This document shows positions 1-64,000 of a stretch of 64,000 nt of DNA, piece after piece (positions within the stretch are counted from its first letter, which is position 1; each line of letters begins with the position of its first letter). The notes under the pieces were generated by a model, which had not been told where the DNA came from, did no database searches, and saw only the letters and a program-made list of their open reading frames with translations. This DNA is from Bacteroidales bacterium. Its GTDB lineage: Bacteria > Bacteroidota > Bacteroidia > Bacteroidales > VadinHA17. The position numbers and the translations under genes were made by a program. The stretch lies in assembly GCA_034678415.1 (NCBI GenBank), contig JAXDBV010000045.1, forward strand, positions 1,317-65,316. The letters run 5' to 3'.

Positions 1-189
1 TACCCCGATGCAGTGATCGAGATTTTTGACCGCTGGGGACAGCTGGTGTACCGTTCTGAAAATGGCTATGAAACACCATGGGATGGTAAATTCCATGGTC
101 GTCCTATGCCCATGGATTCATATCATTATGTGATTAAACTGAACCGTCAAACCAAAGCCATAACCGGGAACGTAACCATTGTTAAATAA
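1..189 (+). CDS. 3' end of a large secreted protein: T9SS type B C-terminal sorting domain (gliding-motility-associated CTD). The 5' part lies upstream of the window.
   Basis: Frame 1 is open from base 1 to the TAA at 187-189. The translation YPDAVIEIFDRWGQLVYRSENGYETPWDGKFHGRPMPMDSYHYVIKLNRQTKAITGNVTIVK aligns by eye with the C-terminus of the 53267-56653 protein (FPDAIVRIFSSWGTRVFESEAGYPVPWNGKFNGKDLPAGTYYYVIDL..GTVNIIK). A PorP/SprF gene follows 26 nt later. Confidence 0.8.
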   Translation, partial: YPDAVIEIFDRWGQLVYRSENGYETPWDGKFHGRPMPMDSYHYVIKLNRQTKAITGNVTIVK

Positions 190-215
190 TATCGTAAAAT
201 CTAAGATATAGACGT

Positions 216-1199
216 TTGAAAAAGCCGCTGTACATAATGGTTATCCTCGGTTTCCTGGCCGCACCTTCTTCTGGTCAGCAATTACCATTGTACAGTCAGT
301 ACATGATGAACGGCTTTCTTTTGAATCCAGCTATAGCCGGAAGCGACGGATACACCACATTTTCGCTTACTGCCAGGGAACAATGGCTGGGTTTTAACCA
401 GGCTCCCAAAACCCATGCCCTGAGCTTGCAGAGCCGTTTGTTGAAACGAAGCTACATCATCAAGGGAAGATCAGTGTATAATAAACGATTCAAACCCGCA
501 AGAACAGGACGTGTGGGGATTGGAGGCTATATCTATAATGACCGCAATGGACTGGTGAACCGGAATGGCGTTCAGTTCAGCTATGCCTATCATATTCGTC
601 TTCAACAATCACAGTTGTCATTCGGTCTTTCCGGTTCGGTCTTTCAGTTTAACCTGCTCGACGACCAGATATGGTTCCATGACCAAGAAATTGAACCCCT
701 GGTGTACGACGGTTCAACACGCCGGGTACTCTTTGTGCCGGATGCGAACTTTGGGGTGTATTTACTGAACTATAATTACTATGCCGGATTATCTGTTGCC
801 CAGCTTTTCCAGTCGTATCTTAAGATCGGTAACAATACCTTCGACAATTACCGGTTATTGAGGCACTTTTATTTCACAACCGGGTATACATTTGATCTGG
901 GAAACGGTTTTGCACTGGAACCCTCTCTTCTTCTAAAAACAACCGAAACATGGAGGACACAGCTGGATATCAATACAAAGATTCTCTATCAGCAGGACTT
1001 ATGGCTGGGAGCGTCCTTCCGGACAGGTACTTCCCTGATCCTGATGGGAGGGTTCAGGGTGAACCAGCTGTATTTCGGATATGCCTTTGATTATACACTT
1101 TCCAGCATCATGAAATACAGCCTTGGTTCACACGAGGTGATGATTGCTCTTAAGCTGGGAGATAATGCACGCAGATACCGCTGGCTGGAACGGTACTGA
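216..1199 (+). CDS. PorP/SprF family type IX secretion system membrane protein
   Basis: 327-aa ORF with a signal peptide, then QQLPLYSQYMMNGFLLNPAIAGS, the characteristic N-terminal motif of PorP/SprF beta-barrel proteins. The C-terminal part (SHEVMIALKLG) matches its paralog at 56666-57556 (SHEIMLVYRF). It lies directly downstream of a type B CTD gene. The start is TTG at 216; ATG at 237 is an alternative. Confidence 0.85.
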   Translation: MKKPLYIMVILGFLAAPSSGQQLPLYSQYMMNGFLLNPAIAGSDGYTTFSLTAREQWLGFNQAPKTHALSLQSRLLKRSYIIKGRSVYNKRFKPARTGRVGIGGYIYNDRNGLVNRNGVQFSYAYHIRLQQSQLSFGLSGSVFQFNLLDDQIWFHDQEIEPLVYDGSTRRVLFVPDANFGVYLLNYNYYAGLSVAQLFQSYLKIGNNTFDNYRLLRHFYFTTGYTFDLGNGFALEPSLLLKTTETWRTQLDINTKILYQQDLWLGASFRTGTSLILMGGFRVNQLYFGYAFDYTLSSIMKYSLGSHEVMIALKLGDNARRYRWLERY

Positions 1200-1208
1200 T
1201 CAGTATTT

Positions 1209-2726
1209 CTATAGTTTCTTAAAGTATTCTCCCCACTTCCCCGGCTTCTTCCATTTATTCCAGAACTGTCCTAGCCTTTCAATCTCAATTCTCTCATAGA
1301 ATCCAAAGGGATACAGCACCAGGGGAAATGCTATGATCATCATGCTCTTGATAATCAACCTCAAAGCAAGGCTGAGATCGTTAATGAGAAGTGACAGGAT
1401 ACACATGACAACAGCCACCGTTACCATCAGGGCTACTTTGTTCAGCTCGTAGGGAATCCTGAAATATTTCTGGGAGAAAAAGTATATCATCCCGAAATAC
1501 AATGCCTGTGAAATCAAGGCTGCGAAAGCAGCTCCCATGTACTGGAAAACCGGGATAAGCAGAAGATTCAGGGCGATATTCACACATGCCACGACCATTA
1601 CTACCATTGCCGTTACTGTTGTCCGTTTGGTAAGATTAATACCCGTGAGGGAAACATCGCGGAGCATGGTGAACAGAATGGCAAAACACAGCACGGGGAT
1701 TACGTTAGAAGCTTCCCAGTAACTGATGTTCCTTGACAGGACTTTTACAATCTCTTTCCCGAACAATGATATGAAGAGAACAAAAAACATTAGCCCGTAG
1801 GTGAAGTAGGTCATCACTTTTGAGTAGAACCGTTTGGCATTTGGTGAGTCGATCATCCTGAAGATAATGGGCTGAAGGGCCAGCTGTACGGAGGTGATGA
1901 TAAAGACCCTTAGAGTATTGGCGATCCTGAATCCCAGGTTATAAATGCCGACCTGATACAGGTCCGTCTTGAATTTCAGAACATAACGGTCGGTTACCGT
2001 AAGGATAATGCCTGTTATTGAAGTGAGGAGGAGCGGCATGCTGAAAGCGATCATCTCCCCCAGTATCTTTCTTTCAAAACGGATATGAATGTTTTTAATG
2101 ATATAGGTTGCCGATACCAGGAAGAAAACCATATTGCCGATAATCTGGGCCTCGTATATACCCTCCGCCTTTTTCCCCTTCACGACCACAAAATAGACGG
2201 TAAAGACTAAAGATACCAGTAGCTTAAGGATGTTGAGAAGAGAATAAAATCCCGGTTTCTCCTGCAAACGGATGAGGGTCAGCACTACCACGCACAGTGC
2301 TTCCAGGCATGATGAGAATAAAAGCAATGAAATGATATAGGAATAGCCGGCATTGTCAAAGAGAAGAACCGACAGGTGATCCTTGAGGGAATACAACAGC
2401 AGGGATATTACGAGGGATATGGATGCGATGAATACAAGAATAGTGAAGAAGATGGATTTCTGGTTTTTTATATAGTTCTTATCCCAGTACCACCTGAAGT
2501 ATGCACTGTAAAGGCTGACACCGTAAACCGCCACAAGGATCTGCACGGAAACATCTGTTAATCCCAGTATCCCGTACTCAGCTGTGGTAAGACGGGTGGT
2601 ATAAAGAGGGATCAGAATAAATCCCATCAGCTTGGATACCATGTTTCCAAGGCTGTAAATAAGCGTACCTTTGATTGTGGAGCGCAGCGTGTCAAGCATG
2701 CTTTCAGGTGTTAATGGAAGCGACAT
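1209..2726 (-). CDS. Polysaccharide/oligosaccharide flippase (Wzx-like, MOP superfamily)
   Basis: 505 aa and hydrophobic throughout, with about 12-14 predicted TM segments. The N-terminus (IKGTLIYSLGNMVSKLMGFILIPLYTTRLTTAEYGILG) is typical of polysaccharide biosynthesis (Wzx) proteins. It is the last gene of a glycan operon. Confidence 0.8.
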   Translation of the reverse strand: MSLPLTPESMLDTLRSTIKGTLIYSLGNMVSKLMGFILIPLYTTRLTTAEYGILGLTDVSVQILVAVYGVSLYSAYFRWYWDKNYIKNQKSIFFTILVFIASISLVISLLLYSLKDHLSVLLFDNAGYSYIISLLLFSSCLEALCVVVLTLIRLQEKPGFYSLLNILKLLVSLVFTVYFVVVKGKKAEGIYEAQIIGNMVFFLVSATYIIKNIHIRFERKILGEMIAFSMPLLLTSITGIILTVTDRYVLKFKTDLYQVGIYNLGFRIANTLRVFIITSVQLALQPIIFRMIDSPNAKRFYSKVMTYFTYGLMFFVLFISLFGKEIVKVLSRNISYWEASNVIPVLCFAILFTMLRDVSLTGINLTKRTTVTAMVVMVVACVNIALNLLLIPVFQYMGAAFAALISQALYFGMIYFFSQKYFRIPYELNKVALMVTVAVVMCILSLLINDLSLALRLIIKSMMIIAFPLVLYPFGFYERIEIERLGQFWNKWKKPGKWGEYFKKL

Positions 2727-3942
2727 AGGTGCTTAAAGCCCTCATCATCCATGCCTGTGCCCACCGCATGTATGGGATTTTTGATTTGAAAACAATGCCG
2801 GTGAACCGGCTTTTCAGAAATCCATAACAGAAATATCCTTTCCCTGTCTGCAGGTGTCTGATCGTCCAATCAAGAACCTTGCCGGCTATTGAAATGGAAC
2901 CGGGGAATGTTTTTCCCAGGGTACATAGGCAGTTAATCGCTTCGGCACAGGAGTGTATGTCAATCCTGTATGTTCTGTTTGGAAGAAGCTTAGGGATGGT
3001 TTCCCTGCGAAAAAAATGTTTCACATAATGCCGGTAGCATCTTTCAAGGGCAGTATACACCTTCCCGTTTCCTGTCATAATCCAGATGGAATGAAGCATC
3101 CTGAGTACAAAACAGGTATGGTAATGATCGATGAAACGGGCTGGTTTTTCGGGGGGGCCGTTGTAATCGAACGAACCGTCGTCCGCCTGTGATGCCAGCG
3201 TGTAGTTCACCGCCCGGATTCCCATGTCGATCCATCCCTGGTTATTGACCTTCTTCCCGATCCTGATAAGATATTCAGCCACAAACAGGTTCAGGTTATG
3301 GACATGATTAACATAGAGCGGGGTATAGGAGAAGCACAGGCTGTCATTCCCCGTCTCGTGCTTTGGCAGAACGGCAAGAAAATGAGCTATATTGATGCAT
3401 TCCTTCAGGTATGATTCATCCGAAAGGAAAGAAAAGGCTTTCCAGAAGGCCTCTCCAGCAACGGTGGTTACTATTCCGTTGGGTGTTCCGGCCGGGATCA
3501 ATTGATTCGAATACCAGTCAAAGGGATATCCCCAGGCAGAGCCGTCAACGTTCATGGCCTTGTTATGTGACAGCCAGTCCAGGCATTCATGTGCTTTACT
3601 GAACCACTTCTCTTCCCTGGTAAGGTTATAAAGATCAAGATAGGCACAGGCAAACAATCCCATGGCTTTTGCATTAATCTGTGGCTTCACATTCATGAGA
3701 TTCCTGAAGAACAGGGGGAAATGGTTGAAAACCTCAAAAACAATTTCCCTGCGTATTGCCGAGCGGCGGTTTTCTAACGCCTTTTCGGAAATTCTCAGTA
3801 CCCATTCTTTAGCCCTGATGTCGTACGGATCCCATCCTGCCCAGCCATTGTTTTCAATCCATAGGTCAAGCATTTCAAGCGATTTCCAGGCCCTTTTCTT
3901 TATGTCTTCATTCATGAGTACAACGATGAATAAATACCGCAA
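2704..3942 (-). CDS. Hypothetical soluble protein in the polysaccharide operon; function unknown, an alpha/alpha-toroid-like enzyme is only a guess
   Basis: 412-aa ORF with no TM segments. It ends 23 nt inside the flippase start and begins 1 nt after the methyltransferase stop. W/Y/H-rich motifs (GWAGWDPYD, AWGYPFDWYS, IDHYHTCF) recur, which suggests a carbohydrate-binding or modifying fold. I recognise no family with confidence. Confidence 0.6.
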   Translation of the reverse strand: MRYLFIVVLMNEDIKKRAWKSLEMLDLWIENNGWAGWDPYDIRAKEWVLRISEKALENRRSAIRREIVFEVFNHFPLFFRNLMNVKPQINAKAMGLFACAYLDLYNLTREEKWFSKAHECLDWLSHNKAMNVDGSAWGYPFDWYSNQLIPAGTPNGIVTTVAGEAFWKAFSFLSDESYLKECINIAHFLAVLPKHETGNDSLCFSYTPLYVNHVHNLNLFVAEYLIRIGKKVNNQGWIDMGIRAVNYTLASQADDGSFDYNGPPEKPARFIDHYHTCFVLRMLHSIWIMTGNGKVYTALERCYRHYVKHFFRRETIPKLLPNRTYRIDIHSCAEAINCLCTLGKTFPGSISIAGKVLDWTIRHLQTGKGYFCYGFLKSRFTGIVFKSKIPYMRWAQAWMMRALSTYVASINT

Positions 3943-3943
3943 T

Positions 3944-4780
3944 TTAATACTTCATATAATATGAATACATATGATCATAAAAGGGTATTTTGTTAAAAAA
4001 ACTGTTGTCAATCATCTGTACCGACTTCCGGATTAATAGATTGACGATGGGTATCCCGGGAAACGGGTTGATCATTCCTCCGGAGGTATAGTATCTTTTT
4101 ACCAGTGCCATATTCTTCTGTCCGAGGAGCTGGTCGAGGTATTTCCTGGAGAATAAGTTCAGGTGTTCAGGAGGACGGTACATATGCCAGCTCTTCCCTG
4201 TCATATTGGCAATATATGTTTTTAGTGACTGGTGAGTTGGAATGAGGATCACAAGTAATCCTCCCTGTGGGATTACGGGTACTAGCCTGTCCAGCAAAAC
4301 GGCGGGATTTTCAATGTGTTCCAGCAGAGCGAAGCACGACACAATGTCAAATTTATGGGTAAAGTCAATATTCTCAGCGAAGTCATTATGCACCTTTAAT
4401 CCGCGTTTCCGGGCAATTTCGGCGAAGCTGGCTGACAACTCTATGCCCTCGCACTGCACATTCCTGTCAAAATGCAGGAGAAAATCCCCCGTTCTGCAGC
4501 CCACATCGAGAACTGATCGTGGTTGTCTGCCCAGCAAACGGGTTGTGATCATAACCTGTTTTGCCCATGACTTGTTGGGATAGAATTCTTGAGGGAAATG
4601 CCCCCTCCTGGTTGAAAAATCATTATACATCTGTTTCAGTGATGCCTCGTGTTCCCCGGGATCGAAAAATTGACTTCCGCAACTATGGCAGGAGTATAGT
4701 GAATAGGTGAACTGGTTGTATGGAGAAATAACTTGCTTGTTTATCTGGCAATCCGCATAACCACAAAATCTACATTTCAT
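3944..4780 (-). CDS. Class I SAM-dependent methyltransferase with an N-terminal CxxC...CxxC zinc ribbon
   Basis: SAM motif I VLDVGCRTGDFLL, an acidic post-I residue (GIELS), and ALLEHIENP. The N-terminus is MKCRFCGYADC...CHSCGSQFF. I place the start at the ATG at 4780, 1 nt downstream of the upstream gene's stop (TGAtATG), rather than the track's 4846. Confidence 0.8.
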   Translation of the reverse strand: MKCRFCGYADCQINKQVISPYNQFTYSLYSCHSCGSQFFDPGEHEASLKQMYNDFSTRRGHFPQEFYPNKSWAKQVMITTRLLGRQPRSVLDVGCRTGDFLLHFDRNVQCEGIELSASFAEIARKRGLKVHNDFAENIDFTHKFDIVSCFALLEHIENPAVLLDRLVPVIPQGGLLVILIPTHQSLKTYIANMTGKSWHMYRPPEHLNLFSRKYLDQLLGQKNMALVKRYYTSGGMINPFPGIPIVNLLIRKSVQMIDNSFFNKIPFYDHMYSYYMKY

Positions 4781-4781
4781 A

Positions 4782-5636
4782 TCACTGTTGACTTTCGATG
4801 AGTTTTTTGAGTCCTTCCCTGAAAGATACCCTTGGAACCCATCCAAGCTGTCCGGAAATGCGTGAATAGTCAGCCCTTATATCGGGAATTTCGTTTTTCC
4901 GGCCTTTACCGGTTGAGACTATTTTTTTCTTTGTTCCCGTAAGACTCATGATGAGTTCGATGGTTTCACCAACACTGAACGATGTACCAGAACCCACATT
5001 ATAGATCCCCGGTTTGTCGTTATGCAGGAAGGTCAGCAACAATGCTTCCACGAGATCATTTATATACAGGAAATCCCTTTTGGGTCGGACATCATTTACC
5101 ACGATCTCGCCCGAATCAGGATTCCTAACCTGGGTCAGGATTTCGGGAATCAGGAATTCTGGACGCTGGCCCGGTCCATAGATATTAAATGGCCTCAATA
5201 CAGTGATGTTCAATCCAAACTGCTCTGTATAGAAGGAACACAGCGATTCCGCCAGGACCTTACTGTGCATATAGGGATTATTGGGTTTAAGCGGGTGTTT
5301 TTCATCGATGGGAAGATACTTCGGTATGCCATATACATAAGCGCTAATAAAGGTTAATCCTGCGGAGTTTTTCCTGCAGTAATCAAGAATGTTCACCATT
5401 CCGCAAACATTGACACGGTAAAAATCGGCGGGTTTTTTCCAGCTTAATGGTACAAAACTCAGTCCGGCCAGGTGAAACACGTGGTCGGCATGCGGAAAAG
5501 GAGGCATCATAGTGCTGATATCTCCCTGATCTAAATCAAATTCAAGAATATGATAATCCTCACTCATCTGTTTGAAACGGTGTACAAGGGCACTGCCGAT
5601 GAATCCTTTTGAGCCGGTGATGAGGATATCAGGCAT
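4782..5636 (-). CDS. NAD-dependent epimerase/dehydratase family protein (extended SDR; probable NDP-sugar epimerase/reductase)
   Basis: Rossmann motif ILITGSKGFIGSALV and the catalytic YxxxK region (NPYMHSKVLAE). The start is taken at MPDILITG (5636), overlapping the upstream stop by 8 nt; the track ORF extends to 5666. Confidence 0.8.
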   Translation of the reverse strand: MPDILITGSKGFIGSALVHRFKQMSEDYHILEFDLDQGDISTMMPPFPHADHVFHLAGLSFVPLSWKKPADFYRVNVCGMVNILDYCRKNSAGLTFISAYVYGIPKYLPIDEKHPLKPNNPYMHSKVLAESLCSFYTEQFGLNITVLRPFNIYGPGQRPEFLIPEILTQVRNPDSGEIVVNDVRPKRDFLYINDLVEALLLTFLHNDKPGIYNVGSGTSFSVGETIELIMSLTGTKKKIVSTGKGRKNEIPDIRADYSRISGQLGWVPRVSFREGLKKLIESQQ

Positions 5637-6345
5637 CGGGAAGGAAGAATGATGGATTTTTCTCAAAAACGGTTATGGCTTGTTCATAATCTTCGGGTCT
5701 CCCGATATCGAGCCAATAGCCGTCAAACATTATAACCCGGGCAGGTCTTTTTATACTGATTAGTTGCAGCATCAGCTGATCAAAACCATATGAGGTGTTT
5801 TTCGGGATGTATTCAAGGATGCTGCGGTTCACCATATAGATGCCCATGGAAACGTTATAATGGATTTTAGGTTTCTCCTGGAATCCGGTTAGCAGACCTG
5901 TCTTATCCGTATCCAGCACACCAAATTCACTGTCGATGGTTCTTCCGAATCCGGAGATTGTGAACGGGTTTCCTTGCCTGAGATGAAGTGTGTAGAACTC
6001 GCTGTAATTGAGGTTTGTCAGCACATCACCGTTCATCACCAGGAAATCCTGCGGAAGGTCGGGGATGCAAGTCAGGGGACCCATAGTGCCCAGCGGTTTG
6101 TCCTCAAATGAATAATCGATGGTTGTCTTCCATTTTTCTCCATTACCGAAATAGGCTTTTATGATATCAGCCTGATGGCTGACCGTCAGTGTGATTCTGT
6201 CAAATCCATTGTATACAAGCTGTTTTACAATGATTTCGAGGATGGGGTAATTACCCAGGGGAACCAATGGTTTGGGCAGTGATATTGTATAAGGTTTCAG
6301 GCGGGTGCCTTTTCCGCCGGCAAGTATGATCGCCCTTTTAGACAT
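5629..6345 (-). CDS. Sugar-phosphate nucleotidyltransferase (NTP_transferase family)
   Basis: N-terminal MSKRAIILAGGKGTRLKPYT (the G-x-G-T-R-L signature of sugar-1-phosphate nucleotidylyltransferases). At 238 aa it is in the size range of CDP/GDP-sugar pyrophosphorylases. The nucleotide specificity cannot be read from the sequence. Confidence 0.8.
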   Translation of the reverse strand: MSKRAIILAGGKGTRLKPYTISLPKPLVPLGNYPILEIIVKQLVYNGFDRITLTVSHQADIIKAYFGNGEKWKTTIDYSFEDKPLGTMGPLTCIPDLPQDFLVMNGDVLTNLNYSEFYTLHLRQGNPFTISGFGRTIDSEFGVLDTDKTGLLTGFQEKPKIHYNVSMGIYMVNRSILEYIPKNTSYGFDQLMLQLISIKRPARVIMFDGYWLDIGRPEDYEQAITVFEKNPSFFLPDA

Positions 6346-7330
6346 TATAGATATCTGTTTTATATTTTTTCAGGTTGCCGGGTATTTGAAACCAGTGGAT
6401 AGTTTCTGCCAATCCCTGCTCAAAGGTGTACTCCTGGCTGTATTGCGTCAGTGACCTTATTTTCCCGGTATCTGCCACGAGCCTGTAAACCTCAGAGGAA
6501 TCAGGTCTTATCCTGACCGGATCTTCGATGAGAACGGCATCCGACCGCATCAGTTTTCGGATCATTTCGAAAGCCTGACGAATGGAATATTCCTTTCCGG
6601 AACCGATATTGTACATTTCACCAATGGCTTCTTCCCTGCCGGCAAGCATAACAAGACCTTTACAGGTATCTTTCACATAGTTGAAATCGCGGGTGGGAGA
6701 GGTATTCCCAAGCTTAATTTCCTTGCTGCCGTGGATGATCTGTGTGATTATGGCTGGAATAACGGCCCTGGCAGACTGTCTTGGGCCATACGTGTTAAAT
6801 GGCCTTGCAATCACCACGGGCAGATGGTATGAGCAATGAAAGCTTTTTACCACAGCGTCTGCTGCTATCTTGCTGGCGCTGTATGGTGACTGTGCCTGTA
6901 GCGGATGATCCTCGTTAATGGGCACATGCCTGGCCGTTCCATACACTTCACTGGTGGAAGTATGAACAAAGCATTTTACCCCTTTTTCCTGAGCGGCCCG
7001 GCAAAGATTCAGGGTTCCCCTGACATTGGTGTCAAAATATGATTCAGGAGCCTGGTACGAATAGGGTATAGCTATCAGGGCAGCCAGATGGAATACGATT
7101 TCCATATCACTGCATATTTTCTGTGCCAGCGAGCAGTCGCGGATATCACCTGCCACCACTTCAATCTGGTCGAGGCAGGGAAGGTCTTCAAGCCAGCCCC
7201 AGTGATTGAAGGAGTTATAGCATGAGAGTGCTCTCACGCGGGCACCCAATCCAACCAGCATTTCAACCAGGTGGGATCCGATAAAACCATCCGCCCCGGT
7301 TACCAGTGTCCTGACTCCTTTATAATTCAT
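6338..7330 (-). CDS. NDP-sugar 4,6-dehydratase-like extended SDR
   Basis: TLVTGADGFIGSHLVE Rossmann motif, STSEVYG, and catalytic SPYSASKIAAD (YxxxK). The YNSFNHWGWLE segment is reminiscent of the LegB/RmlB-like dehydratase subgroup. It overlaps its neighbours by 8 and 11 nt. Confidence 0.75.
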   Translation of the reverse strand: MNYKGVRTLVTGADGFIGSHLVEMLVGLGARVRALSCYNSFNHWGWLEDLPCLDQIEVVAGDIRDCSLAQKICSDMEIVFHLAALIAIPYSYQAPESYFDTNVRGTLNLCRAAQEKGVKCFVHTSTSEVYGTARHVPINEDHPLQAQSPYSASKIAADAVVKSFHCSYHLPVVIARPFNTYGPRQSARAVIPAIITQIIHGSKEIKLGNTSPTRDFNYVKDTCKGLVMLAGREEAIGEMYNIGSGKEYSIRQAFEMIRKLMRSDAVLIEDPVRIRPDSSEVYRLVADTGKIRSLTQYSQEYTFEQGLAETIHWFQIPGNLKKYKTDIYNV

Positions 7331-8387
7331 AAACCTCCTGTATTAAGGGGTAGATAAATTTCTTCTTCTTCACCCTCTCTATCTTCCACTCAACCTTTCT
7401 TCTTTCACCATTGTAAAAATATAACAATTTCTCATACAGATCATTCATCTGCCTGTTCCTGAATAAAGTGACATCCTCAGGCCTGATCACACAATCGCTG
7501 GCGATAACAGGTGTTTCAACCCATAAAGCTTCCTTGATTGATACGGCTGACCCGTCTGTATTGGTAGGCCGGAGGAACACATCAGAGGCCATGAAAACCG
7601 GCCACACCTCAGGCAGATCGTCATAGATCAGTAAAACATGATCGCGAAGCCTGTTACCTTGGATGAAATCTGTAAATGAACGGTGTATCTGGTCGTTCCT
7701 GATACCGTTTATGCTGGCAACCAGGTAGATTGGCTTTCCTTCATCAATGAATTTCTTCAGCACACCAATGACAAGGTCAAAACCATAGAGATCCTCGTCA
7801 TGATACCTGTCGAACCATCCGGTCATCGATACGACAAACCGGCCATTACTGAAAAAGCTCCGGTAGGGACGCATAATATTTGCATAAACCGCCGGATCCC
7901 AGGAAGCGGGGATAAAGGCATCGATTTCATTAATCGTTCGGGGTTGATAGAAACTTATCTCATTAGCGATTGTCTGATTATCGGCAATGATATGCAGATT
8001 GGGGATCAACTGTTTCATGAGCCATGAGTCGAATCCTCGTTTAGCGATAAAATCACTCATGCTGGCACCATGCAGGTGTAAGTATATATTCCTGCGGAAG
8101 AAACCGATCAGGCCGAACAGGATCCTCAAAATATTATCGGTCGTATGGGTATGAACCAGTTTGTACTTTCTGAAAAGGAACAACAGTACCTTCAGGTATT
8201 TTATCTTGCCGTAGAGCCGGATACTTCCGGGGATTTTTGTGTTCCCGGAATTATAAAAGACAAACGAGCCTGAGGGAAGGCATTTCAGCACACGCTGGAT
8301 ATGTACCGATATTCCCCCATACGGAGGGGGATATGGCCCGATAATGGCTATCTTGTCACGTGTCATCACATCACAGGAATTTTTCAA
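7320..8387 (-). CDS. Glycosyltransferase (GT-B fold, GT4-like)
   Basis: N-terminal IAIIGPYPPPYGGISVH and C-terminal DGSAVSIKEALWVETPVIASD are typical of GT1/GT4 retaining transferases. An alternative start, MTRDK at 8366, would leave a 4-nt gap after the upstream stop. Confidence 0.7.
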   Translation of the reverse strand: MKNSCDVMTRDKIAIIGPYPPPYGGISVHIQRVLKCLPSGSFVFYNSGNTKIPGSIRLYGKIKYLKVLLFLFRKYKLVHTHTTDNILRILFGLIGFFRRNIYLHLHGASMSDFIAKRGFDSWLMKQLIPNLHIIADNQTIANEISFYQPRTINEIDAFIPASWDPAVYANIMRPYRSFFSNGRFVVSMTGWFDRYHDEDLYGFDLVIGVLKKFIDEGKPIYLVASINGIRNDQIHRSFTDFIQGNRLRDHVLLIYDDLPEVWPVFMASDVFLRPTNTDGSAVSIKEALWVETPVIASDCVIRPEDVTLFRNRQMNDLYEKLLYFYNGERRKVEWKIERVKKKKFIYPLIQEVYEL

Positions 8388-9735
8388 TATCCAGGTCCTG
8401 CTGCAGGTAACACAATTTCCCTGTTGCTGTCACGGGTATCGAATCAACCTCTTTGAAAGTAATCTCAAAATCGTTCCCCAGCACATGCATCAGCCGGGCA
8501 TTCATTGTTGTCTCATTTACCGGTTCATCCTTTCCTGACCGCACATAGTTGAAGACAAGCCGTCCGGGTTCTGACTGATGGAACTTGAACTGTTCCACGC
8601 CGGTGAATTTCCCGCACACGATACTCAGAGCAGCCAGTGTGATCAGTTTGTTTGAACGGCCGACGACCAGTTCCTGTACCCTACCTTCCACCCTGTCGAA
8701 GAGCGGATAATGAAAGGTGCAACCCGTGTGGGTGTGTTCTCCTTTAAACGCGTAATCCATGGTACGGTACCGGATGAATGGTGTGGCACGAACCCAGAGG
8801 GAGGTGCCTACCAGTTCGCCCTTTTCATCCTTGGAGGCTTCCGTTCCCCTTTCTGTAATGATCTCGGCAATACCATACTCGGGAACAATATGAAACCTGT
8901 CATCTTCGGGACAGGTACCCGCGAGGATGGTTTTCTCTGCAAGTCCGTACCAGTGGCAGATAGGGGCTCTGAACACTTCAGCAATAATGTCCCTGTGATA
9001 CGGATATAACACTTCTGATCCCAGCATCACTGCCCTGAACCGGTGACGAATCTTCAGGTTGTTCCTTTTCATGATTTTTGCCAGCACATATAGTGATGAC
9101 GGATAGGCATGCAGGATGGGAGTCTGGTACTTTTCCATCGCGGTTGCAAACAGTGCTGCCTGTTTCGCAGTTAAATGGTAGGAAGAGAGGATCAGCCCGT
9201 GCATAGGATCGTACGTCATTCCTCCGGGAACGATCCGGCCGCGCAGGATGGTGGATGGAGTTTTCAAGTCAATGTCGGGGACATATTGAGACCACAGATG
9301 ATGGATACATGCTTTCTCAATCATATGGTTCTCGGCCTGTATATAAAAACCAAAAGGGATACCGGTGGAACCGCCCGTTGTGATGTACTCAATCCCCTTG
9401 AGGTTTCTGTTTGTGAAATGATCCAGCTCTTTCCGCAGGAGTTCTTTATTGATGGCAGGGATTTTTTTAATGTCTTCCGGGGTTTTCAGCATTGAAGGCT
9501 GGAACCCGGACCGCTCCCACAGATTCCTGTATCCCCTGATATTATCCCAGCAGTAACCCACAAGTTCCTTAAGCCGTTCATACTGCCAGTCGGTATGCTC
9601 CTGCAAGGTGAAGTGGGAAGTACTCTTCAGTAGTTCCCGTGTTGTCAAGTATGTCCGGTAATGCAATGACCAGGCAGCCGGCAGGCGGGAACGCAGTGCC
9701 CTGAAAAGCCTGTATTTTTTCAGCCGTCGTCTCAT
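8371..9735 (-). CDS. Phenylacetate-CoA ligase-like adenylate-forming enzyme (CapK-type)
   Basis: 454 aa with the AMP-binding core motif YITTGGSTGIPFGFY and a C-terminal TATGKLCY. The size and the capsule-locus context resemble CapK/F390-synthetase-like proteins. Confidence 0.7.
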   Translation of the reverse strand: MRRRLKKYRLFRALRSRLPAAWSLHYRTYLTTRELLKSTSHFTLQEHTDWQYERLKELVGYCWDNIRGYRNLWERSGFQPSMLKTPEDIKKIPAINKELLRKELDHFTNRNLKGIEYITTGGSTGIPFGFYIQAENHMIEKACIHHLWSQYVPDIDLKTPSTILRGRIVPGGMTYDPMHGLILSSYHLTAKQAALFATAMEKYQTPILHAYPSSLYVLAKIMKRNNLKIRHRFRAVMLGSEVLYPYHRDIIAEVFRAPICHWYGLAEKTILAGTCPEDDRFHIVPEYGIAEIITERGTEASKDEKGELVGTSLWVRATPFIRYRTMDYAFKGEHTHTGCTFHYPLFDRVEGRVQELVVGRSNKLITLAALSIVCGKFTGVEQFKFHQSEPGRLVFNYVRSGKDEPVNETTMNARLMHVLGNDFEITFKEVDSIPVTATGKLCYLQQDLDIEKFL

Positions 9736-9740
9736 GGATA

Positions 9741-10916
9741 TTACCGGATGAAATGCTGATAAACACGCAACAATTCCCGGGCATCGTTATCCCATGTGTA
9801 TTTCTTCAGAACCATCTCCCTGCCGTTATTTCCGAGACGCTGATCGGCCTTTTTATCAAGACCTTTCAGTACTCGCGCCAGTTCTTCTGCCCGGTCTGAT
9901 GTATAGATAAAACCGCACTGTGCTTCATTGATCACCCTGACCAGCGGCAGGCAGTCGGATGAGATCACAGGCATTCCTGCATACATATACTGAAAGAGCT
10001 TATGAGGTATGGTGGCATCGGTATGGCTTGACCTGATGTGGGGAATAATACCATAATCTGCCTGCCCAAGTAGGCGGATCATTTCCTGGTATGGTTGATA
10101 GCCGTGGAAGATAACCTTGTCATCGAGCCCCAGTGAGTGGCACATCGCCTTGAGCGTATGAGTGTATCTTCCCTCACCGATAATCCATAGCTTCAACCGC
10201 TGAACCTCTTTGCTTATCCTGCCCATTGCCTGTATCACCGTTTGCAGCCCCCTGTGGTAGGTTATTCCACCGGTATAAACCAGCAGGATGTCATCCCTGT
10301 GTGGTTTTTCGTGCAATACCTGAAAATGATTCAGGTTCAGGGTATTGGATACTACCTGTACCTTGCTCTCATCAATATTCAATCGAAGGATTCTGTTTCT
10401 GGCTTCTTCCACTACTGTAATAATCCTGTCTACCTTGCCAAGAACCATCTTTTCATAGTCTGTCCACAACCGGACGGGTGACAGGATTTTCCCTGCCAGG
10501 GTATTGGTATGGCTGGATATGCTGAGCAGGGCAGGCCAGTTTTCATGCAGATCGGCCAGGACGGGAATGCCGAATTTCCGGCCCAGCTTGATACCCACAC
10601 TGATGAGGGGAAGATCATGTATATGAAGAACATCCATCTGCTCCTTTTTGAGGATGTCGGCCAGGAACTTACTCCAGAGATGAAAATAGAGGGGACATGT
10701 CAATGCGGCAATACTGAATTTGTGCACGAAGGGAGAAACGGCCATTCTGTGAATGACCAAATGGTTCTGTCTTTCCAGCCTCGGTCTTTCCTTCAGGGAG
10801 AGACTGGCCAGGTGCACCTCAATTCCTGCGCCGGTAAGGGCTTCGATTTCATTTTCCACACGTATGTCGGGAGGAAACTCCTGGTCAAGCACCATTAGTG
10901 TTTTCATACTCTGCAT
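9741..10916 (-). CDS. Glycosyltransferase family 4 (GT-B)
   Basis: C-terminal GT1/GT4 signature region GYQPYQEMIRLLGQADYGIIPH...PHKLFQYMYAGMPVISSD...GFIY, with an N-terminal GT4-like domain. Confidence 0.8.
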   Translation of the reverse strand: MQSMKTLMVLDQEFPPDIRVENEIEALTGAGIEVHLASLSLKERPRLERQNHLVIHRMAVSPFVHKFSIAALTCPLYFHLWSKFLADILKKEQMDVLHIHDLPLISVGIKLGRKFGIPVLADLHENWPALLSISSHTNTLAGKILSPVRLWTDYEKMVLGKVDRIITVVEEARNRILRLNIDESKVQVVSNTLNLNHFQVLHEKPHRDDILLVYTGGITYHRGLQTVIQAMGRISKEVQRLKLWIIGEGRYTHTLKAMCHSLGLDDKVIFHGYQPYQEMIRLLGQADYGIIPHIRSSHTDATIPHKLFQYMYAGMPVISSDCLPLVRVINEAQCGFIYTSDRAEELARVLKGLDKKADQRLGNNGREMVLKKYTWDNDARELLRVYQHFIR

Positions 10917-10998
10917 GAAATGTGTATATTACAGGCAGGATCTGCCGGCTCAAATTTATAGTGAACGGGTCAAATTACCTAATCCGGCGTGGACGGTA

Positions 10999-12099
10999 TC
11001 AGCCGACGACCAGTTTTTGCATGATGATGGACGCGATACGTTCGGCCGTTTTTCCATCCCACAGTTCCGGTATGCTCCCTTTTTTCATTTTGCCATTGAG
11101 GATATTATTGGCTTCTTTTTCTGCCTCCGGGAGGTTGGTGCCGGCCAGAACATTGGTTCCTGTTTCAACCGTCACCGGCCGCTCGGTGTTATCCCTGATG
11201 GTGATGCACGGAACAGACAGATAGGTGGTTTCTTCCTGTATACCGCCGCTGTCGGTGATTACCAGCCCTGCATTCCCGGTCAGTTGGAGGAAATCAATAT
11301 ATCCGACAGGATCGAGAAGAATAACATCATTGCTTACCTTGTTGCGGAGCTCGTATTTTTTCAGGTTGATCATGGTCCGGGGATGCACGGGGAATACGAT
11401 TTTTTTTCTCCGTGCCAGGCGGTTCAGGAACTCCACGACATCTGACAGGTTTTTCCTGGTGTCAACATTGTTGGGTCGGTGAAATGTAACGAGAATGTAC
11501 TCTTTTTTCCGCAGGTGGAGTTGTTTCAGGATGGTTGATTTCATGATGCGGGGCTGGTATTGTACCAGGCTGTCGATCATGATATTTCCCACGTAAAATA
11601 TTTTTCCCTGGTCTATTCCTTCCTTTCTCAGGTTTATAAGGCCGCTGGGTTCACTAACGAAGAGGTAGTCGGACAGTATATCGGTGACGATTCTGTTGAT
11701 CTCTTCGGGCATGGAACGGTCGAAGCTCCTCAGGCCAGCCTCCACATGGGCCAGGTGAGTGCCTGTTTTGGCGGCCACCACGCTGCAGGCGAGGGTTGAA
11801 TTTACATCCCCCGGAACGACAACCAGATCAGGCTTCTCACGTTCCAGTATCTTTTCGAAGCCGATCATGATACGACCCGTCTGATCAGCATGTGATCCGC
11901 CGCCCACCCCGAGGAAAAAATGCGGTTCAGGAAGTGCAAGTTCCTCGAAGAATATTTTTGACATGTTCTGGTCGAAGTGTTGCCCTGTATGACATATAAG
12001 GCTTATCAGGTCGTGGCTATAGCGGCATAATGCCCTGTGCAGGGGTGCAATTTTTATGAAGTTGGGACGCGCACCAACTACCAGGATAATCTTCTTCAT
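10999..12099 (-). CDS. wecB: UDP-N-acetylglucosamine 2-epimerase (non-hydrolysing)
   Basis: MKKIILVVGARPNFIKIAPL, HVEAGLRSFDRSMPEEINR and DSGGIQEETTYLSVPCITIRDNTERP are hallmark WecB/MnaA motifs. Confidence 0.9.
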   Translation of the reverse strand: MKKIILVVGARPNFIKIAPLHRALCRYSHDLISLICHTGQHFDQNMSKIFFEELALPEPHFFLGVGGGSHADQTGRIMIGFEKILEREKPDLVVVPGDVNSTLACSVVAAKTGTHLAHVEAGLRSFDRSMPEEINRIVTDILSDYLFVSEPSGLINLRKEGIDQGKIFYVGNIMIDSLVQYQPRIMKSTILKQLHLRKKEYILVTFHRPNNVDTRKNLSDVVEFLNRLARRKKIVFPVHPRTMINLKKYELRNKVSNDVILLDPVGYIDFLQLTGNAGLVITDSGGIQEETTYLSVPCITIRDNTERPVTVETGTNVLAGTNLPEAEKEANNILNGKMKKGSIPELWDGKTAERIASIIMQKLVVG

Positions 12100-12107
12100 G
12101 GGATGGT

Positions 12108-13658
12108 TCAGATTCTTTCAAGGAGTTTTCTCATGCTGACCTTTTCACCGGTGATCTTTGCGATATGGTCAATGTGGATCCGTTCCTGCATCATAGTGTC
12201 ACGGTCCCTGATGGTCACGGTCTGGTCCTGCAGTGTCTGGTGGTCAGTGGTAATGCAGTAAGGAGTACCGATGGCATCCTGGCGGCGGTACCTCCGGCCA
12301 ATCGAATCCTTCTCATCGTACTGGCAGTTGATATCAAACTTGAGGTCATCAATGATTTTACGGGCTATTTCGGGCAGTCCATCCTTTTTCACCAGCGGGA
12401 GGACGGCACATTTTACCGGTGCCAGGGCCGGAGGGATCCTCAACACCACCCTTTCTTCCATACCCCCTTCCGCGGGGGGGGCCATCTCTTCTGAATAGGC
12501 ATTCGACAGGATCAGAAGAAGCATCCTGTCAAGCCCGATTGAGGTCTCAATTACGTAAGGGGTAAAGCTTTCGTTGGTATCGGGATCAAAATACTGGAGT
12601 TTCCTGCCTGAATATTCCTGGTGCTGTCTGAGGTCAAAATCAGTTCTGGAATGAATACCTTCCACCTCTTTAAACCCCATGGGGAAGAGGAATTGTATAT
12701 CGACCGCCGCATTGGCGTAATGGGCCAGTTTCTCATGTACAAAGAAACGCAGGTACGACTCCTCAACGCCCAGGGCTTTGTGCCACCTCATCCTTTTCTC
12801 TTTCCAGTATTCGAACCATTCAATTTCCTCCCCCGGGCGTACGAAGAACTGCATCTCCATCTGTTCGAACTCACGCATGCGGAAGATGAATTGCCGGGCG
12901 ATGATCTCATTGCGGAAAGCTTTACCTACCTGTGCTATCCCGAACGGCACCTTCATCCTCCCTGATTTCAACACATTCAGGAAATTCACGAAGATACCCT
13001 GTGCGGTTTCAGGCCTCAGGTAAATAGTGCTGGCGCCGTCACTGAGCGATCCGATCTTCGTTTCAAACATGAGGTTAAACTTGCGCACATCGGTCCAGTT
13101 ACGTGTGCCCGACACGGGATCAACAATATTACAGTCAATAATGATTTGCTTTAGTTCCTCCAGGTCATCTTTTTCCAGGGCGCGGATAAACCTGTCGTGT
13201 ACCTGTTGGTACTCATTCCGGTACCTGGAAATACCGGGGTTGGTTTCGCGATACAGTTTCTCATCAAATTCCTCCCCAAAACGTTTGGCTCCCTTTTCCA
13301 CCTCCCTGTCAATTTTAGCCTGGATCTTTCCCAGGTGTTCCTCGATCAGGTCATCGGCACGGTAGCGTTTCTTTGAATCCTTGTTGTCGATCAGCGGATC
13401 GTTGAAAGCGCTAACATGCCCTGAGGCCTTCCATGTATCGGGATGCATAAAAATGGCCGAATCAAGGCCGACAATATTTTCATGCATTAACACCATCGAA
13501 TCCCACCAGTAGCGGCGTATATTGTTTTTCAGTTCAACCCCGTTCTGCCCGTAATCGTATACCGCAGCCAGTCCGTCGTAGATCTCACTTGACGGGAAAA
13601 TGAATCCGTACTCCTTTGCATGCGACACAAGCTTCTTGAATATATCTTCCTGATTCAT
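12108..13658 (-). CDS. glyQS: Glycine--tRNA ligase (homodimeric GlyQS type)
   Basis: 516 aa with FIFPSSEIYDGLAAVYDYGQNGVELKNNIRRYWW at the N-terminus, class II motifs (FRNEI..R, GLDR), and a C-terminal anticodon-binding domain (IGRRYRRQDAIGTPYCITTD). Confidence 0.95.
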   Translation of the reverse strand: MNQEDIFKKLVSHAKEYGFIFPSSEIYDGLAAVYDYGQNGVELKNNIRRYWWDSMVLMHENIVGLDSAIFMHPDTWKASGHVSAFNDPLIDNKDSKKRYRADDLIEEHLGKIQAKIDREVEKGAKRFGEEFDEKLYRETNPGISRYRNEYQQVHDRFIRALEKDDLEELKQIIIDCNIVDPVSGTRNWTDVRKFNLMFETKIGSLSDGASTIYLRPETAQGIFVNFLNVLKSGRMKVPFGIAQVGKAFRNEIIARQFIFRMREFEQMEMQFFVRPGEEIEWFEYWKEKRMRWHKALGVEESYLRFFVHEKLAHYANAAVDIQFLFPMGFKEVEGIHSRTDFDLRQHQEYSGRKLQYFDPDTNESFTPYVIETSIGLDRMLLLILSNAYSEEMAPPAEGGMEERVVLRIPPALAPVKCAVLPLVKKDGLPEIARKIIDDLKFDINCQYDEKDSIGRRYRRQDAIGTPYCITTDHQTLQDQTVTIRDRDTMMQERIHIDHIAKITGEKVSMRKLLERI

Positions 13659-13812
13659 AAATAATTGGTATAATCCAGTCGTAAACCAACAAAAATAATC
13701 GAAAATCCCGGTTTTTCATAAAATATAAATACATGTTCATCAAGCATACCCGTGAGGAAATACTCACACACCTATTTCTTATCTTTGTTTTTCCACTAAT
13801 CTTTTTTTCGCA

Positions 13813-15408
13813 ATGGAACGAAGGTGTGATTTTCTTGTAATAGGTTCGGGGCTGGCCGGCCTCAGTTTTGCCCTTAAAGCGGCGAAGACGGGCAAGGTAG
13901 TTATTGTCACTAAATCGGTGCTGGAGGAGACCAACACCAATTACGCGCAGGGTGGCATTGCAGCCGTAAGGTACAAACCCGATAATTTTGAGAAACACAT
14001 ACAGGATACTCTTGAATGCGGGGATGGTTTGTGTAACGAGGAAGTGGTAAGGATGGTGGTGTATGAGGCCCCGCGCCAGATCGATGAACTGATTCACTGG
14101 GGTGTGGAGTTTGACCGGAACGAGAACGGTGAATTCAACCTGGCCCGTGAAGGAGGTCATTCCGAGGCGAGAATACTGCATCATAAGGATTTTACGGGGA
14201 GGGAAGTACAATCGGCGCTCTCAAAGCTTGTGCGGGATCATCCGAATATCGAAGTGTATGAGCATCATTTTGCCGTGGAAGTTATCACCCAGCACCATCT
14301 TGGGATTCTGGTGAAGCACACCACGCCCGGGATCACCTGTTATGGAGCCTATGTGATGGATCTCAAAACCAGCGCTGTTCATACGTTTCTGTCAAGGGTG
14401 ACCGTGATGGCCTCGGGAGGGACGGGAAACCTGTATCATACCACTACCAATTCTCCGGTTGCCACGGGAGATGGGATAGCCATGGTCTATCGTGCCAAAG
14501 GAGCGGTGGAAAACATGCAGTTTGTACAGTTTCACCCCACTTCCCTGTATCATCCCGGTGAACGGCCGTCCTTTCTTATCACGGAGGCACTAAGGGGCTT
14601 TGGAGCCATTCTCAAAACCCAGGACGGGGAGGAGTTCATGCAAAAGTATGACAACCGGCTATCACTGGCCCCGCGGGATATCGTTTCCAGGGCTATTGAC
14701 CATGAGATGAAGGTTCGGGGTGATGATTATGTCTGTCTCGACTGCCGGCACCTGGATATTCACAAGCTGAAGAACCATTTTCCGAATATCTATAAGAAAT
14801 GTCAGTCCATCGGTATTGATATTTTCCGCGACATGATTCCCGTGGTGCCTGCAGCTCATTTTCTCTGTGGCGGAATAAAAGTTGACATGAATGGTAGGAG
14901 CTCGATCCATCGCCTGTATGCCATTGGAGAGACGGCATCCACTGGCTTGCACGGTGCCAACCGTCTTGCTTCCAACTCCCTGCTTGAAGGTGTGGTTTAT
15001 GCGGAAAGAGCGGCCAGGGATGCCATAGAGCATTTTAAGGATTATGAGTTCAGGGAGGATATCCCCATATGGGATTATGAGGGAACCTCACATCCGGAAG
15101 AAATGGTGCTCATTACACAGAACTACAAGGAAATGCAACAGATCATGAGCAACTATGTTGGTATCGTGCGTTCGGACCTGAGGCTGAAACGCGCAGCCGA
15201 CAGACTTGAGATCCTGTACCGCGAGACGGAAGAACTGTATAAAAAATCGATCCTTTCACAAAAACTCTGTGAATTGAGAAACATGATACAGGTGGGGTAC
15301 CTGATCATCAAGATGGCCAGGTTGATGAAAGAGAGCCGCGGGCTGCACTATACAATCAATTATCCGCCCGTAAAAGGAGATAAACAAACTCAACCAAAAT
15401 ATACATAA
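13813..15408 (+). CDS. nadB: L-aspartate oxidase
   Basis: FAD motif DFLVIGSGLAGLSFA, FVQFHPT and HGANRLASNSLLEG. At 531 aa it is typical of NadB. Confidence 0.92.
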   Translation: MERRCDFLVIGSGLAGLSFALKAAKTGKVVIVTKSVLEETNTNYAQGGIAAVRYKPDNFEKHIQDTLECGDGLCNEEVVRMVVYEAPRQIDELIHWGVEFDRNENGEFNLAREGGHSEARILHHKDFTGREVQSALSKLVRDHPNIEVYEHHFAVEVITQHHLGILVKHTTPGITCYGAYVMDLKTSAVHTFLSRVTVMASGGTGNLYHTTTNSPVATGDGIAMVYRAKGAVENMQFVQFHPTSLYHPGERPSFLITEALRGFGAILKTQDGEEFMQKYDNRLSLAPRDIVSRAIDHEMKVRGDDYVCLDCRHLDIHKLKNHFPNIYKKCQSIGIDIFRDMIPVVPAAHFLCGGIKVDMNGRSSIHRLYAIGETASTGLHGANRLASNSLLEGVVYAERAARDAIEHFKDYEFREDIPIWDYEGTSHPEEMVLITQNYKEMQQIMSNYVGIVRSDLRLKRAADRLEILYRETEELYKKSILSQKLCELRNMIQVGYLIIKMARLMKESRGLHYTINYPPVKGDKQTQPKYT

Positions 15409-15439
15409 TATTGAATAATAATTTAATATTATTCAATAT
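15408..15439. terminator. Perfect 13-bp A/T-only inverted repeat (6-nt spacer) between convergent nadB and the S9 peptidase gene; possible bidirectional terminator or protein-binding palindrome
   Basis: atattgaataata (15408-15420) and tattattcaatat (15427-15439) are exact reverse complements. The repeat starts at the last base of the nadB stop and ends 10 nt before the peptidase stop. An A/T-only stem would be thermodynamically weak. Confidence 0.35.
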
Positions 15440-15448
15440 AAGTATTAA

Positions 15449-17809
15449 TTATTTAAGATTCTCTTCAAATAATTTAAAGATTCTTTTATATTCATCAATC
15501 CAGCTGGATGGTTCGGTAAAGCCATGTTGTTCCACGGGGTAGATAGCCATCTCCCAGTTTTCCTTTCCCAGTTCTATCAATCGTTGAGCCAGGCGAACCA
15601 CATCCTGGAAGTGGACATTGTCATCCACCATGCCATGGCATATGAGCAGGGCTCCCTGCAGTCCTTCTGCAAAATAGATGGGTGAGCTCCTCATATATGC
15701 CAGGCTATCGGTGACGGGTGTGTTAAGGATATCTGAGGTATAGCTATAGTGATAGTGTGCCCAGTCGGTTACGGCTCTGAGGGCGGCACCGGCTCTGAAG
15801 ACCTCCGGTTTGGTGAACATGGCCATGAGGGTCAGGAATCCTCCGTATGATCCGCCATATATACCGATGCGTTGGGGATCCACGCCGCACTGTTCCACCA
15901 GGTAACGGGCGCCATCCACCTGGTCGTCCAGGTCTTTTCCTCCCATATGACGGTAGATAGCGGTGCGCCAGTCACGTCCGTAACCGGCGCTTCCACGGTA
16001 GTCAATGTCGAGGACGCAGTACCCATGATCCACAAGAAAGTTATGGAACATATATTCACGGTAATAATCGCTCCACCATTTGTGTGCGTTTTGGAGGTAA
16101 CCGGCACCATGGACAAAGATCACTGCCGGGCCGTTGACAGTCTCCTTTTCCGGTTTATAGAGCCGTGCCGGTACTTCTGCCCCATCGTCCGCCTTGAACC
16201 GGATGAATTCCGGTGTTCTCCAGGCATAGCTGTTAAACTCAGGAGTGACGGATTCTGTTATCTGACGGGGTGTGGCATTGATCTTGTTCTCCATCAGGTA
16301 GAGTTCCCACGGCCTGTTGGCCCGTGAATAGCGCAGGGCGATGTATTTTTCATCGGGAGAGAGGAAGTATTCAACACCTCCTTCCATGGATGTGAGGCGT
16401 GTTTTTTCACCGCCGTTCAATGGCATCTGATACAGGTGCCTCTCACCGTGGTGAACCTCATTGGAGGTAAAATACCAGTATTTTTTATCGAGGGACATAC
16501 GGACATTGTAGATCTCATAATTACCGGATGTAAGGGCTGTCTTCTTTCCTGTGAAAACGTCGAGGGTATACAGGTGTGAGAAGCCTGATTCTTCGGACTG
16601 GAAATATATGGCACGGTTGTCGGGCATCCATCCTGCAGCACTCCTGAATCCGATACCGGAGCCGCCAACCCAGGCCTCGTCGCGTTGCCGGTTGAGCAGG
16701 CGCAGGCCGCCGGTTTTAATGTCAAGAAGCATAATCCATCGGTCCTTGTTATCGACAGAGAAGATATCAAGAATGGCTTCTTTTCCGTCGTCTGACCAGA
16801 TGGGTGTTCCGAGGATGATCCCTCTCTTTTTATTCTCCTCTGTTTTCTTTGAAGGGTAATCGACCGCATAATCGGGCCGGTCGGTCAGTCCGGGAATATC
16901 ATCTTTATTAACCATATAGATGGTATCACGGTGTATGTCGTAGATGAACAGGTCACTGGATGAATAATAGGGTTCACCCACCTTGGAGCGTGCCCTGATC
17001 TCTTCCGTGTATCCTGATTCAGTAACATAATTGGGTACGATGGTTTGCTTTTCATCACGAAACTGGAACGCTCTCCATGTGATATAGTTTCCGTCAGGGC
17101 TCAGGCTGACAGAACCGGTCTGTGCCTTACCGGTGTAGATCACTTTTGGTGCGGGGCTCTTCATTGCCTTTTCTTCCTTCTCTGCCTGTTCCCTTCTGGC
17201 TTTTCGTTCAGCCAGCACACTGAACAGCCTCAGCTGGTCTTTATACAGCCATTTCTCATCTTCGTTGCTATAGGGTTTAGCTTCTTCTTTTTCCATTCCT
17301 GGCCGGAAATCGGTATACTGGAAAAGAGAGCCGTCGTTCATACTCCATGCAAAAAGGTTGTTTTCACTGGTGAACAGGATCTTATCCCCGCTGCTGCTAA
17401 AAACGGGATTACTTTCAAAGGCAGATGTTTTGGTGATTTGTATCGTGCTGCCTTTTTTCAGGTCAAGCAGATAGATATCGCCGTTCCTGGAATACACCAT
17501 CTGTGTTCTATCAGGGTTATAGTCCCCGTAAAAGGATGGCATGTTTTTCTTTTCTTCGGGGCTTACCCGGACCGGTATCCTGTTCCGGAGTGTGACGGCG
17601 TATAGTGACCGGGTAGCTTCCTGTTCCGGGTTCCAGGTGAAGTAAATTTTATCTCCTGCGGGAGACCATTGTATTTCATCAGGGGAATACCCTGTGAATT
17701 TTTCTCCCTGCATGATTGTTTCAATGGTCAGTTCATGCTGGGCAACGGCGGTAGTTCCACAGATACCCAGGATGAACAGGATAATACGGGGATATACGTT
17801 CAATCTCAT
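15449..17809 (-). CDS. S9 family serine peptidase (prolyl oligopeptidase / DPP-IV-like) with an N-terminal beta-propeller
   Basis: C-terminal alpha/beta-hydrolase domain with the nucleophile elbow GIYGGSYGGFLT, then DDNVHF and the EQHGF His region. The start is taken at MRLNVYPRIILFILGICGTTAVAQ (signal peptide, 17809); the track ORF extends to 17848. Confidence 0.85.
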   Translation of the reverse strand: MRLNVYPRIILFILGICGTTAVAQHELTIETIMQGEKFTGYSPDEIQWSPAGDKIYFTWNPEQEATRSLYAVTLRNRIPVRVSPEEKKNMPSFYGDYNPDRTQMVYSRNGDIYLLDLKKGSTIQITKTSAFESNPVFSSSGDKILFTSENNLFAWSMNDGSLFQYTDFRPGMEKEEAKPYSNEDEKWLYKDQLRLFSVLAERKARREQAEKEEKAMKSPAPKVIYTGKAQTGSVSLSPDGNYITWRAFQFRDEKQTIVPNYVTESGYTEEIRARSKVGEPYYSSSDLFIYDIHRDTIYMVNKDDIPGLTDRPDYAVDYPSKKTEENKKRGIILGTPIWSDDGKEAILDIFSVDNKDRWIMLLDIKTGGLRLLNRQRDEAWVGGSGIGFRSAAGWMPDNRAIYFQSEESGFSHLYTLDVFTGKKTALTSGNYEIYNVRMSLDKKYWYFTSNEVHHGERHLYQMPLNGGEKTRLTSMEGGVEYFLSPDEKYIALRYSRANRPWELYLMENKINATPRQITESVTPEFNSYAWRTPEFIRFKADDGAEVPARLYKPEKETVNGPAVIFVHGAGYLQNAHKWWSDYYREYMFHNFLVDHGYCVLDIDYRGSAGYGRDWRTAIYRHMGGKDLDDQVDGARYLVEQCGVDPQRIGIYGGSYGGFLTLMAMFTKPEVFRAGAALRAVTDWAHYHYSYTSDILNTPVTDSLAYMRSSPIYFAEGLQGALLICHGMVDDNVHFQDVVRLAQRLIELGKENWEMAIYPVEQHGFTEPSSWIDEYKRIFKLFEENLK

Positions 17810-17850
17810 TGTAAGGATTATTAAGGATGATGGGTTTAAAGGTATCAAAT

Positions 17851-18825
17851 CTAACTATAATATATGAGGGATCGGATAAGATTGTGCATCTCGTTTTCAT
17901 CGACGGTGTTCACCAGCCTGGATTTTATTTCTTTGAATCCGGGGAGGTTTCTGAAGTAGGATACGAGGAAGTGCCGCATTTCATAGATGCCTCTGGGTAT
18001 GCCTTTATAACGGATGGAGAGGTCGAGCTGATCAAGGGCCAACTGTATTTTATTTCTGAGAGGATAGGGTTTGCTTATCATCCCGTTGATGAGGTACAGG
18101 TGAATGTCGTTAAAGATCCAGGGTGCGTGCATGGCAGCGCGGCCGATCATAATGCCGTCCACCCCATATTTCGTGAACATTTCTTTTGCTTTCACGGGGG
18201 AATCGATGTCCCCGTTTCCGATAACCGGGATCCGGATGCGGGGATTGTTTTTCAGCTCACCGATGAGTGTCCAGTCGGCGGTGCCCTGGTAAAACTGGTT
18301 GCGTGTACGGGCGTGGATGGTGATAGCGCTGATTCCTGCATCCTGCAGCTTCTCGGTCACTTCAGTAATATTTTTACTGTTCTCGTCCCATCCCAGGCGT
18401 GTTTTCACTGTCACCGGCAACGATACGTGTCTTACTATTTCCCGGGTGATGGATACCATTTTGTCGACCTCGCGCATCATTCCTGCGCCGGCACCCCGGT
18501 TGGAGATCTTTTTCTTTGGGCATCCGAAATTCAGGTCGATAATGTCGGGCCTGGCTTCTTCGGCCATTATGGCAGCATGGATCATGGATGCAGGCATATG
18601 GCCGTAAATCTGTATACCTATCGGTCTTTCCTCTTCCGAAAAGAGTAGTTTGGCCATGCTTTTATCCGTTTTCCGCAGCAGGCCGTCGGATGAAATGAAT
18701 TCAGTGAACACCATGGCTGCTCCCATTCTCCGGCATATGATCCTGAAGGACGGATCCGTTACGTTTTCCATTGGGGCCAGCAACAGAGATTGCTCACCGA
18801 GTTCGATGGTGCCGATTTTTAACAC
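17851..18825 (-). CDS. dusB: tRNA-dihydrouridine synthase
   Basis: LAPMENVTDPSFRIICRRMGA, DLNFGCPKKK (catalytic Cys) and AITIHARTR are Dus-family motifs. Confidence 0.85.
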   Translation of the reverse strand: MLKIGTIELGEQSLLLAPMENVTDPSFRIICRRMGAAMVFTEFISSDGLLRKTDKSMAKLLFSEEERPIGIQIYGHMPASMIHAAIMAEEARPDIIDLNFGCPKKKISNRGAGAGMMREVDKMVSITREIVRHVSLPVTVKTRLGWDENSKNITEVTEKLQDAGISAITIHARTRNQFYQGTADWTLIGELKNNPRIRIPVIGNGDIDSPVKAKEMFTKYGVDGIMIGRAAMHAPWIFNDIHLYLINGMISKPYPLRNKIQLALDQLDLSIRYKGIPRGIYEMRHFLVSYFRNLPGFKEIKSRLVNTVDENEMHNLIRSLIYYS

Positions 18826-18873
18826 AATGAAATTCTCCCTATTTTTGGTAAAATTAATTTTTTCAGCGTTCTG

Positions 18874-19809
18874 ATGATCAGGGGTTCATTTACCGATACA
18901 CACCCTTTTGGTAAGATTCTTCTTTCAGCCATAATCATATTATCCTGTTTCCTTTTGTTTTCACTGATAGGAACAATAGCGGCCGTCATAGTATTTGACA
19001 TCGACTTGTTTCGTTTATCCCAGGTTACGAACAATCTCAGCGATCCGGTGAGCATACGGTTGCTGAAGTTTCTCCAGGTGGTACAATCGATGGGTTTGTT
19101 CATCGTTCCTCCCTTCCTGATAGGGTTTTTCCTGCATTCGGGAACCAGGGAATTCCTTTCCCTCGGGAGGACGCCTTTACTAACAGGATTATTGCTTTCG
19201 GCCGCGGTGATGATATCTGCCGTACCCATGATCAACTTCCTCGGGAAGCTGAACAGCGGTATTCACCTGCCTGATTTGTTACAGGGCGTTGAAGACTGGA
19301 TGAGAAGAATGGAAGAACAGGCGGAATCAATCACTGATTCATTTCTGCAGTTCCGTGCTCCAGGTGATTTATGGATCAACCTTTTCGTCATTGCCGTATT
19401 ACCGGGAATAGGTGAAGAGCTCCTTTTCCGGGGGGTTATACAGAGGCTATTTTCCGAATGGACCAGGAGTGTTCACTGGGGCATCCTCATTACGGCTGTG
19501 CTATTCAGTATGTCACATGTCCAGTTTTTCGGATTTATTCCCCGTTTGCTGATGGGAGTGCTCTTCGGTTATATGCTGGTATGGTCAGGGAGCCTGTGGT
19601 ATCCGGTTATCGCTCATTTCACCAACAATGCGCTGGCAGTGGTATACTATTACCTCGCGGCGGAAGGCAGAGTAGGCCGGGAACTGGAAGAGGTTGGCGC
19701 CACCCCGGATAAATTTTATCTCGTGGCCGTAAGTCTGATAATGTCAGGTTTGCTTCTTTATGTTCTGTATAAAAGGGAATCAGAGAAGAATAGCTCTCCG
19801 GCAAGCTGA
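18874..19809 (+). CDS. CPBP family intramembrane glutamic endopeptidase (CAAX protease-like)
   Basis: Multi-TM protein with the motifs EELLFRGVIQ, FSMSHV and HFTNNA. Confidence 0.8.
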   Translation: MIRGSFTDTHPFGKILLSAIIILSCFLLFSLIGTIAAVIVFDIDLFRLSQVTNNLSDPVSIRLLKFLQVVQSMGLFIVPPFLIGFFLHSGTREFLSLGRTPLLTGLLLSAAVMISAVPMINFLGKLNSGIHLPDLLQGVEDWMRRMEEQAESITDSFLQFRAPGDLWINLFVIAVLPGIGEELLFRGVIQRLFSEWTRSVHWGILITAVLFSMSHVQFFGFIPRLLMGVLFGYMLVWSGSLWYPVIAHFTNNALAVVYYYLAAEGRVGRELEEVGATPDKFYLVAVSLIMSGLLLYVLYKRESEKNSSPAS

Positions 19810-19811
19810 GG

Positions 19812-20555
19812 TTACGAAAGAAAATCCCCGGCGGATGTTTTTTCAGCCAGGGAGCGAGTCAGGCTTTTCAGTTCGTTCTTGCGATAAAAATATACGATCC
19901 CGTATTCCATGCATTTTTCCCTTCTTATGTCATCGGGCAGATCACTGAAGTAATCCTCCACCTCATTCCAAATGTTCTGTATAAGCTGGTCTGCTTGTTT
20001 CCTCATCATCTTGATTTTTTCCTGGTTATTCCGGTTCCGTTGCAGGATTATTTTCTGGGAATGATATGCATCCAGGAATTTCTCATACCACACCTTTACC
20101 ACGGCAATGGTGGGATTCGTGATTGGGGCAAATCCTTTCAGCAAGCGGGCTGACTCCCCATCAATAATCTTCCTTCCCCAATGAATAACATCTTTTTCGG
20201 TGAGAAGAGATGGCAGGTTTTTGTCCTTCACATCGATACCATAGAAAGTACGTGTGGAAGAAGGGATTTCTCCTCTCAAAACAGCCATGTTCATCACCTG
20301 TATGAAATGGGATATGAAAAGGCGGGCTTTTCTCAGGCAGACCTGGTAATCATTGCTTTTGTACAGCTGGTTACTGTAGGATAGTTTTTGAATACTGATG
20401 GTGTGCTCGAAAGTCGGGAGAAAAGAATAAATGGCCTGGAGGGTTTTTTGCGTAAAGGCCAGTTTGAAGGGCGGCAACTCCCGTCCTTTTGACAGAGCAG
20501 ATTTTATCGCTTTCAGCCGTGCACTATCCGTGTTTGGCAGACGTCGGTATGGCAT
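19812..20555 (-). CDS. Hypothetical protein (soluble, predicted mostly helical)
   Basis: The open frame runs 19812-20630. I prefer the start at MPYRRLPNTDSARLKAIKSA (20555). No recognisable catalytic motif. Its stop is 2 nt from the convergent CPBP gene stop. Confidence 0.5.
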   Translation of the reverse strand: MPYRRLPNTDSARLKAIKSALSKGRELPPFKLAFTQKTLQAIYSFLPTFEHTISIQKLSYSNQLYKSNDYQVCLRKARLFISHFIQVMNMAVLRGEIPSSTRTFYGIDVKDKNLPSLLTEKDVIHWGRKIIDGESARLLKGFAPITNPTIAVVKVWYEKFLDAYHSQKIILQRNRNNQEKIKMMRKQADQLIQNIWNEVEDYFSDLPDDIRREKCMEYGIVYFYRKNELKSLTRSLAEKTSAGDFLS

Positions 20556-20779
20556 ATCCCCAAGTCTTTTAATACGATATTGACAAATACCAATTCCTTG
20601 CGAATATATCAAATATTTTAACATATGCAAGTCTATTCGCTAAATATTACTATTTGTCCCTGAGTAATTTAGTCTGATGAAAGCAGGATAAAAATGACCG
20701 GGGACGACCGGGAAAAGGCAAAAATTCCGATTTCATTCAGCAGCAATTTGAATAAAGGATAATAGTTTACTAATTTTAA

Positions 20780-22189
20780 ATGCAATCCATGAAATCCAAA
20801 AATATGTTTGACAAGGACATTTATTCGAGACGCAGGAGGAGCCTGATATCGGCGTTCAAAAAGGGTATCCTTTTATTTCCCGGTAACCCGGAGGCGGCCA
20901 TGAATTATCCTGCAAATACATATCATTTCAGGCAGGACAGTACATTCCTGTATTTTTTCGGGATCGATTTACCAAACCTGGCTGCAGTGATCGATATTGA
21001 CGAGGGCGAGGAAATATTATTCGGTGATGATTTCGGTATAGACGATATCATCTGGATGGGGCCACAACCTTCCACCACGGAACTTGCCGGGATGGCTGGT
21101 GTAGTGAAAACGCTTCCGTTTGCCTCTATCAGAGACTGGCTACAAAAAGTTGTCCGGCAGGGCAGGACGGTTCATTTTCTTCCACCCTACAGGGGGGAGA
21201 TAAAAATCCAGTTAAGCGAGTGGCTGAGTATTCCTGTCGGTCAGTTAAAGGAGAAAGCATCGGTTCAGCTGATCAGGGAAGTGGTACGGTTGAGATCGGT
21301 GAAAGACGAACACGAGATCAGGGAAATTGAAAAGGCGGTTGAGATCACCCGTGAGATGCATATCACAGCCATGAGGATGGCCAGGCCGGGTATTTACGAA
21401 TATGAGATTACCGGCAAACTGGAAGGTATTCCCGGTATTTATGAGGGCAATATTTCATTCCCCATCATACTGAGCATTAACGGACAAACCTTGCATAACC
21501 ATTATCACGGCAATCGATTGGAAGAGGGCAGAATATTAGTGGTGGATGCCGGTGCCGAAACTTCCATGCATTATACGGGTGATATTACCCGCAGCATACC
21601 GGTAGGGGGGAAATTCACCAGGCGGCAGAAGGATATTTACGAGATTGTTGTGTACGCAAATTTGGAGACTATTCAATCGGCCCGTCCGGGAATCACCAAT
21701 CTTGAACAGCACCTTCATGCCGCACGGATCATAACCGGTGGACTGAAGGAGCTGGGAATCATGAAAGGGGATGTGGAGGAGGCTGTGGCCTGCGGTGCAC
21801 ATGCTCTTTTCTTTCCCCACGGCCTCGGTCATATGATGGGGCTCGATGTGCATGATATGGAGAACCTGGGTGAAGAGTATGTGGGGTATGATGAAACCAT
21901 CTCCCGCAGCTCCCAGTTCGGACTTGCTTCACTCCGACTGGCACGAACCCTCGTACCGGGATTTGTGCTGACCATTGAACCCGGCATCTATTTCATACCT
22001 GCTCTTACCGGAATCTGGAAAAAAGAAAAAAAACATGCCGACTTCATCAACTATGCGGAGGTGGAAAAATACCTCGATTTCGGAGGGATACGGGTGGAGG
22101 ATAACATACTCATCACCGAAGATGGTGCGAAGGTATTGGGGCAGCCAATACCGAAAACCGTAAGAGAAATTGAAGAATTTATGAAATAG
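20780..22189 (+). CDS. M24B family Xaa-Pro aminopeptidase (aminopeptidase P-like)
   Basis: Pita-bread fold metal ligands are readable: VVDAGAE..YTGDITR, FPHGLGHMMGLDVHD, LTIEPGIY, GGIRVEDN. Confidence 0.8.
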   Translation: MQSMKSKNMFDKDIYSRRRRSLISAFKKGILLFPGNPEAAMNYPANTYHFRQDSTFLYFFGIDLPNLAAVIDIDEGEEILFGDDFGIDDIIWMGPQPSTTELAGMAGVVKTLPFASIRDWLQKVVRQGRTVHFLPPYRGEIKIQLSEWLSIPVGQLKEKASVQLIREVVRLRSVKDEHEIREIEKAVEITREMHITAMRMARPGIYEYEITGKLEGIPGIYEGNISFPIILSINGQTLHNHYHGNRLEEGRILVVDAGAETSMHYTGDITRSIPVGGKFTRRQKDIYEIVVYANLETIQSARPGITNLEQHLHAARIITGGLKELGIMKGDVEEAVACGAHALFFPHGLGHMMGLDVHDMENLGEEYVGYDETISRSSQFGLASLRLARTLVPGFVLTIEPGIYFIPALTGIWKKEKKHADFINYAEVEKYLDFGGIRVEDNILITEDGAKVLGQPIPKTVREIEEFMK

Positions 22190-22245
22190 GTGGTATCACA
22201 GCGCTGTGTTAGTCTTCATAAGACGGTCGGATCCCGAGGATTAGC

Positions 22246-22986
22246 TCAGGTTGTGATAGCTGAGTAATACTCCCTGTTGAGCCGGGCAATATGTAACAGT
22301 TTGATCTCCTTGGGGCATTCGGCTTCGCAAGCACCGGTATTTGTGCAGTTGCCGAAGCCCAGCTCGTCGGCTTTTTTGATCATGGCGATCACCCGTTCTC
22401 TGGCTTCTGTCCTTCCCTGGGGAAGCAGTGCCAGCTGGGAGACCTTGGCTGAGACGAACAACATGGCCGACGCATTTTTACAGGTGGCAACACAGGCACC
22501 ACAGCCGATACAAATGGCTGCATCAAATGCTTCGTCGGCTTTTTTCTTCGGAACGAGGATGGAGTTGGCCTCAGGGGCTGCCCCGGTATTCACGGAAATG
22601 AAACCTCCCGCAATTTGTATCTTGTCGAAGGCACTTCTGTCAACGATGAGATCTTTTATGACGGGAAATGCTTTAGCTCTCCAGGGTTCAACCCATATGG
22701 TATCTCCGTCTCTGAAAGCGCGCATGGTCAGATGACAGGTGGTGATGGCCGGGAGAGGCCCGTGTGGTTGGCCGTTGATAAACATGCCGCAGGAACCACA
22801 GATTCCCTCCCTGCAGTCATGATCAAAAGCCACGGGATTATTACCCTCTTTTATCAATTTGTGGTTTAATGCATCCAGCATTTCAAGGAAAGACATTTCA
22901 GGAGAAACGCCGTCGAAATCGTATGTTACGAAGGCACCCTTTTCCTGAGGACCGGCCTGGCGCCAAATTTTAAGTGTGACTTTCAT
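22246..22986 (-). CDS. sdhB: Succinate dehydrogenase / fumarate reductase iron-sulfur subunit
   Basis: The Cys clusters [21 protein letters not shown] and [12 protein letters not shown] give the 2Fe-2S, 4Fe-4S and 3Fe-4S ligands. Confidence 0.9.
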
Positions 22987-23009
22987 ATGATGATGGATGA
23001 TTGGGTTGA

Positions 23010-24929
23010 TTATTTGTAGGTTCTCTCTTTTAACTCCACAGCTTCAAATGTAAGGTGTTCTTTATGCAGGATGTGGGGTTTATCCTCTCCTGCATATTCC
23101 CAGGCGGCAACATAGGCATAGTGTTCGTCATCGCGTTTGGCCTCCCCGTCGGCGGTCTGGCTTTCTTCACGGAAGTGAGCTCCGCACGATTCTTTCCTGT
23201 TTAACGCATCGGCGATCATCAGGCTTGCCACTTCAAAAAGGTCGGCAACACGGCTTGCTTTCTCCAGTTCCTGGTTCAGTTCATACTGCGATCCCGGTAT
23301 CTTTAGATCTGTCCAGAACTCGTTCTTCAGTTCCTTAACCAGTTCGGCAGCTTTTAGCAGCCCAGCTTCATTCCGTACCATACCACAGTAATCCCACATT
23401 ATTTTTCCCAGCTTCCTGTGAAAAGCGGTTGCCGTTTGTTTACCATTGATAGATATCAGTTTTTTATGATTATCCATGGCTTCCTTTTCCGCTTCATCAA
23501 ACTCCTTCCTGTCAACCGCTATCCTGGGGGTTTTGATCTCGTCAGCCAGGTAATTGCTGATCGTGCGGGGAAGGATGAAATAGCCATCGCCGGCAGCCTG
23601 CATCAGGGATGCTGCTCCCAGCCTGTTAGCTCCATGGTCGGAAAAGTTGCATTCGCCAATGGCAAACAGTCCCGGAATGGTTGTCATGAGTTCATAATCA
23701 ACCCACAACCCGCCCATGGTATAATGGCCGGCAGGGTAAATACGCATGGGTTCTTCGTACGGATCAATGTTGGTGATGGTTTTATACATCTGGAAAAGGT
23801 TCCCGTACTTGTTCTCAATACTTTTTCTTCCCTGTTTTTTAATAGCGTCGCGAAAGTCGAGGTATACGGCAAGGCCTGATTCTCCTACCCCATAACCCGC
23901 ATCACATCGTTCTTTTGTGGCACGCGATCCCACATCCCTTGGTACGAGGTTTCCGTAGGCAGGGTATCGTCTTTCCAGGTAGTAGTCACGTTCTTCCTCG
24001 GGAATCGAGTTAGGGGGGCGTTTGTCACCTTTCTGTTTTGGCACCCACATCCTGCCGTCGTTCCGTAATGATTCGGACATGAGGGTGAGCTTGGACTGGT
24101 ATTCATTTAGCTGGGGGATACAGGTAGGATGGATTTGAATGAAACTGGGATTGGCAAAAAGCGCGCCTTTTTTATGGGCTTTCCAGGCAGCCGAGGGATT
24201 GGAGTTTACGGCCAGGGTAGACAGGTAAAAGATGGTTCCGTACCCCCCGGTGGCAAGCACCACTGCGTGGGCTGAGTGTCGTTCCAGCTTGCCCGTGATG
24301 AGGTTACGGGTAATAATACCTCTTGCTTTTCCGTCAATCATTACCAGGTCGACCATCTCCCTGCGGGGATACATAGTGACTTTGCCTTTTTGTATTTGTC
24401 GGTTCATGGATGAGTAAGCGGCAAGGAGACACTGCTGGCCTGTCTGGCCCTTGGCATAAAAGGTTCTGGATACCTGTACCCCTCCGAAAGAGCGGGTATC
24501 GATGGTGCCTCCATAGTCACGCGCAAAAGGCAGTCCCAGGGCAGTATAATGATCGATCACCTGGTTGCTCACCTCAGCAGCCCTGTAAACATTAGCTTCT
24601 CTGGCACGGAAATCTCCCCCTTTGATGATATCATAAAACAGCCGGTAAACACTGTCTCCGTCATTCTGATAGTTCTTTGCGGCATTGATACCTCCCTGTG
24701 CAGCAACAGAATGAGCCCTGCGCGGAGAATCCTGGTAGCAAAAAATCTTAACGTTGTACCCCAGTTCCCCCAGCGATGAGGCAGCGCTGGCTCCTGCTAT
24801 CCCTGTCCCGACAATGATAATATCGATCTTGTTCCTGTTGGCAGGATTAATAAGCTTTGCAGTGTTTTTATACCTTGTCCATTTTTCTTCCAGCGGACCT
24901 GCAGGTAACTTGGCATTCAGTAGTGGCAT
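23010..24929 (-). CDS. sdhA: Succinate dehydrogenase / fumarate reductase flavoprotein subunit
   Basis: [16 protein letters not shown] motif, [12 protein letters not shown] (covalent-FAD His region), HPT, and HGANRLGA. The start is set at [17 protein letters not shown] (24929), 24 nt after the sdhC stop; the track ORF to 25010 would overlap sdhC. Confidence 0.92.
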
Positions 24930-24952
24930 AATCCATGAGTTTTCAGGTGTTC

Positions 24953-25639
24953 TTACTTGAAAAATATGATAAGTGCTATAGAGGCAAACCCCGCCGGTAC
25001 AATGATGCAATAGATCAGGCCTATCACTTTTATGGCAGGCGTATATTTAGGATGATTCAGCCCCAGAGTCTGGAAAGCCGATTGAAAGGCATGATGCAGA
25101 TGAATACCCAGTATAACGAAGGATAGTAGGTAAAGTATTAAATACCCCGGTATTTTAAACAGTTCATGGGCCATGGTATAGAAATTATCCGGGTCACCGG
25201 AGACCAGTCCCAGCCTTACAAACCAGAAATTGAGGAAGTGAATGAACAGGAAAATAAGTATGATACCGCCTGTCCATATCATAAAATTTGCAAAGTACGA
25301 TGTTTGGGAATAATGATACTTTTTATACCTGACAGGACGGGCAAACCAGTTCTGCAGTTGCAGGATGATGCCCCAGATAATATGTACCAGGAAACCGCCG
25401 ATCAACACGATCTCAAAAATCTTAATGAGCGGAAAGGTAGCCATGAAATGGGCGGCCATGGTAAAAGGTTCCGGGTCATCCTTCAGCAACATCAGATTGA
25501 TACTCAGGTGAACGATCAGGAAAAGAATCAGGAATAATCCCGCTAATGACATCACCAGCTTCCTGGCAACAGAGGGTCCTAGTATGTTCCCCATAAAAAG
25601 TGAATTAAAAAAGTTAGTATCTTGCAATAAATGTGGCAA
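24953..25639 (-). CDS. sdhC: Succinate dehydrogenase / fumarate reductase cytochrome b subunit (b558-type, 5 TM)
   Basis: Hydrophobic 5-TM protein with conserved His residues in the TM helices ([36 protein letters not shown]). It is the first gene of the sdhCAB arrangement typical of Bacteroidia. An alternative start is at M16 (25594). Confidence 0.8.
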
Positions 25640-25712
25640 TAAATTTAGTGATTTGATGGTGGATGTTTTATGCTTCTGAGCATTTTTCCGGATAATAAAA
25701 AAAGGGATTAAT

Positions 25713-27008
25713 ATGGGTCACTATACAGCGATTTCTAAAAATTTTTTTGTAAGGAACAGGTCAAAACTGAGATCAAAAATCAGGCCCGGATCAGTGGTGG
25801 TGCTGAATGCCAATGACCAGGCAACAAGGAATGGAGACCAGTACTTTCCGTACCGGCAGAACAGCGATCTGTTCTATCTCACCGGAATTGAACAGGAGAA
25901 AACAGTGCTGACCCTCTGTCCCGGTCATCCTGATCCCCGGATGCAGGAGGTATTGTTTATCATACATCCTTCACCCGAGATGGAAACATGGGAGGGGAAG
26001 AAACTATCGAAGGAGGAAGCGTCCGAAATATCTGGTATAAAAACCATTCTCTGGCTTGACGAATTTGAAAAAACATTCCGGAACCAGGTACTGGCCAGCC
26101 GGATCATTTACATGAATGCCTTTGAATATGTCAAGTTTACTCCGGAAATGGCCTCGCGGGATGAACGTTTCATTTCATGGGTGAAAGGACAGTATCCGCT
26201 ACACAGGTATGAGAGGCTGGCACCCCTGTTGACCGCACTGAGGGTTGTGAAGGAACCGGAAGAATTGAAATGGATTGGGAAGGCGGTCGATATGACATCC
26301 GGTGCCTTGCTCAGGGTTTTACGGATGATAAGACCGGGATTATGCGAATACCAGATTGAAGCGGAGATCACACACGAGTTCATATGGAATGGAGGGGATC
26401 ATGCCTACAGGCCTATTATAGGATCCGGCCTTAACGCCTGTTCCCTTCATTATACTGCCAACCATGGCGTTTGCCGCGATGGAGACCTGGTTCTTATGGA
26501 TTTTGGTGCCGAGTATGCCAACTACGGGGCTGATTGCACGCGAACCGTACCTGTTAGCGGGAAATTCAGCCATCGCCAGAGGGAGCTGTATGAATCAGTC
26601 CTGAGAATCTTCAGGAAAGCTATTGATCTGGCTGTACCCGGGAAATCACTGAAGACATTGAATCACGAGGTACATGAGCTGGCGGAAAAGGAACATGTTG
26701 ACCTGGGCTTGTATACCATGAAACAACTGAAGAACCAGGATTCACAGAATCCGTTACGGTCCAGGTATCTTCCCCACGGGATTACCCATTTCATTGGTCT
26801 TGATGTGCATGATGCAGGAAGTCAGTATCTGCCTCTTCAGCCGGGGATGGTGATCACCATCGAACCCGGTATCTATCTGGCCCGGGAAGGGATAGGTATC
26901 AGGATCGAGGATGATGTGCTGATTACAGAAAATGGATCTGTCAGCCTGATGAAGAAAATCCCGGTCGAGATAGAAGAGATAGAAAAAATAATGCACCGGA
27001 AAAAATGA
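25713..27008 (+). CDS. pepP: Xaa-Pro aminopeptidase (aminopeptidase P N-terminal domain + M24B)
   Basis: N-terminal YRQNSDLFYLTG (AMP_N-type), then LMDFGAEY..YGADCTR, LPHGITHFIGLDVHD, ITIEPGIY, IRIEDD. Confidence 0.85.
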   Translation: MGHYTAISKNFFVRNRSKLRSKIRPGSVVVLNANDQATRNGDQYFPYRQNSDLFYLTGIEQEKTVLTLCPGHPDPRMQEVLFIIHPSPEMETWEGKKLSKEEASEISGIKTILWLDEFEKTFRNQVLASRIIYMNAFEYVKFTPEMASRDERFISWVKGQYPLHRYERLAPLLTALRVVKEPEELKWIGKAVDMTSGALLRVLRMIRPGLCEYQIEAEITHEFIWNGGDHAYRPIIGSGLNACSLHYTANHGVCRDGDLVLMDFGAEYANYGADCTRTVPVSGKFSHRQRELYESVLRIFRKAIDLAVPGKSLKTLNHEVHELAEKEHVDLGLYTMKQLKNQDSQNPLRSRYLPHGITHFIGLDVHDAGSQYLPLQPGMVITIEPGIYLAREGIGIRIEDDVLITENGSVSLMKKIPVEIEEIEKIMHRKK

Positions 27009-27817
27009 CAGGAACAAGATATATTGATTATCATGGCGGCAAACTGTGGTATACGGAAGAAGGATCAGGGGAAGCGGTAGTGTTCCTTCATGGTTTTCTT
27101 GAGTCGAAGGAAATCTGGGGTGATTTTACCCGTTCATTGATCCCTGCTTACCATGTTATTGCCATTGATCTGCCAGGGCATGGACTTTCCTCGGTTTTTT
27201 CGGATACGCATACGATGGCATTCATGGCGGAATGTGTGAAGGAGGTAATTCATTTCCTCGGACTGGGAAAGGTTGTTGTGGTGGGACACTCCATGGGCGG
27301 GTATGTGTCACTGGCATTTGCGGAAAAATATCCTGAAAGCCTGGCGGGTCTGTGCCTCTTCCATTCCTCGCCTTATCCGGATAACGGGGAAAAGAAGAAA
27401 AACAGGGACCGAACCATTGATGTGGTGAAGCAGGGGAAAAAGAATCAGCTGGTTGCCATGCATATACCGATGACCTTTGCCCCGGCAAACCGACCTCTGT
27501 TTGGTAAGATCATAGAACGGCTTAAAGAAACGGCCATGCATACTCCGGACAACGGGATTATAGCTGCTGTGGCAGGGATGAGAGACCGGCCTGACAGATC
27601 AGAAATATTACAGTTGTTAAACATCCCGGTTCTCATCATTGCAGGAGCAAACGACGGCTTTATCGCGACAGACGTGTCAGAGAACATATTCCGTCATACG
27701 TTGAACCCCTTGCCGCTGATGCTTGAGATGTCAGGACATATGGGATTTATTGAGGAAAAAGAAAAAGCACTGGAAGGGTTAAAAGACTATCTTAATATTA
27801 TTTATCCTGCTGAATAA
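27005..27817 (+). CDS. Alpha/beta hydrolase fold protein
   Basis: HGFLES oxyanion region, nucleophile elbow GHSMGGYV, and a C-terminal GHMGF His. It overlaps the pepP stop by 4 nt (ATGA). Confidence 0.8.
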   Translation: MTGTRYIDYHGGKLWYTEEGSGEAVVFLHGFLESKEIWGDFTRSLIPAYHVIAIDLPGHGLSSVFSDTHTMAFMAECVKEVIHFLGLGKVVVVGHSMGGYVSLAFAEKYPESLAGLCLFHSSPYPDNGEKKKNRDRTIDVVKQGKKNQLVAMHIPMTFAPANRPLFGKIIERLKETAMHTPDNGIIAAVAGMRDRPDRSEILQLLNIPVLIIAGANDGFIATDVSENIFRHTLNPLPLMLEMSGHMGFIEEKEKALEGLKDYLNIIYPAE

Positions 27818-27977
27818 TAATATGTTAAAATATTCATCCTCTTATTGAATAATTCTAAATTAACGAATGTTGATATTATTTGAAGGGAAAGGTTGACAAA
27901 CAACATCTTGTTCATTACCTTTGAATTCAGCGGTAGTGAAGCCACCGCTTATAAATCTTTTCATAAAGGGTGCCTGG

Positions 27978-28002
27978 GATGCCTGGTTATATACCAGGCA
28001 TC
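27978..28002. terminator. Perfect 10-bp stem / 5-nt loop hairpin between the convergent hydrolase and S41 protease genes
   Basis: gatgcctggt tatat accaggcatc. On the plus strand it is followed by tttcgttattcccttttttc (T-rich). It lies 5 nt beyond the stop of the minus-strand S41 gene and 160 nt beyond the plus-strand hydrolase stop. Confidence 0.5.
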
Positions 28003-28007
28003 TTTCG

Positions 28008-29636
28008 TTATTCCCTTTTTTCTGCTTGAAGTATTTCAACACTTTTCAGGAAGGTATTATCAATCCTGTGAAGGATGGGGAAAAATCCTTCATTGTCAAA
28101 AATATTTCTCACAATATATGCCTTGAGTTGAACATTTATAACTTCCCGTGATATTTTCTTATCACGCAGGTTTCCCCGGATTCCTTTCTGTTCGGCAAAA
28201 GCAATGAACTGCCGGTAAAGATCCCTGGTATCAAGATACCGGTCTAAATCCTGCCAGTGTTCAAATGTTTTCAGTTTCTCTCTTTCCTTATCGGAGTAAT
28301 CGAAGGCAAATCGGTAAATAAGGCCCGTATTCCTGACTTCAATAAAAAACGGTGTAATTCCCGAGGTGTCGAGGGGTATGAAAATATCGGGCATGATTCC
28401 TCCACCGCCATAAACAGTTTTTCCTTCAGGGGTATAAAACTTCAGGGAATCATTGAATTCAATACTGTCTTTTTCCATGAATTCCCCGTTCTCATACCGT
28501 GTATTGATATCGTTATAGTAGGAATCCTCCCGTCCCCTGGTATATGGTTTCTGGATGCTTCGTCCTGTAGGTGTGTAATAACGGGCGATTGTCAGGCGGA
28601 GGGCTGAGCCGTCGTTGAGGACAATAGGTTCCTGTACGAGTCCTTTTCCGAATGAGCGACGGCCAATGATTAGTCCACGGTCATTATCCTGAATGGCGCC
28701 GGCCAGTATTTCGCTGGCAGATGCGGTCCACTCATCGATCAGCACCACCACTTCCTCATCGAGGCAGTTACCTCCCGGTTTTGACATAATGTTTACTCGT
28801 GGCCGTGCCCTTCCCTCGGTATAAACGATCAGCTGGTTATCGCCCAGGAACTGATCTGCAATATTGGTGGCAGCATCCATATATCCGCCGTTATTATTGC
28901 GAAGATCGAGGATGAATTTTTTCATTCCCAGTGTCTTCAGTTTTTCCACTGCAGCATTGAATTCCTCCAGGGTGGTTTTAGCAAATTTGCTGATCTTCAC
29001 ATAGCCTATCTCGTCATCTACCATATATGAAACATCAACACTATACAGGGGGATTTTATCACGTACGATAGTAAAATCGAGGATGTTACGTGTCCCGGGT
29101 CTTTTGATGCCTACCTTAACCGTGGTACCTCTGGGACCTTTCAGCATGCCGACAACCTTTTCCTGCGAGTACTTAATCCCCGCCACCAGTGTATCATTGA
29201 TCGATACAATCCTGTCGCCAGCCATTATTCCCACCTTTTCCGAAGGTCCCCCGTTGACGGTGGATATGATTACCACTGTATCGTCGGGCATGTTGAATGA
29301 GACGCCTATGCCTTCAAAATTACCTTCCAGCGGTTCGTTGACAGCCTGAAGATCCCTGGCAGGAATATAAATGGAGTGAGGATCAAGCTCACGTAGGATG
29401 GCAGGAATAGCGGTTTCAACAAGATGGTTGCGGTCCACGGAATCCACGTATTCTGACTGAATATAATTGAGTATTGTATTCAGCTTATCAGTCCTGGGGT
29501 AAATGAACAGCGATTGCTTTTTGCCCACCGGCCTCATGCGTGTACCGATGACCATGCCTGCCACCAGGAATACGGCAAGGAGAACAGGCATATAAATCGA
29601 CGCATTTTTACTTTTCTTGTCCATTTTCTTTATCAA
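28008..29636 (-). CDS. S41 family carboxy-terminal processing peptidase (Ctp/Prc-like) with a PDZ domain
   Basis: PDZ segment GGPSEKVGIMAGDRIVSIND and the catalytic region DEWTASASEILAGAIQDNDRGLIIGRRSFGKGLVQ (Ser/Lys dyad). There is an N-terminal TM anchor. Later starts (29624, 29591) are possible. Confidence 0.88.
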   Translation of the reverse strand: MIKKMDKKSKNASIYMPVLLAVFLVAGMVIGTRMRPVGKKQSLFIYPRTDKLNTILNYIQSEYVDSVDRNHLVETAIPAILRELDPHSIYIPARDLQAVNEPLEGNFEGIGVSFNMPDDTVVIISTVNGGPSEKVGIMAGDRIVSINDTLVAGIKYSQEKVVGMLKGPRGTTVKVGIKRPGTRNILDFTIVRDKIPLYSVDVSYMVDDEIGYVKISKFAKTTLEEFNAAVEKLKTLGMKKFILDLRNNNGGYMDAATNIADQFLGDNQLIVYTEGRARPRVNIMSKPGGNCLDEEVVVLIDEWTASASEILAGAIQDNDRGLIIGRRSFGKGLVQEPIVLNDGSALRLTIARYYTPTGRSIQKPYTRGREDSYYNDINTRYENGEFMEKDSIEFNDSLKFYTPEGKTVYGGGGIMPDIFIPLDTSGITPFFIEVRNTGLIYRFAFDYSDKEREKLKTFEHWQDLDRYLDTRDLYRQFIAFAEQKGIRGNLRDKKISREVINVQLKAYIVRNIFDNEGFFPILHRIDNTFLKSVEILQAEKRE

Positions 29637-30078
29637 GATCTATAAAAACCAGTTCAATATCGGCTCTTTTCAGCACTTCGAGGCCTTGCTGATCAGGATA
29701 ATGATCGCTGTACACCACTCTTTTTATTCCCGCCTGTATGATGAGCTTTGAACATTCCATACAAGGCGAAGAGGTCACATACAACGTGCTGCCTTCACTG
29801 CTGTTGTTCGACTTGGCCACCTTTGTTATGGCATTGGCTTCGGCATGCAGTACGTATGGTTTGGTTCGACCGTTTTCGTCTTCACAAATATTCTCAAATC
29901 CGGCCGGTGTGCCGTTATATCCGTCTGAAATAATCATTTTCCCCTTGACGATCAAAGCGCCCACCTGTCGTCTCTTGCAATAGGAATTACTGGCCCATAT
30001 CCTGGCCATCTCAAGATATTTCCTGTCAAACTGTAATTGTTTGTCACCGTATGGTTTGATTAAATCAGCCTCCTTCAT
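29608..30078 (-). CDS. Deoxycytidylate (dCMP) deaminase
   Basis: Zinc-binding cytidine/deoxycytidylate deaminase motifs HAEANAI and PCMECSKLI. At 156 aa it is ComEB/dCMP-deaminase sized. Confidence 0.85.
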   Translation of the reverse strand: MKEADLIKPYGDKQLQFDRKYLEMARIWASNSYCKRRQVGALIVKGKMIISDGYNGTPAGFENICEDENGRTKPYVLHAEANAITKVAKSNNSSEGSTLYVTSSPCMECSKLIIQAGIKRVVYSDHYPDQQGLEVLKRADIELVFIDLDKENGQEK

Positions 30079-30116
30079 GATATCATTCTGTACCGGTCAT
30101 ACCGTGAAACTGCGAG

Positions 30117-30200
30117 TGCCCAGGACCGGAATCGAACCGGTAAGGTATTGCTACCACTGGTGTTTGAGACCAGCGCGTCTACCAATTCCGCCACCTGGGC
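30117..30200 (-). tRNA. tRNA-Leu (anticodon CAA), class II with a long variable arm; no encoded CCA
   Basis: The reverse complement GCCCAGGTGGCGGAATTGGTAGACGCGCTGGTCTCAAACACCAGTGGTAGCAATACCTTACCGGTTCGATTCCGGTCCTGGGCA folds by hand. The acceptor stem is GCCCAGG/CCTGGGC. The anticodon stem is CTGGT/ACCAG with loop CTCAAAC. The variable-arm hairpin is GGTA-GCAA-TACC. The T arm is ACCGG-TTCGATT-CCGGT. Confidence 0.9.
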
Positions 30201-30420
30201 TTGTACTATTGTATGAGTAATTTCGATCCTTTGATCGATGAAAGAACCTCATCATCAAAACCTCATACGGACTGCGAAGATATGGATTTGTTTTATTCCG
30301 TCAAAAATGGGGATTATCAATTTCATAACTGTATGGTGTAAAGCAGGTACGGGTTCGAACAGGGAATGTGAAAACCTGTTACCTTTAAGTTTCATATGAA
30401 GGATCACAAATTTCACGCAT

Positions 30421-31971
30421 ATGAATAAAAAGCATATAAGTGCGAGGCTCAGGAAGCTGGGTATCACCGATATCCATGAAGGGGTATGTACCGGGACCAG
30501 ATGGCATGTCACACAAGGAGAAGTACTTACCTCATATTCTCCTGTGGATAGTGAGGCCATAGGCCGGGTGAGGCAAGGTTCTCCTGATGATTATGAGGCA
30601 GTAATGGGAATAGCCGTGAAGGCGTTTGAAGAATGGAGAAGTATACCTGCTCCCCGGCGTGGTGAGGTGGTCAGGCAGATAGGGCAGGCCTTACGAGATG
30701 CGAAAGAGGATCTTGGTTTCCTGGTCACCCTTGAGACGGGGAAGATTCTGCAGGAAGGCCTGGGGGAAGTGCAGGAAATGATTGATATATGTGACTTTGC
30801 CGTGGGGCAGTCAAGGTTGCTAAGCGGTATAACCATGCATTCGGAAAGGCCGGAACACCGTATGTACGAGCAGTACCAGCCCCTGGGTGTCGTCGGCCTC
30901 ATCACCTCCTTCAACTTCCCTGTTGCCGTCTGGGCATGGAATGCCATGATCGCTGCCGTTGCCGGCGATATCGTGATATGGAAGCCTAGCTCCAAAACGC
31001 CACTTACAGCTGTTGCCACCCATCATATTATTGCAGGGGTGCTGAAAAAGAATAAAGTGCCCGAAGGGGTGTTCAACCTGTTTATTGCCAGATCAGATAT
31101 ATTGGGCGATCGTTTTCTTACGGATACCCGAATTCCTCTGATCTCGGTCACCGGTTCCACGGCTGTCGGCAGGCATGTCAGCGGTATCGTGGGAGCACGG
31201 CTGGGGCGTACCATTTGTGAACTGGGCGGAAACAATGCCATCATCGTTTCTTCCCATGCCGACCTTGATATGGCTATCCCGGCCATCCTTTTCGGTGCAG
31301 TGGGGACAGCAGGACAGCGCTGTACCACCACCCGCCGGCTGATCGTCCAGGAAAAGGTGTATGAAGAGGTGAAAAAAAGGCTGATAAAGGCTTATGAACA
31401 GGTATCGCGCAGGATTGGTAATCCGTTCGATCCCTCCGTACTGGTCGGCCCGCTGATTGATCAGCAGGCAGTAAAGAACTTCCGGAATGCGCTCAAAGAA
31501 CTAAAGAAGCAAGGCGGCAGGATACTGTTTGGAGGGGAAGTGCTCTCAGGAAGTATATATAAAAACGGGTTGTACGTGGTTCCCACCATTGCGCAGGCTG
31601 AAAACCATTACAAAATTGTCCAGGAAGAAACCTTTGCCCCCATCCTCTATCTGATGAAATATAAGACTATTGAAGAAGCGATTCACCTCAATAATTCTGT
31701 TCCGCAGGGTCTGTCATCGGCTATTTTCACCCTCCATGTCAGGGAAGCGGAGAAATTTCTTTCGGAAGCGGGTTCAGATTGTGGCATTGCCAATGTGAAC
31801 ATCGGAACATCGGGAGCAGAAATAGGAGGGGCTTTTGGTGGTGAAAAGGATACGGGTGGCGGACGGGAATCGGGATCCGATGCATGGAAGTCCTATATGA
31901 GGCGGCAAACAAATACCATTAATTTTGGTACTGCATTGCCACTGGCCCAGGGAATACGATTTGAGTTATAG
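30421..31971 (+). CDS. Aldehyde dehydrogenase family protein (ALDH7 / aminoadipate-semialdehyde dehydrogenase-like)
   Basis: 516 aa with the catalytic-site segments ELGGNNA and GTAGQRCTT (Cys), and EETFAPIL. The N-terminal LGI..IHEGVCTG start resembles antiquitin-type ALDHs. The subfamily call is tentative. Confidence 0.8.
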   Translation: MNKKHISARLRKLGITDIHEGVCTGTRWHVTQGEVLTSYSPVDSEAIGRVRQGSPDDYEAVMGIAVKAFEEWRSIPAPRRGEVVRQIGQALRDAKEDLGFLVTLETGKILQEGLGEVQEMIDICDFAVGQSRLLSGITMHSERPEHRMYEQYQPLGVVGLITSFNFPVAVWAWNAMIAAVAGDIVIWKPSSKTPLTAVATHHIIAGVLKKNKVPEGVFNLFIARSDILGDRFLTDTRIPLISVTGSTAVGRHVSGIVGARLGRTICELGGNNAIIVSSHADLDMAIPAILFGAVGTAGQRCTTTRRLIVQEKVYEEVKKRLIKAYEQVSRRIGNPFDPSVLVGPLIDQQAVKNFRNALKELKKQGGRILFGGEVLSGSIYKNGLYVVPTIAQAENHYKIVQEETFAPILYLMKYKTIEEAIHLNNSVPQGLSSAIFTLHVREAEKFLSEAGSDCGIANVNIGTSGAEIGGAFGGEKDTGGGRESGSDAWKSYMRRQTNTINFGTALPLAQGIRFEL

Positions 31972-32054
31972 TAGGAATGGATACCGGCATGGCCATGCTG
32001 CATCCTCCACCGGTGCTTGTTTTCTATTATCAGACGTGATCAGGCGAAGCTTAT

Positions 32055-34004
32055 TCAACCCGTGCTTGACAGGATATGCTTTCCTGTCAGTACCTTTATT
32101 GTATGTACAATGTTATCCACATCATAACCGCATTCCTGGTGTAACTGTGTCACGGTGCCCTGATCGATGAAGCGGTCGGGGATGCCCAAGCGCCGTACCT
32201 GTACCGCGTAGCCATGATCATTGTAGAATTCAAGCACGGCACTGCCAAACCCACCGACAATACAACCGTCTTCCACGGTAATAATATGCTTGTACTTGCT
32301 CCCCACCTTATGAAGGATGGATTCATCGAGGGGTTTTACGAAACGCATATCATAGTGCGTGATATGTATGTTTTCCGTTACCAGGCGGGCGCTTGCTTCG
32401 CATACTTTATTTCCGATATGGCCAATCGAAAGAACTGCCAGATCATTCCCTTCGCTTATCATCCGGCCGGTACCGATCATTATTTCTTCAAAGGGTTTCT
32501 TCCAATCGGGGCATATACCTGTTCCTCTCGGATACCTGATGGCAAAGGGGCCATGATTCTTTAGTTGTGCAGTATACATCAGGTTGCGCAGGTCAATCTC
32601 ATCCATCGGGGCTGAAATGATCATATTGGGGATGATTCTCATGTAGGCCAGGTCGAAGCTGCCATGGTGTGTGGGACCATCATCACCTACCAGTCCGCCC
32701 CTGTCAATACAGAAAACGACCGGCAGTTTCTGGATCGCAACATCATGTATTACCTGGTCATATGAACGCTGCAAAAATGTGGAATAGATATTGCAATACG
32801 GGATCATGCCCTGCGAAGCCAGTCCCGCGGAAAAAGTGACCGCATGTTGCTCAGCTATACCAACATCATAAGCCCTGTCAGGGTACTTTTCCATCAGAAT
32901 ATTCAGGGATGATCCGGTTGGCATGGCAGGTGTGATACCAACGATTCTTGTGTTCATACCGGCCAGCTCCGTGAGGGTGTGACCGAAGACATCCTGGTAC
33001 CGCGGGCATGACTTACTTCCTTTGTTTACGGAAAGGATCTCTCCCGTGTATTTATCAAATATTCCCGGGGAATGGAATACTGTCTGATTTTCTTCCGCAA
33101 ACCTGAATCCCTTTCCCTTGGTGGTGAGGATATGAAGTATTTTAGGTCCTTTAATACGTTTCAGGTCATTCAGCACCTTTGTCAGATGGATTACATCGTG
33201 TCCGTCAACTGGTCCGAAATACCTGAAGTTCATTGCCTCGAAAAGGGAGCTGTGTTTCAGGAGGGATGCTTTAAGGCCAGCCCCTACTTTCTGTGCCATG
33301 GCACGGGTATAAGGTGCCAGCCAGCGTATCTTTCCCAGGAAATTCCAGATCTTATCCCTGAACCGGTTATAGGTAGGCGATGTGGTGATATCGAGAAGGT
33401 ATTCCTTCAATGCCCCCACGTTGGGATCAATGGCTATGCGGTTATCGTTGAGTATGACCAGTATATCGGGTTTGAGGTCGCCGGCATTGTTCATTCCTTC
33501 GAAGGCCAGGCCGGCAGTCATGGCTCCGTCACCGATGACCGCGACAATGTGCCGCTGGTCATTCAGATGTCGTTGCCGTGCCATGGCCATACCCAGTGCG
33601 GCTGAGATGGATGTGGATGAATGTCCTACACCGAAGGCATCATATTCACTCTCGGATAGTTTGGGGAATCCGCTGATCCCCTTGTACTTACGATTGGTCT
33701 GGAACACCTTCCTGCGCCCGGTCAGTATCTTATGGCCGTAAGCCTGGTGTCCAACATCCCAGATAATCAAGTCCTCGGGAGTATCGTATACGTAATGAAG
33801 TGCGACTGTCAGTTCAACCACACCAAGACTGGCCCCAAAATGCCCGGGATTACAGCTTACCACATCAATGATGAATTGCCTCAGTTCGCTGCACACCTGT
33901 ATAAGATCCTCGACCTTTAGTCTCCTGAGATCAGACGGGTATTCAATCGTTGAGAGCAAGCCGATATTTTCTTCAGACATGTTCCTCCGGTTATTCAGTG
34001 ACAA
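32055..34004 (-). CDS. dxs: 1-deoxy-D-xylulose-5-phosphate synthase
   Basis: GHFGASLGVVELTVALHYVY, WDVGHQAYGHKILTGRR and the TPP-binding GDGAMTAGLAFEGMNNA. An alternative start is MSEENIG at 33980. Confidence 0.93.
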   Translation of the reverse strand: MSLNNRRNMSEENIGLLSTIEYPSDLRRLKVEDLIQVCSELRQFIIDVVSCNPGHFGASLGVVELTVALHYVYDTPEDLIIWDVGHQAYGHKILTGRRKVFQTNRKYKGISGFPKLSESEYDAFGVGHSSTSISAALGMAMARQRHLNDQRHIVAVIGDGAMTAGLAFEGMNNAGDLKPDILVILNDNRIAIDPNVGALKEYLLDITTSPTYNRFRDKIWNFLGKIRWLAPYTRAMAQKVGAGLKASLLKHSSLFEAMNFRYFGPVDGHDVIHLTKVLNDLKRIKGPKILHILTTKGKGFRFAEENQTVFHSPGIFDKYTGEILSVNKGSKSCPRYQDVFGHTLTELAGMNTRIVGITPAMPTGSSLNILMEKYPDRAYDVGIAEQHAVTFSAGLASQGMIPYCNIYSTFLQRSYDQVIHDVAIQKLPVVFCIDRGGLVGDDGPTHHGSFDLAYMRIIPNMIISAPMDEIDLRNLMYTAQLKNHGPFAIRYPRGTGICPDWKKPFEEIMIGTGRMISEGNDLAVLSIGHIGNKVCEASARLVTENIHITHYDMRFVKPLDESILHKVGSKYKHIITVEDGCIVGGFGSAVLEFYNDHGYAVQVRRLGIPDRFIDQGTVTQLHQECGYDVDNIVHTIKVLTGKHILSSTG

Positions 34005-34124
34005 AGATAATAATTATTCATGTCAGGAAGCCTTTTCAACCCTGTTAAACATGCTATTCCCGTTCTTCTTGCCGGCAACATGCTTTTTAAAATGTTCTTA
34101 TATTTGAATGAATAAATATGGGTT

Positions 34125-35138
34125 ATGATAACAATACGATATTATGCAAGAATTCTCATTCCGGCTGTCCTGTTGCTACAGCTTTCCTGCGTTTCCGTTA
34201 GGCAGTACAGGGAGGCCGAGGAAAATAGCAGGAAATACCTGGAAGAGAGGGATTTCCTGAAAAGCATGAACCAGAAGCTGACGGTACAGAACACGGAATT
34301 GTCATCCCGGGTAGAAGGCCTTCAGAAGGAACTGGAGAAACTGGCTGCTGATTCATTGAGGCGCTATGATGATTTTATGAAACTGAAGGCCGATTACTAT
34401 CAGATGATGCGTGATTATCGAGCTCTTCAGTCAGCCCAGGAGACTATGATCAAGGGCAGTTCACAGGAAACATCACGCCTGCTTAAACAGCTTCAGACCG
34501 CTCAGGAAGACTTGCTTACCAGGGAACAAGAGCTGCAGAGAATAGAAATGAATCTGCAAAGCGAAAAAAACAGGCTTGAACAATTACGGTATGAGCTGGA
34601 GAAAAAAGATGCAAGGCTGAGTGAACTGGAAGAAATCCTTGGCAGCAAAGATTCTGTTGTCAATGAGCTGAAATATAAAGTATCAGAAGCCTTGCTCGGA
34701 TTCAAGGATGACGGGTTGAGCGTGGACATACGGAACGGCAAGGTATATATATCCATGGAAGAGAAACTCCTGTTCAGATCCGGCAGCTTTGCCGTCGATC
34801 CGTACGGGGAGTTGGCGCTGGAGAAGCTGGCAAAGATCCTTGAACTGAACAGGGATATCAATATCATGATCGAGGGGCATACCGATGATGTCCCCTATAT
34901 TCCCAACCTCAGCCTCCAGGATAACTGGGACCTCAGTGTTAAGCGGGCAACATCCATTGTACGGATACTCCTTTCCAAGGGCAAGATTGATCCAAAGCGG
35001 CTTACCGCTGCGGGGAGAGGTGAATTTTTTCCCATCGATCCGGGAAAGACTGAGGATGCGCGGCGCAGGAACAGAAGAACCGAAATCATCCTTACGCCCA
35101 GGCTGGATGAACTGTTTAGAATCCTTGAAAGCCAGTAA
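34125..35138 (+). CDS. OmpA family lipoprotein with a long coiled-coil region and a C-terminal OmpA/MotB peptidoglycan-binding domain
   Basis: Lipobox-like LLLQLSC, about 170 aa of heptad-like E/K/L/Q-rich sequence, then the OmpA_C-like motifs GHTDDVP...NWDLSVKRA...RRNRRTEIIL. Confidence 0.8.
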   Translation: MITIRYYARILIPAVLLLQLSCVSVRQYREAEENSRKYLEERDFLKSMNQKLTVQNTELSSRVEGLQKELEKLAADSLRRYDDFMKLKADYYQMMRDYRALQSAQETMIKGSSQETSRLLKQLQTAQEDLLTREQELQRIEMNLQSEKNRLEQLRYELEKKDARLSELEEILGSKDSVVNELKYKVSEALLGFKDDGLSVDIRNGKVYISMEEKLLFRSGSFAVDPYGELALEKLAKILELNRDINIMIEGHTDDVPYIPNLSLQDNWDLSVKRATSIVRILLSKGKIDPKRLTAAGRGEFFPIDPGKTEDARRRNRRTEIILTPRLDELFRILESQ

Positions 35139-35201
35139 CGGGGAAGAGGTGTGAGCGTTCCTTAGCCGCTCAATCCCCGGCATTGTAGCTTCCCCTAATC
35201 G

Positions 35202-35765
35202 TCAGACGGTCATTATCTCCTTTTCCTTCTTCAGGGCAACCTCATCCACCTTTTTAATAAAGTCATCGGTCAGGTCCTGGACTTTTTCGATGGCATCCTT
35301 TTCCATATCTTCCGGCAGTCCTTCCTTCCTCATCCTCTTGAATTCATCGTTAGCCCATTTCCTGGCATTCCTTATGCTTACCCTGGCGGTCTCCGCTTCG
35401 TGCTTGATCTGTTTCACCAGTTGTATCCTTCGTTCCTCGGTGAGAGGCGGCACATTGATACGGATCACCTCCTTGTTATTGAAGGGAGTGAAGCCAAGGT
35501 TAGCGGCCAGGATGGCTTTTTCAATAACATCGAGCATGCTCTTGTCCCATGGCTGGATAAGGAATGTCTTGGGATCGGGAGTATTGATGTTCGATACCTG
35601 GTTCAGTGGTGTCATCACGCCATAGTAATCCACCTTAATACCATCGAACACCGTTGGATTTGCCTTTCCGGCTCTTACTCGTACCAGCTCGTATTCGAGA
35701 TGATCAAGGGCCTTTTGCATCCCTTCGCGGGTTTCATCGAGATATAGTTGAACTTCTTCTTCCAT
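35202..35765 (-). CDS. frr: Ribosome recycling factor
   Basis: 187 aa. VRAGKANPTVFDGIKVDYYG...IPPLTEERR is a typical Frr pattern. Confidence 0.93.
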   Translation of the reverse strand: MEEEVQLYLDETREGMQKALDHLEYELVRVRAGKANPTVFDGIKVDYYGVMTPLNQVSNINTPDPKTFLIQPWDKSMLDVIEKAILAANLGFTPFNNKEVIRINVPPLTEERRIQLVKQIKHEAETARVSIRNARKWANDEFKRMRKEGLPEDMEKDAIEKVQDLTDDFIKKVDEVALKKEKEIMTV

Positions 35766-35798
35766 GTTATTAGACGATTAGCACAGGATTAAATGTAT

Positions 35799-36518
35799 CT
35801 AATTTTTGATCACTGTCCCAATTTCTTCGCCCATAATAATTTTTTTCAGATTATTGGGCTGGTTGATATTGAACACCACCACAGGAAGATTATTTTCCCT
35901 GCACAGGGTGAAGGCAGTAAGATCCATAATCTTCAGGTTTTTGTTGTACGCATCATCGAATGTCAGGTGATCGAATTTTTTTGCCAGGGGGTCCTTTTCA
36001 GGATCGGTTGTATACACCCCGTCAACCCGTGTTCCTTTTAACATTACCTCTGCTTTTATCTCAACAGCCCGGAGTGCTGCCGCCGTGTCCGTGGTAAAAT
36101 AGGGGTTGCCGGTGCCAAAGGTAAGAACGGTTATATTTCCCTCCGACAGGGATTGAATGGCTCTTGATGCAGAATAGTATTCACATACAGGTTCCATATG
36201 GATGGCAGAAAAAACCATTGTCGGGATGCCTGCAGATTCCAGCGATGACTGTATGGCCAGCCCGTTGATCACGGTGGCCAGCATTCCCATCTGATCGCCC
36301 TTGTACCTGTCGAATCCCTTTTTTGTTCCCGGCAGGCCACGGAAGATGTTACCCCCGCCGATAACAACCGCCGTTTCCACTCCCAGGTCAGCCATCTCAC
36401 GCAACCGGGAGGTATAGTATTCCAGTTGTCTGGTATCGATCCCGCAGGGTAATTCCCCCATCAATGACTCCCCGCTCAGTTTCAACAGAATGCGTTTGTA
36501 CTTTACCATTTCCGGCAA
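35799..36518 (-). CDS. pyrH: UMP kinase
   Basis: YKRILLKLSGESL, VVIGGGNIFRG and GTGNPYFTTDTAAALRA. An alternative start is at 36509. Confidence 0.92.
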   Translation of the reverse strand: MPEMVKYKRILLKLSGESLMGELPCGIDTRQLEYYTSRLREMADLGVETAVVIGGGNIFRGLPGTKKGFDRYKGDQMGMLATVINGLAIQSSLESAGIPTMVFSAIHMEPVCEYYSASRAIQSLSEGNITVLTFGTGNPYFTTDTAAALRAVEIKAEVMLKGTRVDGVYTTDPEKDPLAKKFDHLTFDDAYNKNLKIMDLTAFTLCRENNLPVVVFNINQPNNLKKIIMGEEIGTVIKN

Positions 36519-36572
36519 ATTGTGTGATCTACGAAATTAAAAAAAAATCAACTGAGCAGGGCCACAACAAAT

Positions 36573-36601
36573 AAAAAAAGGCTGCTTTTTACGGGCAGCC
36601 T
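36573..36601 (-). terminator. Rho-independent terminator downstream of tsf
   Basis: The minus strand reads aGGCTGCccgtaaaaaGCAGCCtttttttat: a 6-7 bp GC-rich stem, a 9-nt loop and a 7-T run, starting 24 nt after the tsf stop. Confidence 0.6.
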
Positions 36602-36624
36602 GTGTATGCATAAGTATTGTAAGG

Positions 36625-37455
36625 TCAGTCTCTCAATGAATACCTTAAAAACCCCGTCACCTTCACATCCTTGTTCACTCCCTGCAGGTACTGCCTGATA
36701 GTAATCTTATTATCCTTAATGAATTCCTGGTTCATAAGCGTGCTTTCCTTGTAGAACTTGTTCAGTTTTCCCAGGGCAATCTTTTCCACCATGTTTTCTG
36801 GTTTGCCTTCGCGCCTGGCCTGTTCCTTCCCGATCTCCAGCTCCTGATCCAAAATCTTTTTGGGAACATCGTCTTTATCGATGGCCACGGGATTCATGGC
36901 AGCCACTTGCATGGCAATATCTTTGCCTGCCTGTGCATCAGCCAGAGGAATGCTGAATCCAACAAGGGTGGAGAGTTTATTCCCCGGATGAATATAGGCT
37001 ACCACGTAAGGGGCTTCGAGTGAGTTAAAATAGGAAAGCTCAATTTTCTCACCGATAACACCCATCTGGCTTGTCAGCACATCCATAATTTTACTATTTC
37101 CGAGCTTCAGGTTTTTCAATGCTTCCAGGTCGGAAGGATTTTGATCCAGTGCAGGTTCCAGAACAGACTGTGCCAGGTTTATAAACTGGCTGTTCTTTGC
37201 CACAAAGTCGGTTTCACAATTCATGGTGATCATCACCCCCCTGGTGCCATTGGCAGACACCTTGGCGAGAGTAACGCCCTCCCGTGCTTCACGATCGGCT
37301 CTTTTGTTGGCAACCGCTTGTCCTTTCTTCCGTATGATTTCGATAGCCTTGTCAAAATCACCGTTGGCTTCCGTAAGGGCGTTCTTGCAGTCCATCATTC
37401 CTGCCCCGGTTGCCCTGCGTAGTTTACTGATTTCGGCAACTGTAATCTGTGACAT
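36625..37455 (-). CDS. tsf: Translation elongation factor Ts
   Basis: N-terminal UBA-like ISKLRRATGAGMMDCKNALTEANGDFDKAIEIIRKKG, then the dimerisation core. It lies downstream of rpsB, as is conserved. Confidence 0.93.
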   Translation of the reverse strand: MSQITVAEISKLRRATGAGMMDCKNALTEANGDFDKAIEIIRKKGQAVANKRADREAREGVTLAKVSANGTRGVMITMNCETDFVAKNSQFINLAQSVLEPALDQNPSDLEALKNLKLGNSKIMDVLTSQMGVIGEKIELSYFNSLEAPYVVAYIHPGNKLSTLVGFSIPLADAQAGKDIAMQVAAMNPVAIDKDDVPKKILDQELEIGKEQARREGKPENMVEKIALGKLNKFYKESTLMNQEFIKDNKITIRQYLQGVNKDVKVTGFLRYSLRD

Positions 37456-37491
37456 AAGTATTCGTGTTATTCAGATGAATTATGGGATGGA

Positions 37492-38430
37492 TCAGGTATT
37501 CTTCTTTGCAGAGGATTTTTTCCCGGTTCTTGCTTCGGCTTCCCCGGCAACTGATTTTATTTCCTCCTCATTCACAGCTTCTGATCCATCGGGTTGTGGT
37601 TTAACCTGCGCCGCGGGTTTTGAAGCTTTCACCTCTTCTTCCCCTGTTTCTTTTTTGACTTTTCTTGGTTCTTCACCTTTTTCTTCTGCCTTTGCAGGTC
37701 CTTTTTTCGCTTTAACGGTGGCTGCCTCCTTTTCCTTTTCCAGTCGCCTTTCGTCAAGGCCTTCCTCAATGGCTTTGGTTACCACGTCTATAATGAGAGA
37801 AATGGATTTGGAAGCATCGTCGTTGGCGGGGATGGGAAAGTCAATGGAATTGGGATCGGAGTTGGTATCGCACATGCCGAAAACAGGGATGCTGAGCCGG
37901 TTAGCTTCCCTCACTGCAATATGTTCCTTTGCCACATCCACAACGAAGAGGGCGGTTGGCAGGCGTGTAAGATCGGCTATGCTGCCCAGGTTCTTCTCCA
38001 GTTTGGCACGCTGACGGGTGATCTGGAGCTTCTCCCGTTTTGACAGCGTATCAAACGTTCCGTCAACGGCCATCTTGTCAATGGATGCCATCTTTTTCAC
38101 TGCCTTGCGGATCGTGGGGAAATTGGTTAACATGCCACCCGGCCATCGTTCTGTTACATACGGCATATTGGCCTGCCTGACCTTCTCGGCAACAATATCC
38201 TTGGCCTGTTTTTTTGTGGCCACGAAAAGGATCTTTCGACCCGATTTGGCGATCTGTTTTAAGGCGGAGGCTGTCTCTTCCAGTTTCACCAGTGTCTTTT
38301 CAAGATCGATGATATGAATCCCGTTCCGTTCCATGAAGATATATGGAGCCATGTTTGGATTCCATTTTCTTTTCAGGTGCCCGAAATGCACGCCTGCATC
38401 GAGCAGCTCCTTAACAGTTGTTCTTGCCAT
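37492..38430 (-). CDS. rpsB: 30S ribosomal protein S2, with an approximately 87-aa K/E/A-rich C-terminal extension
   Basis: LLDAGVHFGHLKRKWNPNMAPYIF and WPGGMLTN; the conserved core ends near aa 225. The tail is EKEKEAATVKAKKGPAKAEEKGEEPRKVKKETGEEE... Confidence 0.93.
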   Translation of the reverse strand: MARTTVKELLDAGVHFGHLKRKWNPNMAPYIFMERNGIHIIDLEKTLVKLEETASALKQIAKSGRKILFVATKKQAKDIVAEKVRQANMPYVTERWPGGMLTNFPTIRKAVKKMASIDKMAVDGTFDTLSKREKLQITRQRAKLEKNLGSIADLTRLPTALFVVDVAKEHIAVREANRLSIPVFGMCDTNSDPNSIDFPIPANDDASKSISLIIDVVTKAIEEGLDERRLEKEKEAATVKAKKGPAKAEEKGEEPRKVKKETGEEEVKASKPAAQVKPQPDGSEAVNEEEIKSVAGEAEARTGKKSSAKKNT

Positions 38431-38523
38431 GTAATTACATTGAAGTTTACGTTCTATAAAGCAATCACTGGGTAGTCCTGAGGAGTCACAGTGATTTAGA
38501 TACTAAACACAGAAATATATTCC

Positions 38524-38910
38524 TTAACGCTTGCTGAACTGGAATCTCCTTCTTGCTCCGGGTTGACCCGGCTTTTTCCTTTCCACTTCGCGCGGATCAC
38601 GGGTCAGGAAGCCTTCAGCCTTGAGCTTGGGCTTATCTTCAGAATTTATCTCGACCAGCGCCCTTGATAACGCCAGCCGCAAGGCTTCCGCCTGGCCTTT
38701 AGAACCTCCGCCCGAAAGGTTTACTTTGATGTCATATTTCCCCTGTGCATCCAGTAATACCAGAGGCTGTTCAATGATGTATTGAAGCACGGATGTGGGG
38801 AAATACTGCTTATAGTCCTTGTCATTGACAGTAATATTACCTTTCCCTTCATTGATATAAATCCTGGCTACGGCGGATTTTCTTCTTCCGATGGCGTTGA
38901 CAACTTCCAT
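38524..38910 (-). CDS. rpsI: 30S ribosomal protein S9
   Basis: GRRKSAVARIYI...GGGSKGQAEALRLALSRAL...TRDPREVERKKPGQPGARRRFQFSKR. Confidence 0.95.
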   Translation of the reverse strand: MEVVNAIGRRKSAVARIYINEGKGNITVNDKDYKQYFPTSVLQYIIEQPLVLLDAQGKYDIKVNLSGGGSKGQAEALRLALSRALVEINSEDKPKLKAEGFLTRDPREVERKKPGQPGARRRFQFSKR

Positions 38911-38915
38911 GAAAA

Positions 38916-39371
38916 CTATTTAATATTATTAAGATTCAAAACCTTTGGCTGTTGTGCTTCATGCGGGTGCTCTGCTCCGGCATACACGTAGAGATTTTTG
39001 AAGATGGCATTGCCCAGTCTGTTTTTGGGAAGCATGCCCCGTACCGACTGTTCAACAAGCACACGGGGGTCCTTTTTTAACAAACTCTCCGGTGTGCGCT
39101 TCCTCTGACCCCCGGGATATCCGGAGTGGTCGAAATGCTCACGGTCGGTAAACTTCTTACCCGTTAGCTTCACCTTACCGGCATTGATCACGATCACCTG
39201 ATCGCCGCAATCAACATGAGGAGTAAAACTGGCTTTGTGCTTCCCACGCAATATCATGGCTATTTTTGTTGATAACCGGCCAAGTACCTGATCCTGTGCA
39301 TCCACCAGGTACCACTCCTTTTTTACCATAGCCTTGTTGGCCGAAACCGTCTTATAGCTTAATGTGTTCAC
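38916..39371 (-). CDS. rplM: 50S ribosomal protein L13
   Basis: KEWYLVDAQDQVLGRLSTKIAMILRGKHKASFTPHVDCGD and VRGMLPKN. The rplM-rpsI pair is conserved. Confidence 0.95.
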   Translation of the reverse strand: MNTLSYKTVSANKAMVKKEWYLVDAQDQVLGRLSTKIAMILRGKHKASFTPHVDCGDQVIVINAGKVKLTGKKFTDREHFDHSGYPGGQRKRTPESLLKKDPRVLVEQSVRGMLPKNRLGNAIFKNLYVYAGAEHPHEAQQPKVLNLNNIK

Positions 39372-39432
39372 TTTCGCCTAATCCTTTTATTTATTTGCAG
39401 CCGTTAAAATTACGGCCCGAAATTGTGGACTG

Positions 39433-39462
39433 CAAAAATACAATTATTTTTGATTTTCCAAA
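39433..39462 (-). promoter_or_regulatory. Candidate Bacteroidota sigma-A promoter for rplM-rpsI (-33 TTTG, -7 TAnnTTTG)
   Basis: The minus strand reads TTTGgaaaatcaaaaataattgTAtttTTG. TTTG is at 39462-39459 and TATTTTTG at 39440-39433, with an 18-nt spacer, about 60 nt upstream of the rplM ATG. This was matched by eye to the published Bacteroides consensus only. Confidence 0.4.
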
Positions 39463-39596
39463 TACTTGCAGAAGATTAATTTTGTCAGAAACCCGGTAAG
39501 AATGGTTACTTTAATGAGTGTAAATGCTGAGAGGAACATCCGGTGAAAATGGAATACAGTAGTAACAAACAATAACGTATCCTGTTTCCCTGTTTT

Positions 39597-41186
39597 ATGC
39601 CCCTGCTTACCCGGAAATACCACAGGACGATCTTTACGGGCAGCCTGGCGCTGATGACAGCCAGCCTGCCACTATCCGAGTTTATCCTGAGCATAGCGAT
39701 CATCATCTGTACAGTGAACTGGATCGCCGAAGGTCAATACGGGGAGAAATGGCAGCAGCTGAAGACCAGGAAAAGCCTGTGGTTCGTTATGGTTATCTAC
39801 CTGGTGCACCTGGCAGGCATGCTTTATACCAAGGATACAGACTATGGATTACACGACCTGAGGATCAAGCTTCCCCTCCTCATTCTCCCCCTTGTGGTTG
39901 GTACAACCGGCACACTCTCCGGCAAAGAAGCAAAATGTGTCTTCATGTCGTTCATCCTTGGCGTCATCGTTTCCAGCATTGCAGGTTTCGCGGCCCACGC
40001 CGGTCTTATTCCGCAGACTGACGGGCGTGCCTCCATCTTCATTTCCCATATCCGCCTGGCACTCATGGTTAATATGGCTATTGTCCTTTGCCTGAACATG
40101 ACCATCAGCCAGTTTGGAGCAAACAAATGGTTCTCAGGCAGCTTGTATGCCACCGGAATGATATGGCTTGTTTTTTTCATTTTCATTTTAAAATCATTAA
40201 CAGGAATATTAATATTATTGATATTAACATTATTAATATCAATATATTTTTTAATAAAATTAAAGAATGTTATTTTAAAATTTATCCTGGTAACATTCCT
40301 GGCAACCGTTGTACTTTTATCTTTTTCCTTTGTAACCCATTCTATAATAAGGTATTATCGTGTGGCTGAGGTAGACTTGTCGGCACTCGAAACGCACACT
40401 AAGAGGGGCAATCCGTATATTCATGACATGGTGAACCAACAGATAGAGAACGGAAATTATGTATGGCTGTATTTATGTGAAGAAGAGCTGAAGGAAGGAT
40501 GGGAGCAGATGAGCGATGTTCCTTATGACGGGGTGGACGGCAGGGGACAGTACATACGGTACACACTGATCCGCTACCTGACATCAAAGGGATTGAGGAA
40601 GGATGCTGAAGGGTTGGCACAGCTGCAGCCGGAAGATGTGGAGGCTGTTGAATCAGGATTGGCCAATTGCCTGTTCCTTGATCGCTATTCGCTGTATCCG
40701 AAGATGTATGAGGTTATATGGCAGATCGATCAGTTTCGGAAGGGAGGAAATCCCAGCGGCAATTCCGTTACCCAAAGGATCGAATACCTGAAGACGGCGA
40801 TAAATATTTTTCGTAATCATGTATTAATGGGTGTGGGAACAGGGGACGTCAGTAGTGCATTTGATGAACAGTACACGGCGGACAAATCGGGCATTGATCC
40901 GGCATGGCGTCTGCGCGCCCATAACCAGTATATCACATTTCTTCTTACTTTTGGTATCATAGGTTTTTTGCTCATTGCCGGTTCATTCATAATGATAATA
41001 TACCTCGAGAGAAAAAACCTCGATCCCCTGGCTCTGGCATTTCTAGTGATCGCTCTGTTATCCATGATCAACGAAGATACTCTTGAGACACATGCCGGGG
41101 TGAGTTTTATCGCATTTTTCTTCTCAGTCCTCCTTTGGGGGAGAAAAGAAGAAGGCAAACAAAGGAAAAATGGGAACGGTGCATAA
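39597..41186 (+). CDS. O-antigen ligase family (Wzy_C domain) integral membrane protein with a large periplasmic loop
   Basis: 529 aa with about 10-12 TM segments and a soluble loop of about 190 aa (approximately aa 255-445). That loop ends in WRLRAHNQYITFLLTFGIIGFLL, which resembles the Arg/His-containing Wzy_C signature shared by WaaL ligases, Wzy polymerases and PglL-type O-oligosaccharyltransferases. Confidence 0.7.
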   Translation: MPLLTRKYHRTIFTGSLALMTASLPLSEFILSIAIIICTVNWIAEGQYGEKWQQLKTRKSLWFVMVIYLVHLAGMLYTKDTDYGLHDLRIKLPLLILPLVVGTTGTLSGKEAKCVFMSFILGVIVSSIAGFAAHAGLIPQTDGRASIFISHIRLALMVNMAIVLCLNMTISQFGANKWFSGSLYATGMIWLVFFIFILKSLTGILILLILTLLISIYFLIKLKNVILKFILVTFLATVVLLSFSFVTHSIIRYYRVAEVDLSALETHTKRGNPYIHDMVNQQIENGNYVWLYLCEEELKEGWEQMSDVPYDGVDGRGQYIRYTLIRYLTSKGLRKDAEGLAQLQPEDVEAVESGLANCLFLDRYSLYPKMYEVIWQIDQFRKGGNPSGNSVTQRIEYLKTAINIFRNHVLMGVGTGDVSSAFDEQYTADKSGIDPAWRLRAHNQYITFLLTFGIIGFLLIAGSFIMIIYLERKNLDPLALAFLVIALLSMINEDTLETHAGVSFIAFFFSVLLWGRKEEGKQRKNGNGA

Positions 41187-41706
41187 AAGACTTACCCGGG
41201 ATTTTTACTCCAGGGATGTACTCGAAGTGACTCCTGATCTGCTGGGTAAATGGCTTGTCCGCCGGTTTGATGACGGTACGGTCAGAAGATATATCATCAG
41301 CGAAGCGGAGGCATACAGGGGAGGAGAAGATAAGGCATGCCATGCAAGCCGGGGATACACGGAAAGAACCAGGGTGATGTTTGGTGAGGGAGGGCATGTA
41401 TACGTATACCTGATCTACGGGATGTACTGGATGTTTAATATTGTAACCGGTCCAAAGGGTTTGCCGCAGGCATCACTGGTCAGGGCTGTACTGAATATTG
41501 ACGGACCCGGAAAGCTAACCCGTGAACTATGTATCGACCGGTCGTTCTACGGTGAAAACCTTGTTACATCAAAGAGATTGTGGCTGGAAGATAATCCTGT
41601 GAAACCGTCCATCAGAAGCGCACCAAGGATCGGTGTGGATTATGCCGGGGAATACTGGAAAAATATACATTGGAGATATATTATTGAAAGCAATGATCAT
41701 CAATAG
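41170..41706 (+). CDS. mpg: DNA-3-methyladenine glycosylase (Mpg/AAG family)
   Basis: 178 aa. FYSRDVLEVTPDLLGKWLV, EAEAYRGGEDKACHASRG, VYLIYGMYWMFNIV and PRIGVDYAG match the AAG/MPG fold family. Confidence 0.85.
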   Translation: MGTVHKRLTRDFYSRDVLEVTPDLLGKWLVRRFDDGTVRRYIISEAEAYRGGEDKACHASRGYTERTRVMFGEGGHVYVYLIYGMYWMFNIVTGPKGLPQASLVRAVLNIDGPGKLTRELCIDRSFYGENLVTSKRLWLEDNPVKPSIRSAPRIGVDYAGEYWKNIHWRYIIESNDHQ

Positions 41707-42838
41707 CCGTTTATTTATTCTTATCATGTCACTGGGAATGTGGGTCGGTATCAGGACTGGTTACACCCAGCTGGACAACAGCAAATTCTATCTGACGGAT
41801 TCGTTGGAACCGCCGCTGAAGAACAAGGTATTTCTGAATTTCTCAAGCCTGGGATTCTTTAAGAACAATGAATATTTTAATAATATTGCTGACGGCTATA
41901 CCTTGTTTGGATACCATTTTGCGCCTTCCCTGTCGTTTTATCCTTCCGAGCATATTTCATTAAAAGCGGGTTTTTTTGCCTGGCAGGATTTTGGAAACCA
42001 TACCTTCAGTATGTTCCAGCCGTTATTTACCATTCGCCTGGTATACGGGGATATGCTGTTCCAGTTTGGCACCCTTGATCCTCCTGCTTCACACTTGCTG
42101 ATTGAACCCATTTACGATTTTGAGCGGAACCTCACCTCTCCCCTGGAGAACGGAATGCGATTCGTATACGATCATCCCCGGATCCGCTCCGAGGTCTGGA
42201 TCAACTGGGAGGATATGCTGTACCGGGGAGAAGGCTCACAGGAAAAGCTTTCTGCCGGTCTTTCTGCAGTTATCCGTGCCGCAGGTGATGAGGTGATGTG
42301 GATTGATATTCCGGTGCAACTGCTGGTGTGGCATCATGGAGGACAGATCGATGCCTCGCCCCTCCCGATGAAAACAACAGCTAATGGCGCTGCAGGCTTC
42401 TCCGTCGGTTGGATGTATCAGGATAACAGGATATTACGCAAGCTTGGCTTCAGCTGTTACCTGGCAGGATACAAGGATTTTTCAAACACCCTCACGGAAC
42501 CGTTCCGGAACGGTTTCGGAGGCTATGTAAATGGTATGCTTTCCACCAGCATCGTGGATCTCATGTTAAGTTACTGGCATGGTGACCGGTACATCTGCGA
42601 TTACGGTGGTGACCTGTATTCATCGGTTTCTTCAACCTTTAAAAATCCATTGTATTATGAGAAAACCAGGGACCTGATCATCGTGCGTTTTTCCAGGGAT
42701 ATCCGTTTATTCTCCAATTTTTACATTACCGCAAGGGTCGAACCCGTGCTCGATTTTAACGACCCGGCATTTGAATTCTCCCATGGCCTGTATTTCAATT
42801 ACCGTGGAAATTTCCTGATGGGAAAAACAAAGGACTGA
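41693..42838 (+). CDS. Hypothetical secreted protein, probable outer-membrane beta-barrel
   Basis: Signal-like N-terminus MIINSRLFILIMSLGMWVGIRTGYTQ and abundant alternating aromatic/hydrophilic strand-like segments (GYTLFGYHFAPSLSFY, GFSVGWMY, LSYWHGDRY, HGLYFNYRGNF). The start is taken at 41693, a 14-nt overlap with mpg; the track ORF starts at 41633. Confidence 0.5.
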   Translation: MIINSRLFILIMSLGMWVGIRTGYTQLDNSKFYLTDSLEPPLKNKVFLNFSSLGFFKNNEYFNNIADGYTLFGYHFAPSLSFYPSEHISLKAGFFAWQDFGNHTFSMFQPLFTIRLVYGDMLFQFGTLDPPASHLLIEPIYDFERNLTSPLENGMRFVYDHPRIRSEVWINWEDMLYRGEGSQEKLSAGLSAVIRAAGDEVMWIDIPVQLLVWHHGGQIDASPLPMKTTANGAAGFSVGWMYQDNRILRKLGFSCYLAGYKDFSNTLTEPFRNGFGGYVNGMLSTSIVDLMLSYWHGDRYICDYGGDLYSSVSSTFKNPLYYEKTRDLIIVRFSRDIRLFSNFYITARVEPVLDFNDPAFEFSHGLYFNYRGNFLMGKTKD

Positions 42839-42911
42839 ATATGACGGAAGAGTTTTTTAGTGAATAATTGCTTTATTTGTTAGCTTCACCGTTCTTGAAT
42901 TGCTGGTATTT

Positions 42912-45900
42912 ATGAAACGATTTGCTTTATTGAACAATCTGACCGGATGGACAGCCTTCCTGGTGGCGGCAGTTACCTATTTCCTGACCCTTGAGCCAAC
43001 CGTGAGCTTCTGGGATTGCGGGGAGTTTATTGCTGCATCCTATAAGCTGGAAGTGGGACATCCTCCGGGAGCACCCCTGTTTCTTATGCTGGGACGGTTC
43101 TTCTCACTGTTCGCTTCCGATCCTTCACGGGTGGCTGTCATGATCAATTCTTTATCGGCCATCGCCAGTGCTTTTACCATCCTGTTCCTGTTCTGGACCA
43201 TCACCCATATTGCCCGGAAAATCATTATTGGGAATGATGAGGTTACCAGCGGCCGGATCATGGCGGTTCTCGGCGCCGGTCTCACAGGTGCAATGGCTTA
43301 TACCTTCTCAGATACATTCTGGTTTTCAGCGGTGGAAGGGGAAGTTTATGCCCTGTCATCCCTGTTTACTGCCGTTGTGTTCTGGGCAATTCTTAAATGG
43401 GAGGAACACTCCGATGATCCCCAATCAAACAGGTGGATCATCCTGATTGCTTACCTTATGGGCCTTTCCATCGGTGTTCACCTGTTGAACCTGCTTGCCA
43501 TACCGGCCATCGTCATGGTTTATTATTTCAGGAAATACAAACCTTCCACCTGGGGCGTTATTGTTGCCCTGGTTATTGGCTTGCTTATTCTTGGATTCAT
43601 CCAGTGGGGAATGATACCCGGTGTGGTGAAAATGGCCACTTGGTTCGAACTGTTTTTTGTTAATATCCTCGGGTTACCCTTTCATTCCGGCGCCATTATT
43701 TATGTTCTCGGCCTCATCGCTCTGCTTGGCTGGCTGCTGTATCACACTCATTTGAATAACAAGGTGCTGCTGAATACGGTTGTCCTTTGCTTTTCGGTGA
43801 TGTTGATTGGTTATTCATCCTATACCATGATCATCATCAGGTCATCGGCTAATCCGCCGATGGACCAGAACAATCCCGATAATGTATTCGATCTTTTAAA
43901 ATACCTGAACCGTGAGCAATACCAAGCCTCCCCGCTGATCAAGGGTCCGTATTATAATGCCCCGGTTATTGATGTGAAGGACGGGAAGCCGAAATATATC
44001 AGGAGAAACGGTAAATATGTGGTAATCGACAGGGATCCGGTATATAAGTATGATCCGCGGTTTGTCACATTCTTTCCCCGTATGTACAGCAGTACGGAAG
44101 ATCAGCATGTGAGTGACTACATCGAATGGGGAAAGATCAAAGGGGTGAAAATTCCGGTGAGCGGTTCACGCTCTCAGACGGAAATGAGGGTAAAACCGAC
44201 ATTTTCAGAGAACCTCCGTTTCTTTATACGGTACCAATTGGGTCATATGTATTTCAGGTATTTTATGTGGAATTTTGCCGGGAGGCAGAATGATATTCAG
44301 GGCCATGGCAACGTGCTTGATGGGAACTGGATCTGCGGCATTCCGGCCATCGATAATCCACGGTTGGGTCCGCAGGAGAACCTGCCCGACAAATACCTCA
44401 ACAACCGGGGCAGGAACAGGTACTACATGCTGCCTCTGTTGTTAGGACTGGCGGGTCTGTTGTACCTTTTCAGGAAAGGCCGTAATAACTTCTGGGTTAC
44501 TGGCTTGCTCTTTGTCTTCACGGGAATAGCCATTGTGGTTTACCTGAACCAGACTCCTCATCAGCCCCGGGAAAGAGATTATGCATACGCGGCTTCATTT
44601 TACGTGTTCTCTATATGGATAGGCCTGGGAACGCTTTTATTGTATCAATTCTTCAGGAAATATTTCACCGATATCGGGGGAGCACTGACAAGTGCAATCC
44701 TTTGCCTGGCAGTACCTGCTCAAATGGCATCGGAAAACTTGGATGATCACAACCGGTCGGGTCGGTATACGGCCAGGGACTTTGCATACAACTATCTGAA
44801 CTCCTGTGAACAACAGGCTGTGATCTTCACCAACGGGGATAATGATACATTTCCTCTCTGGTACATACAGGAGGTGGAAGGTGAACGAACCGATGTGAGG
44901 GTAACCAACTGCAGTTACCTGGGTGCTGCCTGGTATATCAGCCAGATGAAGATGAAAGCATACGAGTCTGAGCCTCTTCCTTTCTCCCTGAAAGAGGAAC
45001 AGTACGTTCAGGGTTCCAGGGATGTGTTGCTTTTCAATCCGCGGTTTGATGATTATTATGATATAAAGCAGGTGATGGAATTTGTGTCCAGTGATGATCC
45101 CAGGGCGAAAATCAGGTCCCCGTTTGGCAGAAACGAAACGATGAATTACATGCCCACCCGGAAGCTGAGGATACCGGTGGATTTGGCAACCGTTCTGAAT
45201 AACGGGACGCTTGACAAGGAAGATGCTCAAAGGATGCTCAAGCATATAGACTGGGAGATTACCAGGGACGTAATCTACAAGAATGATCTGATGATTATTG
45301 ATCTTATGTCCACCAATGAATGGAAAAGACCTGTCTATTTTGCCATCACTGTCCCCCGTGAGGTATATCTTCAGCTCGATCCTTTCTTTCAGTGTGAAGG
45401 CTTTGCCTACAGGGTTGTGCCGCTGAGGACCGAACCGCGGGAAACGGATATTGGAAGAATTCCTTCCGCCAAACTCTATGACCGGATAATGAATAAGTTC
45501 CGTTGGGGTAATGTGAACGATCAGAAGGTGTACATTGATGAGAATAACCAGCGGATGATCTCCAGTACCAGGAATATTTTTGCACGGCTTGCATTGCAGC
45601 TGGTAGAGGAAGAAAAGAAGGATTCAGCGCTGACGGTACTTGACCGGTGTATGGAACTGTTTCCCGGCGACAGAATCCCCCATAATTTCTTTTCTCTTCA
45701 GCTTATAACGGCTTACTACCGCGCCGGAGATTATGAAAAGGCTGACTCCCTGGCGCGCGTCATCGCCGACGATCATGAAAAACTGGCCCGGTATATTTTT
45801 GCCCTTGACAGGAAACGAATGAGCACTGTGGTGAATGAAGCCCAGCTCGCCATGTATGTTTTTAACCAGGTAGTACATATTACGGGCCAGTATGCAGGGA

Positions 45901-45968
45901 AGGAAGTAAGGGAAGAGATGTACCGGCGTTTCCAGGACCTTATGGCCATATATAACACATTGAGCTGA
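42912..45968 (+). CDS. DUF2723 domain protein (TMEM260 / GT117-like, GT-C-type putative glycosyltransferase) with a large C-terminal periplasmic helical-repeat region
   Basis: The N-terminus (LTGWTAFLVAAVTYFLTLEPTVSFWDCGEFIAASYKLEVGHPPGAPLFLMLGR) is the hallmark DUF2723 start. About 10+ TM segments in the first 620 aa are followed by about 400 aa of soluble sequence. The ATG is at 42912; the track uses TTG at 42900. Confidence 0.8.
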   Translation: MKRFALLNNLTGWTAFLVAAVTYFLTLEPTVSFWDCGEFIAASYKLEVGHPPGAPLFLMLGRFFSLFASDPSRVAVMINSLSAIASAFTILFLFWTITHIARKIIIGNDEVTSGRIMAVLGAGLTGAMAYTFSDTFWFSAVEGEVYALSSLFTAVVFWAILKWEEHSDDPQSNRWIILIAYLMGLSIGVHLLNLLAIPAIVMVYYFRKYKPSTWGVIVALVIGLLILGFIQWGMIPGVVKMATWFELFFVNILGLPFHSGAIIYVLGLIALLGWLLYHTHLNNKVLLNTVVLCFSVMLIGYSSYTMIIIRSSANPPMDQNNPDNVFDLLKYLNREQYQASPLIKGPYYNAPVIDVKDGKPKYIRRNGKYVVIDRDPVYKYDPRFVTFFPRMYSSTEDQHVSDYIEWGKIKGVKIPVSGSRSQTEMRVKPTFSENLRFFIRYQLGHMYFRYFMWNFAGRQNDIQGHGNVLDGNWICGIPAIDNPRLGPQENLPDKYLNNRGRNRYYMLPLLLGLAGLLYLFRKGRNNFWVTGLLFVFTGIAIVVYLNQTPHQPRERDYAYAASFYVFSIWIGLGTLLLYQFFRKYFTDIGGALTSAILCLAVPAQMASENLDDHNRSGRYTARDFAYNYLNSCEQQAVIFTNGDNDTFPLWYIQEVEGERTDVRVTNCSYLGAAWYISQMKMKAYESEPLPFSLKEEQYVQGSRDVLLFNPRFDDYYDIKQVMEFVSSDDPRAKIRSPFGRNETMNYMPTRKLRIPVDLATVLNNGTLDKEDAQRMLKHIDWEITRDVIYKNDLMIIDLMSTNEWKRPVYFAITVPREVYLQLDPFFQCEGFAYRVVPLRTEPRETDIGRIPSAKLYDRIMNKFRWGNVNDQKVYIDENNQRMISSTRNIFARLALQLVEEEKKDSALTVLDRCMELFPGDRIPHNFFSLQLITAYYRAGDYEKADSLARVIADDHEKLARYIFALDRKRMSTVVNEAQLAMYVFNQVVHITGQYAGKEVREEMYRRFQDLMAIYNTLS

Positions 45969-46609
45969 TGCGTTTCTACCAGTCGCCTTCCAGCCCCTTT
46001 CGACAACTTCTCCCTGAACTGGTATGGTGCCTGCCGGGGATGGACAGGAAAATACTTCTCACGTTTGATGACGGTCCTGATCCTGTAAGTACACCAGTCA
46101 TACTGGATATCCTGGCAGAAAAGAATGCCAGTGCGATTTTCTTCTGCCTGGGAAGGAATGTGGAAAGATACCCCCTCTTGTATGATCGGATCGTGTCCGA
46201 AGGTCATACTGCCGGGAATCATACTTATAGCCACCTCGATGGTTGGCGAACCGGCGTTGATGAATATCTCAGAGATGTGGAACAGGCCGGCCGGTTCATC
46301 GTATCAGACTTGTTCCGGCCTCCCTTTGGCAGGATCAGGCCCTCACAAATACGGAGGCTGAAATCGAAGTTCAGAATCATGATGTGGAGTTGGATGTTTC
46401 TTGATTTCAGTGGTGTGGAGAGAACAGGGAACCAAAGGATACCGCACGAAAAATACCTGTACCCGGGTAGTATTCTTGTATTTCATGACTCACAGAAAGC
46501 AGCTCCCATCACCCGTTTTTTATTAAAGGACTTACTGGAACAGATAGACAGATACCATTTAAAGGCAGGATTACCTGTTTGGTCGATACCCCATGAAAAT
46601 TGTTGTTAA
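45968..46609 (+). CDS. Polysaccharide deacetylase family protein (NodB homology domain, CE4)
   Basis: LLTFDDGPDP (the Asp-Asp metal/catalytic motif), GNHTYSH (His-His) and FRPPFG. The start overlaps the upstream stop (TGATG). Confidence 0.8.
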   Translation: MRFYQSPSSPFRQLLPELVWCLPGMDRKILLTFDDGPDPVSTPVILDILAEKNASAIFFCLGRNVERYPLLYDRIVSEGHTAGNHTYSHLDGWRTGVDEYLRDVEQAGRFIVSDLFRPPFGRIRPSQIRRLKSKFRIMMWSWMFLDFSGVERTGNQRIPHEKYLYPGSILVFHDSQKAAPITRFLLKDLLEQIDRYHLKAGLPVWSIPHENCC

Positions 46610-47723
46610 TGCGGTTACAGTGAAATATGGAGGCGGATTAACCGTTTCCCTCAATTTCCTCAGGGCTGCGGCAATTACTCTTGGAGAAGATGAACTGTTC
46701 CTGATCACTGCCCGGGGGACAGGAATGGAGGGTTACACTGTTGGCGGAAACGTAACTGTCGTCCCTGCATGGAAGATGAAATATCTTTTCAGACCCTGGC
46801 TTGACCATGTGTATTTACGGAGAATTATCAGGACGATCAATCCGGATGTCATCATAAGCATGGGTAATCTTCCGTTGCCCGTTAAGGGATGCCAGGTCAT
46901 CCTCTTTGATAATCCCTTCGGTACCCTGAGGTCATTCAATGATTTCCGGCTCACCCACCTTGATAAGCTCAGGCACAGGTTGAGGAATTATTTCTTCGCC
47001 AAACGAATAAAATACCTAAATAGTATCATTTTCCAGACAGAGATTGAGCAGCGTAAATTTCAGGAGAAATATGCCCGGGTGAAGGTCCGGCAGTGGATAA
47101 TACCGAATCCTCCCGGCCTCCTTCCTCAGGCTGTTACCCCTGCTTCCAGCCTGCGAATGAAGAAGGAAGAAGGTGAACGGTTTGTGGTAGCCTTTACGCG
47201 CTACTATCCGCATAAGAACCTCGAAATCCTTCTGCACGTGGCTGAATTGATCAGGGACAGATACCGGATCAAAATATTGCTGACGATACAACCCGGGCAA
47301 CATCCGCACGCTGCAAGAATGTTACGCCTGATCAGGAAGAGAGGGTTAGAGAATGTAATAATAAATACCGGCGAGATTGCTCCGGTCCAGATCAGTCACC
47401 TGTACAGGCTTTCTGATGCCCTCGTGTTGCCTACGCTTCTCGAATCGTTTACCTCCACTTATACCGATGCCATGTTGCATGGTGTCCCTGTTCTGACTTC
47501 CGACCGGGATTTTGCACGGCACATTTGTGGAGACGCGGCATGGTACTTCAATCCGGCGGATCCTCATGATATCCTGAAAACCATTTGCTGCTGCTTTGAA
47601 AACCAGCAAGAGAGGCAAAAGAAGATTGAACGGGGATTGGAGATGATTCGTACAAGATACCCCGACTGGTTTTCATGTGCCCGGCAATTACTTGATCTGG
47701 CATCGATAAATAACCAGGAATGA
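46593..47723 (+). CDS. Glycosyltransferase family 4-like (GT-B)
   Basis: C-terminal LPTLLESFTSTYTDAMLHGVPVLTSD (E-x7-E-like region) and a YPHKNLEILL linker. It overlaps the deacetylase end by 17 nt. Confidence 0.75.
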   Translation: MKIVVNAVTVKYGGGLTVSLNFLRAAAITLGEDELFLITARGTGMEGYTVGGNVTVVPAWKMKYLFRPWLDHVYLRRIIRTINPDVIISMGNLPLPVKGCQVILFDNPFGTLRSFNDFRLTHLDKLRHRLRNYFFAKRIKYLNSIIFQTEIEQRKFQEKYARVKVRQWIIPNPPGLLPQAVTPASSLRMKKEEGERFVVAFTRYYPHKNLEILLHVAELIRDRYRIKILLTIQPGQHPHAARMLRLIRKRGLENVIINTGEIAPVQISHLYRLSDALVLPTLLESFTSTYTDAMLHGVPVLTSDRDFARHICGDAAWYFNPADPHDILKTICCCFENQQERQKKIERGLEMIRTRYPDWFSCARQLLDLASINNQE

Positions 47724-48526
47724 TGGGCATGGTTAGCATTATACTACCGGTATATAACGGAGCTTCATATCTTGAGAATGCCATCGTTTCGGTCTTGAAT
47801 CAAACATACAGGAACTTTGAACTGATCATCATTGATGATGCGTCAACCGACCACAGCCTGCAGATTGTGGAATATTACAGGAGACAGGACACACGGATCC
47901 TGGCGATAAGAAGCAGTATGAGAAGGGGAGTGGCGAAAACCCTGAATATTGGCCTGCGTGCTGCCGGCGGCGATTTCATTGCCAGGATCGATGCGGATGA
48001 CCTGTGGTTGCCTGAAAAACTGGAACAGCAGGTAAGGGTATTCAATTCGGATCCTGAACTGCTCCTGTTAGGAACTGCTAAAATTCTCATCGATCAAAAC
48101 GGGGATGTAATATTCGGAAAAAGCGACTGGCCAGTGTATTCCTATGGTGACATACGGAAAAATATCCTGAAGAAAAACCTCTTTTCCCATTCATCGGTGA
48201 TGTTCAGGAAGTCCGTCCTCACCGTGGCAGGATATTACAATGAGGATTACAAAAATTCGGAGGATTACGAGTACTGGATCAGGATCATTACCCAAGGAAA
48301 AGCAGAGATTATTCGGGAATCGCTGGTACAGTACCGTCTTCATCCCGAGATGATTTCATGGAAGAAAAGACGGCAACAAAAATTATTTGTGATTAAAGCC
48401 AAATGGATGGGGTTCTCACTTCTCGGGTTCAGGCCCGGTTACATGCCATACCTTGCAAGGGATGTATATGAGTGGATGGTACCGGATTTTATGATCAGAC
48501 TGAAGCGGAAACTGATAGGTGTTTGA
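47720..48526 (+). CDS. Glycosyltransferase family 2
   Basis: VSIILPVYNGASYLENAIVSVLNQTYRNFELIIIDDASTD and ARIDADDLW (DxD). It overlaps the upstream stop (ATGA). Confidence 0.85.
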   Translation: MMGMVSIILPVYNGASYLENAIVSVLNQTYRNFELIIIDDASTDHSLQIVEYYRRQDTRILAIRSSMRRGVAKTLNIGLRAAGGDFIARIDADDLWLPEKLEQQVRVFNSDPELLLLGTAKILIDQNGDVIFGKSDWPVYSYGDIRKNILKKNLFSHSSVMFRKSVLTVAGYYNEDYKNSEDYEYWIRIITQGKAEIIRESLVQYRLHPEMISWKKRRQQKLFVIKAKWMGFSLLGFRPGYMPYLARDVYEWMVPDFMIRLKRKLIGV

Positions 48527-48532
48527 AAAAGG

Positions 48533-49450
48533 TTAATATCTGTCCCGCCCGAGAAATATCCTGCCTTTCCAGTATTGTTCAACGAGAAATATTGTCACCG
48601 GATATGAGGTTGTATGCGAAGGTTCATAAAGTAAATATTGCATTAACGCGGAACAGTGTTTTTCAATAAGAACAATTTCTGACTGTTTCAATTTCTTTTT
48701 CCATGCACTCACCGTTGAATGATCCGCAGGGCCGGTAATATCCCTGTGCAATTCAATCTCCGGTGGGGGTAGCCGGTCATAGTAGTTGCCGGTATCATTT
48801 CGTTCCCCAGGTGTGTACCCGATCTGCAGGTGCTGAAGAAGATCATCCACTGTTTTTTCGGGATTTACCACCAGATCCTCAAACCGTACCGTTTCAACCC
48901 TGCAGTAACCGGGATTCCTATGGACGGCCTGATTTGCCAGTTGTTTCCAGGTGTACGCGCAGATAAGAGGATTCTTATTAAAGGCTCTCCCCGTGTAGGG
49001 GTTTACGGTGCATTTCTGTGATGCAAATATTCCCCGAGGATCCCTGATGAGATTTAAAAATATGATCTTGTCAGCATAATCTGAAAGCTGATTCGACAGC
49101 TTGAACAGGGAGGTATGTTTGAACACGATGGTATCAGCCATGGAATTGATTTGGTTCCGGTAAAGGGTGAGCACATGCAACAACATTCCTTCACGGCTTT
49201 TCTGATCCATAGCCTCATTAATGTCATCAGGAGTAAGTTTCCAGTATTTCAACTGCATGTCTTGCCGGATGGCTTTCATCAACCTGTCTTTTATCGACCC
49301 GGTATTTTTCCCGTTGATCAGGATATCAACGAGGCAACCGGCTTCAGGGCATACCGCGAAGGTATTGATTCTGCTGAGATGTTGCAGGAGGAAGCTTGAT
49401 CCTGACCGGTTCATATAAGAAACGAACACAAATTTCATTTGCCGATCCAT
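48533..49450 (-). CDS. Sulfotransferase family protein (RSGS-type PAPS loop)
   Basis: N-terminal FVFVSYMNRSGSSFLLQHL (5'-phosphosulfate-binding loop analogue) and LIRDPRGIFASQ (R-D-P-x-D/G..S 3'-phosphate motif). The start overlaps the upstream stop (TAATG). Its stop is only 6 nt from the convergent GT2 stop. Confidence 0.7.
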   Translation of the reverse strand: MDRQMKFVFVSYMNRSGSSFLLQHLSRINTFAVCPEAGCLVDILINGKNTGSIKDRLMKAIRQDMQLKYWKLTPDDINEAMDQKSREGMLLHVLTLYRNQINSMADTIVFKHTSLFKLSNQLSDYADKIIFLNLIRDPRGIFASQKCTVNPYTGRAFNKNPLICAYTWKQLANQAVHRNPGYCRVETVRFEDLVVNPEKTVDDLLQHLQIGYTPGERNDTGNYYDRLPPPEIELHRDITGPADHSTVSAWKKKLKQSEIVLIEKHCSALMQYLLYEPSHTTSYPVTIFLVEQYWKGRIFLGRDRY

Positions 49451-50349
49451 TACATTGGATATCCATGATCTGCCAGAGGTAATCCGGGAAGCATCCTGCT
49501 AAGCGTTTTATTTGATTCACGGTAATAATCCTCGATAAAACGGAAACTCCTCCACCCAAGAACCTCCCGTGAAGAAGGATGGCTTCCCATGATGGACAGG
49601 CGGTTCAAATTCTGTAAAAGTAAGGTTCTTACCTGGTACCAGCCGGGGATGTGGACGACATAATACTTGAAGGCATATTTTTCCCTGGTGAATATATTCA
49701 TAAACCGGGCCAGGGGAAACAATGCTTTTCTCAGCCTCGGATTCTCAGGCTGGTAGTTGAGTGTATCGAGGTTTATTTTCAGGTCAAAGATGCGGCAGTA
49801 TTCCTTCAGGAATGATGTATTGTCAGCAGCGAATTGTTCGAAAAGGAATACATGGACATGTGCGGCTCCAAACAGGTTCTGATACAGGGCTACCACTTTA
49901 TCGTATTCAAAGAGGATGAAGTCATTGGTAACGTTTTTATACGGTGTTTTCTGTCTGAACAGGTACCGGTCGGGGGAGTGGGTGCCTCCTGCCAGGATAT
50001 GCTGTGAATACCGTGAGGCCATTATATCTGCCTGGTTCCTGATGATTACAACAATATCTGCCTGCGGGAACACAGCATTAATCCTGCGGGCATTCTCGGC
50101 AATTCTTATACCATTGTTTCGCCGGTCAACGAGTATCTCCTCCTCACAAATCAATATGCGTCCGTAACAATGATCAGTAAAATATTCTGAAACGGCAGCC
50201 GGATTGAAACTGAACGCATCTTTCCGGAGAATCTGTCCCAGCACTTCGTCCCTGCCAATAAAACAGGCATCCGTCACCAGCGGATAGAATTTTTTCTGAA
50301 ACCAGGTGGTGGATGTCTTCGGATAACCTATATGGATCAGGGGATTCAT
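49450..50349 (-). CDS. Predicted sulfotransferase, paralog 1 of 3
   Basis: IHIGYPKTSTTWFQ (compare the canonical PKxGTTW PAPS loop), VVIIRNQADIMASRYSQ, IPGWY and YYRESNKTL. It aligns full-length by eye with 50346-51269 and 52169-53089. Confidence 0.65.
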   Translation of the reverse strand: MNPLIHIGYPKTSTTWFQKKFYPLVTDACFIGRDEVLGQILRKDAFSFNPAAVSEYFTDHCYGRILICEEEILVDRRNNGIRIAENARRINAVFPQADIVVIIRNQADIMASRYSQHILAGGTHSPDRYLFRQKTPYKNVTNDFILFEYDKVVALYQNLFGAAHVHVFLFEQFAADNTSFLKEYCRIFDLKINLDTLNYQPENPRLRKALFPLARFMNIFTREKYAFKYYVVHIPGWYQVRTLLLQNLNRLSIMGSHPSSREVLGWRSFRFIEDYYRESNKTLSRMLPGLPLADHGYPM

Positions 50350-51269
50350 GAGTGTAGCGTAATGTAATATCCTTCAAATCCCGGGGGAATATACCCCTCC
50401 TCTGCAAGTCGTACATTGGATGAGGAATAATACCGGGCTATCTGGGCCACCAGTGGTTCACCCAAAAGTTCACAGGAACCGGGTTTTTTCCGGAACAGCT
50501 TGGTGTTATTCAGCTTCTCGGTGACAAGCCGCGTAAAGCCATACCACTTGGGTATGTTAAGAAAATATCTTTTACAGGGGATATTTTTCCTCGTAAAGTG
50601 GTTTGCCCACCTGTGACAGTTCAGTAAATACCTGTTCAGCCGGGCATTTACCTTCCGTGGTGAGTGAACAGAAGAATACAATTCAATACCGAGCCGGTCA
50701 AGAAAATACATTATGAATCGTTCCGAGTACTGTATCAGGTCTTCATAAAGAAATACCGATACGTTTTCCCTGCCGAACAGTTCTTCATACATATGGATGG
50801 TGTGATGAAAGTCAAACAGTTCAAAATTAAATGATCTTTCCTTGAATCGGGCATCGGTAGTAGCAGTACTAAAGTACTGTCGGGGATAATAAGTCCCACC
50901 TGATTTTACATATTCGGAATACAGTGATGCCAGCAGGTCGATCTGGTACCTGATGAAAATGACGATGCGGCTTCCCGGTAACGACTGATGCAGCCTCATA
51001 GCCAGCTGTTGTGCATGCCTTCCTCTGCTTTCCCATTTCACCACATTTCCCAGCAGGTCTTCATGGCTGATGATGACTTTTTCACCGTATTGTTCCGAAA
51101 GGTGATTGACAAATCCCTCAGCATCAAATTCATGGTCATCCGGCCGGATCAGCCCGGTAAGAATCTGATTCCTGGACACCATTTTATATCCTGCGACGAG
51201 CGGGAAAATACAGGTTTGCAACCAGCTGGTACCTGTTTTAGGGTAGCCGATATGAACGATAGCTTTCAT
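50346..51269 (-). CDS. Predicted sulfotransferase, paralog 2 of 3
   Basis: VHIGYPKTGTSWLQ, VIFIRYQIDLLASLYSE, IPKWY and YYSSSNVRL. The start is set at MKAIV (51269), overlapping the GT8-like stop (TAATG); its stop overlaps the next start (ATGA). Confidence 0.65.
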   Translation of the reverse strand: MKAIVHIGYPKTGTSWLQTCIFPLVAGYKMVSRNQILTGLIRPDDHEFDAEGFVNHLSEQYGEKVIISHEDLLGNVVKWESRGRHAQQLAMRLHQSLPGSRIVIFIRYQIDLLASLYSEYVKSGGTYYPRQYFSTATTDARFKERSFNFELFDFHHTIHMYEELFGRENVSVFLYEDLIQYSERFIMYFLDRLGIELYSSVHSPRKVNARLNRYLLNCHRWANHFTRKNIPCKRYFLNIPKWYGFTRLVTEKLNNTKLFRKKPGSCELLGEPLVAQIARYYSSSNVRLAEEGYIPPGFEGYYITLHS

Positions 51270-52141
51270 TATTCTCTCAGTAGTTTGCTCCACCACCGGC
51301 GGCTGGAGAACCAGCCAAATATATCAGGATTCCCATCAAATAATACCGTCAGTGCCTTTCGCATGTGCTTATTTTTTCCCAGGAACCGTGGGTGGTGATA
51401 GTGAACAAGTACCGGAATATCATTCAACTTTTTTCGCAGGTGCAGAGGATAATTATATGTCTCATCCAACAGCCTGTAAGGTATACCGGTTTTCAGTAAG
51501 GCCAGGGAGAGACTTACCTGGTCGAAATGGAAGGCATACTTCCTGTCGCCGTGCATTAAAAGCTCCCTGTACAATGAAATCCAGGTATTTAAAAAATGCC
51601 GCAGCATATGTTTCCTGAAGATCAATACCCCGGAGTTAAAATACGGGGGAGACCATTTACCGTCGTATGTACAGGTAATGCTGTTTTCCGGTTTGTCCAG
51701 GTGAAATCGGGTGCATATCTCCTCCCAGTTCAATCCGATGGTCACATCGGCCGGTTTTGCCCACAGGCTGGTGTTATCCTTTTCCGTGAATGGGAACAGA
51801 ACAGGACGACAGCACAGGATATCGCTGTCAAGAAATACAACGTTCTCCTGCCCGGCAAGCGGTACCAAACAAAACAACTTGTTGCTTACCAAAAGGTTCC
51901 TTTCATAATGGTTGGACTCAATAAGAAGGGGATTGTCAAAATAAACGGGATGAATGCCAAGGTTATTAAAAATGGATACTGCTTCAGCGGATATATTCCA
52001 TGGACGGTTGTTTATTACTGGAACCGCATAGTAAACGGATACCCCTTCCGGAAGATATTTCATTAACGACATTCCAAGAACAAGAGAATAAGATTCAATA
52101 TCCCCCGGGTGTGACACAAATATGAATGAGTAAGCGTTCAT
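51269..52141 (-). CDS. GT8-like nucleotide-diphospho-sugar transferase (GT-A fold)
   Basis: VVFLDSDILCCRP (DxD) and PYFNSGVLIF resemble the glycogenin/LPS-glycosyltransferase (GT8) motifs. 290 aa with no TM segment. Confidence 0.55.
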   Translation of the reverse strand: MNAYSFIFVSHPGDIESYSLVLGMSLMKYLPEGVSVYYAVPVINNRPWNISAEAVSIFNNLGIHPVYFDNPLLIESNHYERNLLVSNKLFCLVPLAGQENVVFLDSDILCCRPVLFPFTEKDNTSLWAKPADVTIGLNWEEICTRFHLDKPENSITCTYDGKWSPPYFNSGVLIFRKHMLRHFLNTWISLYRELLMHGDRKYAFHFDQVSLSLALLKTGIPYRLLDETYNYPLHLRKKLNDIPVLVHYHHPRFLGKNKHMRKALTVLFDGNPDIFGWFSSRRWWSKLLRE

Positions 52142-52168
52142 CGAATGATTCGTTTACATACCCAAATA

Positions 52169-53089
52169 TTACATCGGATAACCCAGCTCTGCAAGTTTTT
52201 CTGAGGGAAGAAGCCTTTGAAGGGACGCATTGGATTCCCGATAAAAGTTCCTGATGTATTCCACATTTTTCACCCCCAGTATATGTGCTGATGACGGATA
52301 CCTGCCGAAAACCTTCCATGCATTCATTCTTTTGTACAGTCTCCTGGTTGTGCTGTACCATCCCGGTATACTGATGCAATAGTATTTATAAAGAGTTCTT
52401 TCGTGCGTGAAAATGTTTAACAGCCTGACCATCCTGAGAAGGCCGGCCCGGTACCGTTTATTTTTGGGACTGAAATCGATGGCTTCCTGAAGTATCTCAA
52501 GATCAAATGTTTCAATGAATGACCGGATAAATTTCTGCGGATTGCTTTGTAGCTTTTCATAGGGAAAAACATGTACGTTTTCTTCTCCAAACAAAGAATG
52601 GTAATAAGTGATCAGTTTGTCAAACTCAAGGTAATGGAATGAAAACAGCAGGCTCTTGTTTGCTTGATGAAACAGGAATTTATTTATTCCATAGGTCCCG
52701 CCGTTCTGTACATAATTGAAATAGGCTGAAGCAATCAGGTCGGTCTGGTTCCGGGTAAAAATGATAATGCGGGCTTCAGGGAACACATCATGTAGCCGCT
52801 GCCCCAACTCTGTTGTCATGACACCGTTATGCCCGCCGAGATTCATGAATCCCAGTAAGTTTTCCTGGCTGATAATTAAGGGCTTCTTATACCTGGTCAG
52901 AAAATAGTTTCTTACCTTTTCCGCATCAAAATGAAAGGCATGAGGACGGATGATCCACTGAAAGATCTCTTCAGTACTCGCAACATCCATGTTTCTCACC
53001 AGAGGAAAGACATTTTCCTGCAACCAGGTGGATGCCGCCTTCGGGAAACCAATATGTATGAATACCTTATTCATGAATGATGTTATCAA
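52169..53089 (-). CDS. Predicted sulfotransferase, paralog 3 of 3 (first gene of the operon)
   Basis: IHIGFPKAASTWLQ, IIIFTRNQTDLIASAYFN, IPGWY and FYRESNASL, with the C-terminus LAELGYPM (compare LADHGYPM in paralog 1). An alternative start is at M6 (53074). Confidence 0.65.
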   Translation of the reverse strand: MITSFMNKVFIHIGFPKAASTWLQENVFPLVRNMDVASTEEIFQWIIRPHAFHFDAEKVRNYFLTRYKKPLIISQENLLGFMNLGGHNGVMTTELGQRLHDVFPEARIIIFTRNQTDLIASAYFNYVQNGGTYGINKFLFHQANKSLLFSFHYLEFDKLITYYHSLFGEENVHVFPYEKLQSNPQKFIRSFIETFDLEILQEAIDFSPKNKRYRAGLLRMVRLLNIFTHERTLYKYYCISIPGWYSTTRRLYKRMNAWKVFGRYPSSAHILGVKNVEYIRNFYRESNASLQRLLPSEKLAELGYPM

Positions 53090-53266
53090 ATTTATCGATA
53101 AAAAAGAGATTTACGTATGAGGATACTTTTTATTTCTGACGGCGGATGATAAGCCGGAGCGTAATTTTTCTTACTTTTACATTCAGTAGACTCAATATAA
53201 ATAAGATAGCAACAAATCCGGACGATTTGCGTAAAATATATTTATACCCAATAAACTTCCCTGATA

Positions 53267-56200
53267 ATGAAAAATGCGAAAATACTGTTTCTTGCATTTC
53301 TTGCAACACTGGCCGGTACACTCCGGTCGCTTCCCCAGGATTGCTGGGAATGTTTGTCACAGATAAGTTCTACTGCGAATATGGCCGCAAATGCAGGCGC
53401 CTTTTCCGAGTTGGATAACAACGGGAACCTTTATATTTTCAGCGATTACACCGGTCCCATCACCATCAGGTCCAGGACTATCCCCTATGGTGGCAACACG
53501 GATATTGTATTGATGAAAATGAATGCTGAGACTTGCGATACGCTCTGGATCAGGGTGGTGAATGGTGTGAATAAGGAAGCAGCCCGGGATATGAAGCTCG
53601 ATGATGATGGAAACATATATATTACTGGCGGGTTTACCGTATCGGCCAACTTCAACGGGACTGTGATCACCTCCCCCGACGGAACGGAAGATATCTTTCT
53701 TGCCAAGTATAATCCTGAAGGGAACCTGATATTTGCCAGAAATGTCGGATATGGTGCGGGAATACAGAGGTCTTCCGCTATGATCGTGGATGAGCAGGAC
53801 AGTATTGCAATGCTTGGTATTTATAACACTCAAATTACCTTTTCCACCGGAAAGTCATTCACCGGTGATGCTGCCTTCGATAACTTCTTTGCTAAATTCA
53901 GCATTACGGATGGTAACCATGGATCCATTAAGAACTGGAATGGCACAGACGGGGCTACACGGTTAAATTCCATTGATGTTGCCTGTACCGATGGTTACTA
54001 TATCGGCGGAACCTTTTACGGAACCCTGACTCCCCCGTGCAATAGTGATGTAACCAGTACCAACCAGGGAGACATATTGTTGTCCAAAGTTGACAAAGAC
54101 GGGTGTGTGGTGCCGGGATGGATCTATACTTATGGTTCCACCGGACCGGTAAATTATCATGATGTTCTGTCCTCACTGTCCTCTGATGGAGACTGCAATA
54201 TATACTATACCGGCTCTTTCTTCAGAACACTGAACATGGATGGCAGTATCATACAGGCTGATGGAGGGAATCAGGATATTTATGTGGCGAAAAAAAATGC
54301 TGCTGGAACCCTCCAGTGGGTCAAACGTTTTGGAAGCGGCTCATGGGACGAAGGATTATGCATTTCAACGAATGATGCTATTATTGGAGTGGGAGGATTT
54401 TTCAGAGGTGACCTGGTCTGGGGCCGTGACACCGTTACCTCAGAAGAACCGGCAGATGATGACAGCTTTGTCGGAATAATCACTCCTGACGGCAAACCCT
54501 TCGCGATTTATAATCCGCACGGCAGGTTATCAAGAACACTGGATGTGGCCATTGACGCTTACCATAATTTCTTTGCCACCGGTACATTTCGAGGAACAAA
54601 AATAGACTTCGGTTGTGACATGTCGCTGACAAAAACTCCTCCCCGGGCGGATAATTTACGTGACCTGTGGATTGCACGGCATGGACCCGTGATAAGCCTT
54701 GAATTCCTTGTGGACAGTATAACATGTTATGGTGGCAATGACGGAGCCATCGACATGACCGTGATCGGGAATCTCGAACCTTATACCTACCTGTGGGAGA
54801 TCGTTAGCGGTGGCTGCGGCATAGCCAATCCCAATGCGGAAGACCTCTCTGGCCTGTGTGCCGGTATCTATAAGATCACGGTTGGCTACAGTGGCGGCCT
54901 GAAGACGGATACGGTACTGGTGCCCGGACCACCGCAATTCATCATCGACAGTGCAAAAGTTACGCAACAAGTCACGCAGTGTTATGGTGACTGCAGCGGT
55001 GAGATCAGGGTGTATGCCCGCGGCGGTACCGGTACATTAAAGTATACTCTCCAGCCCGGGAACATTGTCAATACCACCGGTATATTTAGCAACCTTTGTG
55101 CGGATACCTATACGGTGACTGTGTCAGATTATCATAATTGCAGCCTGACAAGTCAGGAACTTACTGTTATACAACCACCCTCACTGGTGTTGTTGCTCGA
55201 CATTAAAACGGATATTACCTGTTATGGACTCAATAACGGGCGAATAGAGATGAACGGTTCGGGCGGTACAGGCCCTTTGCAGTTTACTCTTAATCCCGGC
55301 AATGTGACTAATGATGACGGGATCTTTACCGGTCTGGCTCCGGGCTCATATACAATTTGTCTGACCGATGCCAATACCTGCGGGCCTGTTTGTGTTGGTC
55401 CTATCGATATTCTGGAGCCGGATAGCCTTCAGATTGTCAGTGTTACTCAAACCCATCTTCTTTGCCATGGCGGAGCAAATGGCGAGATCTGTGTGACGGC
55501 TCAGGGTGGGAAGGGCACATTGTCGTACACACTGACACCGGGCAATATAACGAATACTACCGGTTGCTTTACCGGCCTGGTTGCAGGTACCTACTGTGTG
55601 ACCGTAGATGATGCCAACAGTTGCGGGCCAGTGGATACCTGTGATATCGTTCTGTTACAGCCAGAAATGGTTAGCTTCACCAAAACACAGACTGACGCTA
55701 CCTGCTTTGATGTATGTGACGGATCCATTACTGTGTCCGCCACCGGGGGGAACGGCGAGTACGAATATTCCAGGGATGGGGGCTCCACCTGGCAGATATC
55801 CAATGTCTTTTCTGATCTTTGCGACAACAGTTATACCATCCGGGTGAAAGACAGTTATGGATGCTTATCCCCTGATTCCGTCGTTCAGATTACTCAACCA
55901 TCCATGGTATCGTTCACGTATGAGAAAACCGATATCAGCTGTGCAGGAGAGCATGACGCATCGGTTACTATAACCGCCTCAGGAGGAAACGGTACATACC
56001 TCTATTCCATTAATTGTGGATCCTCCTGGCAGGATTTGCCTGTGTTTCCGGGTCTGGCCCCTGGTACATACTGCCTTCTGGTTAAGGACTGGAGGGAATG
56101 CCATTCCGACCCCGTGAATATGGAGATTGTTGCACCGGAACCGCTCACCATCGCTGATATTGATTCAACAGGCATAACATGCGAAGGACAAGTGAACGGT

Positions 56201-56653
56201 TGCGTTTACGTTAGAGCGGAAGGCGGTAATTCACCTTATATTTATACTATATTGCCGGGAGGTACACAGAATACCAGCGGTGATTTCTGTGGCTTAGTGC
56301 CTGGCACCTATACGGTTAGTATTGATGACGCCAACGGATGTGGACCCATTGTTACACGGGGGATAACCGTTCCTGCACCGGAAGATCTTATATTATATGA
56401 TGCAATAACGCCCAACGGCGACCAGGTGAACGACGAATGGAATATTCACGTGATAAACTGCTTCCCCGATGCCATTGTAAGGATATTCAGCTCATGGGGT
56501 ACCCGAGTATTTGAATCGGAAGCCGGATACCCTGTTCCGTGGAATGGAAAATTCAATGGGAAAGATCTGCCGGCCGGAACGTATTATTATGTTATTGATC
56601 TTAACGGAGACGGATCCGTTCAAATGAAGGGTACCGTAAATATTATTAAGTAA
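53267..56653 (+). CDS. Large T9SS-secreted cell-surface protein: signal peptide, SBBP-like beta-propeller region, 7 SprB-type repeats, type B C-terminal sorting domain
   Basis: Signal peptide MKNAKILFLAFLATLAGTL. The N-terminal approximately 470 aa carry recurring G-N-hydrophobic-Y/F-hydrophobic-T/A-G-x-F blades (DDGNIYITGGF, GDCNIYYTGSFF, AYHNFFATGTF). The last approximately 88 aa (ITPNGDQVNDEWNI...WNGKFNGKDLPAGTYYYVIDL) form the gliding-motility/type B CTD. Confidence 0.85.
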   Translation: MKNAKILFLAFLATLAGTLRSLPQDCWECLSQISSTANMAANAGAFSELDNNGNLYIFSDYTGPITIRSRTIPYGGNTDIVLMKMNAETCDTLWIRVVNGVNKEAARDMKLDDDGNIYITGGFTVSANFNGTVITSPDGTEDIFLAKYNPEGNLIFARNVGYGAGIQRSSAMIVDEQDSIAMLGIYNTQITFSTGKSFTGDAAFDNFFAKFSITDGNHGSIKNWNGTDGATRLNSIDVACTDGYYIGGTFYGTLTPPCNSDVTSTNQGDILLSKVDKDGCVVPGWIYTYGSTGPVNYHDVLSSLSSDGDCNIYYTGSFFRTLNMDGSIIQADGGNQDIYVAKKNAAGTLQWVKRFGSGSWDEGLCISTNDAIIGVGGFFRGDLVWGRDTVTSEEPADDDSFVGIITPDGKPFAIYNPHGRLSRTLDVAIDAYHNFFATGTFRGTKIDFGCDMSLTKTPPRADNLRDLWIARHGPVISLEFLVDSITCYGGNDGAIDMTVIGNLEPYTYLWEIVSGGCGIANPNAEDLSGLCAGIYKITVGYSGGLKTDTVLVPGPPQFIIDSAKVTQQVTQCYGDCSGEIRVYARGGTGTLKYTLQPGNIVNTTGIFSNLCADTYTVTVSDYHNCSLTSQELTVIQPPSLVLLLDIKTDITCYGLNNGRIEMNGSGGTGPLQFTLNPGNVTNDDGIFTGLAPGSYTICLTDANTCGPVCVGPIDILEPDSLQIVSVTQTHLLCHGGANGEICVTAQGGKGTLSYTLTPGNITNTTGCFTGLVAGTYCVTVDDANSCGPVDTCDIVLLQPEMVSFTKTQTDATCFDVCDGSITVSATGGNGEYEYSRDGGSTWQISNVFSDLCDNSYTIRVKDSYGCLSPDSVVQITQPSMVSFTYEKTDISCAGEHDASVTITASGGNGTYLYSINCGSSWQDLPVFPGLAPGTYCLLVKDWRECHSDPVNMEIVAPEPLTIADIDSTGITCEGQVNGCVYVRAEGGNSPYIYTILPGGTQNTSGDFCGLVPGTYTVSIDDANGCGPIVTRGITVPAPEDLILYDAITPNGDQVNDEWNIHVINCFPDAIVRIFSSWGTRVFESEAGYPVPWNGKFNGKDLPAGTYYYVIDLNGDGSVQMKGTVNIIK
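54692..56389 (+). repeat. Seven tandem approximately 81-aa (about 243-nt) Cys-containing SprB-type repeats inside the cargo gene
   Basis: Each unit has the pattern x-(T/Q)-x-x-x-C-(Y/H/F/A/E)-G-x-x-(N/D/C)-G-x-(I/V)-x-(V/M)...GG-x-G-x-(L/Y)-x-(Y/F)...G-x-(F)-x-x-L-x-x-G-x-Y-x-(V/I)-x-(V/L)-x-D-x-x-x-C. Examples are ITCYGGNDGAIDMTV, ITCYGLNNGRIEMNG, LLCHGGANGEICVTA, ATCFDVCDGSITVSA. The repeats are diverged at the DNA level. Confidence 0.7.
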
Positions 56654-56665
56654 AATTTCTGAGCG

Positions 56666-57556
56666 ATGAAAAAAATAATCCTTATTATCAGTACCATATG
56701 TGTCGTGTATCCCGTCTCATCCCAACAGCTGGTTCAGAATAGCCAGTACATGCTGAACCTGTACGACCTGAATCCTGCCATAGCCGGAAGTACAGACGGC
56801 ATACCGCTGGCCTTCTCATTCCGTAAGCTTTGGGCGGGATTTGAAGGATCGCCATCGCTCCAGAACCTGTCTGCGCATATGGAGGTGGCAGAGCATATGG
56901 GTGTGGGGGCAAAGCTGTTTAATTTTACGGCGGGTCCTCTGCGCCGTACCGGTTTCGAGGCGACATATGCATACCATATCCCCCTGGGAACGGGAGAACA
57001 GAAACTGGCTTTTGGCTTATCAGGGCTTATCTATCAATACTTTATTGATATTGGCAGTCTGACCCTTGAAGATCCGGGTGACGTTGCCATTGCCGAAGCA
57101 GCGGATAAAATGATCGTTCCTGATGTATCGTTTGGAACTTATTACTACGGTCCGAATTACTACCTGGGGCTTGCCATACCACAACTCTTTGGCCGGAGGG
57201 TAGATATGAAAACTGATAAAGTGCTGGAACAAAGACAGGTACGTCATTACTTCCTTCACGGGGGATATCGCTTTATCCTGTCGGAAGATATTACGCTTGA
57301 CCCATCCCTTCTGCTCCGGTTCATCGAAGCAGGACCGTTCCAGGCCGATATCAATCTTCGTGGAACATACTCGGACATGGTGTCCCTGGGTCTTTCATAC
57401 AGGACCGGTGATGCCCTTGCCGTCATGGTGGGATATAACCACGGACCTTTCCTTGTAGGGTACAGTTATGATATCACTCTTTCGGATATCAAAACCGTGA
57501 GCAATGGATCACACGAGATCATGCTTGTTTACCGGTTCAGTAGCTTCCTCAAATAG
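56666..57556 (+). CDS. PorP/SprF family type IX secretion system membrane protein
   Basis: Signal peptide, then SQQLVQNSQYMLNLYDLNPAIAGS. It is a paralog of 216-1199 and lies 12 nt downstream of the type B CTD cargo gene. Confidence 0.85.
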   Translation: MKKIILIISTICVVYPVSSQQLVQNSQYMLNLYDLNPAIAGSTDGIPLAFSFRKLWAGFEGSPSLQNLSAHMEVAEHMGVGAKLFNFTAGPLRRTGFEATYAYHIPLGTGEQKLAFGLSGLIYQYFIDIGSLTLEDPGDVAIAEAADKMIVPDVSFGTYYYGPNYYLGLAIPQLFGRRVDMKTDKVLEQRQVRHYFLHGGYRFILSEDITLDPSLLLRFIEAGPFQADINLRGTYSDMVSLGLSYRTGDALAVMVGYNHGPFLVGYSYDITLSDIKTVSNGSHEIMLVYRFSSFLK

Positions 57557-57676
57557 GGATTCACGAGCGATAATGGCAAACCGGGGCTCTTTCGGGAGCC
57601 GTTGATTCTGATAAAATCATCCGGCCATATATGTTTTCTTGTGCCTATTAATTAAGTTTACACAGTTTTTTTAGTT

Positions 57677-58960
57677 ATGAATGTATTAATTCTTGGATCG
57701 GGGGGCCGTGAACATGCCCTGGCCTGGAAACTATCTCAGAGTCCATTGATCAGTAAACTATTCATCGCTCCGGGAAATGGCGGGACACTCGTGCTGGGTA
57801 ACAATGTGAACATTGCCGCCAATGATTTCCGCAATATCGGCAAGTTTGTTGTTGACGAACGTATAAATATGGTTGTGGTGGGTCCTGAAGTGCCTCTCGT
57901 GGAGGGTATTTATGACTACTTCCGGGAACGGCCTGAGCTAAAGGAGATCCCGCTTATCGGGCCTTCAAAAAAGGGTGCCATGCTGGAAGGTAGCAAAAGC
58001 TTTGCTGATGAGTTTATGGAACGTCATCATATACCCACCTCACGGTTCAGAAAATTCACATCGGAAACCTACGAGGAAGGCAAGCATTACCTGGAAAGTA
58101 TGAAACCACCTTATGTGATAAAAGCGGACGGCCTGGCTGCCGGTAAAGGTGTGCTAATACTTGATGATCTGAATGATGCCCAGGATGAGCTCAAGGAAAT
58201 GTTGGACGGAAGGTTCGGCGTGGCCAGCCGTACCGTGGTGGTCGAGGAATTCCTCGAGGGTATCGAAGTGTCAGTCTTTGTCCTTACGGATGGACAATCA
58301 TATCTTCTGCTTCCGGAAGCCAAAGATTATAAAAGAATCGGCGAAGGGAACACAGGACTGAATACGGGTGGCATGGGGGCAATCTCTCCCGTACCCTTTG
58401 TGAATAAGGAGTTTATGGAAAAGGTCGAGAAAAGGATTATTAAACCTACTGTCAGAGGACTGAAAGAAGAGGAGATCGACTATACAGGTTTCATCTATTT
58501 CGGGCTCATGAATGTCGGCGGGAATCCGTTTGTGATCGAATATAATGTGAGACTTGGCGATCCTGAAGCTCAGGTTGTGTTACCGCGCATCAAGGCCGAT
58601 CTCCTTGAACTATTTGCCGCCGCAGCAGAAAAACGCCTTCATGAAAAGAAAGTGGAAATTGATGAACGGTTTGTTGCAACGGTAGTGATTGCCTCAGCCG
58701 GCTATCCTGATATGTATGAGAAAAACAAACTGATCGGTAACATGGAAAAAGTGAAAGACAGCATCATTTTTCATGCCGGTACCAGGAAAGAGCTCAGGAG
58801 GTTTTTTACCAGCGGGGGACGTGTACTCAACGTGAGCTCCTATGGAAGAACCATGCAGGAAGCCTTGGAGATATCCTACAAAAACGCAGACCTGATCAGT
58901 TTTGAAAACAAATATTACCGGCGGGATATTGGATTTGATTTGCATCCACAGAATGAATGA
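57677..58960 (+). CDS. purD: Phosphoribosylamine--glycine ligase
   Basis: MNVLILGSGGREHALAWKL, the ATP-grasp motifs VIKADGLAAGKGV and EEFLEGIEVSVF, and EYNVRLGDPE. Confidence 0.93.
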   Translation: MNVLILGSGGREHALAWKLSQSPLISKLFIAPGNGGTLVLGNNVNIAANDFRNIGKFVVDERINMVVVGPEVPLVEGIYDYFRERPELKEIPLIGPSKKGAMLEGSKSFADEFMERHHIPTSRFRKFTSETYEEGKHYLESMKPPYVIKADGLAAGKGVLILDDLNDAQDELKEMLDGRFGVASRTVVVEEFLEGIEVSVFVLTDGQSYLLLPEAKDYKRIGEGNTGLNTGGMGAISPVPFVNKEFMEKVEKRIIKPTVRGLKEEEIDYTGFIYFGLMNVGGNPFVIEYNVRLGDPEAQVVLPRIKADLLELFAAAAEKRLHEKKVEIDERFVATVVIASAGYPDMYEKNKLIGNMEKVKDSIIFHAGTRKELRRFFTSGGRVLNVSSYGRTMQEALEISYKNADLISFENKYYRRDIGFDLHPQNE

Positions 58961-58963
58961 GGT

Positions 58964-59959
58964 ATGCTTCTGAAACTGTTCAAGGGGAACCAGCCGCCAA
59001 CACTTTTTCTTATCATTATCGCGGGATTGCTGTTATGGCTGCCATCCATGATAATGCCATCCGTAACGCTCCTCCCCTTTGAAGAATATCCAACCCTTCT
59101 ACAGATCATTTTTACCGGCTGGATCAGTGACCATCCACATCTACAGGTGATCCTCTCATTCGTGCTGATCGTATTGCTGGGTTTGGCAGTGAACTGGTTA
59201 AACGGCAAGTATTTTTTCATCCATGAACGATCGTTCCTGCCGGTGTTGTTTGTCGTATTTATCTCATCGACCATCCCTGAAATCCACAAATGCTTTGTTG
59301 TGGTTCTGTCATCGTTCTTCATGGTGCTCGCCTTTGACAGGATCTTCATAACCTATGGCCAGAACAGGATCAGTTTTAATTATTTTGAAGCCGCCCTCCT
59401 GCTCTCGATCGCCTCACTATTGTATTTCAATATCATTATCTTCTTTTTCATCCTTTGGATAAGCATTATCATACTCAGGCCATTCCATTGGAGAGAATGG
59501 ATCACTCCCCTGTTCGGACTATTGATTCCCTATATGTTTCTGTTTGCCAGCTATTACCTGATATATGGAGAGATCGCCGGTTTATTGGTTCAATACAGGA
59601 TGTACTTTTCACATCCTGCCGTAAGCTTCTCTTTTCAGCTGCCAGTATTAGTATGGTTAGGTCTCCTTGGTCTCCTGATCATCCTGGCCAGTTACCATAT
59701 GATTCTGAAGTTCACAACGAAAAAGGTGAGCTCCCGGAGATTTCTTTTGATTGTGTTCTGGGTTTTTCTGCTGACGCTGGCCGGTTATTTCATTTTACCC
59801 CTTGCATCGGTCGAACTGCTGTATATCCTGTCTGTTTCCGTCACCTACCTGTTTACCACGTATTTTCTCTTTCAAAAACCTTCCTGGTACGTTGAGATGG
59901 TATTTACAGTCCTTTTCCTCTGCCTTTGTGCTCTTCGGGTACTGTATGTTATCGATTAG
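58964..59959 (+). CDS. Hypothetical polytopic membrane protein (about 9 TM)
   Basis: 331 aa and almost entirely hydrophobic helices. It starts 3 nt after the purD stop. It resembles the uncharacterised membrane proteins found after purD in other Bacteroidota, but that is from memory and unverified. Confidence 0.55.
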   Translation: MLLKLFKGNQPPTLFLIIIAGLLLWLPSMIMPSVTLLPFEEYPTLLQIIFTGWISDHPHLQVILSFVLIVLLGLAVNWLNGKYFFIHERSFLPVLFVVFISSTIPEIHKCFVVVLSSFFMVLAFDRIFITYGQNRISFNYFEAALLLSIASLLYFNIIIFFFILWISIIILRPFHWREWITPLFGLLIPYMFLFASYYLIYGEIAGLLVQYRMYFSHPAVSFSFQLPVLVWLGLLGLLIILASYHMILKFTTKKVSSRRFLLIVFWVFLLTLAGYFILPLASVELLYILSVSVTYLFTTYFLFQKPSWYVEMVFTVLFLCLCALRVLYVID

Positions 59960-59977
59960 AAGGGCATCTCTGGGTGG

Positions 59978-60421
59978 TTACTGTTTGATATAACTCATGA
60001 TACCCACCGCTTCGCCTGCCTTTCCGTCTTTGAATGAGATCATGATATAGTAACGACCCGTGCGGTTACAAACAAAGTCAAAATAGGGATATATTTTATC
60101 AGATTGCCTGATGAAATTGCTCAAGAGAAGTTTTTCCTCGTCAAAGAGTTGTATTACAGCCACCCCGTCATACTTGTCTGAATTGCACACCGAGAAACGG
60201 TAACGGATATTCTTCGACAGAATCACCGAATTCCTGGATACGGGAGGGGTTTGGTTACTCTGTGCAGCCGGGAACCTGACAATAAAATCCTTCAGGTATA
60301 CGGCATTGCTGCCGGCCATGCTCCTGCACTTATCAAAAAGACTGTTGCCCGGCGCCTGCCCGTTCACGGAGGCGGCGCTCAGCAATAACACAGAGGCGAG
60401 AATCAACAGGATGGATTTCAT
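59978..60421 (-). CDS. Small secreted hypothetical protein (147 aa)
   Basis: Signal peptide MKSILLILASVLLLSAASVNGQ. The composition is beta-strand-like and there are 3 Cys. Its start is 2 nt after the upstream lipoprotein stop. Confidence 0.55.
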   Translation of the reverse strand: MKSILLILASVLLLSAASVNGQAPGNSLFDKCRSMAGSNAVYLKDFIVRFPAAQSNQTPPVSRNSVILSKNIRYRFSVCNSDKYDGVAVIQLFDEEKLLLSNFIRQSDKIYPYFDFVCNRTGRYYIMISFKDGKAGEAVGIMSYIKQ

Positions 60422-60423
60422 AA

Positions 60424-61329
60424 CTAGATCGTAATTAATTTATTCCTGAGGGCTTCAATGTTGGCGATGATGTGCTGCAAGGTCTCGGGCGTAATTTCCA
60501 CGATGCTTTTTTCATGCTGCACCAGAACGAGCATCCCGTTCTCCTCCCTCATTTCCGGTTCGCCCGTCTCAATGGTTATTTTTACATTATCGAAAGCTGA
60601 TTTCAGGTTTTCCACATCACTGATCAGGGCAGCAAATTTTTTATCGGATTTGTAGTTATTAAGGATGGCGATCAGATCGTTGATGATGATTTTCTGTTCG
60701 CCGATCCGGTTGTTGATCTCTTCATTGGGATGATCCCTGGCCACCTGGCCGGCAAGGTAAAGACCTTCCAGCCACAGACCGGCAATGATCAGGGAACTGA
60801 TGTGGCTCCTCTTGTTTTCCCTCAGGTAACGGTCCATCTGGTTAAAGCTTCTTACCGATAAGTACATGAGAGAATCAAGATTGGAGCTGCTGGTAGCCAG
60901 TCTCTTCAGCAAGGTAAAATCAAAAAACTGTCCAATTTTAAGGTCTTCAGCCAGCGAACTTACGGCCTGCAGGTAATTCAACACTATGTTGTTCTTGTTG
61001 TACATATTCAGGTACCCGAGGTCGGTGCCGAAAGCACCAAGAGCATACGCCTTTTCAAAAGTAGTATTGTAGTTGTCAAGATATGCGGTGGAAGCCAGGT
61101 AATCTTTTGAAAAAGGAGCTCCTATCTGGTTGATCAGCGCAGCCACTTCAACCGGTGATGCCAGGTTGCTGATTATATCTTCCATCACTTCCTTTTCCAG
61201 TTCAGTCTGGAATTTAAGATCAACCGTATCCCCAAATTCAAATGCAGCCTCCGGATTGTTATCATGCCTGCCCTTACATGATACCACCAACATTACTATC
61301 AGGAAACAGTAAATGAGATTTTTAAACAT
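60424..61329 (-). CDS. Hypothetical lipoprotein (301 aa, predicted all-alpha)
   Basis: Lipoprotein signal MFKNLIYCFLIVMLVVSC. The remainder is helical and amphipathic. Its start overlaps the ABC transporter stop by 8 nt. Confidence 0.6.
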   Translation of the reverse strand: MFKNLIYCFLIVMLVVSCKGRHDNNPEAAFEFGDTVDLKFQTELEKEVMEDIISNLASPVEVAALINQIGAPFSKDYLASTAYLDNYNTTFEKAYALGAFGTDLGYLNMYNKNNIVLNYLQAVSSLAEDLKIGQFFDFTLLKRLATSSSNLDSLMYLSVRSFNQMDRYLRENKRSHISSLIIAGLWLEGLYLAGQVARDHPNEEINNRIGEQKIIINDLIAILNNYKSDKKFAALISDVENLKSAFDNVKITIETGEPEMREENGMLVLVQHEKSIVEITPETLQHIIANIEALRNKLITI

Positions 61330-64000
61330 GATTTCTTTTTTTACCTGAACGTATAAAGGTAATAAAATTTACAAATTTCTGTATGTCAGTATGGCGATAC
61401 AGCTTTTTAATATTTTTATCAATATTTTCAAAATATTCAACCAGTACTTTAAAAAATTCAAGGCGCAATGTAATATATAAAAGTATAGTCATAACACATA
61501 CCACGGCGACATTAAAGTTGAATGTATCGAAGTATTTTCCCATAAAGTATTTTCTGGGAGCAAAAAAATGGGCTCTAAAATCCAGGAAACCCCTGGGTTC
61601 GGGATCAAAAAACACAGGCTGGAACTGCCGTATCAGTTCGTTTTTGTATTCCAGCAAATGATGCCTCTCATATATCTTTTTTACTATTTCCTCAACACTC
61701 TCATTGTGATAATCCTTGCGCAGGTTTCTGAATCCTTCGGGATTCAATTCATCCTCCCTGTCCAGAATGGCTTCCTTATAGAGGCTTGCCTTCTGCAGGG
61801 CATCAGTGTAATGTTCTTCCAACCGGCTGAGGTAGTCGCGTATTTGAAGTGTTACATCGGTATTGAAATCGGCGGGATTCAATTTCCCGATGAAAGTACA
61901 TGAGATGTTTGGCACCTGTTTTATTTCCTTGGCAATCTCATTCCTGAGGAGGGGTAGTTTGCCTTCTTTCCCTGGTGCAAGTTGCCCGAGATTATAATCG
62001 GTAATCACCTGGTTAAGGGCATTCCTGAGACGGGGGAGGTATTCAACCGTTTTGAAATATGCGTTGCTTTCAACACGTTCCACAGGATACAGTTTCTTTT
62101 CGTAACGGTTGTCCTTGAATTGCGTTACCATAAGAGCCTCATAGGTCCATTTTGTGGCCATCAGATCTGCAAGAATGGGCACTTCACCCACCTTTGTAAT
62201 TTTGCGGTTCAGTTTTTCGAAGCTGAACATGGCCCCGCTGAGGACCATCATAGGGATCACAAGGAGAGGCACTACGATATAGATGGTGATGGCCGAATTA
62301 AAAGCGGACGACACATTGAGTCCAAGCATGTTGGCAAAGGCAGAGGTGATAAAGAAAGCCAGCCAGTATTCGAAATACATTTCCCTGATTCCGAGGATGG
62401 TGTTCCCAATAAGGATAAACGCCAGGGCTTGCAGTGCTGAGATACTGAAAAGAAGGGTAATTTTTGATAACAGGTAGCTGGTGTAGCTGAGGTTAAGGAT
62501 AGCTTCTCTTTTCAGTATCCTGCGATCCTGGAATATTTCCTCCGCGCTCATGGTCAGTCCGACGAAGAGCGCAACAATGAGGCTCATGAATATATATATC
62601 GGGATATTCTCATTCTCGCGGAATATATATACATCAGAGCCGGGGTCGGCTATATAGCGGATGATATAGGAAAGAATCAGGGCCAGCAACGGGGCTTCTG
62701 TAAGGATCAGGATCAAATACTGCCGGTTGGCAATCTTTGACAGGAAGTCACGTGCGGTATATATGAAGAACTGTTTGATCCTTGACGGGATCCTGAGGGA
62801 TGAGGGAGGTTTTTCCTTCACCATGGGAACCTCTGTCATCTCAACATGCTGTCTGAAAATATCCACCCATTTGTCGGGCGCGATCTTTCTTTTGCCCGTA
62901 TACCGTCCGAATTCATCGACCACGTGGGCATCAATAATGTTGAAGATGGTTTCAGGGTTCACGTTACCGCATACAGGGCACTGTCCTATTTCCTTGTTGA
63001 TCTGCTCATCGACCGTCTTGAAATGGATCACTGTTTCCACCGGATTGCCATAATACACCATACATCCACCGGTATCAAGGACCAGGATTTTATCAAACAT
63101 CTTGAAAATGTCGGAAGAGGGTTGATGGATAACCACAAATACGAGTTTACCCCTCAGCACCAGTTCCCTGAGCAGATCCATCACATTGTCGGAGTCGCGG
63201 GAGGAGAGGCCTGAAGTAGGTTCATCCACGAACAGGATGGATGGTTCACGGATCAGTTCAAGGGCGATATTCAGGCGTTTGCGCTGACCGCCACTGATCA
63301 CCTTGTTCAGCACCGATCCCACCCTGAAATCTTTTTTTTCGTACAAGCCCAGATCGCTCAGGGTTTTGTGTACCAGGGCGGTTATCTCAGCGTCACTCTT
63401 ATCCCTGAAGCACAGGCTGGTATTGAAGTACAGGTTTTGAAACACAGTGAGGTTCTCCATCAGGAGGTCGTCCTGGGGTATATAACCGATCACTCCTGCC
63501 AGGCTCTTTTTGTTATGGTGCAGGTCAATACCATTCACCAACACATTCCCTACGGTGGGTTGTTCCAGTCCTGACAGGATATTTAATAAGGTTGTTTTAC
63601 CCGATCCGCTGGCACCGATGATACCGATCATCTTTCCCTGGTTCTCAGAGAAGCTGATATCCCTGATACCATAACACCCATCGGGGAATCGATAACTGAT
63701 CCCCCTGACATGCCAGGATATTTTCACTCCGGCTTCCTCGCTGATGAATCGGCTGATGATATCGCTGTAATAGATGGTTTTTGAATGTTGCAGCTTCAGA
63801 CTGCTGCCCTGGGCAAAGATGTGTATCCGGTCTCCCCTCATAGCCAGGCCGTTCAGAAACACCTCCTCTCCGCTTATTATCCTGAGGAAAAGGAGATTGA
63901 CGCTTTTTATGTACAGGAACATGAGGTATCCTGAGAATGCTTCGGCCTGCATTAGTTTACATCCCTGATCCAGTAAAGGTTCACCGGTTAGGATCAGTAC
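61322..64000 (-). CDS. ABCG-like fused ABC transporter (extra N-terminal domain - NBD - ABC-2-type TMD - approximately 270-aa C-terminal extension with a terminal TM); 5' end is beyond the window
   Basis: Walker A GIIGASGSGKTTLLNILSG, signature VISGGQRKRLNIALEL, Walker B SILFVDEPTSGLS, and H-loop VVIHQPS. Six hydrophobic segments follow, then a long soluble tail and a final TM (FNVAVVCVMTILLYITL). The frame stays open upstream of the track's ATG (63952) through base 64000 (..VLILTGEPLLDQGCKL-M..), so the true start may be outside the window. Confidence 0.8.
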   Translation of the reverse strand, partial: VLILTGEPLLDQGCKLMQAEAFSGYLMFLYIKSVNLLFLRIISGEEVFLNGLAMRGDRIHIFAQGSSLKLQHSKTIYYSDIISRFISEEAGVKISWHVRGISYRFPDGCYGIRDISFSENQGKMIGIIGASGSGKTTLLNILSGLEQPTVGNVLVNGIDLHHNKKSLAGVIGYIPQDDLLMENLTVFQNLYFNTSLCFRDKSDAEITALVHKTLSDLGLYEKKDFRVGSVLNKVISGGQRKRLNIALELIREPSILFVDEPTSGLSSRDSDNVMDLLRELVLRGKLVFVVIHQPSSDIFKMFDKILVLDTGGCMVYYGNPVETVIHFKTVDEQINKEIGQCPVCGNVNPETIFNIIDAHVVDEFGRYTGKRKIAPDKWVDIFRQHVEMTEVPMVKEKPPSSLRIPSRIKQFFIYTARDFLSKIANRQYLILILTEAPLLALILSYIIRYIADPGSDVYIFRENENIPIYIFMSLIVALFVGLTMSAEEIFQDRRILKREAILNLSYTSYLLSKITLLFSISALQALAFILIGNTILGIREMYFEYWLAFFITSAFANMLGLNVSSAFNSAITIYIVVPLLVIPMMVLSGAMFSFEKLNRKITKVGEVPILADLMATKWTYEALMVTQFKDNRYEKKLYPVERVESNAYFKTVEYLPRLRNALNQVITDYNLGQLAPGKEGKLPLLRNEIAKEIKQVPNISCTFIGKLNPADFNTDVTLQIRDYLSRLEEHYTDALQKASLYKEAILDREDELNPEGFRNLRKDYHNESVEEIVKKIYERHHLLEYKNELIRQFQPVFFDPEPRGFLDFRAHFFAPRKYFMGKYFDTFNFNVAVVCVMTILLYITLRLEFFKVLVEYFENIDKNIKKLYRHTDIQKFVNFITFIRSGKKRNHV

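Follow-up and report, generated by a model that had tools for sequence, protein, structure and literature searches.

The genes from 39.6 to 53.1 kb of the window (the whole stretch of 64,000 nucleotides that was analysed), together with those that follow up to purD, are on balance best explained as a composite of a conserved backbone and a lineage-specific island, not as one dedicated pathway. The backbone would span 39.6-46.6 kb and resume at 57.7 kb, and would include a translationally coupled pair of a GT-C glycosyltransferase and a CE4 deacetylase. The island, which fills about 11 kb between CE4 and purD with GT4, GT2 and GT8-like genes, four sulfotransferases, an SprB-repeat adhesin and PorP/SprF, probably makes a sulfated sugar chain beside the gene of the secreted adhesin.

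Gene layout

39597-41186, plus strand: WaaL-family (Wzy_C) membrane protein, 529 aa
41170-41706, plus strand: DNA-3-methyladenine glycosylase (Mpg), 178 aa (Pfam and NCBIfam)
41693-42838, plus strand: LpxZ-family (PF28590, Lipid_A_deac) outer-membrane beta-barrel, 381 aa, with signal peptide
42912-45968, plus strand: TMEM260-like GT-C glycosyltransferase (DUF2723/GT117), 1018 aa
45968-46609, plus strand: NodB/PgdA-type CE4 de-N-acetylase, 213 aa
46593-47723, plus strand: GT4 glycosyltransferase, first island gene (Pfam Glycos_transf_1, 70.5 bits)
47720-48526, plus strand: soluble GT2 glycosyltransferase (EpsE/TuaG-like), island (Pfam Glycos_transf_2, 118.8 bits)
48533-49450, minus strand: ST1, Sulfotransfer_3-type sulfotransferase (Pfam, 44.4 bits)
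49450-50349, minus strand: ST2 sulfotransferase (Pfam)
50346-51296, minus strand: ST3 sulfotransferase (Pfam, just below the curated cut-off), paralogue of ST2 and ST4
51269-52141, minus strand: GT-A glycosyltransferase with DSD motif, weakly GT8-like (Pfam Glyco_transf_8, E 0.002, below cut-off)
52169-53089, minus strand: ST4 sulfotransferase (Pfam), paralogue of ST2 and ST3
53267-56653, plus strand: SprB-repeat surface protein with T9SS type B C-terminal domain (Pfam SprB 149.6 and CHU_C 73.8 bits; NCBIfam TIGR04131)
56666-57556, plus strand: PorP/SprF, outer-membrane partner of the type B adhesin (Pfam PorP_SprF, 243.7 bits)
57677-59959, plus strand: purD (Pfam GARS domains) and a 10-TM protein with a weak DUF6427 match

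As originally predicted, the first seven ORFs share the plus strand and are tightly packed; by coordinate arithmetic their junctions are, in order, a 17-nt overlap, a 14-nt overlap, a 73-nt gap, a 1-nt TGATG overlap, a 17-nt overlap and a 4-nt ATGA overlap, and 6 nt lie between the GT2 stop (48526) and that of the convergent sulfotransferase gene (48533). Two identical metagenome contigs, whose genes were called independently, have the same starts as the window except for GT2, which begins 9 nt farther downstream there, so that a short gap replaces the ATGA overlap. The barrel ORF starts at ATG 41693, with a GTG farther 5' at 41633, the DUF2723 ORF at ATG 42912, with a TTG farther 5' at 42900, and ST4 probably at the ATG at 53074. 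Pfam confirms the Wzy_C, TMEM260-like/DUF2723, CE4, GT4, GT2 and sulfotransferase assignments already made in the original prediction, whose title omits the second gene, Mpg, and the GT8-like gene of the minus-strand unit. Wzx, Wza and Wzc are, as had been claimed, absent from 39.6-53.1 kb; at 1.2-12.1 kb the window contains a Wzx-type polysaccharide locus, which is a separate one.

Tightly packed genes are ordinary in bacteria, and the operon structure of the seven-gene string is a prediction from gene spacing; which adjacencies exceed chance is decided by comparative genomics, here with about 170 related loci, and not by packing. The proposal that the seven genes are one glycan operon stands for their packing and only partly for a single pathway: Mpg is, by its sequence, a DNA repair enzyme, and the five genes from Wzy_C to CE4 are a core block.

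The backbone and its GT117-CE4 pair

The backbone is an old, widely conserved block of the Bacteroidota core genome that combines envelope and housekeeping genes, in the order tsf-rpsB-rpsI-rplM, then WaaL-like ligase, Mpg, barrel, GT117, CE4, purD and 10-TM protein. Among the GTDB loci retrieved around DUF2723 homologues, 13 have the order DUF2723, CE4, purD, 10-TM protein, with purD directly after CE4 in ten and a short insert in three (L048, L073, L078); where purD follows directly (for example in L055, L067 and L069), the flanking rplM-rpsI-rpsB-tsf genes and the 10-TM protein, orf301 and ABC gene match those of the window. In most relatives the backbone runs into purD without any GT or sulfotransferase gene. 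Weak precomputed DUF6427 matches are present in L168, L169 and L171 as well.

The Wzy_C protein (Pfam Wzy_C 51.7 bits, cut-off 31.7) has nine predicted TM segments and a loop of about 190 residues, and its WaaL-type motif H-N-x9-G-x2-G (H442...G456) is invariant in 4 orthologues; as a backbone gene it adjoins rplM in a subset of relatives, and it adjoins DUF2723 in nine of about 60 assessable loci. Mpg, upstream of DUF2723 in 15 loci, is, judged from its matches to Pfam Pur_DNA_glyco (171 bits) and NCBIfam TIGR00567 (162.8 bits, cut-off 116), a housekeeping enzyme, a passenger in the gene string with no role in glycan synthesis. The barrel, predicted earlier, has a precomputed PF28590 match and an NCBIfam LpxZ_fam match (E 6e-50, 170 bits, below the equivalog cut-off of 460); its AF2 model (pLDDT 78, about 18 strands) has porins as top Foldseek matches (E ~1e-9) and indicates a real, porin-sized outer-membrane barrel of 16-18 strands. 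Its gene is on the opposite strand in many relatives (L168, L169 and L171 among them) and adjoins recA instead in Cytophagales; a sulfotransferase cassette accompanies DUF2723 in six other contigs and not in most relatives.

Sequence and model together identify the DUF2723 protein as a GT-C enzyme, as had been proposed: it matches Pfam TMEM260-like PF11028 (273.8 bits) and the solved human TMEM260 (PDB 9rql, E 1e-13), and its AF2 model (pLDDT 76.6) matches PglB, Pmt4, AglB and ALG12 in Foldseek, with PglB-type oligosaccharyltransferases as the best structural matches. D35, H50 and D643, invariant across 20 homologues, align to D52, H67 and D441 of human TMEM260, for which the functional roles are taken from bioRxiv 10.64898/2026.03.17.711096. 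TMEM260, the nearest sequence relative, is a single-mannose transferase (bioRxiv 10.64898/2026.03.17.711096), and retention of its donor-binding residues and catalytic base predicts that the enzyme takes a single sugar off a polyprenyl-phosphate donor and places it on a peptide, neither en bloc nor processively, contrary to the original prediction.

The CE4 protein (Pfam Polysacc_deac_1 79 bits; PDB PgdA-type match, E 6e-26) carries the invariant motifs TFDDGP, H85/H89, R117-P118 and H173-D174 and has neither a predicted signal peptide nor a predicted TM segment; it is predicted to be a cytoplasmic de-N-acetylase and the conserved partner of the GT-C gene. It lies immediately 3' of DUF2723 in 42 of the 46 assessable loci of the window's DUF2723 clade, and directly downstream in two of 30 of the paralogous clade; the median gap is 6 nt, with 31 of 47 junctions at 10 nt or less (overlaps counted), and the pair is kept where all other neighbours differ, for example in L044, L051, L068 and L082. 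GT117-CE4 is the only broadly and tightly linked pair in the string, and the partner of CE4 is DUF2723, not the GT and sulfotransferase genes with which it had been grouped. In the reciprocal test, DUF2723 is upstream of the CE4 relative in only 19 of 67 assessable metagenome loci; the CE4s without this linkage fall into clades of their own, beside TatD or gltX, so the pairing is clade-restricted and could be inherited synteny. The tree used is a neighbour-joining one, midpoint-rooted and without support values. Near the pair there is no GtrB/ArnC-type polyprenyl-phosphate glycosyltransferase and no small flippase, leaving the proposed donor pathway incomplete.

The island between CE4 and purD

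The island is a lineage-specific insertion. A GT/sulfotransferase island occupies the CE4/purD site in six other contigs, where the physical unit of plus-strand GTs and convergent sulfotransferases, as originally described, is repeated 3' of DUF2723-CE4. In L168, L169 and L171, CE4-GT4-GT2(-GT2) converges with three sulfotransferases (35-41% identical to the window's), followed by an SprB-repeat protein and purD; L083, L084/85 and L025 have variant islands, and in L168 and L025 the island is present without an adjoining Wzy_C. In other loci the site holds unrelated cargo: DUF6051 and LytTR in L048, L073 and L078, a lasso-peptide-like set in L010, and further unrelated genes in L039 and L065. 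The SprB-repeat protein forms the right-hand island end, with the backbone resuming at purD; its gene has the equivalent position in L010, L025, L039, L065, L083, L084, L168, L169 and L171.

The window's GT4 has no homologue at E<1e-3 among the same-position GT4s of L083, L084, L025, L168, L169 and L171, the GT8-like gene has no counterpart in related islands, and the GT2 shares 46% identity with its counterpart in the equivalent terminal, convergent position of L168, L169 and L171. All sulfotransferases but ST3 pass the curated Pfam cut-off; ST2 and ST3 are 30% identical, and ST4 is 36-37% identical to both. ST1 belongs to a different family without similarity to ST2-4, and is 27-29% identical to sulfotransferases of L083 and L084. 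The ST2 family is rare, 5.8 billion clusters yielding 24 proteins at E<=1e-10, and three of the four homologue contexts examined are at the CE4/purD site. The island enzymes have neither predicted TM segments nor signal peptides; they are therefore predicted to be cytoplasmic and unable to extend a sugar added periplasmically by DUF2723.

Alternative explanations and proposed roles

That all twelve genes at 39.6-53.1 kb form one pathway to a glycoconjugate of the periplasm or outer membrane that is both deacetylated and sulfated, with DUF2723 and/or Wzy_C as the final transferase, is improbable. The contiguity of DUF2723-CE4, GTs and sulfotransferases in the window and six other contigs, the 17-nt CE4/GT4 overlap and the PglB-type matches of the GT-C model speak for it; however, most relatives have DUF2723-CE4 without the GT and sulfotransferase genes, Mpg is unrelated to glycans, L168 and L025 have the island but no Wzy_C beside it, L168, L169 and L171 carry the barrel on the other strand, same-position GT4 genes are non-orthologous between genomes, and TMEM260 transfers a single mannose. 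Co-recurrence in seven genomes and the CE4/GT4 overlap are nevertheless how a single functional unit would look. By analogy with Porphyromonas gingivalis, whose anionic A-LPS anchors type A CTD cargo, the island might instead decorate or anchor the adhesin, its sulfated anionic glycan being attached to the SprB-repeat T9SS protein or serving as its anchor, with DUF2723-CE4 a mere left neighbour. All seven genomes whose cargo is of the GT/sulfotransferase kind have an SprB-repeat T9SS gene at the end of the island; in L168, L169 and L171 its product has a type A CTD, the class linked to LPS glycan (PMC11611037; PMC7468200), and most CTD proteins of Cytophaga hutchinsonii need O-antigen ligase for anchoring (PMC11611037). 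This reading is unlikely. The window's adhesin has a type B CTD, thought to anchor via PorP-like proteins and not LPS (PMC11611037), and its own PorP/SprF; the adhesin does contain nine D(S/T)(A/I/L/V/M/T) motifs, but another secreted protein of the window has them at a density at least as high, SprB-repeat genes also accompany non-glycan cargo (L010, L039, L065), a VimA-like gene is absent, and CE4 is not VimE-type (TIGR03006 42 bits, cut-off 276).

A doubtful third reading takes the CE4/purD junction as a permissive insertion site, the packing against CE4 being functionally meaningless and the GT/sulfotransferase product, such as a sulfated glycolipid or a portion of some other polysaccharide, unrelated to the flanks. 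Different lineages carry cargo of at least four unrelated kinds there, the island lacks Wzx, Wzy and an initiating transferase, and the window has its separate Wzx-type locus; yet GT2 and the sulfotransferases have kept this position in genomes that share only 54-57% identity in DUF2723, and ST2 homologues are rare, with three of the four contexts examined at this site.

For the composite of backbone and island, we infer substrates, donor and acceptor against the observed gene identities, conserved residues, synteny pattern and lack of export signals. In the backbone, CE4 would work on the cytoplasmic side of the membrane and de-N-acetylate a sugar precursor, for which polyprenyl-phosphate-HexNAc is the most plausible candidate and which would be flipped to the periplasm; the GT-C enzyme would then transfer this one sugar to a hydroxyl group, either on an extended peptide or on some other acceptor in the envelope, using the conserved D35/H50 donor site, with D643 as base. 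In the island (46.6-57.6 kb), three soluble GTs and four soluble sulfotransferases would build a short, multiply sulfated oligosaccharide on a cytoplasmic lipid carrier, with PAPS, the donor used by the sulfotransferase family, as the assumed donor. Genes beyond the island would have to supply both a Wzx to export it and a WaaL-type ligase or a putative O-oligosaccharyltransferase to attach it, and the most consistently linked candidate beneficiary would be the SprB-repeat T9SS adhesin at the right end.

Layout of the gene string and of the convergent sulfotransferase unit

The seven plus-strand genes between 39597 and 48526 that the original prediction read as an overlapping operon are all present as ORF calls, and their junctions are as it listed them: overlaps of 17, 14, 1 (TGATG), 17 and 4 nt (ATGA), and one gap of 73 nt; 6 nt separate the final stop from that of a convergent minus-strand unit of five genes (48533-53089). 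The same gene calls are obtained on two identical metagenome contigs, except that GT2 is started there 9 nt later. The one gene left unnamed in the title of the original prediction is a DNA repair enzyme, the DNA-3-methyladenine glycosylase Mpg.

Genes of the plus-strand string, with the profile matches that identify them
39597-41186, plus strand, Wzy_C protein (Pfam, 51.7 bits)
41170-41706, plus strand, DNA-3-methyladenine glycosylase, Mpg (171 bits; TIGR00567 above cut-off)
41693-42838, plus strand, signal-peptide protein, the barrel (precomputed PF28590 'Lipid_A_deac'; NCBIfam LpxZ_fam, E 6e-50, 170 bits)
42912-45968, plus strand, TMEM260-like/DUF2723 protein (Pfam, 274 bits)
45968-46609, plus strand, CE4 deacetylase (Pfam, 79 bits)
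46593-47723, plus strand, GT4 glycosyltransferase (Pfam, 70.5 bits)
47720-48526, plus strand, soluble GT2 glycosyltransferase (Pfam, 118.8 bits)

The minus-strand unit comprises four sulfotransferases in two families and one weakly GT8-like GT-A protein; ST2 (49450-50349), ST3 (50346-51296) and ST4 (52169-53089) are paralogues, 30-37% identical, to which ST1 (48533-49450) is unrelated. Between 39.3 and 53.4 kb, neither sigma-70 promoter-like sites (34, versus 26 +/- 5.6 in shuffled sequence) nor terminator-like sites (13, versus a shuffled expectation of 13.5) are in excess, and the Bacteroidetes -7 motif TAnnTTTG occurs 38 times in the window, with 39 copies expected. Two copies before the Wzy_C gene (39445 and 39477) and one before the sulfotransferases (53087) are placed as promoters might be, without proving such a role. 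The listed TTG start of ST4 (53089) overlaps the last of these motifs, TAAATTTG (53087-53094, minus strand); translation more likely begins at the ATG at 53074. Start and stop codons overlap here between genes for DNA repair, lipid A remodelling and a GT-C enzyme and those of an accessory island; tight packing by itself does not define a pathway.

That the locus has no Wzx, Wza or Wzc of its own holds: Pfam finds none in 39.6-53.1 kb, and likewise no initiating phosphoglycosyltransferase and no Wzy or Wzz; the locus is not of the Wzx/Wzy-dependent O-antigen or capsule type. One Wzx gene (1209-2726) is 37 kb distant. It belongs to a separate Wzx-type polysaccharide locus (1209-12099, minus strand), which also holds a methyltransferase, two epimerase/dehydratase genes, a nucleotidyltransferase, GT4 genes and a UDP-GlcNAc 2-epimerase, and which could be a flippase source for the sulfotransferase island.

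A conserved block with a variable CE4/purD junction

Every window gene was mapped onto 80 loci around DUF2723 homologues (46-59% identity) from species-representative genomes. The recurrent order is tsf-rpsB-rpsI-rplM, followed by (Wzy_C) Mpg (barrel) DUF2723 CE4 purD and a 10-TM protein, with orf301 and an ABC transporter beyond them. CE4 is directly followed by purD in ten of the 80 loci, and the window has the same right flank (purD at 57677, the 10-TM protein at 58964, orf301 at 60424); thus about 11 kb sits between CE4 and purD in the window. As Mpg and purD are conserved neighbours of unrelated function, the whole block represents inherited synteny. The cargo of the CE4/purD junction differs between loci (L-numbers denote related loci from other genomes and metagenome contigs).

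Content of the CE4-to-purD segment in the window and in related loci
Window, about 11 kb: GT4, GT2, five minus-strand genes, adhesin, PorP/SprF
Window, 53267-56653: SprB-repeat protein (the adhesin) with a type IX secretion (T9SS) type B C-terminal domain
Window, 56666-57556: PorP/SprF
L048, L073, L078: DUF6051 and a LytTR regulator
L010: lasso-peptide-like gene set with one sulfotransferase
L039, L065: acyltransferase, amine oxidase, M43 peptidase
L025: three GT4 genes and a sulfotransferase

The set in L010 (13671-18611, at the CE4/SprB junction) encodes NTP_transf_5, asparagine-synthase-like and HPr-kinase-like proteins besides the sulfotransferase, and resembles the tailoring clusters of lasso peptides (RiPPs). 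The 10-TM protein (58964-59959; L168:3125-4117), of about 331 residues, follows purD in at least 14 loci and belongs to the conserved block; it has no local Pfam match, and a weak precomputed match to DUF6427 in related loci.

The WaaL signature is H-[NSQ]-x9-G-x2-[GTY]; the Wzy_C protein (PF04932, cut-off 31.7 bits), which has nine hydrophobic segments and a large loop at about residues 250-440, carries a motif of this type, AHNQYITFLLTFGIIG, with H442, N443, G453 and G456 invariant in 4 orthologues. It thus shares with WaaL ligases, such as CHU_2177 of Cytophaga hutchinsonii (PMC11611037), the Wzy_C domain, many TM helices, a large periplasmic loop and the His motif, but the family also contains Wzy polymerases and PglL-type O-oligosaccharyltransferases, from which sequence alone cannot separate it; a search of solved structures with this protein detected no relative. 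The gene adjoins DUF2723 in 9 loci only and is missing beside the island in L168 and L025; its linkage to the island is not conserved.

The lipid A deacylases PagL and LpxR form barrels of 8 and 12 strands. The model of the window barrel has about 18 strands (pLDDT 78) and resembles porins in Foldseek. The lipid A deacylase LpxZ of Porphyromonas gingivalis (PGN_1123; PMC11784228) is homologous to it: like LpxZ, the porin-sized window protein belongs to PF28590 (by precomputed match, the local Pfam copy being without this model and hence giving no match) and has an N-terminal hydrophobic segment or signal peptide and an outer-membrane barrel model. At 170.1 bits it does not reach the equivalog cut-off of LpxZ_fam (NF052651; 460), and by this profile is an LpxZ homologue not classifiable as an LpxZ equivalog. 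In relatives of the window the barrel gene usually lies on the opposite strand, being on the plus strand only in the closest ones. At the same position, the window and L168 barrels are 32% identical (the latter scoring 253 bits on LpxZ_fam), and identity to opposite-strand positional counterparts generally is 28-33% (for example L168:18487-19635, L005, L006 and L010), where DUF2723 reaches 54-57%; identity to proteins of the Cytophagales Pontibacter and Fulvivirga, by comparison, is 41-43%. These values suggest that, at a fixed site, the gene was replaced, or was inverted and diverged rapidly. Conserved linkage of DUF2723 to the barrel gene, which the original prediction had proposed to look for, did not emerge: given the strand flips and a recA neighbour in both Pontibacter and Fulvivirga, we reject the LpxZ-like barrel as a functional partner of DUF2723.

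The GT117 protein and its CE4 partner

The assignment of DUF2723 to the GT-C glycosyltransferases stands: the protein scores 273.8 bits on PF11028 (cut-off 24.2) over profile positions 1-177 of 179, and its structure matches are of GT-C type. The solved human TMEM260 (PDB 9rql) matches it at E 1e-13, and the top Foldseek PDB matches of its AlphaFold (AF2) model (pLDDT 76.6, pTM 0.72) are PglB (E 1.9e-4), then Pmt4, AglB, ALG12/ALG9 and AftA, with TM-scores kept low (0.25-0.48) by the multidomain make-up of the protein. Human TMEM260 (CAZy GT117) is a protein O-mannosyltransferase for IPT domains (PMC10214176; bioRxiv 10.64898/2026.03.17.711096), in which D52 and H67 form the donor site, R264, Y267 and R355 contact the donor phosphate and sugar, and D441, in the Rossmann-like luminal domain, is the catalytic base (bioRxiv 10.64898/2026.03.17.711096). 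The original prediction had pointed to the first periplasmic loop for a catalytic Asp, and there D35 and H50 align to D52 and H67; further along, an ungapped phmmer segment, weak when taken alone (i-Evalue 0.45), pairs D643 (in 'NGDNDTFP') with D441. All three are invariant in 20 DUF2723 homologues (54-73% identity); phmmer left the regions of R264, Y267 and R355 unaligned.

The window protein thus resembles human TMEM260 in its PF11028 domain, its GT-C fold, the equivalents of D52, H67 and D441, and a C-terminal helical repeat. It differs in being bacterial and periplasmic, in its length (1018 residues, against 707), in an extra beta-rich insert (precomputed DUF8416) and additional TM helices, and in its CE4 deacetylase partner, which has no counterpart in the human system. 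Neither the IPT-type sequon (P-x5-P-x3-G-P-x2-G/A-G-G-x2-T/S) nor a relaxed form of it matches the neighbouring SprB-repeat protein. Transfer of a glycan en bloc, which the original prediction considered for DUF2723, is not what its closest characterised relative, TMEM260, does.

The CE4 protein (PF01522, 79.4 bits) retains TFDDGP (D34, D35), H85, H89, R117-P118 and H173, invariant in an alignment of 24 orthologues, and with them the Asp-His-His metal triad and the catalytic Asp and His motifs. Its gene lies directly downstream of DUF2723 in 42 of 46 assessable loci of the window's clade, versus 2 of 30 in the other of the two clades of a DUF2723 neighbour-joining tree (drawn without support values). 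The GT117-CE4 junction is close (median spacing 6 nt over 47 junctions, 31 of them overlapping or at most 10 nt apart), and the pair persists in loci that have lost rplM, Mpg and purD. In the reverse direction, DUF2723 lies upstream in 19 of 67 assessable metagenome loci with a CE4 relative, the metagenome-bin loci in these counts not being phylogenetically independent; the CE4 genes not linked to it form separate clades, beside TatD or gltX. The pairing is thus strong in a large clade and not universal. Cultured relatives with the pair include Sunxiuqinia, Saccharicrinis and Paludibacter (L004, L034, L035/L037). On one metagenome contig (L088:804-5661) about 1.2 kb separates DUF2723 from CE4; this spacer, which has no long ORF, is matched by the LpxZ-like barrel in tblastn and may represent a barrel gene that has decayed or been relocated. 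Some genomes have two DUF2723 paralogues, one per clade (L052:5822-12707; L032 and L060, from the same MAG); those of Anaerophaga thermohalophila (L052) are in tandem, with CE4 after the second only.

In the lipid A modification systems ArnT/ArnD/ArnC of enterobacteria and LgmB/LgmC/LgmA of Bordetella, an amino sugar is carried on undecaprenyl phosphate; a GT-C gene stands beside one for a cytoplasmic deformylase or deacetylase of CE4 type, by which the amine of the polyprenyl-phosphate sugar is unmasked before this sugar is flipped. By the same logic, the window CE4, a cytoplasmic NodB-type enzyme, would de-N-acetylate a lipid-linked HexNAc at the inner face of the membrane; once flipped, this sugar would be moved, singly, to a periplasmic acceptor by the GT-C protein with its TMEM260-like donor site and base. 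The likeness to Arn and Lgm extends to the GT-C plus CE4 logic only. The window GT-C is GT117 and not GT83, and its periplasmic domain, unlike that of ArnT, resembles a peptide-binding O-mannosyltransferase; no small flippase gene was found at the locus, nor is there an ArnC/GtrB-type GT2 with C-terminal TM helices, and the local GT2, being soluble and without TM helices, was rejected for that part.

A literature search found no article linking DUF2723 or TMEM260 to Bacteroidota, and none on a bacterial homologue of either; it appears that no bacterial TMEM260/GT117 member has been characterised so far. As a preprint of July 2026 describes the O-oligosaccharyltransferase of Bacteroidota as still to be identified (it proposes YfhO, which it notes to be absent from P. 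gingivalis), the role of GT117-CE4 is a live question and the pair a candidate for a periplasmic glycosylation step. Conserved, coupled in translation and with all known catalytic residues intact, these two genes offer a concrete target in the search for a new periplasmic glycosylation reaction.

The sulfotransferase island and its possible beneficiary

The link between DUF2723 and the sulfotransferase cassette, also put forward for comparison by the original prediction, recurs but is not general. Homologues of ST2 are rare (24 proteins at E<=1e-10), and three of the four contexts looked up (L168, L169 and L171) repeat the arrangement of the window: DUF2723-CE4-GT4-GT2-GT2 facing three convergent sulfotransferases, then an SprB-repeat protein, purD and the 10-TM protein. 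A variant occurs in the two closest relatives of the window DUF2723 (73% and 61% identity), which carry CE4-GT4-GT4-sulfotransferase-sulfotransferase, then three DUF6625 genes and an SprB/CHU_C protein. Against this stand the ten loci in which purD abuts CE4.

Compared with L168, L169 and L171, identities within the island (terminal GT2 46%, sulfotransferases 35-41%, adhesin about 30%) are close to those of the backbone (CE4 about 43%, DUF2723 54-57%); the GT4 genes of different islands have no detectable relationship between genomes. We read the island, from these comparisons, as an old, slowly diversifying resident of the CE4/purD site in one clade. This reading is fitted by its edges, at which there is no tRNA or integrase, and by its near-normal base composition, with GC and GC3 only slightly lower than in the surroundings; these checks gave no sign of a recent horizontal transfer. 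The variable surface-glycan locus between galF and gnd of E. coli, the O-antigen cluster, is likewise a fixed site occupied by glycosyltransferases and modifying enzymes that are partly non-orthologous among relatives; unlike it, the island lacks Wzx, Wzy, Wzz, an initiating transferase and nucleotide-sugar genes, has four sulfotransferases, and includes a T9SS adhesin gene within the variable segment. Every protein family in the region is already known, and we rate the region as a variable surface-glycan island beside an uncharacterised bacterial GT117 module. What recurs at this one chromosomal site is the link of multiple sulfotransferases and glycosyltransferases with a T9SS adhesin, a combination on which a literature search found no paper; sulfated surface glycans would bear on adhesion, on resistance to phages and predators, and on the sulfur cycle of marine or sediment habitats. 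Assigning a substrate class to the sulfotransferases through solved structures was tried and abandoned, as nothing was significant (best E 0.002, to an uncharacterised sulfotransferase); matches to tyrosylprotein sulfotransferases are non-significant as well.

No signal peptide or TM segment is predicted in the CE4, glycosyltransferase or sulfotransferase proteins of the window. The three soluble glycosyltransferases and four soluble sulfotransferases would thus act in the cytoplasm, the site of nucleotide sugars and PAPS, and probably assemble, on a lipid carrier, a short oligosaccharide bearing several sulfates; genes outside the island would be needed to flip and attach it. With this predicted topology, a sugar that DUF2723 has added in the periplasm is out of reach of the island enzymes, and a single pathway would require DUF2723 to transfer the finished glycan en bloc. 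We consider it very unlikely that GT117-CE4 is a new periplasmic protein O-glycosyltransferase system of Bacteroidota, perhaps even the oligosaccharyltransferase of the phylum-wide O-glycosylation system or one of several, that in this lineage loads the sulfated island glycan onto the SprB-type T9SS adhesin.

A serious rival, or complement, is that the island glycan decorates or anchors the adhesin. The SprB-repeat T9SS protein is the neighbour linked most consistently to the island. Its counterparts in L168, L169 and L171 end in a type A C-terminal domain; P. gingivalis anchors proteins of this class to anionic LPS (PMC7468200), and in C. hutchinsonii anchoring of most T9SS C-terminal-domain proteins depends on an O-antigen ligase (PMC11611037). 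However, SprB-repeat genes at the CE4/purD site also accompany non-glycan cargo, and the adhesin of the window carries a type B domain and is accompanied by a PorP/SprF of its own. In P. gingivalis, the Wbp/Vim pathway for A-LPS anchoring of T9SS cargo ties an anionic glycan to cargo attachment and requires a WaaL ligase (PMC7468200). The window resembles it in having a cytoplasmic CE4 (VimE there) beside a GT4 (VimF there); it differs in that its CE4 is NodB/PgdA-like, a VimE-like assignment being rejected at 42 bits on TIGR03006 (cut-off 276), in that a scan of parts of the window detected neither VimA nor Wbp genes, and in that sulfate, not phosphate or uronic acid, would supply the negative charge.

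Several smaller observations concern the adhesin and the rest of the window. The positional SprB-repeat counterparts differ in that the window (53267-57556) has a type B C-terminal domain (CHU_C) with PorP/SprF, whereas L168 (5506-8904), L169 and L171 have type A (Por_Secre_tail) and no PorP/SprF; judged by these domain matches, the secretion and anchoring class is swapped between them. The N-terminal third of the SprB-repeat protein matches the SBBP beta-propeller lipoprotein family. An Rfam scan of 30-64 kb gave one tRNA and nothing else; a tRNA-Leu(CAA) lies at 30116-30200. Two paralogues of aminopeptidase P (M24), at 20780-22189 and 25713-27008, flank fumarate reductase/succinate dehydrogenase genes.

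What the first reader, a model, noticed from the sequence alone, without database searches (positions are those of the whole stretch)
48533..53089. Translationally coupled five-gene operon with four predicted sulfotransferases (three are full-length paralogs) plus a GT8-like transferase
Seen in the sequence:
- ORFs 49450-50349, 50346-51269 and 52169-53089 align with each other end to end. They share (I/V)HIG(Y/F)PK-x-x-(S/T)(S/T)W(L/F)Q near the N-terminus, hydrophobic-R-x-Q-x-D-x-x-AS-x-Y in the middle, and IP(G/K)WY and YY(R/S)(E/S)SN near the C-terminus.
- The first motif closely resembles the PKxGTTW 5'-phosphosulfate loop of PAPS-dependent sulfotransferases. The second resembles their R-x-x-x-D...S 3'-phosphate motif.
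- A fourth ORF (48533-49450) carries the other common bacterial sulfotransferase version (NRSGSSFL, IRDPRGIFASQ).
- A GT8-like gene (LDSDIL, YFNSGVLIF) sits between paralogs 3 and 2.
- Junctions are TAATG, ATGA and TAATG overlaps, so the genes are almost certainly co-translated.

Inference: the operon builds and multiply sulfates one glycan or glycolipid acceptor, with the paralogs targeting different positions or residues. Bacterial carbohydrate sulfation is documented in only a handful of systems (rhizobial Nod factors, mycobacterial sulfoglycolipids, some cyanobacterial and marine exopolysaccharides). As far as I know, a dedicated four-sulfotransferase cassette in a Bacteroidota envelope locus is not a described system.
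Basis: partly seen in the sequence, partly recalled or inferred. Interest (0 to 1): 0.68.

Follow-up and report, generated by a model that had tools for sequence, protein, structure and literature searches.

The report
Four-sulfotransferase glycan-decoration operon in Bacteroidales
An uncultured Bacteroidales bacterium has a tightly packed five-gene operon of four soluble sulfate-adding enzymes plus one sugar-adding enzyme, which most likely builds a heavily sulfated cell-surface glycan, something this phylum is known for degrading rather than making.

Summary
Five back-to-back minus-strand genes (53074..48533) encode three ~300-aa paralogous sulfotransferases (30-38% identical), a fourth unrelated Sulfotransfer_3 enzyme and a GT8-like retaining GT-A glycosyltransferase. 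Three of the four junctions overlap (TAATG, ATGA, TAATG); the first is a 27-nt gap.

Pfam, a PDB profile search and an AlphaFold model all place the paralogs in the PAPS-dependent sulfotransferase fold. The nearest characterised structures are heparan-sulfate 3-OST and NDST. All family-invariant residues are kept in all three paralogs. None of the five proteins has a hydrophobic segment, so sulfation should happen in the cytoplasm.

The cassette is not unique and the family is not rare. At least 2,489 50%-identity clusters match at E<=1e-30. About two dozen Bacteroidales MAGs carry arrays of 1-4 such genes at the same chromosomal spot, a variable islet between a conserved TMEM260-like GT-C/CE4 deacetylase core and a SprB-like T9SS adhesin gene.

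In other phyla the family sits inside Wzx-type glycan clusters. In one planctomycete the GT8-like domain is fused to a sulfotransferase.

No member has been characterised. PAPS supply, the acceptor and the product's destination remain untested. Verdict: real, moderately interesting, a new variant of a known kind.

The parts
52169..53074 (-). ST-A, first gene of the operon. It is a 301-aa soluble sulfotransferase of the HIGYPKTATTW subfamily. The ORF extends to TTG 53089, but ATG 53074 is the likely start.
   Evidence: Pfam Sulfotransfer_3 36.9 bits and Sulfotransfer_1 28.6 bits, both above cut-off. The public gene call is 301 aa. All family-invariant residues are present. No hydrophobic segment.
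51269..52141 (-). GT8-like retaining GT-A glycosyltransferase, 290 aa, starting 27 nt after the ST-A stop.
   Evidence: Pfam GT8 scores only 18.2 bits against a 24.3 cut-off. Family-invariant residues include DxD (D105, D107), YFNSGV, DQ and HYHH. AF2 model pLDDT 87. Foldseek top hits are alpha3GalT, BoGT6a, LARGE1, UGGT, glycogenin and XXYLT1.
50346..51269 (-). ST-B, a 307-aa paralogous sulfotransferase. Its start overlaps the GT8-like stop (TAATG).
   Evidence: Pfam Sulfotransfer_1 20.6 bits, just under the 22-bit cut-off. It aligns end to end with ST-A and ST-C and keeps all invariant residues.
49450..50349 (-). ST-C, a 299-aa paralogous sulfotransferase. Its start overlaps the ST-B stop (ATGA).
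   Evidence: Pfam Sulfotransfer_3 27.6 bits and Sulfotransfer_1 25.1 bits. AF2 model pLDDT 89, pTM 0.86. All significant Foldseek PDB hits are PAPS sulfotransferases.
48533..49450 (-). ST-D, 305 aa, from a different sulfotransferase lineage with a TPST-type RSGxS phosphosulfate loop. Its start overlaps the ST-C stop (TAATG).
   Evidence: Pfam Sulfotransfer_3 44.4 bits over almost the full profile. The weak best PDB sequence hits are tyrosylprotein sulfotransferase 1, with IRDPRGIFAS aligned to VRDGRASVHS. No detectable relation to the A/B/C profile.
53087..53094 (-). Candidate Bacteroidetes-type -7 promoter box TAAATTTG, 12 nt upstream of the ST-A ATG. It contains the TTG at 53089.
   Evidence: Pattern match. 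The motif is not enriched in the window overall (38 found, 39 expected), so this is only a candidate. The consensus TAnnTTTG comes from my own knowledge.
46593..48526 (+). GT4 (46593-47723) and EpsE/TuaG-like GT2 (47720-48526). They are the plus-strand half of the variable islet. The GT2 stop lies 6 nt from the ST-D stop (convergent).
   Evidence: Pfam and NCBIfam. A convergent GT2 abuts or overlaps the last ST gene in L001, L005, L018, L024, L025, L069 and L090.
42900..46609 (+). Conserved core: TMEM260-like (DUF2723) GT-C membrane glycosyltransferase (42900-45968) and a CE4 polysaccharide deacetylase with no hydrophobic segment (45968-46609).
   Evidence: Pfam. The two are adjacent in every sampled relative, including loci without an ST array.
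39597..42838 (+). Conserved upstream genes: Wzy_C (O-antigen ligase/polymerase-like, 39597-41186), methylpurine DNA glycosylase (41170-41706) and an LpxZ-family-like lipid A deacylase (41633-42838).
   Evidence: Pfam. NCBIfam LpxZ_fam at E 7.7e-50, below its cut-off. Synteny in L088, L089, L091 and L093.
53267..57556 (+). Divergently transcribed SprB-repeat protein with a type B T9SS sorting domain (53267-56653) and its PorP/SprF partner (56666-57556). Together they form the other border of the islet.
   Evidence: Pfam SprB, CHU_C and PorP_SprF. TIGR04131 and TIGR03519. A SprB-like gene flanks the ST arrays in most Bacteroidales loci.

Best explanation
The five genes form one operon of cytoplasmic glycan-tailoring enzymes: four PAPS-dependent sulfotransferases and one retaining, nucleotide-sugar-dependent GT-A glycosyltransferase.

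Proposed mechanism:
- Together with the convergent GT2 and GT4, they assemble an oligosaccharide on a lipid carrier (most likely undecaprenyl phosphate) at the inner face of the cytoplasmic membrane.
- The GT8-like enzyme adds an alpha-linked hexose.
- The three ancient paralogs and the unrelated ST-D each transfer sulfate from PAPS to a different position. The unit would carry up to four sulfates before it is flipped and delivered to the cell surface.

The operon is the strain-variable part of a chromosomal islet. That islet lies in an uncultured Bacteroidales lineage between a conserved TMEM260-like GT-C/CE4 deacetylase core and a SprB-like T9SS adhesin gene.

Shown here: fold, cofactor motifs, solubility, operon packing, recurrence and copy-number variation of the array, and association of the family with glycan-assembly genes in several phyla.

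Inferred: PAPS use, glycan acceptor, lipid carrier, distinct regiospecificities and a surface destination.
For: Sulfotransferase identity:
- Pfam hits.
- The family profile against PDB gives 3rnl at 1.8e-17, then SULTs. The family RNQxDxxxS motif is aligned to the RNPRDxxxS 3'-phosphate motif of SULT2A8, and PKtatTW to PKSGTHW.
- AF2 model pLDDT 89. All 23 Foldseek hits at E<=1e-3 are sulfotransferases. The highest TM-scores (up to 0.58-0.66) are to heparan-sulfate 3-OST-1/3/5; NDST1 ranks second by E-value (query-normalised TM 0.50-0.55).
- ST-A, ST-B and ST-C each keep H6, K11, E70, R104, Q106, G122, Y156 and E171.
- ST-D: Sulfotransfer_3 at 44 bits, with TPST-like motifs.

Glycosyltransferase identity:
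- Invariant DxD and the GT8-type YFNSGV, DQ and HYHH motifs.
- Retaining GT-A fold.

Cytoplasmic location: no 19-residue window with Kyte-Doolittle mean >=1.6 in any of the five proteins, nor in GT2, GT4 or CE4. The phosphosulfate loop starts within 10 residues of the N-terminus.

Operon: overlaps read from the sequence. Promoter-like and terminator-like sites in the scanned 48300-53400 region do not exceed the shuffle expectation.

Glycan context:
- GT2, GT4, CE4, GT-C and Wzy_C are neighbours.
- In Thalassobacillus cyri the family member lies between a WecA/MraY-type initiating transferase and a Wzx flippase. UDP-glucose dehydrogenase, a WecG/TagA transferase, a GT4 and a second Sulfotransfer_3 gene are in the same cluster.
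- In Arhodomonas it lies next to a Wzx-like gene and LptF/G.
- In a planctomycete the GT8-like domain is fused to a Sulfotransfer_3 domain and sits next to a family member.
- GT8-like genes adjoin ST genes in L003, L011 and L052.

Distinct roles of the paralogs: they are deep branches, with position-specific clades shared across genomes. Conservation is concentrated in the cofactor motifs and lowest in residues 21-60 and 181-200.

Precedent: in synechan, two STs in the cluster match two sulfates per repeat (PMC8205485).
Against: - No member of the A/B/C family has a known substrate. The closest solved structure (3rnl) is itself uncharacterised.
- No PAPS-synthesis gene lies in the 64-kb window or in the related loci listed with Pfam annotation. 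The rest of the genome could not be examined.
- The islet has no flippase, initiating phosphoglycosyltransferase, polymerase co-factor or exporter of its own. The nearest Wzx is 45 kb away in a separate polysaccharide locus.
- Sphingomonas daechungensis (L008), the one single-copy proteobacterial neighbourhood I scanned besides Arhodomonas, shows no obvious glycan genes nearby.
- At the same chromosomal spot two relatives carry a lasso-peptide-like cluster with its own sulfotransferase. So sulfation of non-glycan acceptors occurs in this islet type.
- The catalytic base is not identified. E70 and H6 are only candidates.
Confidence: 0.6

Rival explanations
1. The sulfated glycan is a protein O-glycan rather than LPS or capsule. 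It would be built on a lipid carrier, flipped, and transferred to surface proteins such as the adjacent SprB-like T9SS adhesin, possibly by the conserved TMEM260-like GT-C enzyme.
For: - A TMEM260-like GT-C with a C-terminal non-membrane domain lies 2.6 kb from the islet. Human TMEM260 is a protein O-mannosyltransferase that acts on Ig-like IPT domains (PMC10214176).
- A SprB-like gene borders the ST arrays in most Bacteroidales loci, including rearranged ones (L024, L025, L069).
- From my own knowledge, Bacteroidota have a general O-glycosylation system.
Against: - The same order rpsI-rplM / Wzy_C / MPG / LpxZ-like / TMEM260-like / CE4 ... SprB-like / purD includes housekeeping genes. The adjacency may simply be inherited gene order.
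- TMEM260-like plus CE4 occur without any ST or SprB gene in L092.
- PMT-type GT-C enzymes transfer single sugars from polyprenyl-phosphate donors, not preassembled sulfated oligosaccharides (established knowledge of the family).
Confidence: 0.12
2. At least one of the enzymes is an N-sulfotransferase working on glucosamine unmasked by the neighbouring cytoplasmic CE4 deacetylase. This would be a split bacterial counterpart of animal NDST, giving a heparan-like N-sulfated glycan.
For: - The NDST1 sulfotransferase domain is among the top structural matches.
- A NodB-like CE4 deacetylase without a hydrophobic segment is a fixed neighbour.
- Mostly N-sulfated exopolymers have been reported from a bacterium (Pontiella, PMC7356697).
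Against: - Structural similarity to 3-O-sulfotransferases is equally good.
- CE4 is conserved even where the islet holds a lasso-peptide cluster or nothing, so it is not specifically tied to the ST genes.
- No residue-level evidence separates N- from O-sulfation.
Confidence: 0.1
3. The sulfotransferases act on a non-carbohydrate acceptor, such as a membrane lipid, a small metabolite or a peptide. The glycosyltransferase neighbours would then be coincidental.
For: - Two relatives carry a sulfotransferase inside a lasso-peptide-like cluster at the same locus.
- ST-D's nearest PDB sequences are tyrosylprotein sulfotransferases, though only at E about 0.1.
- Gut Bacteroidota sulfotransferases that act on small molecules are known (abstract of PMC13449962).
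- The Sphingomonas daechungensis copy (L008) has no glycan-gene neighbours.
Against: - No precursor peptide, RRE, cyclase or lipid-synthesis gene lies in the window islet.
- A glycosyltransferase is embedded in the operon with overlapping stop and start codons and is fused to a sulfotransferase in another phylum.
- The family sits inside Wzx-type clusters in a Firmicute and a gammaproteobacterium.
- The best structural matches are carbohydrate sulfotransferases.
Confidence: 0.13
4. One or more of the paralogs are catalytically dead duplicates that act as scaffolds or substrate-presenting subunits. The product would then carry fewer than four sulfates.
For: ST-B is the most divergent, falls just under the Pfam cut-off and sits on a long branch.
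Against: All three paralogs retain every invariant and near-invariant residue of the family, including the phosphosulfate-loop Lys and the 3'-phosphate Arg/Ser.
Confidence: 0.05

Closest known systems
Synechan (xss) sulfated exopolysaccharide cluster of Synechocystis PCC 6803 (PMC8205485)
   Same: - Cytoplasmic Pfam-type sulfotransferases are encoded among glycosyltransferases of a glycan cluster.
- The number of STs (two) matches the number of sulfates per repeat unit.
- The STs belong to distinct subfamilies.
   Different: - Here there are four STs in a five-gene operon.
- The islet has no Wzx, Wzy, PCP or OPX genes.
- The A/B/C proteins belong to an uncharacterised subfamily.
- The host is an uncultured Bacteroidales bacterium and no product is known.
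Heparan-sulfate 3-O-sulfotransferases and the NDST sulfotransferase domain (animal Golgi enzymes)
   Same: - They are the best characterised structural matches to the ST-C model (TM about 0.55-0.66).
- They share the P-loop-like phosphosulfate loop and the Arg/Ser 3'-phosphate motif.
- A conserved acidic residue (E70) could play the role of their catalytic Glu. This last point is inference.
   Different: - Sequence identity is only 12-15%.
- The animal enzymes are lumenal type II membrane proteins acting on a finished polymer. These proteins are soluble and cytoplasmic.
PDB 3RNL, sulfotransferase from Alicyclobacillus acidocaldarius
   Same: Closest solved relative by both sequence profile (1.8e-17) and Foldseek.
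   Different: The match covers only the central third of the protein in the sequence search. The depositor's molecule name is simply 'Sulfotransferase', so it says nothing about substrate.
Rhizobial NodH/LpsS and mycobacterial Stf0 carbohydrate sulfotransferases (from my own knowledge; named in PMC8205485 as Nod factor and mycobacterial examples)
   Same: Bacterial, cytoplasmic, PAPS-dependent sulfation of a sugar on a lipid-linked or glycolipid acceptor.
   Different: Those are single enzymes per pathway with known substrates. No sequence relationship to them was tested here.
Tyrosylprotein sulfotransferases (TPST1/2), compared with ST-D only
   Same: An RSGxS/T phosphosulfate loop with Arg instead of Lys, and an (I/V)RDxR...S 3'-phosphate motif. 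Same Pfam family, Sulfotransfer_3.
   Different: The PDB sequence matches are not significant (E about 0.1). No peptide substrate gene is nearby.
GT8 / GT6 / GT24 retaining GT-A glycosyltransferases (LgtC-type, glycogenin, LARGE1 xylosyltransferase domain, BoGT6a, UGGT)
   Same: GT-A fold, a DxD motif, and YFNSGV, DQ and H-x-H-type motifs in GT8 order.
   Different: It falls below the Pfam GT8 gathering score. Its own family is small and unannotated. Donor and acceptor are unknown.

Membership tests
PAPS-dependent sulfotransferase superfamily (ST-A, ST-B, ST-C) | 5'-phosphosulfate-binding loop (PKxGTT-like) at the end of the first beta strand | tested here: met
   HIG(Y/F)PK(T/A)x(S/T)(S/T)W is present in all three. 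K11 is kept in 27 of 29 family members and is Arg in the other 2. In the model, strand 4-7 is followed by helix 14-24.
PAPS-dependent sulfotransferase superfamily (ST-A, ST-B, ST-C) | 3'-phosphate-binding motif (Arg ... Ser on strand/helix after the central strand) | tested here: met
   R104 is invariant. The family motif iRnQpdiiaSaY aligns with IRNPRDVLVSGY of SULT2A8 (7d1x).
PAPS-dependent sulfotransferase superfamily (ST-A, ST-B, ST-C) | Sulfotransferase alpha/beta fold | tested here: met
   AF2 pLDDT 89.1, pTM 0.86. All Foldseek PDB hits at E<=1e-3 are sulfotransferases.
PAPS-dependent sulfotransferase superfamily (ST-A, ST-B, ST-C) | Curated Pfam score threshold | tested here: inconclusive
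   ST-A and ST-C pass Sulfotransfer_3 and Sulfotransfer_1. ST-B scores 20.6 against a cut-off of 22.
PAPS-dependent sulfotransferase superfamily (ST-A, ST-B, ST-C) | Catalytic base (His in cytosolic SULTs, Glu in heparan-sulfate enzymes) positioned next to the acceptor hydroxyl | tested here: inconclusive
   E70 (28 of 29) at the end of strand 64-69 and the invariant H6 are candidates. No residue-level superposition could be made.
PAPS-dependent sulfotransferase superfamily (all four) | Binding of PAPS and sulfuryl transfer | not testable with these tools
   This needs biochemistry or ligand docking.
PAPS-dependent sulfotransferase superfamily (all four) | A PAPS supply in the same organism (ATP sulfurylase plus APS kinase) | not testable with these tools
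   Absent from the 64-kb window. The source contig is only 66.5 kb and the rest of the genome could not be fetched.
Sulfotransfer_3 (PF13469), for ST-D | Pfam gathering score and full-length profile match | tested here: met
   44.4 bits against a cut-off of 27. Protein residues 8-213 match profile positions 2-215 of 216.
CAZy/Pfam GT8 | Pfam Glyco_transf_8 gathering score | tested here: not met
   18.2 bits against a cut-off of 24.3. It is therefore filed as GT8-like, not GT8.
Retaining GT-A glycosyltransferases | GT-A Rossmann-like fold with a DxD metal/nucleotide-sugar motif | tested here: met
   D105 and D107 are invariant in 14 homologs. AF2 pLDDT 87. 399 Foldseek hits at E<=1e-3, led by GT6, GT8 and GT24 retaining enzymes.
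Wzx/Wzy-dependent sulfated polysaccharide cluster (synechan type) | Sulfotransferase and glycosyltransferase genes in one cluster | tested here: met
   Four STs, the GT8-like gene, GT2 and GT4 lie within 6.5 kb.
Wzx/Wzy-dependent sulfated polysaccharide cluster (synechan type) | Flippase, polymerase, co-polymerase, exporter and initiating transferase in the same cluster | tested here: not met
   None lies in the islet. A Wzy_C-domain gene lies 7 kb upstream in the conserved core. The only Wzx lies at 1209-2726 in another locus. No PF00953 or PF02397 hit appeared among the window proteins scanned.

The most novel reading that the evidence does not exclude
The ST/GT islet, the conserved TMEM260-like GT-C plus cytoplasmic CE4 deacetylase core and the adjacent SprB-like T9SS adhesin would form one system. 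It would make a poly-sulfated, possibly N-sulfated (heparan-like), glycan and attach it to a surface adhesin or to the outer membrane of uncultured sediment Bacteroidales. This would be a bacterial glycosaminoglycan-like or sulfated protein-glycosylation pathway in a phylum regarded as a consumer of sulfated glycans. It would also give the first function for bacterial TMEM260/DUF2723 homologs.
Probability: 0.1. Interest if true: 0.8.

Novelty: new variant of a known kind. Interest (0 to 1): 0.5.

Why it matters
Sulfated glycans shape marine and sediment carbon cycling, metal binding, hydration and host interactions. Bacteroidota are normally treated as their degraders. One mat metagenome survey found no PF13469 sulfotransferase in any Bacteroidetes MAG (PMC9723792).

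This locus shows that a Bacteroidales lineage carries dense, strain-variable arrays of sulfotransferases in a surface-glycan islet. The enzymes belong to a large family (thousands of clusters) that standard annotation often misses. Many members have no precomputed Pfam hit and no name.

The family also occurs in cultured bacteria: Thalassobacillus cyri, Arhodomonas aquaeolei and several Sphingomonas and Sphingobium species. Its chemistry is therefore directly testable. A set of regiospecific soluble bacterial carbohydrate sulfotransferases would also be useful for enzymatic synthesis of sulfated oligosaccharides.

Tried and rejected
- **Apparent rarity.** The word-indexed protein search returned only 26 relatives of ST-C and 15 of the GT8-like protein. 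For the ST family, the exhaustive profile search (2,489 clusters at E<=1e-30) and the genome scan (at least 422 loci) overturned that impression.
- **ST-D as a diverged fourth paralog.** Rejected. hhalign of the A/B/C profile against ST-D gives probability 0.3%. They are related only at Pfam-superfamily level.
- **DUF6625 as a GT8-like relative.** The three tandem DUF6625 genes that occupy the islet in L088 and L089 are not related to the GT8-like protein (hhalign probability 0.2%).
- **Promoter and terminator scans.** The sigma-70 and terminator scans of the operon gave counts at shuffle expectation. The Bacteroidetes -7 motif is not enriched in the window. The promoter call therefore stays tentative.
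- **NCBIfam.** It gave nothing for the five operon proteins.
- **Source assembly.** I tried to identify it in order to look for cysDN/cysC. Only short Logan contigs from SRR24057989, SRR24057994, SRR24058005 and SRR24058006 were returned, and no names or accessions.
- **Literature.** Searches for DUF2723, Bacteroidetes sulfotransferase clusters, SprB glycosylation and a Bacteroidota O-oligosaccharyltransferase found no description of this locus.
- **Recent tandem duplication.** Rejected. The paralogs are 30-38% identical and fall into separate deep clades shared with other genomes.

Full report
**Observation**

The window carries five consecutive minus-strand ORFs:
- ST-A: 53089/53074..52169
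- GT8-like: 52141..51269
- ST-B: 51269..50346
- ST-C: 50349..49450
- ST-D: 49450..48533

Reading the reverse strand gives four junctions. There is a 27-nt spacer between ST-A and the GT8-like gene.

The one exception is that ST-A reads FYRESN rather than YYRESN.

The TTG at 53089 is probably not the start of ST-A. The public gene call for this exact protein is 301 aa, which corresponds to ATG 53074. Homologs also start 3-6 residues before the HIG motif. The TTG lies inside a TAAATTTG match to the Bacteroidetes -7 promoter consensus. That motif is no more frequent in the window than in shuffles, so the promoter call is tentative. Across the scanned operon region, promoter-like and terminator-like sites do not exceed chance.

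**What the proteins are**

Pfam results:

| Protein | Best Pfam hits (bits) | Cut-off status |
|---|---|---|
| ST-A | Sulfotransfer_3 36.9; Sulfotransfer_1 28.6 | above |
| ST-C | Sulfotransfer_3 27.6; Sulfotransfer_1 25.1 | above |
| ST-D | Sulfotransfer_3 44.4, near full length | above |
| ST-B | Sulfotransfer_1 20.6 | just below 22 |
| GT8-like | Glyco_transf_8 18.2 | below 24.3 |

NCBIfam has no model for any of the five.

I aligned ST-A, ST-B and ST-C with 26 homologs.
- Invariant residues are H6, I7, G8, R104, Q106, G122, Y156 and E171.
- Near-invariant residues include K11, W16, Q18, E70 and R89.
- All three window paralogs keep every one of them.

A profile of this alignment finds PDB sulfotransferases only. 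The best is the uncharacterised Alicyclobacillus enzyme 3rnl (1.8e-17). Mammalian SULTs follow, with the family's RNQxDxxxS aligned on their RNPRDxxxS 3'-phosphate motif.

An AlphaFold model of ST-C (pLDDT 89, pTM 0.86) matches sulfotransferases exclusively at E<=1e-3. The highest TM-scores (0.55-0.66) are to heparan-sulfate 3-O-sulfotransferases; the NDST1 sulfotransferase domain ranks second by E-value (query-normalised TM 0.50-0.55).

ST-D is a separate lineage:
- It shows no profile similarity to the A/B/C family.
- It has a TPST-type RSGxS loop and an IRDPR...S motif.

The GT8-like protein has invariant DxD, YFNSGV, DQ and HYHH motifs. Its confident GT-A model (pLDDT 87) matches retaining enzymes of GT6, GT8 and GT24.

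None of the five, nor the neighbouring GT2, GT4 and CE4 proteins, has a hydrophobic segment. I therefore place all of them in the cytoplasm, where PAPS and nucleotide sugars are available.

**How common the family is**

The first, word-indexed search suggested a very rare family (26 hits). That was an artefact of the index.
- The exhaustive profile search finds 2,489 50%-identity clusters at E<=1e-30 and 8,395 at E<=1e-10.
- A scan of one genome per species finds at least 422 loci. These include Bacteroidales MAGs, Sphingomonadaceae, Myxococcota, Gammaproteobacteria, Planctomycetota, Desulfobacterota and a Firmicute.
- Many members have no precomputed Pfam hit and no name. This may explain why surveys miss them.
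- A metagenome contig from PRJEB14051 carries the same cassette at 96-97% protein identity.

**Neighbourhood**

I mapped the window's proteins onto the fetched loci with phmmer. About two dozen Bacteroidales loci carry arrays of 1-4 sulfotransferase genes at one chromosomal position.
- One side is a SprB-repeat T9SS protein, usually followed by purD.
- The other side is GT2/GT4 genes, then a CE4 deacetylase and a TMEM260-like (DUF2723) GT-C protein.
- Upstream of those lie an LpxZ-like lipid A deacylase, a DNA glycosylase, a Wzy_C protein and rplM-rpsI.
- Four-gene arrays (three family members plus an ST-D type) also occur in L018 and L069. Both are as tightly packed as the window's.
- Other loci carry three family members (L001), two plus ST-D (L005, L024, L028, L046), two (L006, L013, L025, L056, L062, L065, L090) or one (L022, L030, L033).
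- GT8-like genes adjoin ST genes in L003, L011 and L052.

An NJ tree puts the Bacteroidota copies in their own clade. Within it are deep subclades that track gene position. The window's paralogs are therefore ancient, consistent with their 30-38% identity.

I also sampled loci by the TMEM260-like protein instead of by the ST. This shows the interval is a variable islet:
- Two close relatives hold two GT4, two other sulfotransferases and three DUF6625 genes.
- One holds GT4, GT2, GT2 and two family members.
- Two hold a lasso-peptide-like cluster with its own Sulfotransfer_1 gene.
- One has only the GT-C/CE4 pair.

The operon's GC content is slightly low (0.445 against 0.468 for the window).

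**Evidence on the acceptor**

Three observations point to a lipid-linked glycan.
1. A glycosyltransferase is embedded in the operon with overlapping stop and start codons, and GT2/GT4 genes converge on it.
2. In a planctomycete a 570-aa ORF fuses the GT8-like domain (27% identity, E 1e-30) to a Sulfotransfer_3 domain with a GFPRSGTSL loop. It lies next to a family member. This fusion argues that the two activities work on one substrate.
3. In Thalassobacillus cyri the family member lies between a WecA/MraY-type initiating transferase and a Wzx flippase. UDP-glucose dehydrogenase, a WecG/TagA transferase, a GT4 and a second Sulfotransfer_3 gene are in the same cluster. In Arhodomonas aquaeolei it lies next to a Wzx-like gene and LptF/G.

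The best structural matches are also carbohydrate sulfotransferases.

Several points count against a firm conclusion:
- The window islet has no flippase, initiating transferase or exporter.
- The Sphingomonas daechungensis copy (L008) has no glycan neighbours.
- Lasso-peptide clusters with a sulfotransferase at the same spot show that this islet type can also encode non-glycan sulfation.

**Mechanism I commit to (confidence about 0.6)**

GT2, GT4 and the GT8-like enzyme build an oligosaccharide on undecaprenyl phosphate at the cytoplasmic face of the membrane. ST-A, ST-B, ST-C and ST-D each add sulfate from PAPS at a different position. The sulfated unit is then flipped and incorporated into a surface glycan by machinery encoded elsewhere.

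Shown: fold, motifs, solubility, operon packing, recurrence and glycan-gene association.

Inferred: PAPS use, carrier, regiospecificity and destination.

The main rivals each hold roughly 0.1:
- The destination is a protein O-glycan, possibly on the SprB-like adhesin via the GT-C enzyme.
- N-sulfation follows CE4 deacetylation.
- The acceptor is not a glycan.

**Comparison with known systems**

The closest system in logic is the synechan xss cluster. There, two sulfotransferases among eight glycosyltransferases match two sulfates per repeat. Its authors noted that sulfotransferases had not been seen in other bacterial EPS clusters (PMC8205485). Later work reports putative or actual sulfated-glycan clusters in Pontiella (PMC7356697) and in Vibrio and Cobetia capsules.

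The window differs in several ways:
- ST density: four of the five genes in the operon.
- An uncharacterised ST subfamily.
- No export genes in the islet.
- Host phylum. A mat survey found no PF13469 sulfotransferase in any Bacteroidetes MAG (PMC9723792).

I found no paper that describes this locus or any bacterial DUF2723 function.

**Verdict**

This is a real, well-formed sulfotransferase-rich glycan-tailoring operon. Its functional inference is reasonable but unproven, and its rarity claim was overstated.

I rate it a new variant of a known kind, with interest 0.5. The most novel reading not excluded is a sulfated, possibly heparan-like, glycan coupled to the TMEM260-like enzyme and the T9SS adhesin. 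I give that a probability of about 0.1.

Noticed in passing
L091:13655-19562 and L093:13684-19558: In two Bacteroidales relatives, a lasso-peptide-like cluster occupies the chromosomal position of the window's GT/ST islet. It comprises NTP_transf_5, an Asn_synthase-type cyclase, an HPr-kinase/ScmC-like protein, a 288-aa Sulfotransfer_1 protein, PqqD, Transglut_core3 and a 50-52-aa ORF. This suggests a possibly sulfated or phosphorylated lasso peptide.
   Followed up: partly
L023:8051-9763 (minus strand), Planctomycetota MAG: A single 570-aa ORF fuses a GT8-like domain (residues 5-287) to a Sulfotransfer_3 domain (residues 332-532). It is divergent from a member of the ST-A/B/C family.
   Followed up: yes
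L088:17843-20710 and L089:17340-20087: The closest relatives by TMEM260-like identity (73% and 61%) carry three tandem DUF6625 paralogs plus two other sulfotransferases in the islet. DUF6625 shows no relation to the GT8-like family.
   Followed up: partly
window 42900-46609: A 1022-aa TMEM260-like (DUF2723) GT-C protein is followed, with overlapping stop and start, by a CE4 deacetylase that has no hydrophobic segment. The pair is conserved in every relative sampled, even where the islet is empty (L092). Its function in bacteria appears undescribed.
   Followed up: partly
window 48526-48533: ST-D and the GT2 gene converge with only 6 nt between their stop codons and no terminator-like hairpin. 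In L001, L005, L018, L024 and L069 the corresponding 3' ends overlap by 6-45 nt.
   Followed up: no
window 41633-42838: A 401-aa protein with one N-terminal hydrophobic segment matches the NCBIfam LpxZ family (E 7.7e-50, below cut-off). In related loci it carries Pfam Lipid_A_deac. It is syntenic with Wzy_C and a methylpurine DNA glycosylase.
   Followed up: no
window 1209-12099: A second, separate polysaccharide locus on the minus strand. It contains a Wzx-type flippase, a methyltransferase, two NAD-dependent epimerase/dehydratase-family enzymes (Epimerase/GDP_Man_Dehyd hits), a nucleotidyltransferase, GT4-type transferases and a UDP-GlcNAc 2-epimerase.
   Followed up: no
window 216-1199 and 56666-57556: Two PorP/SprF-family genes lie in the window. 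The SprB-like protein at 53267-56653 has an N-terminal SBBP beta-propeller-like region in addition to its SprB repeats and type B T9SS sorting domain.
   Followed up: no
window 53087-53094: TAAATTTG, matching the Bacteroidetes -7 promoter consensus, lies 12 nt upstream of the ST-A ATG and contains the TTG that the mechanical ORF list uses as the start. Several other matches in the window also lie 18-34 nt upstream of start codons, for example 13780, 18840 and 34099.
   Followed up: partly
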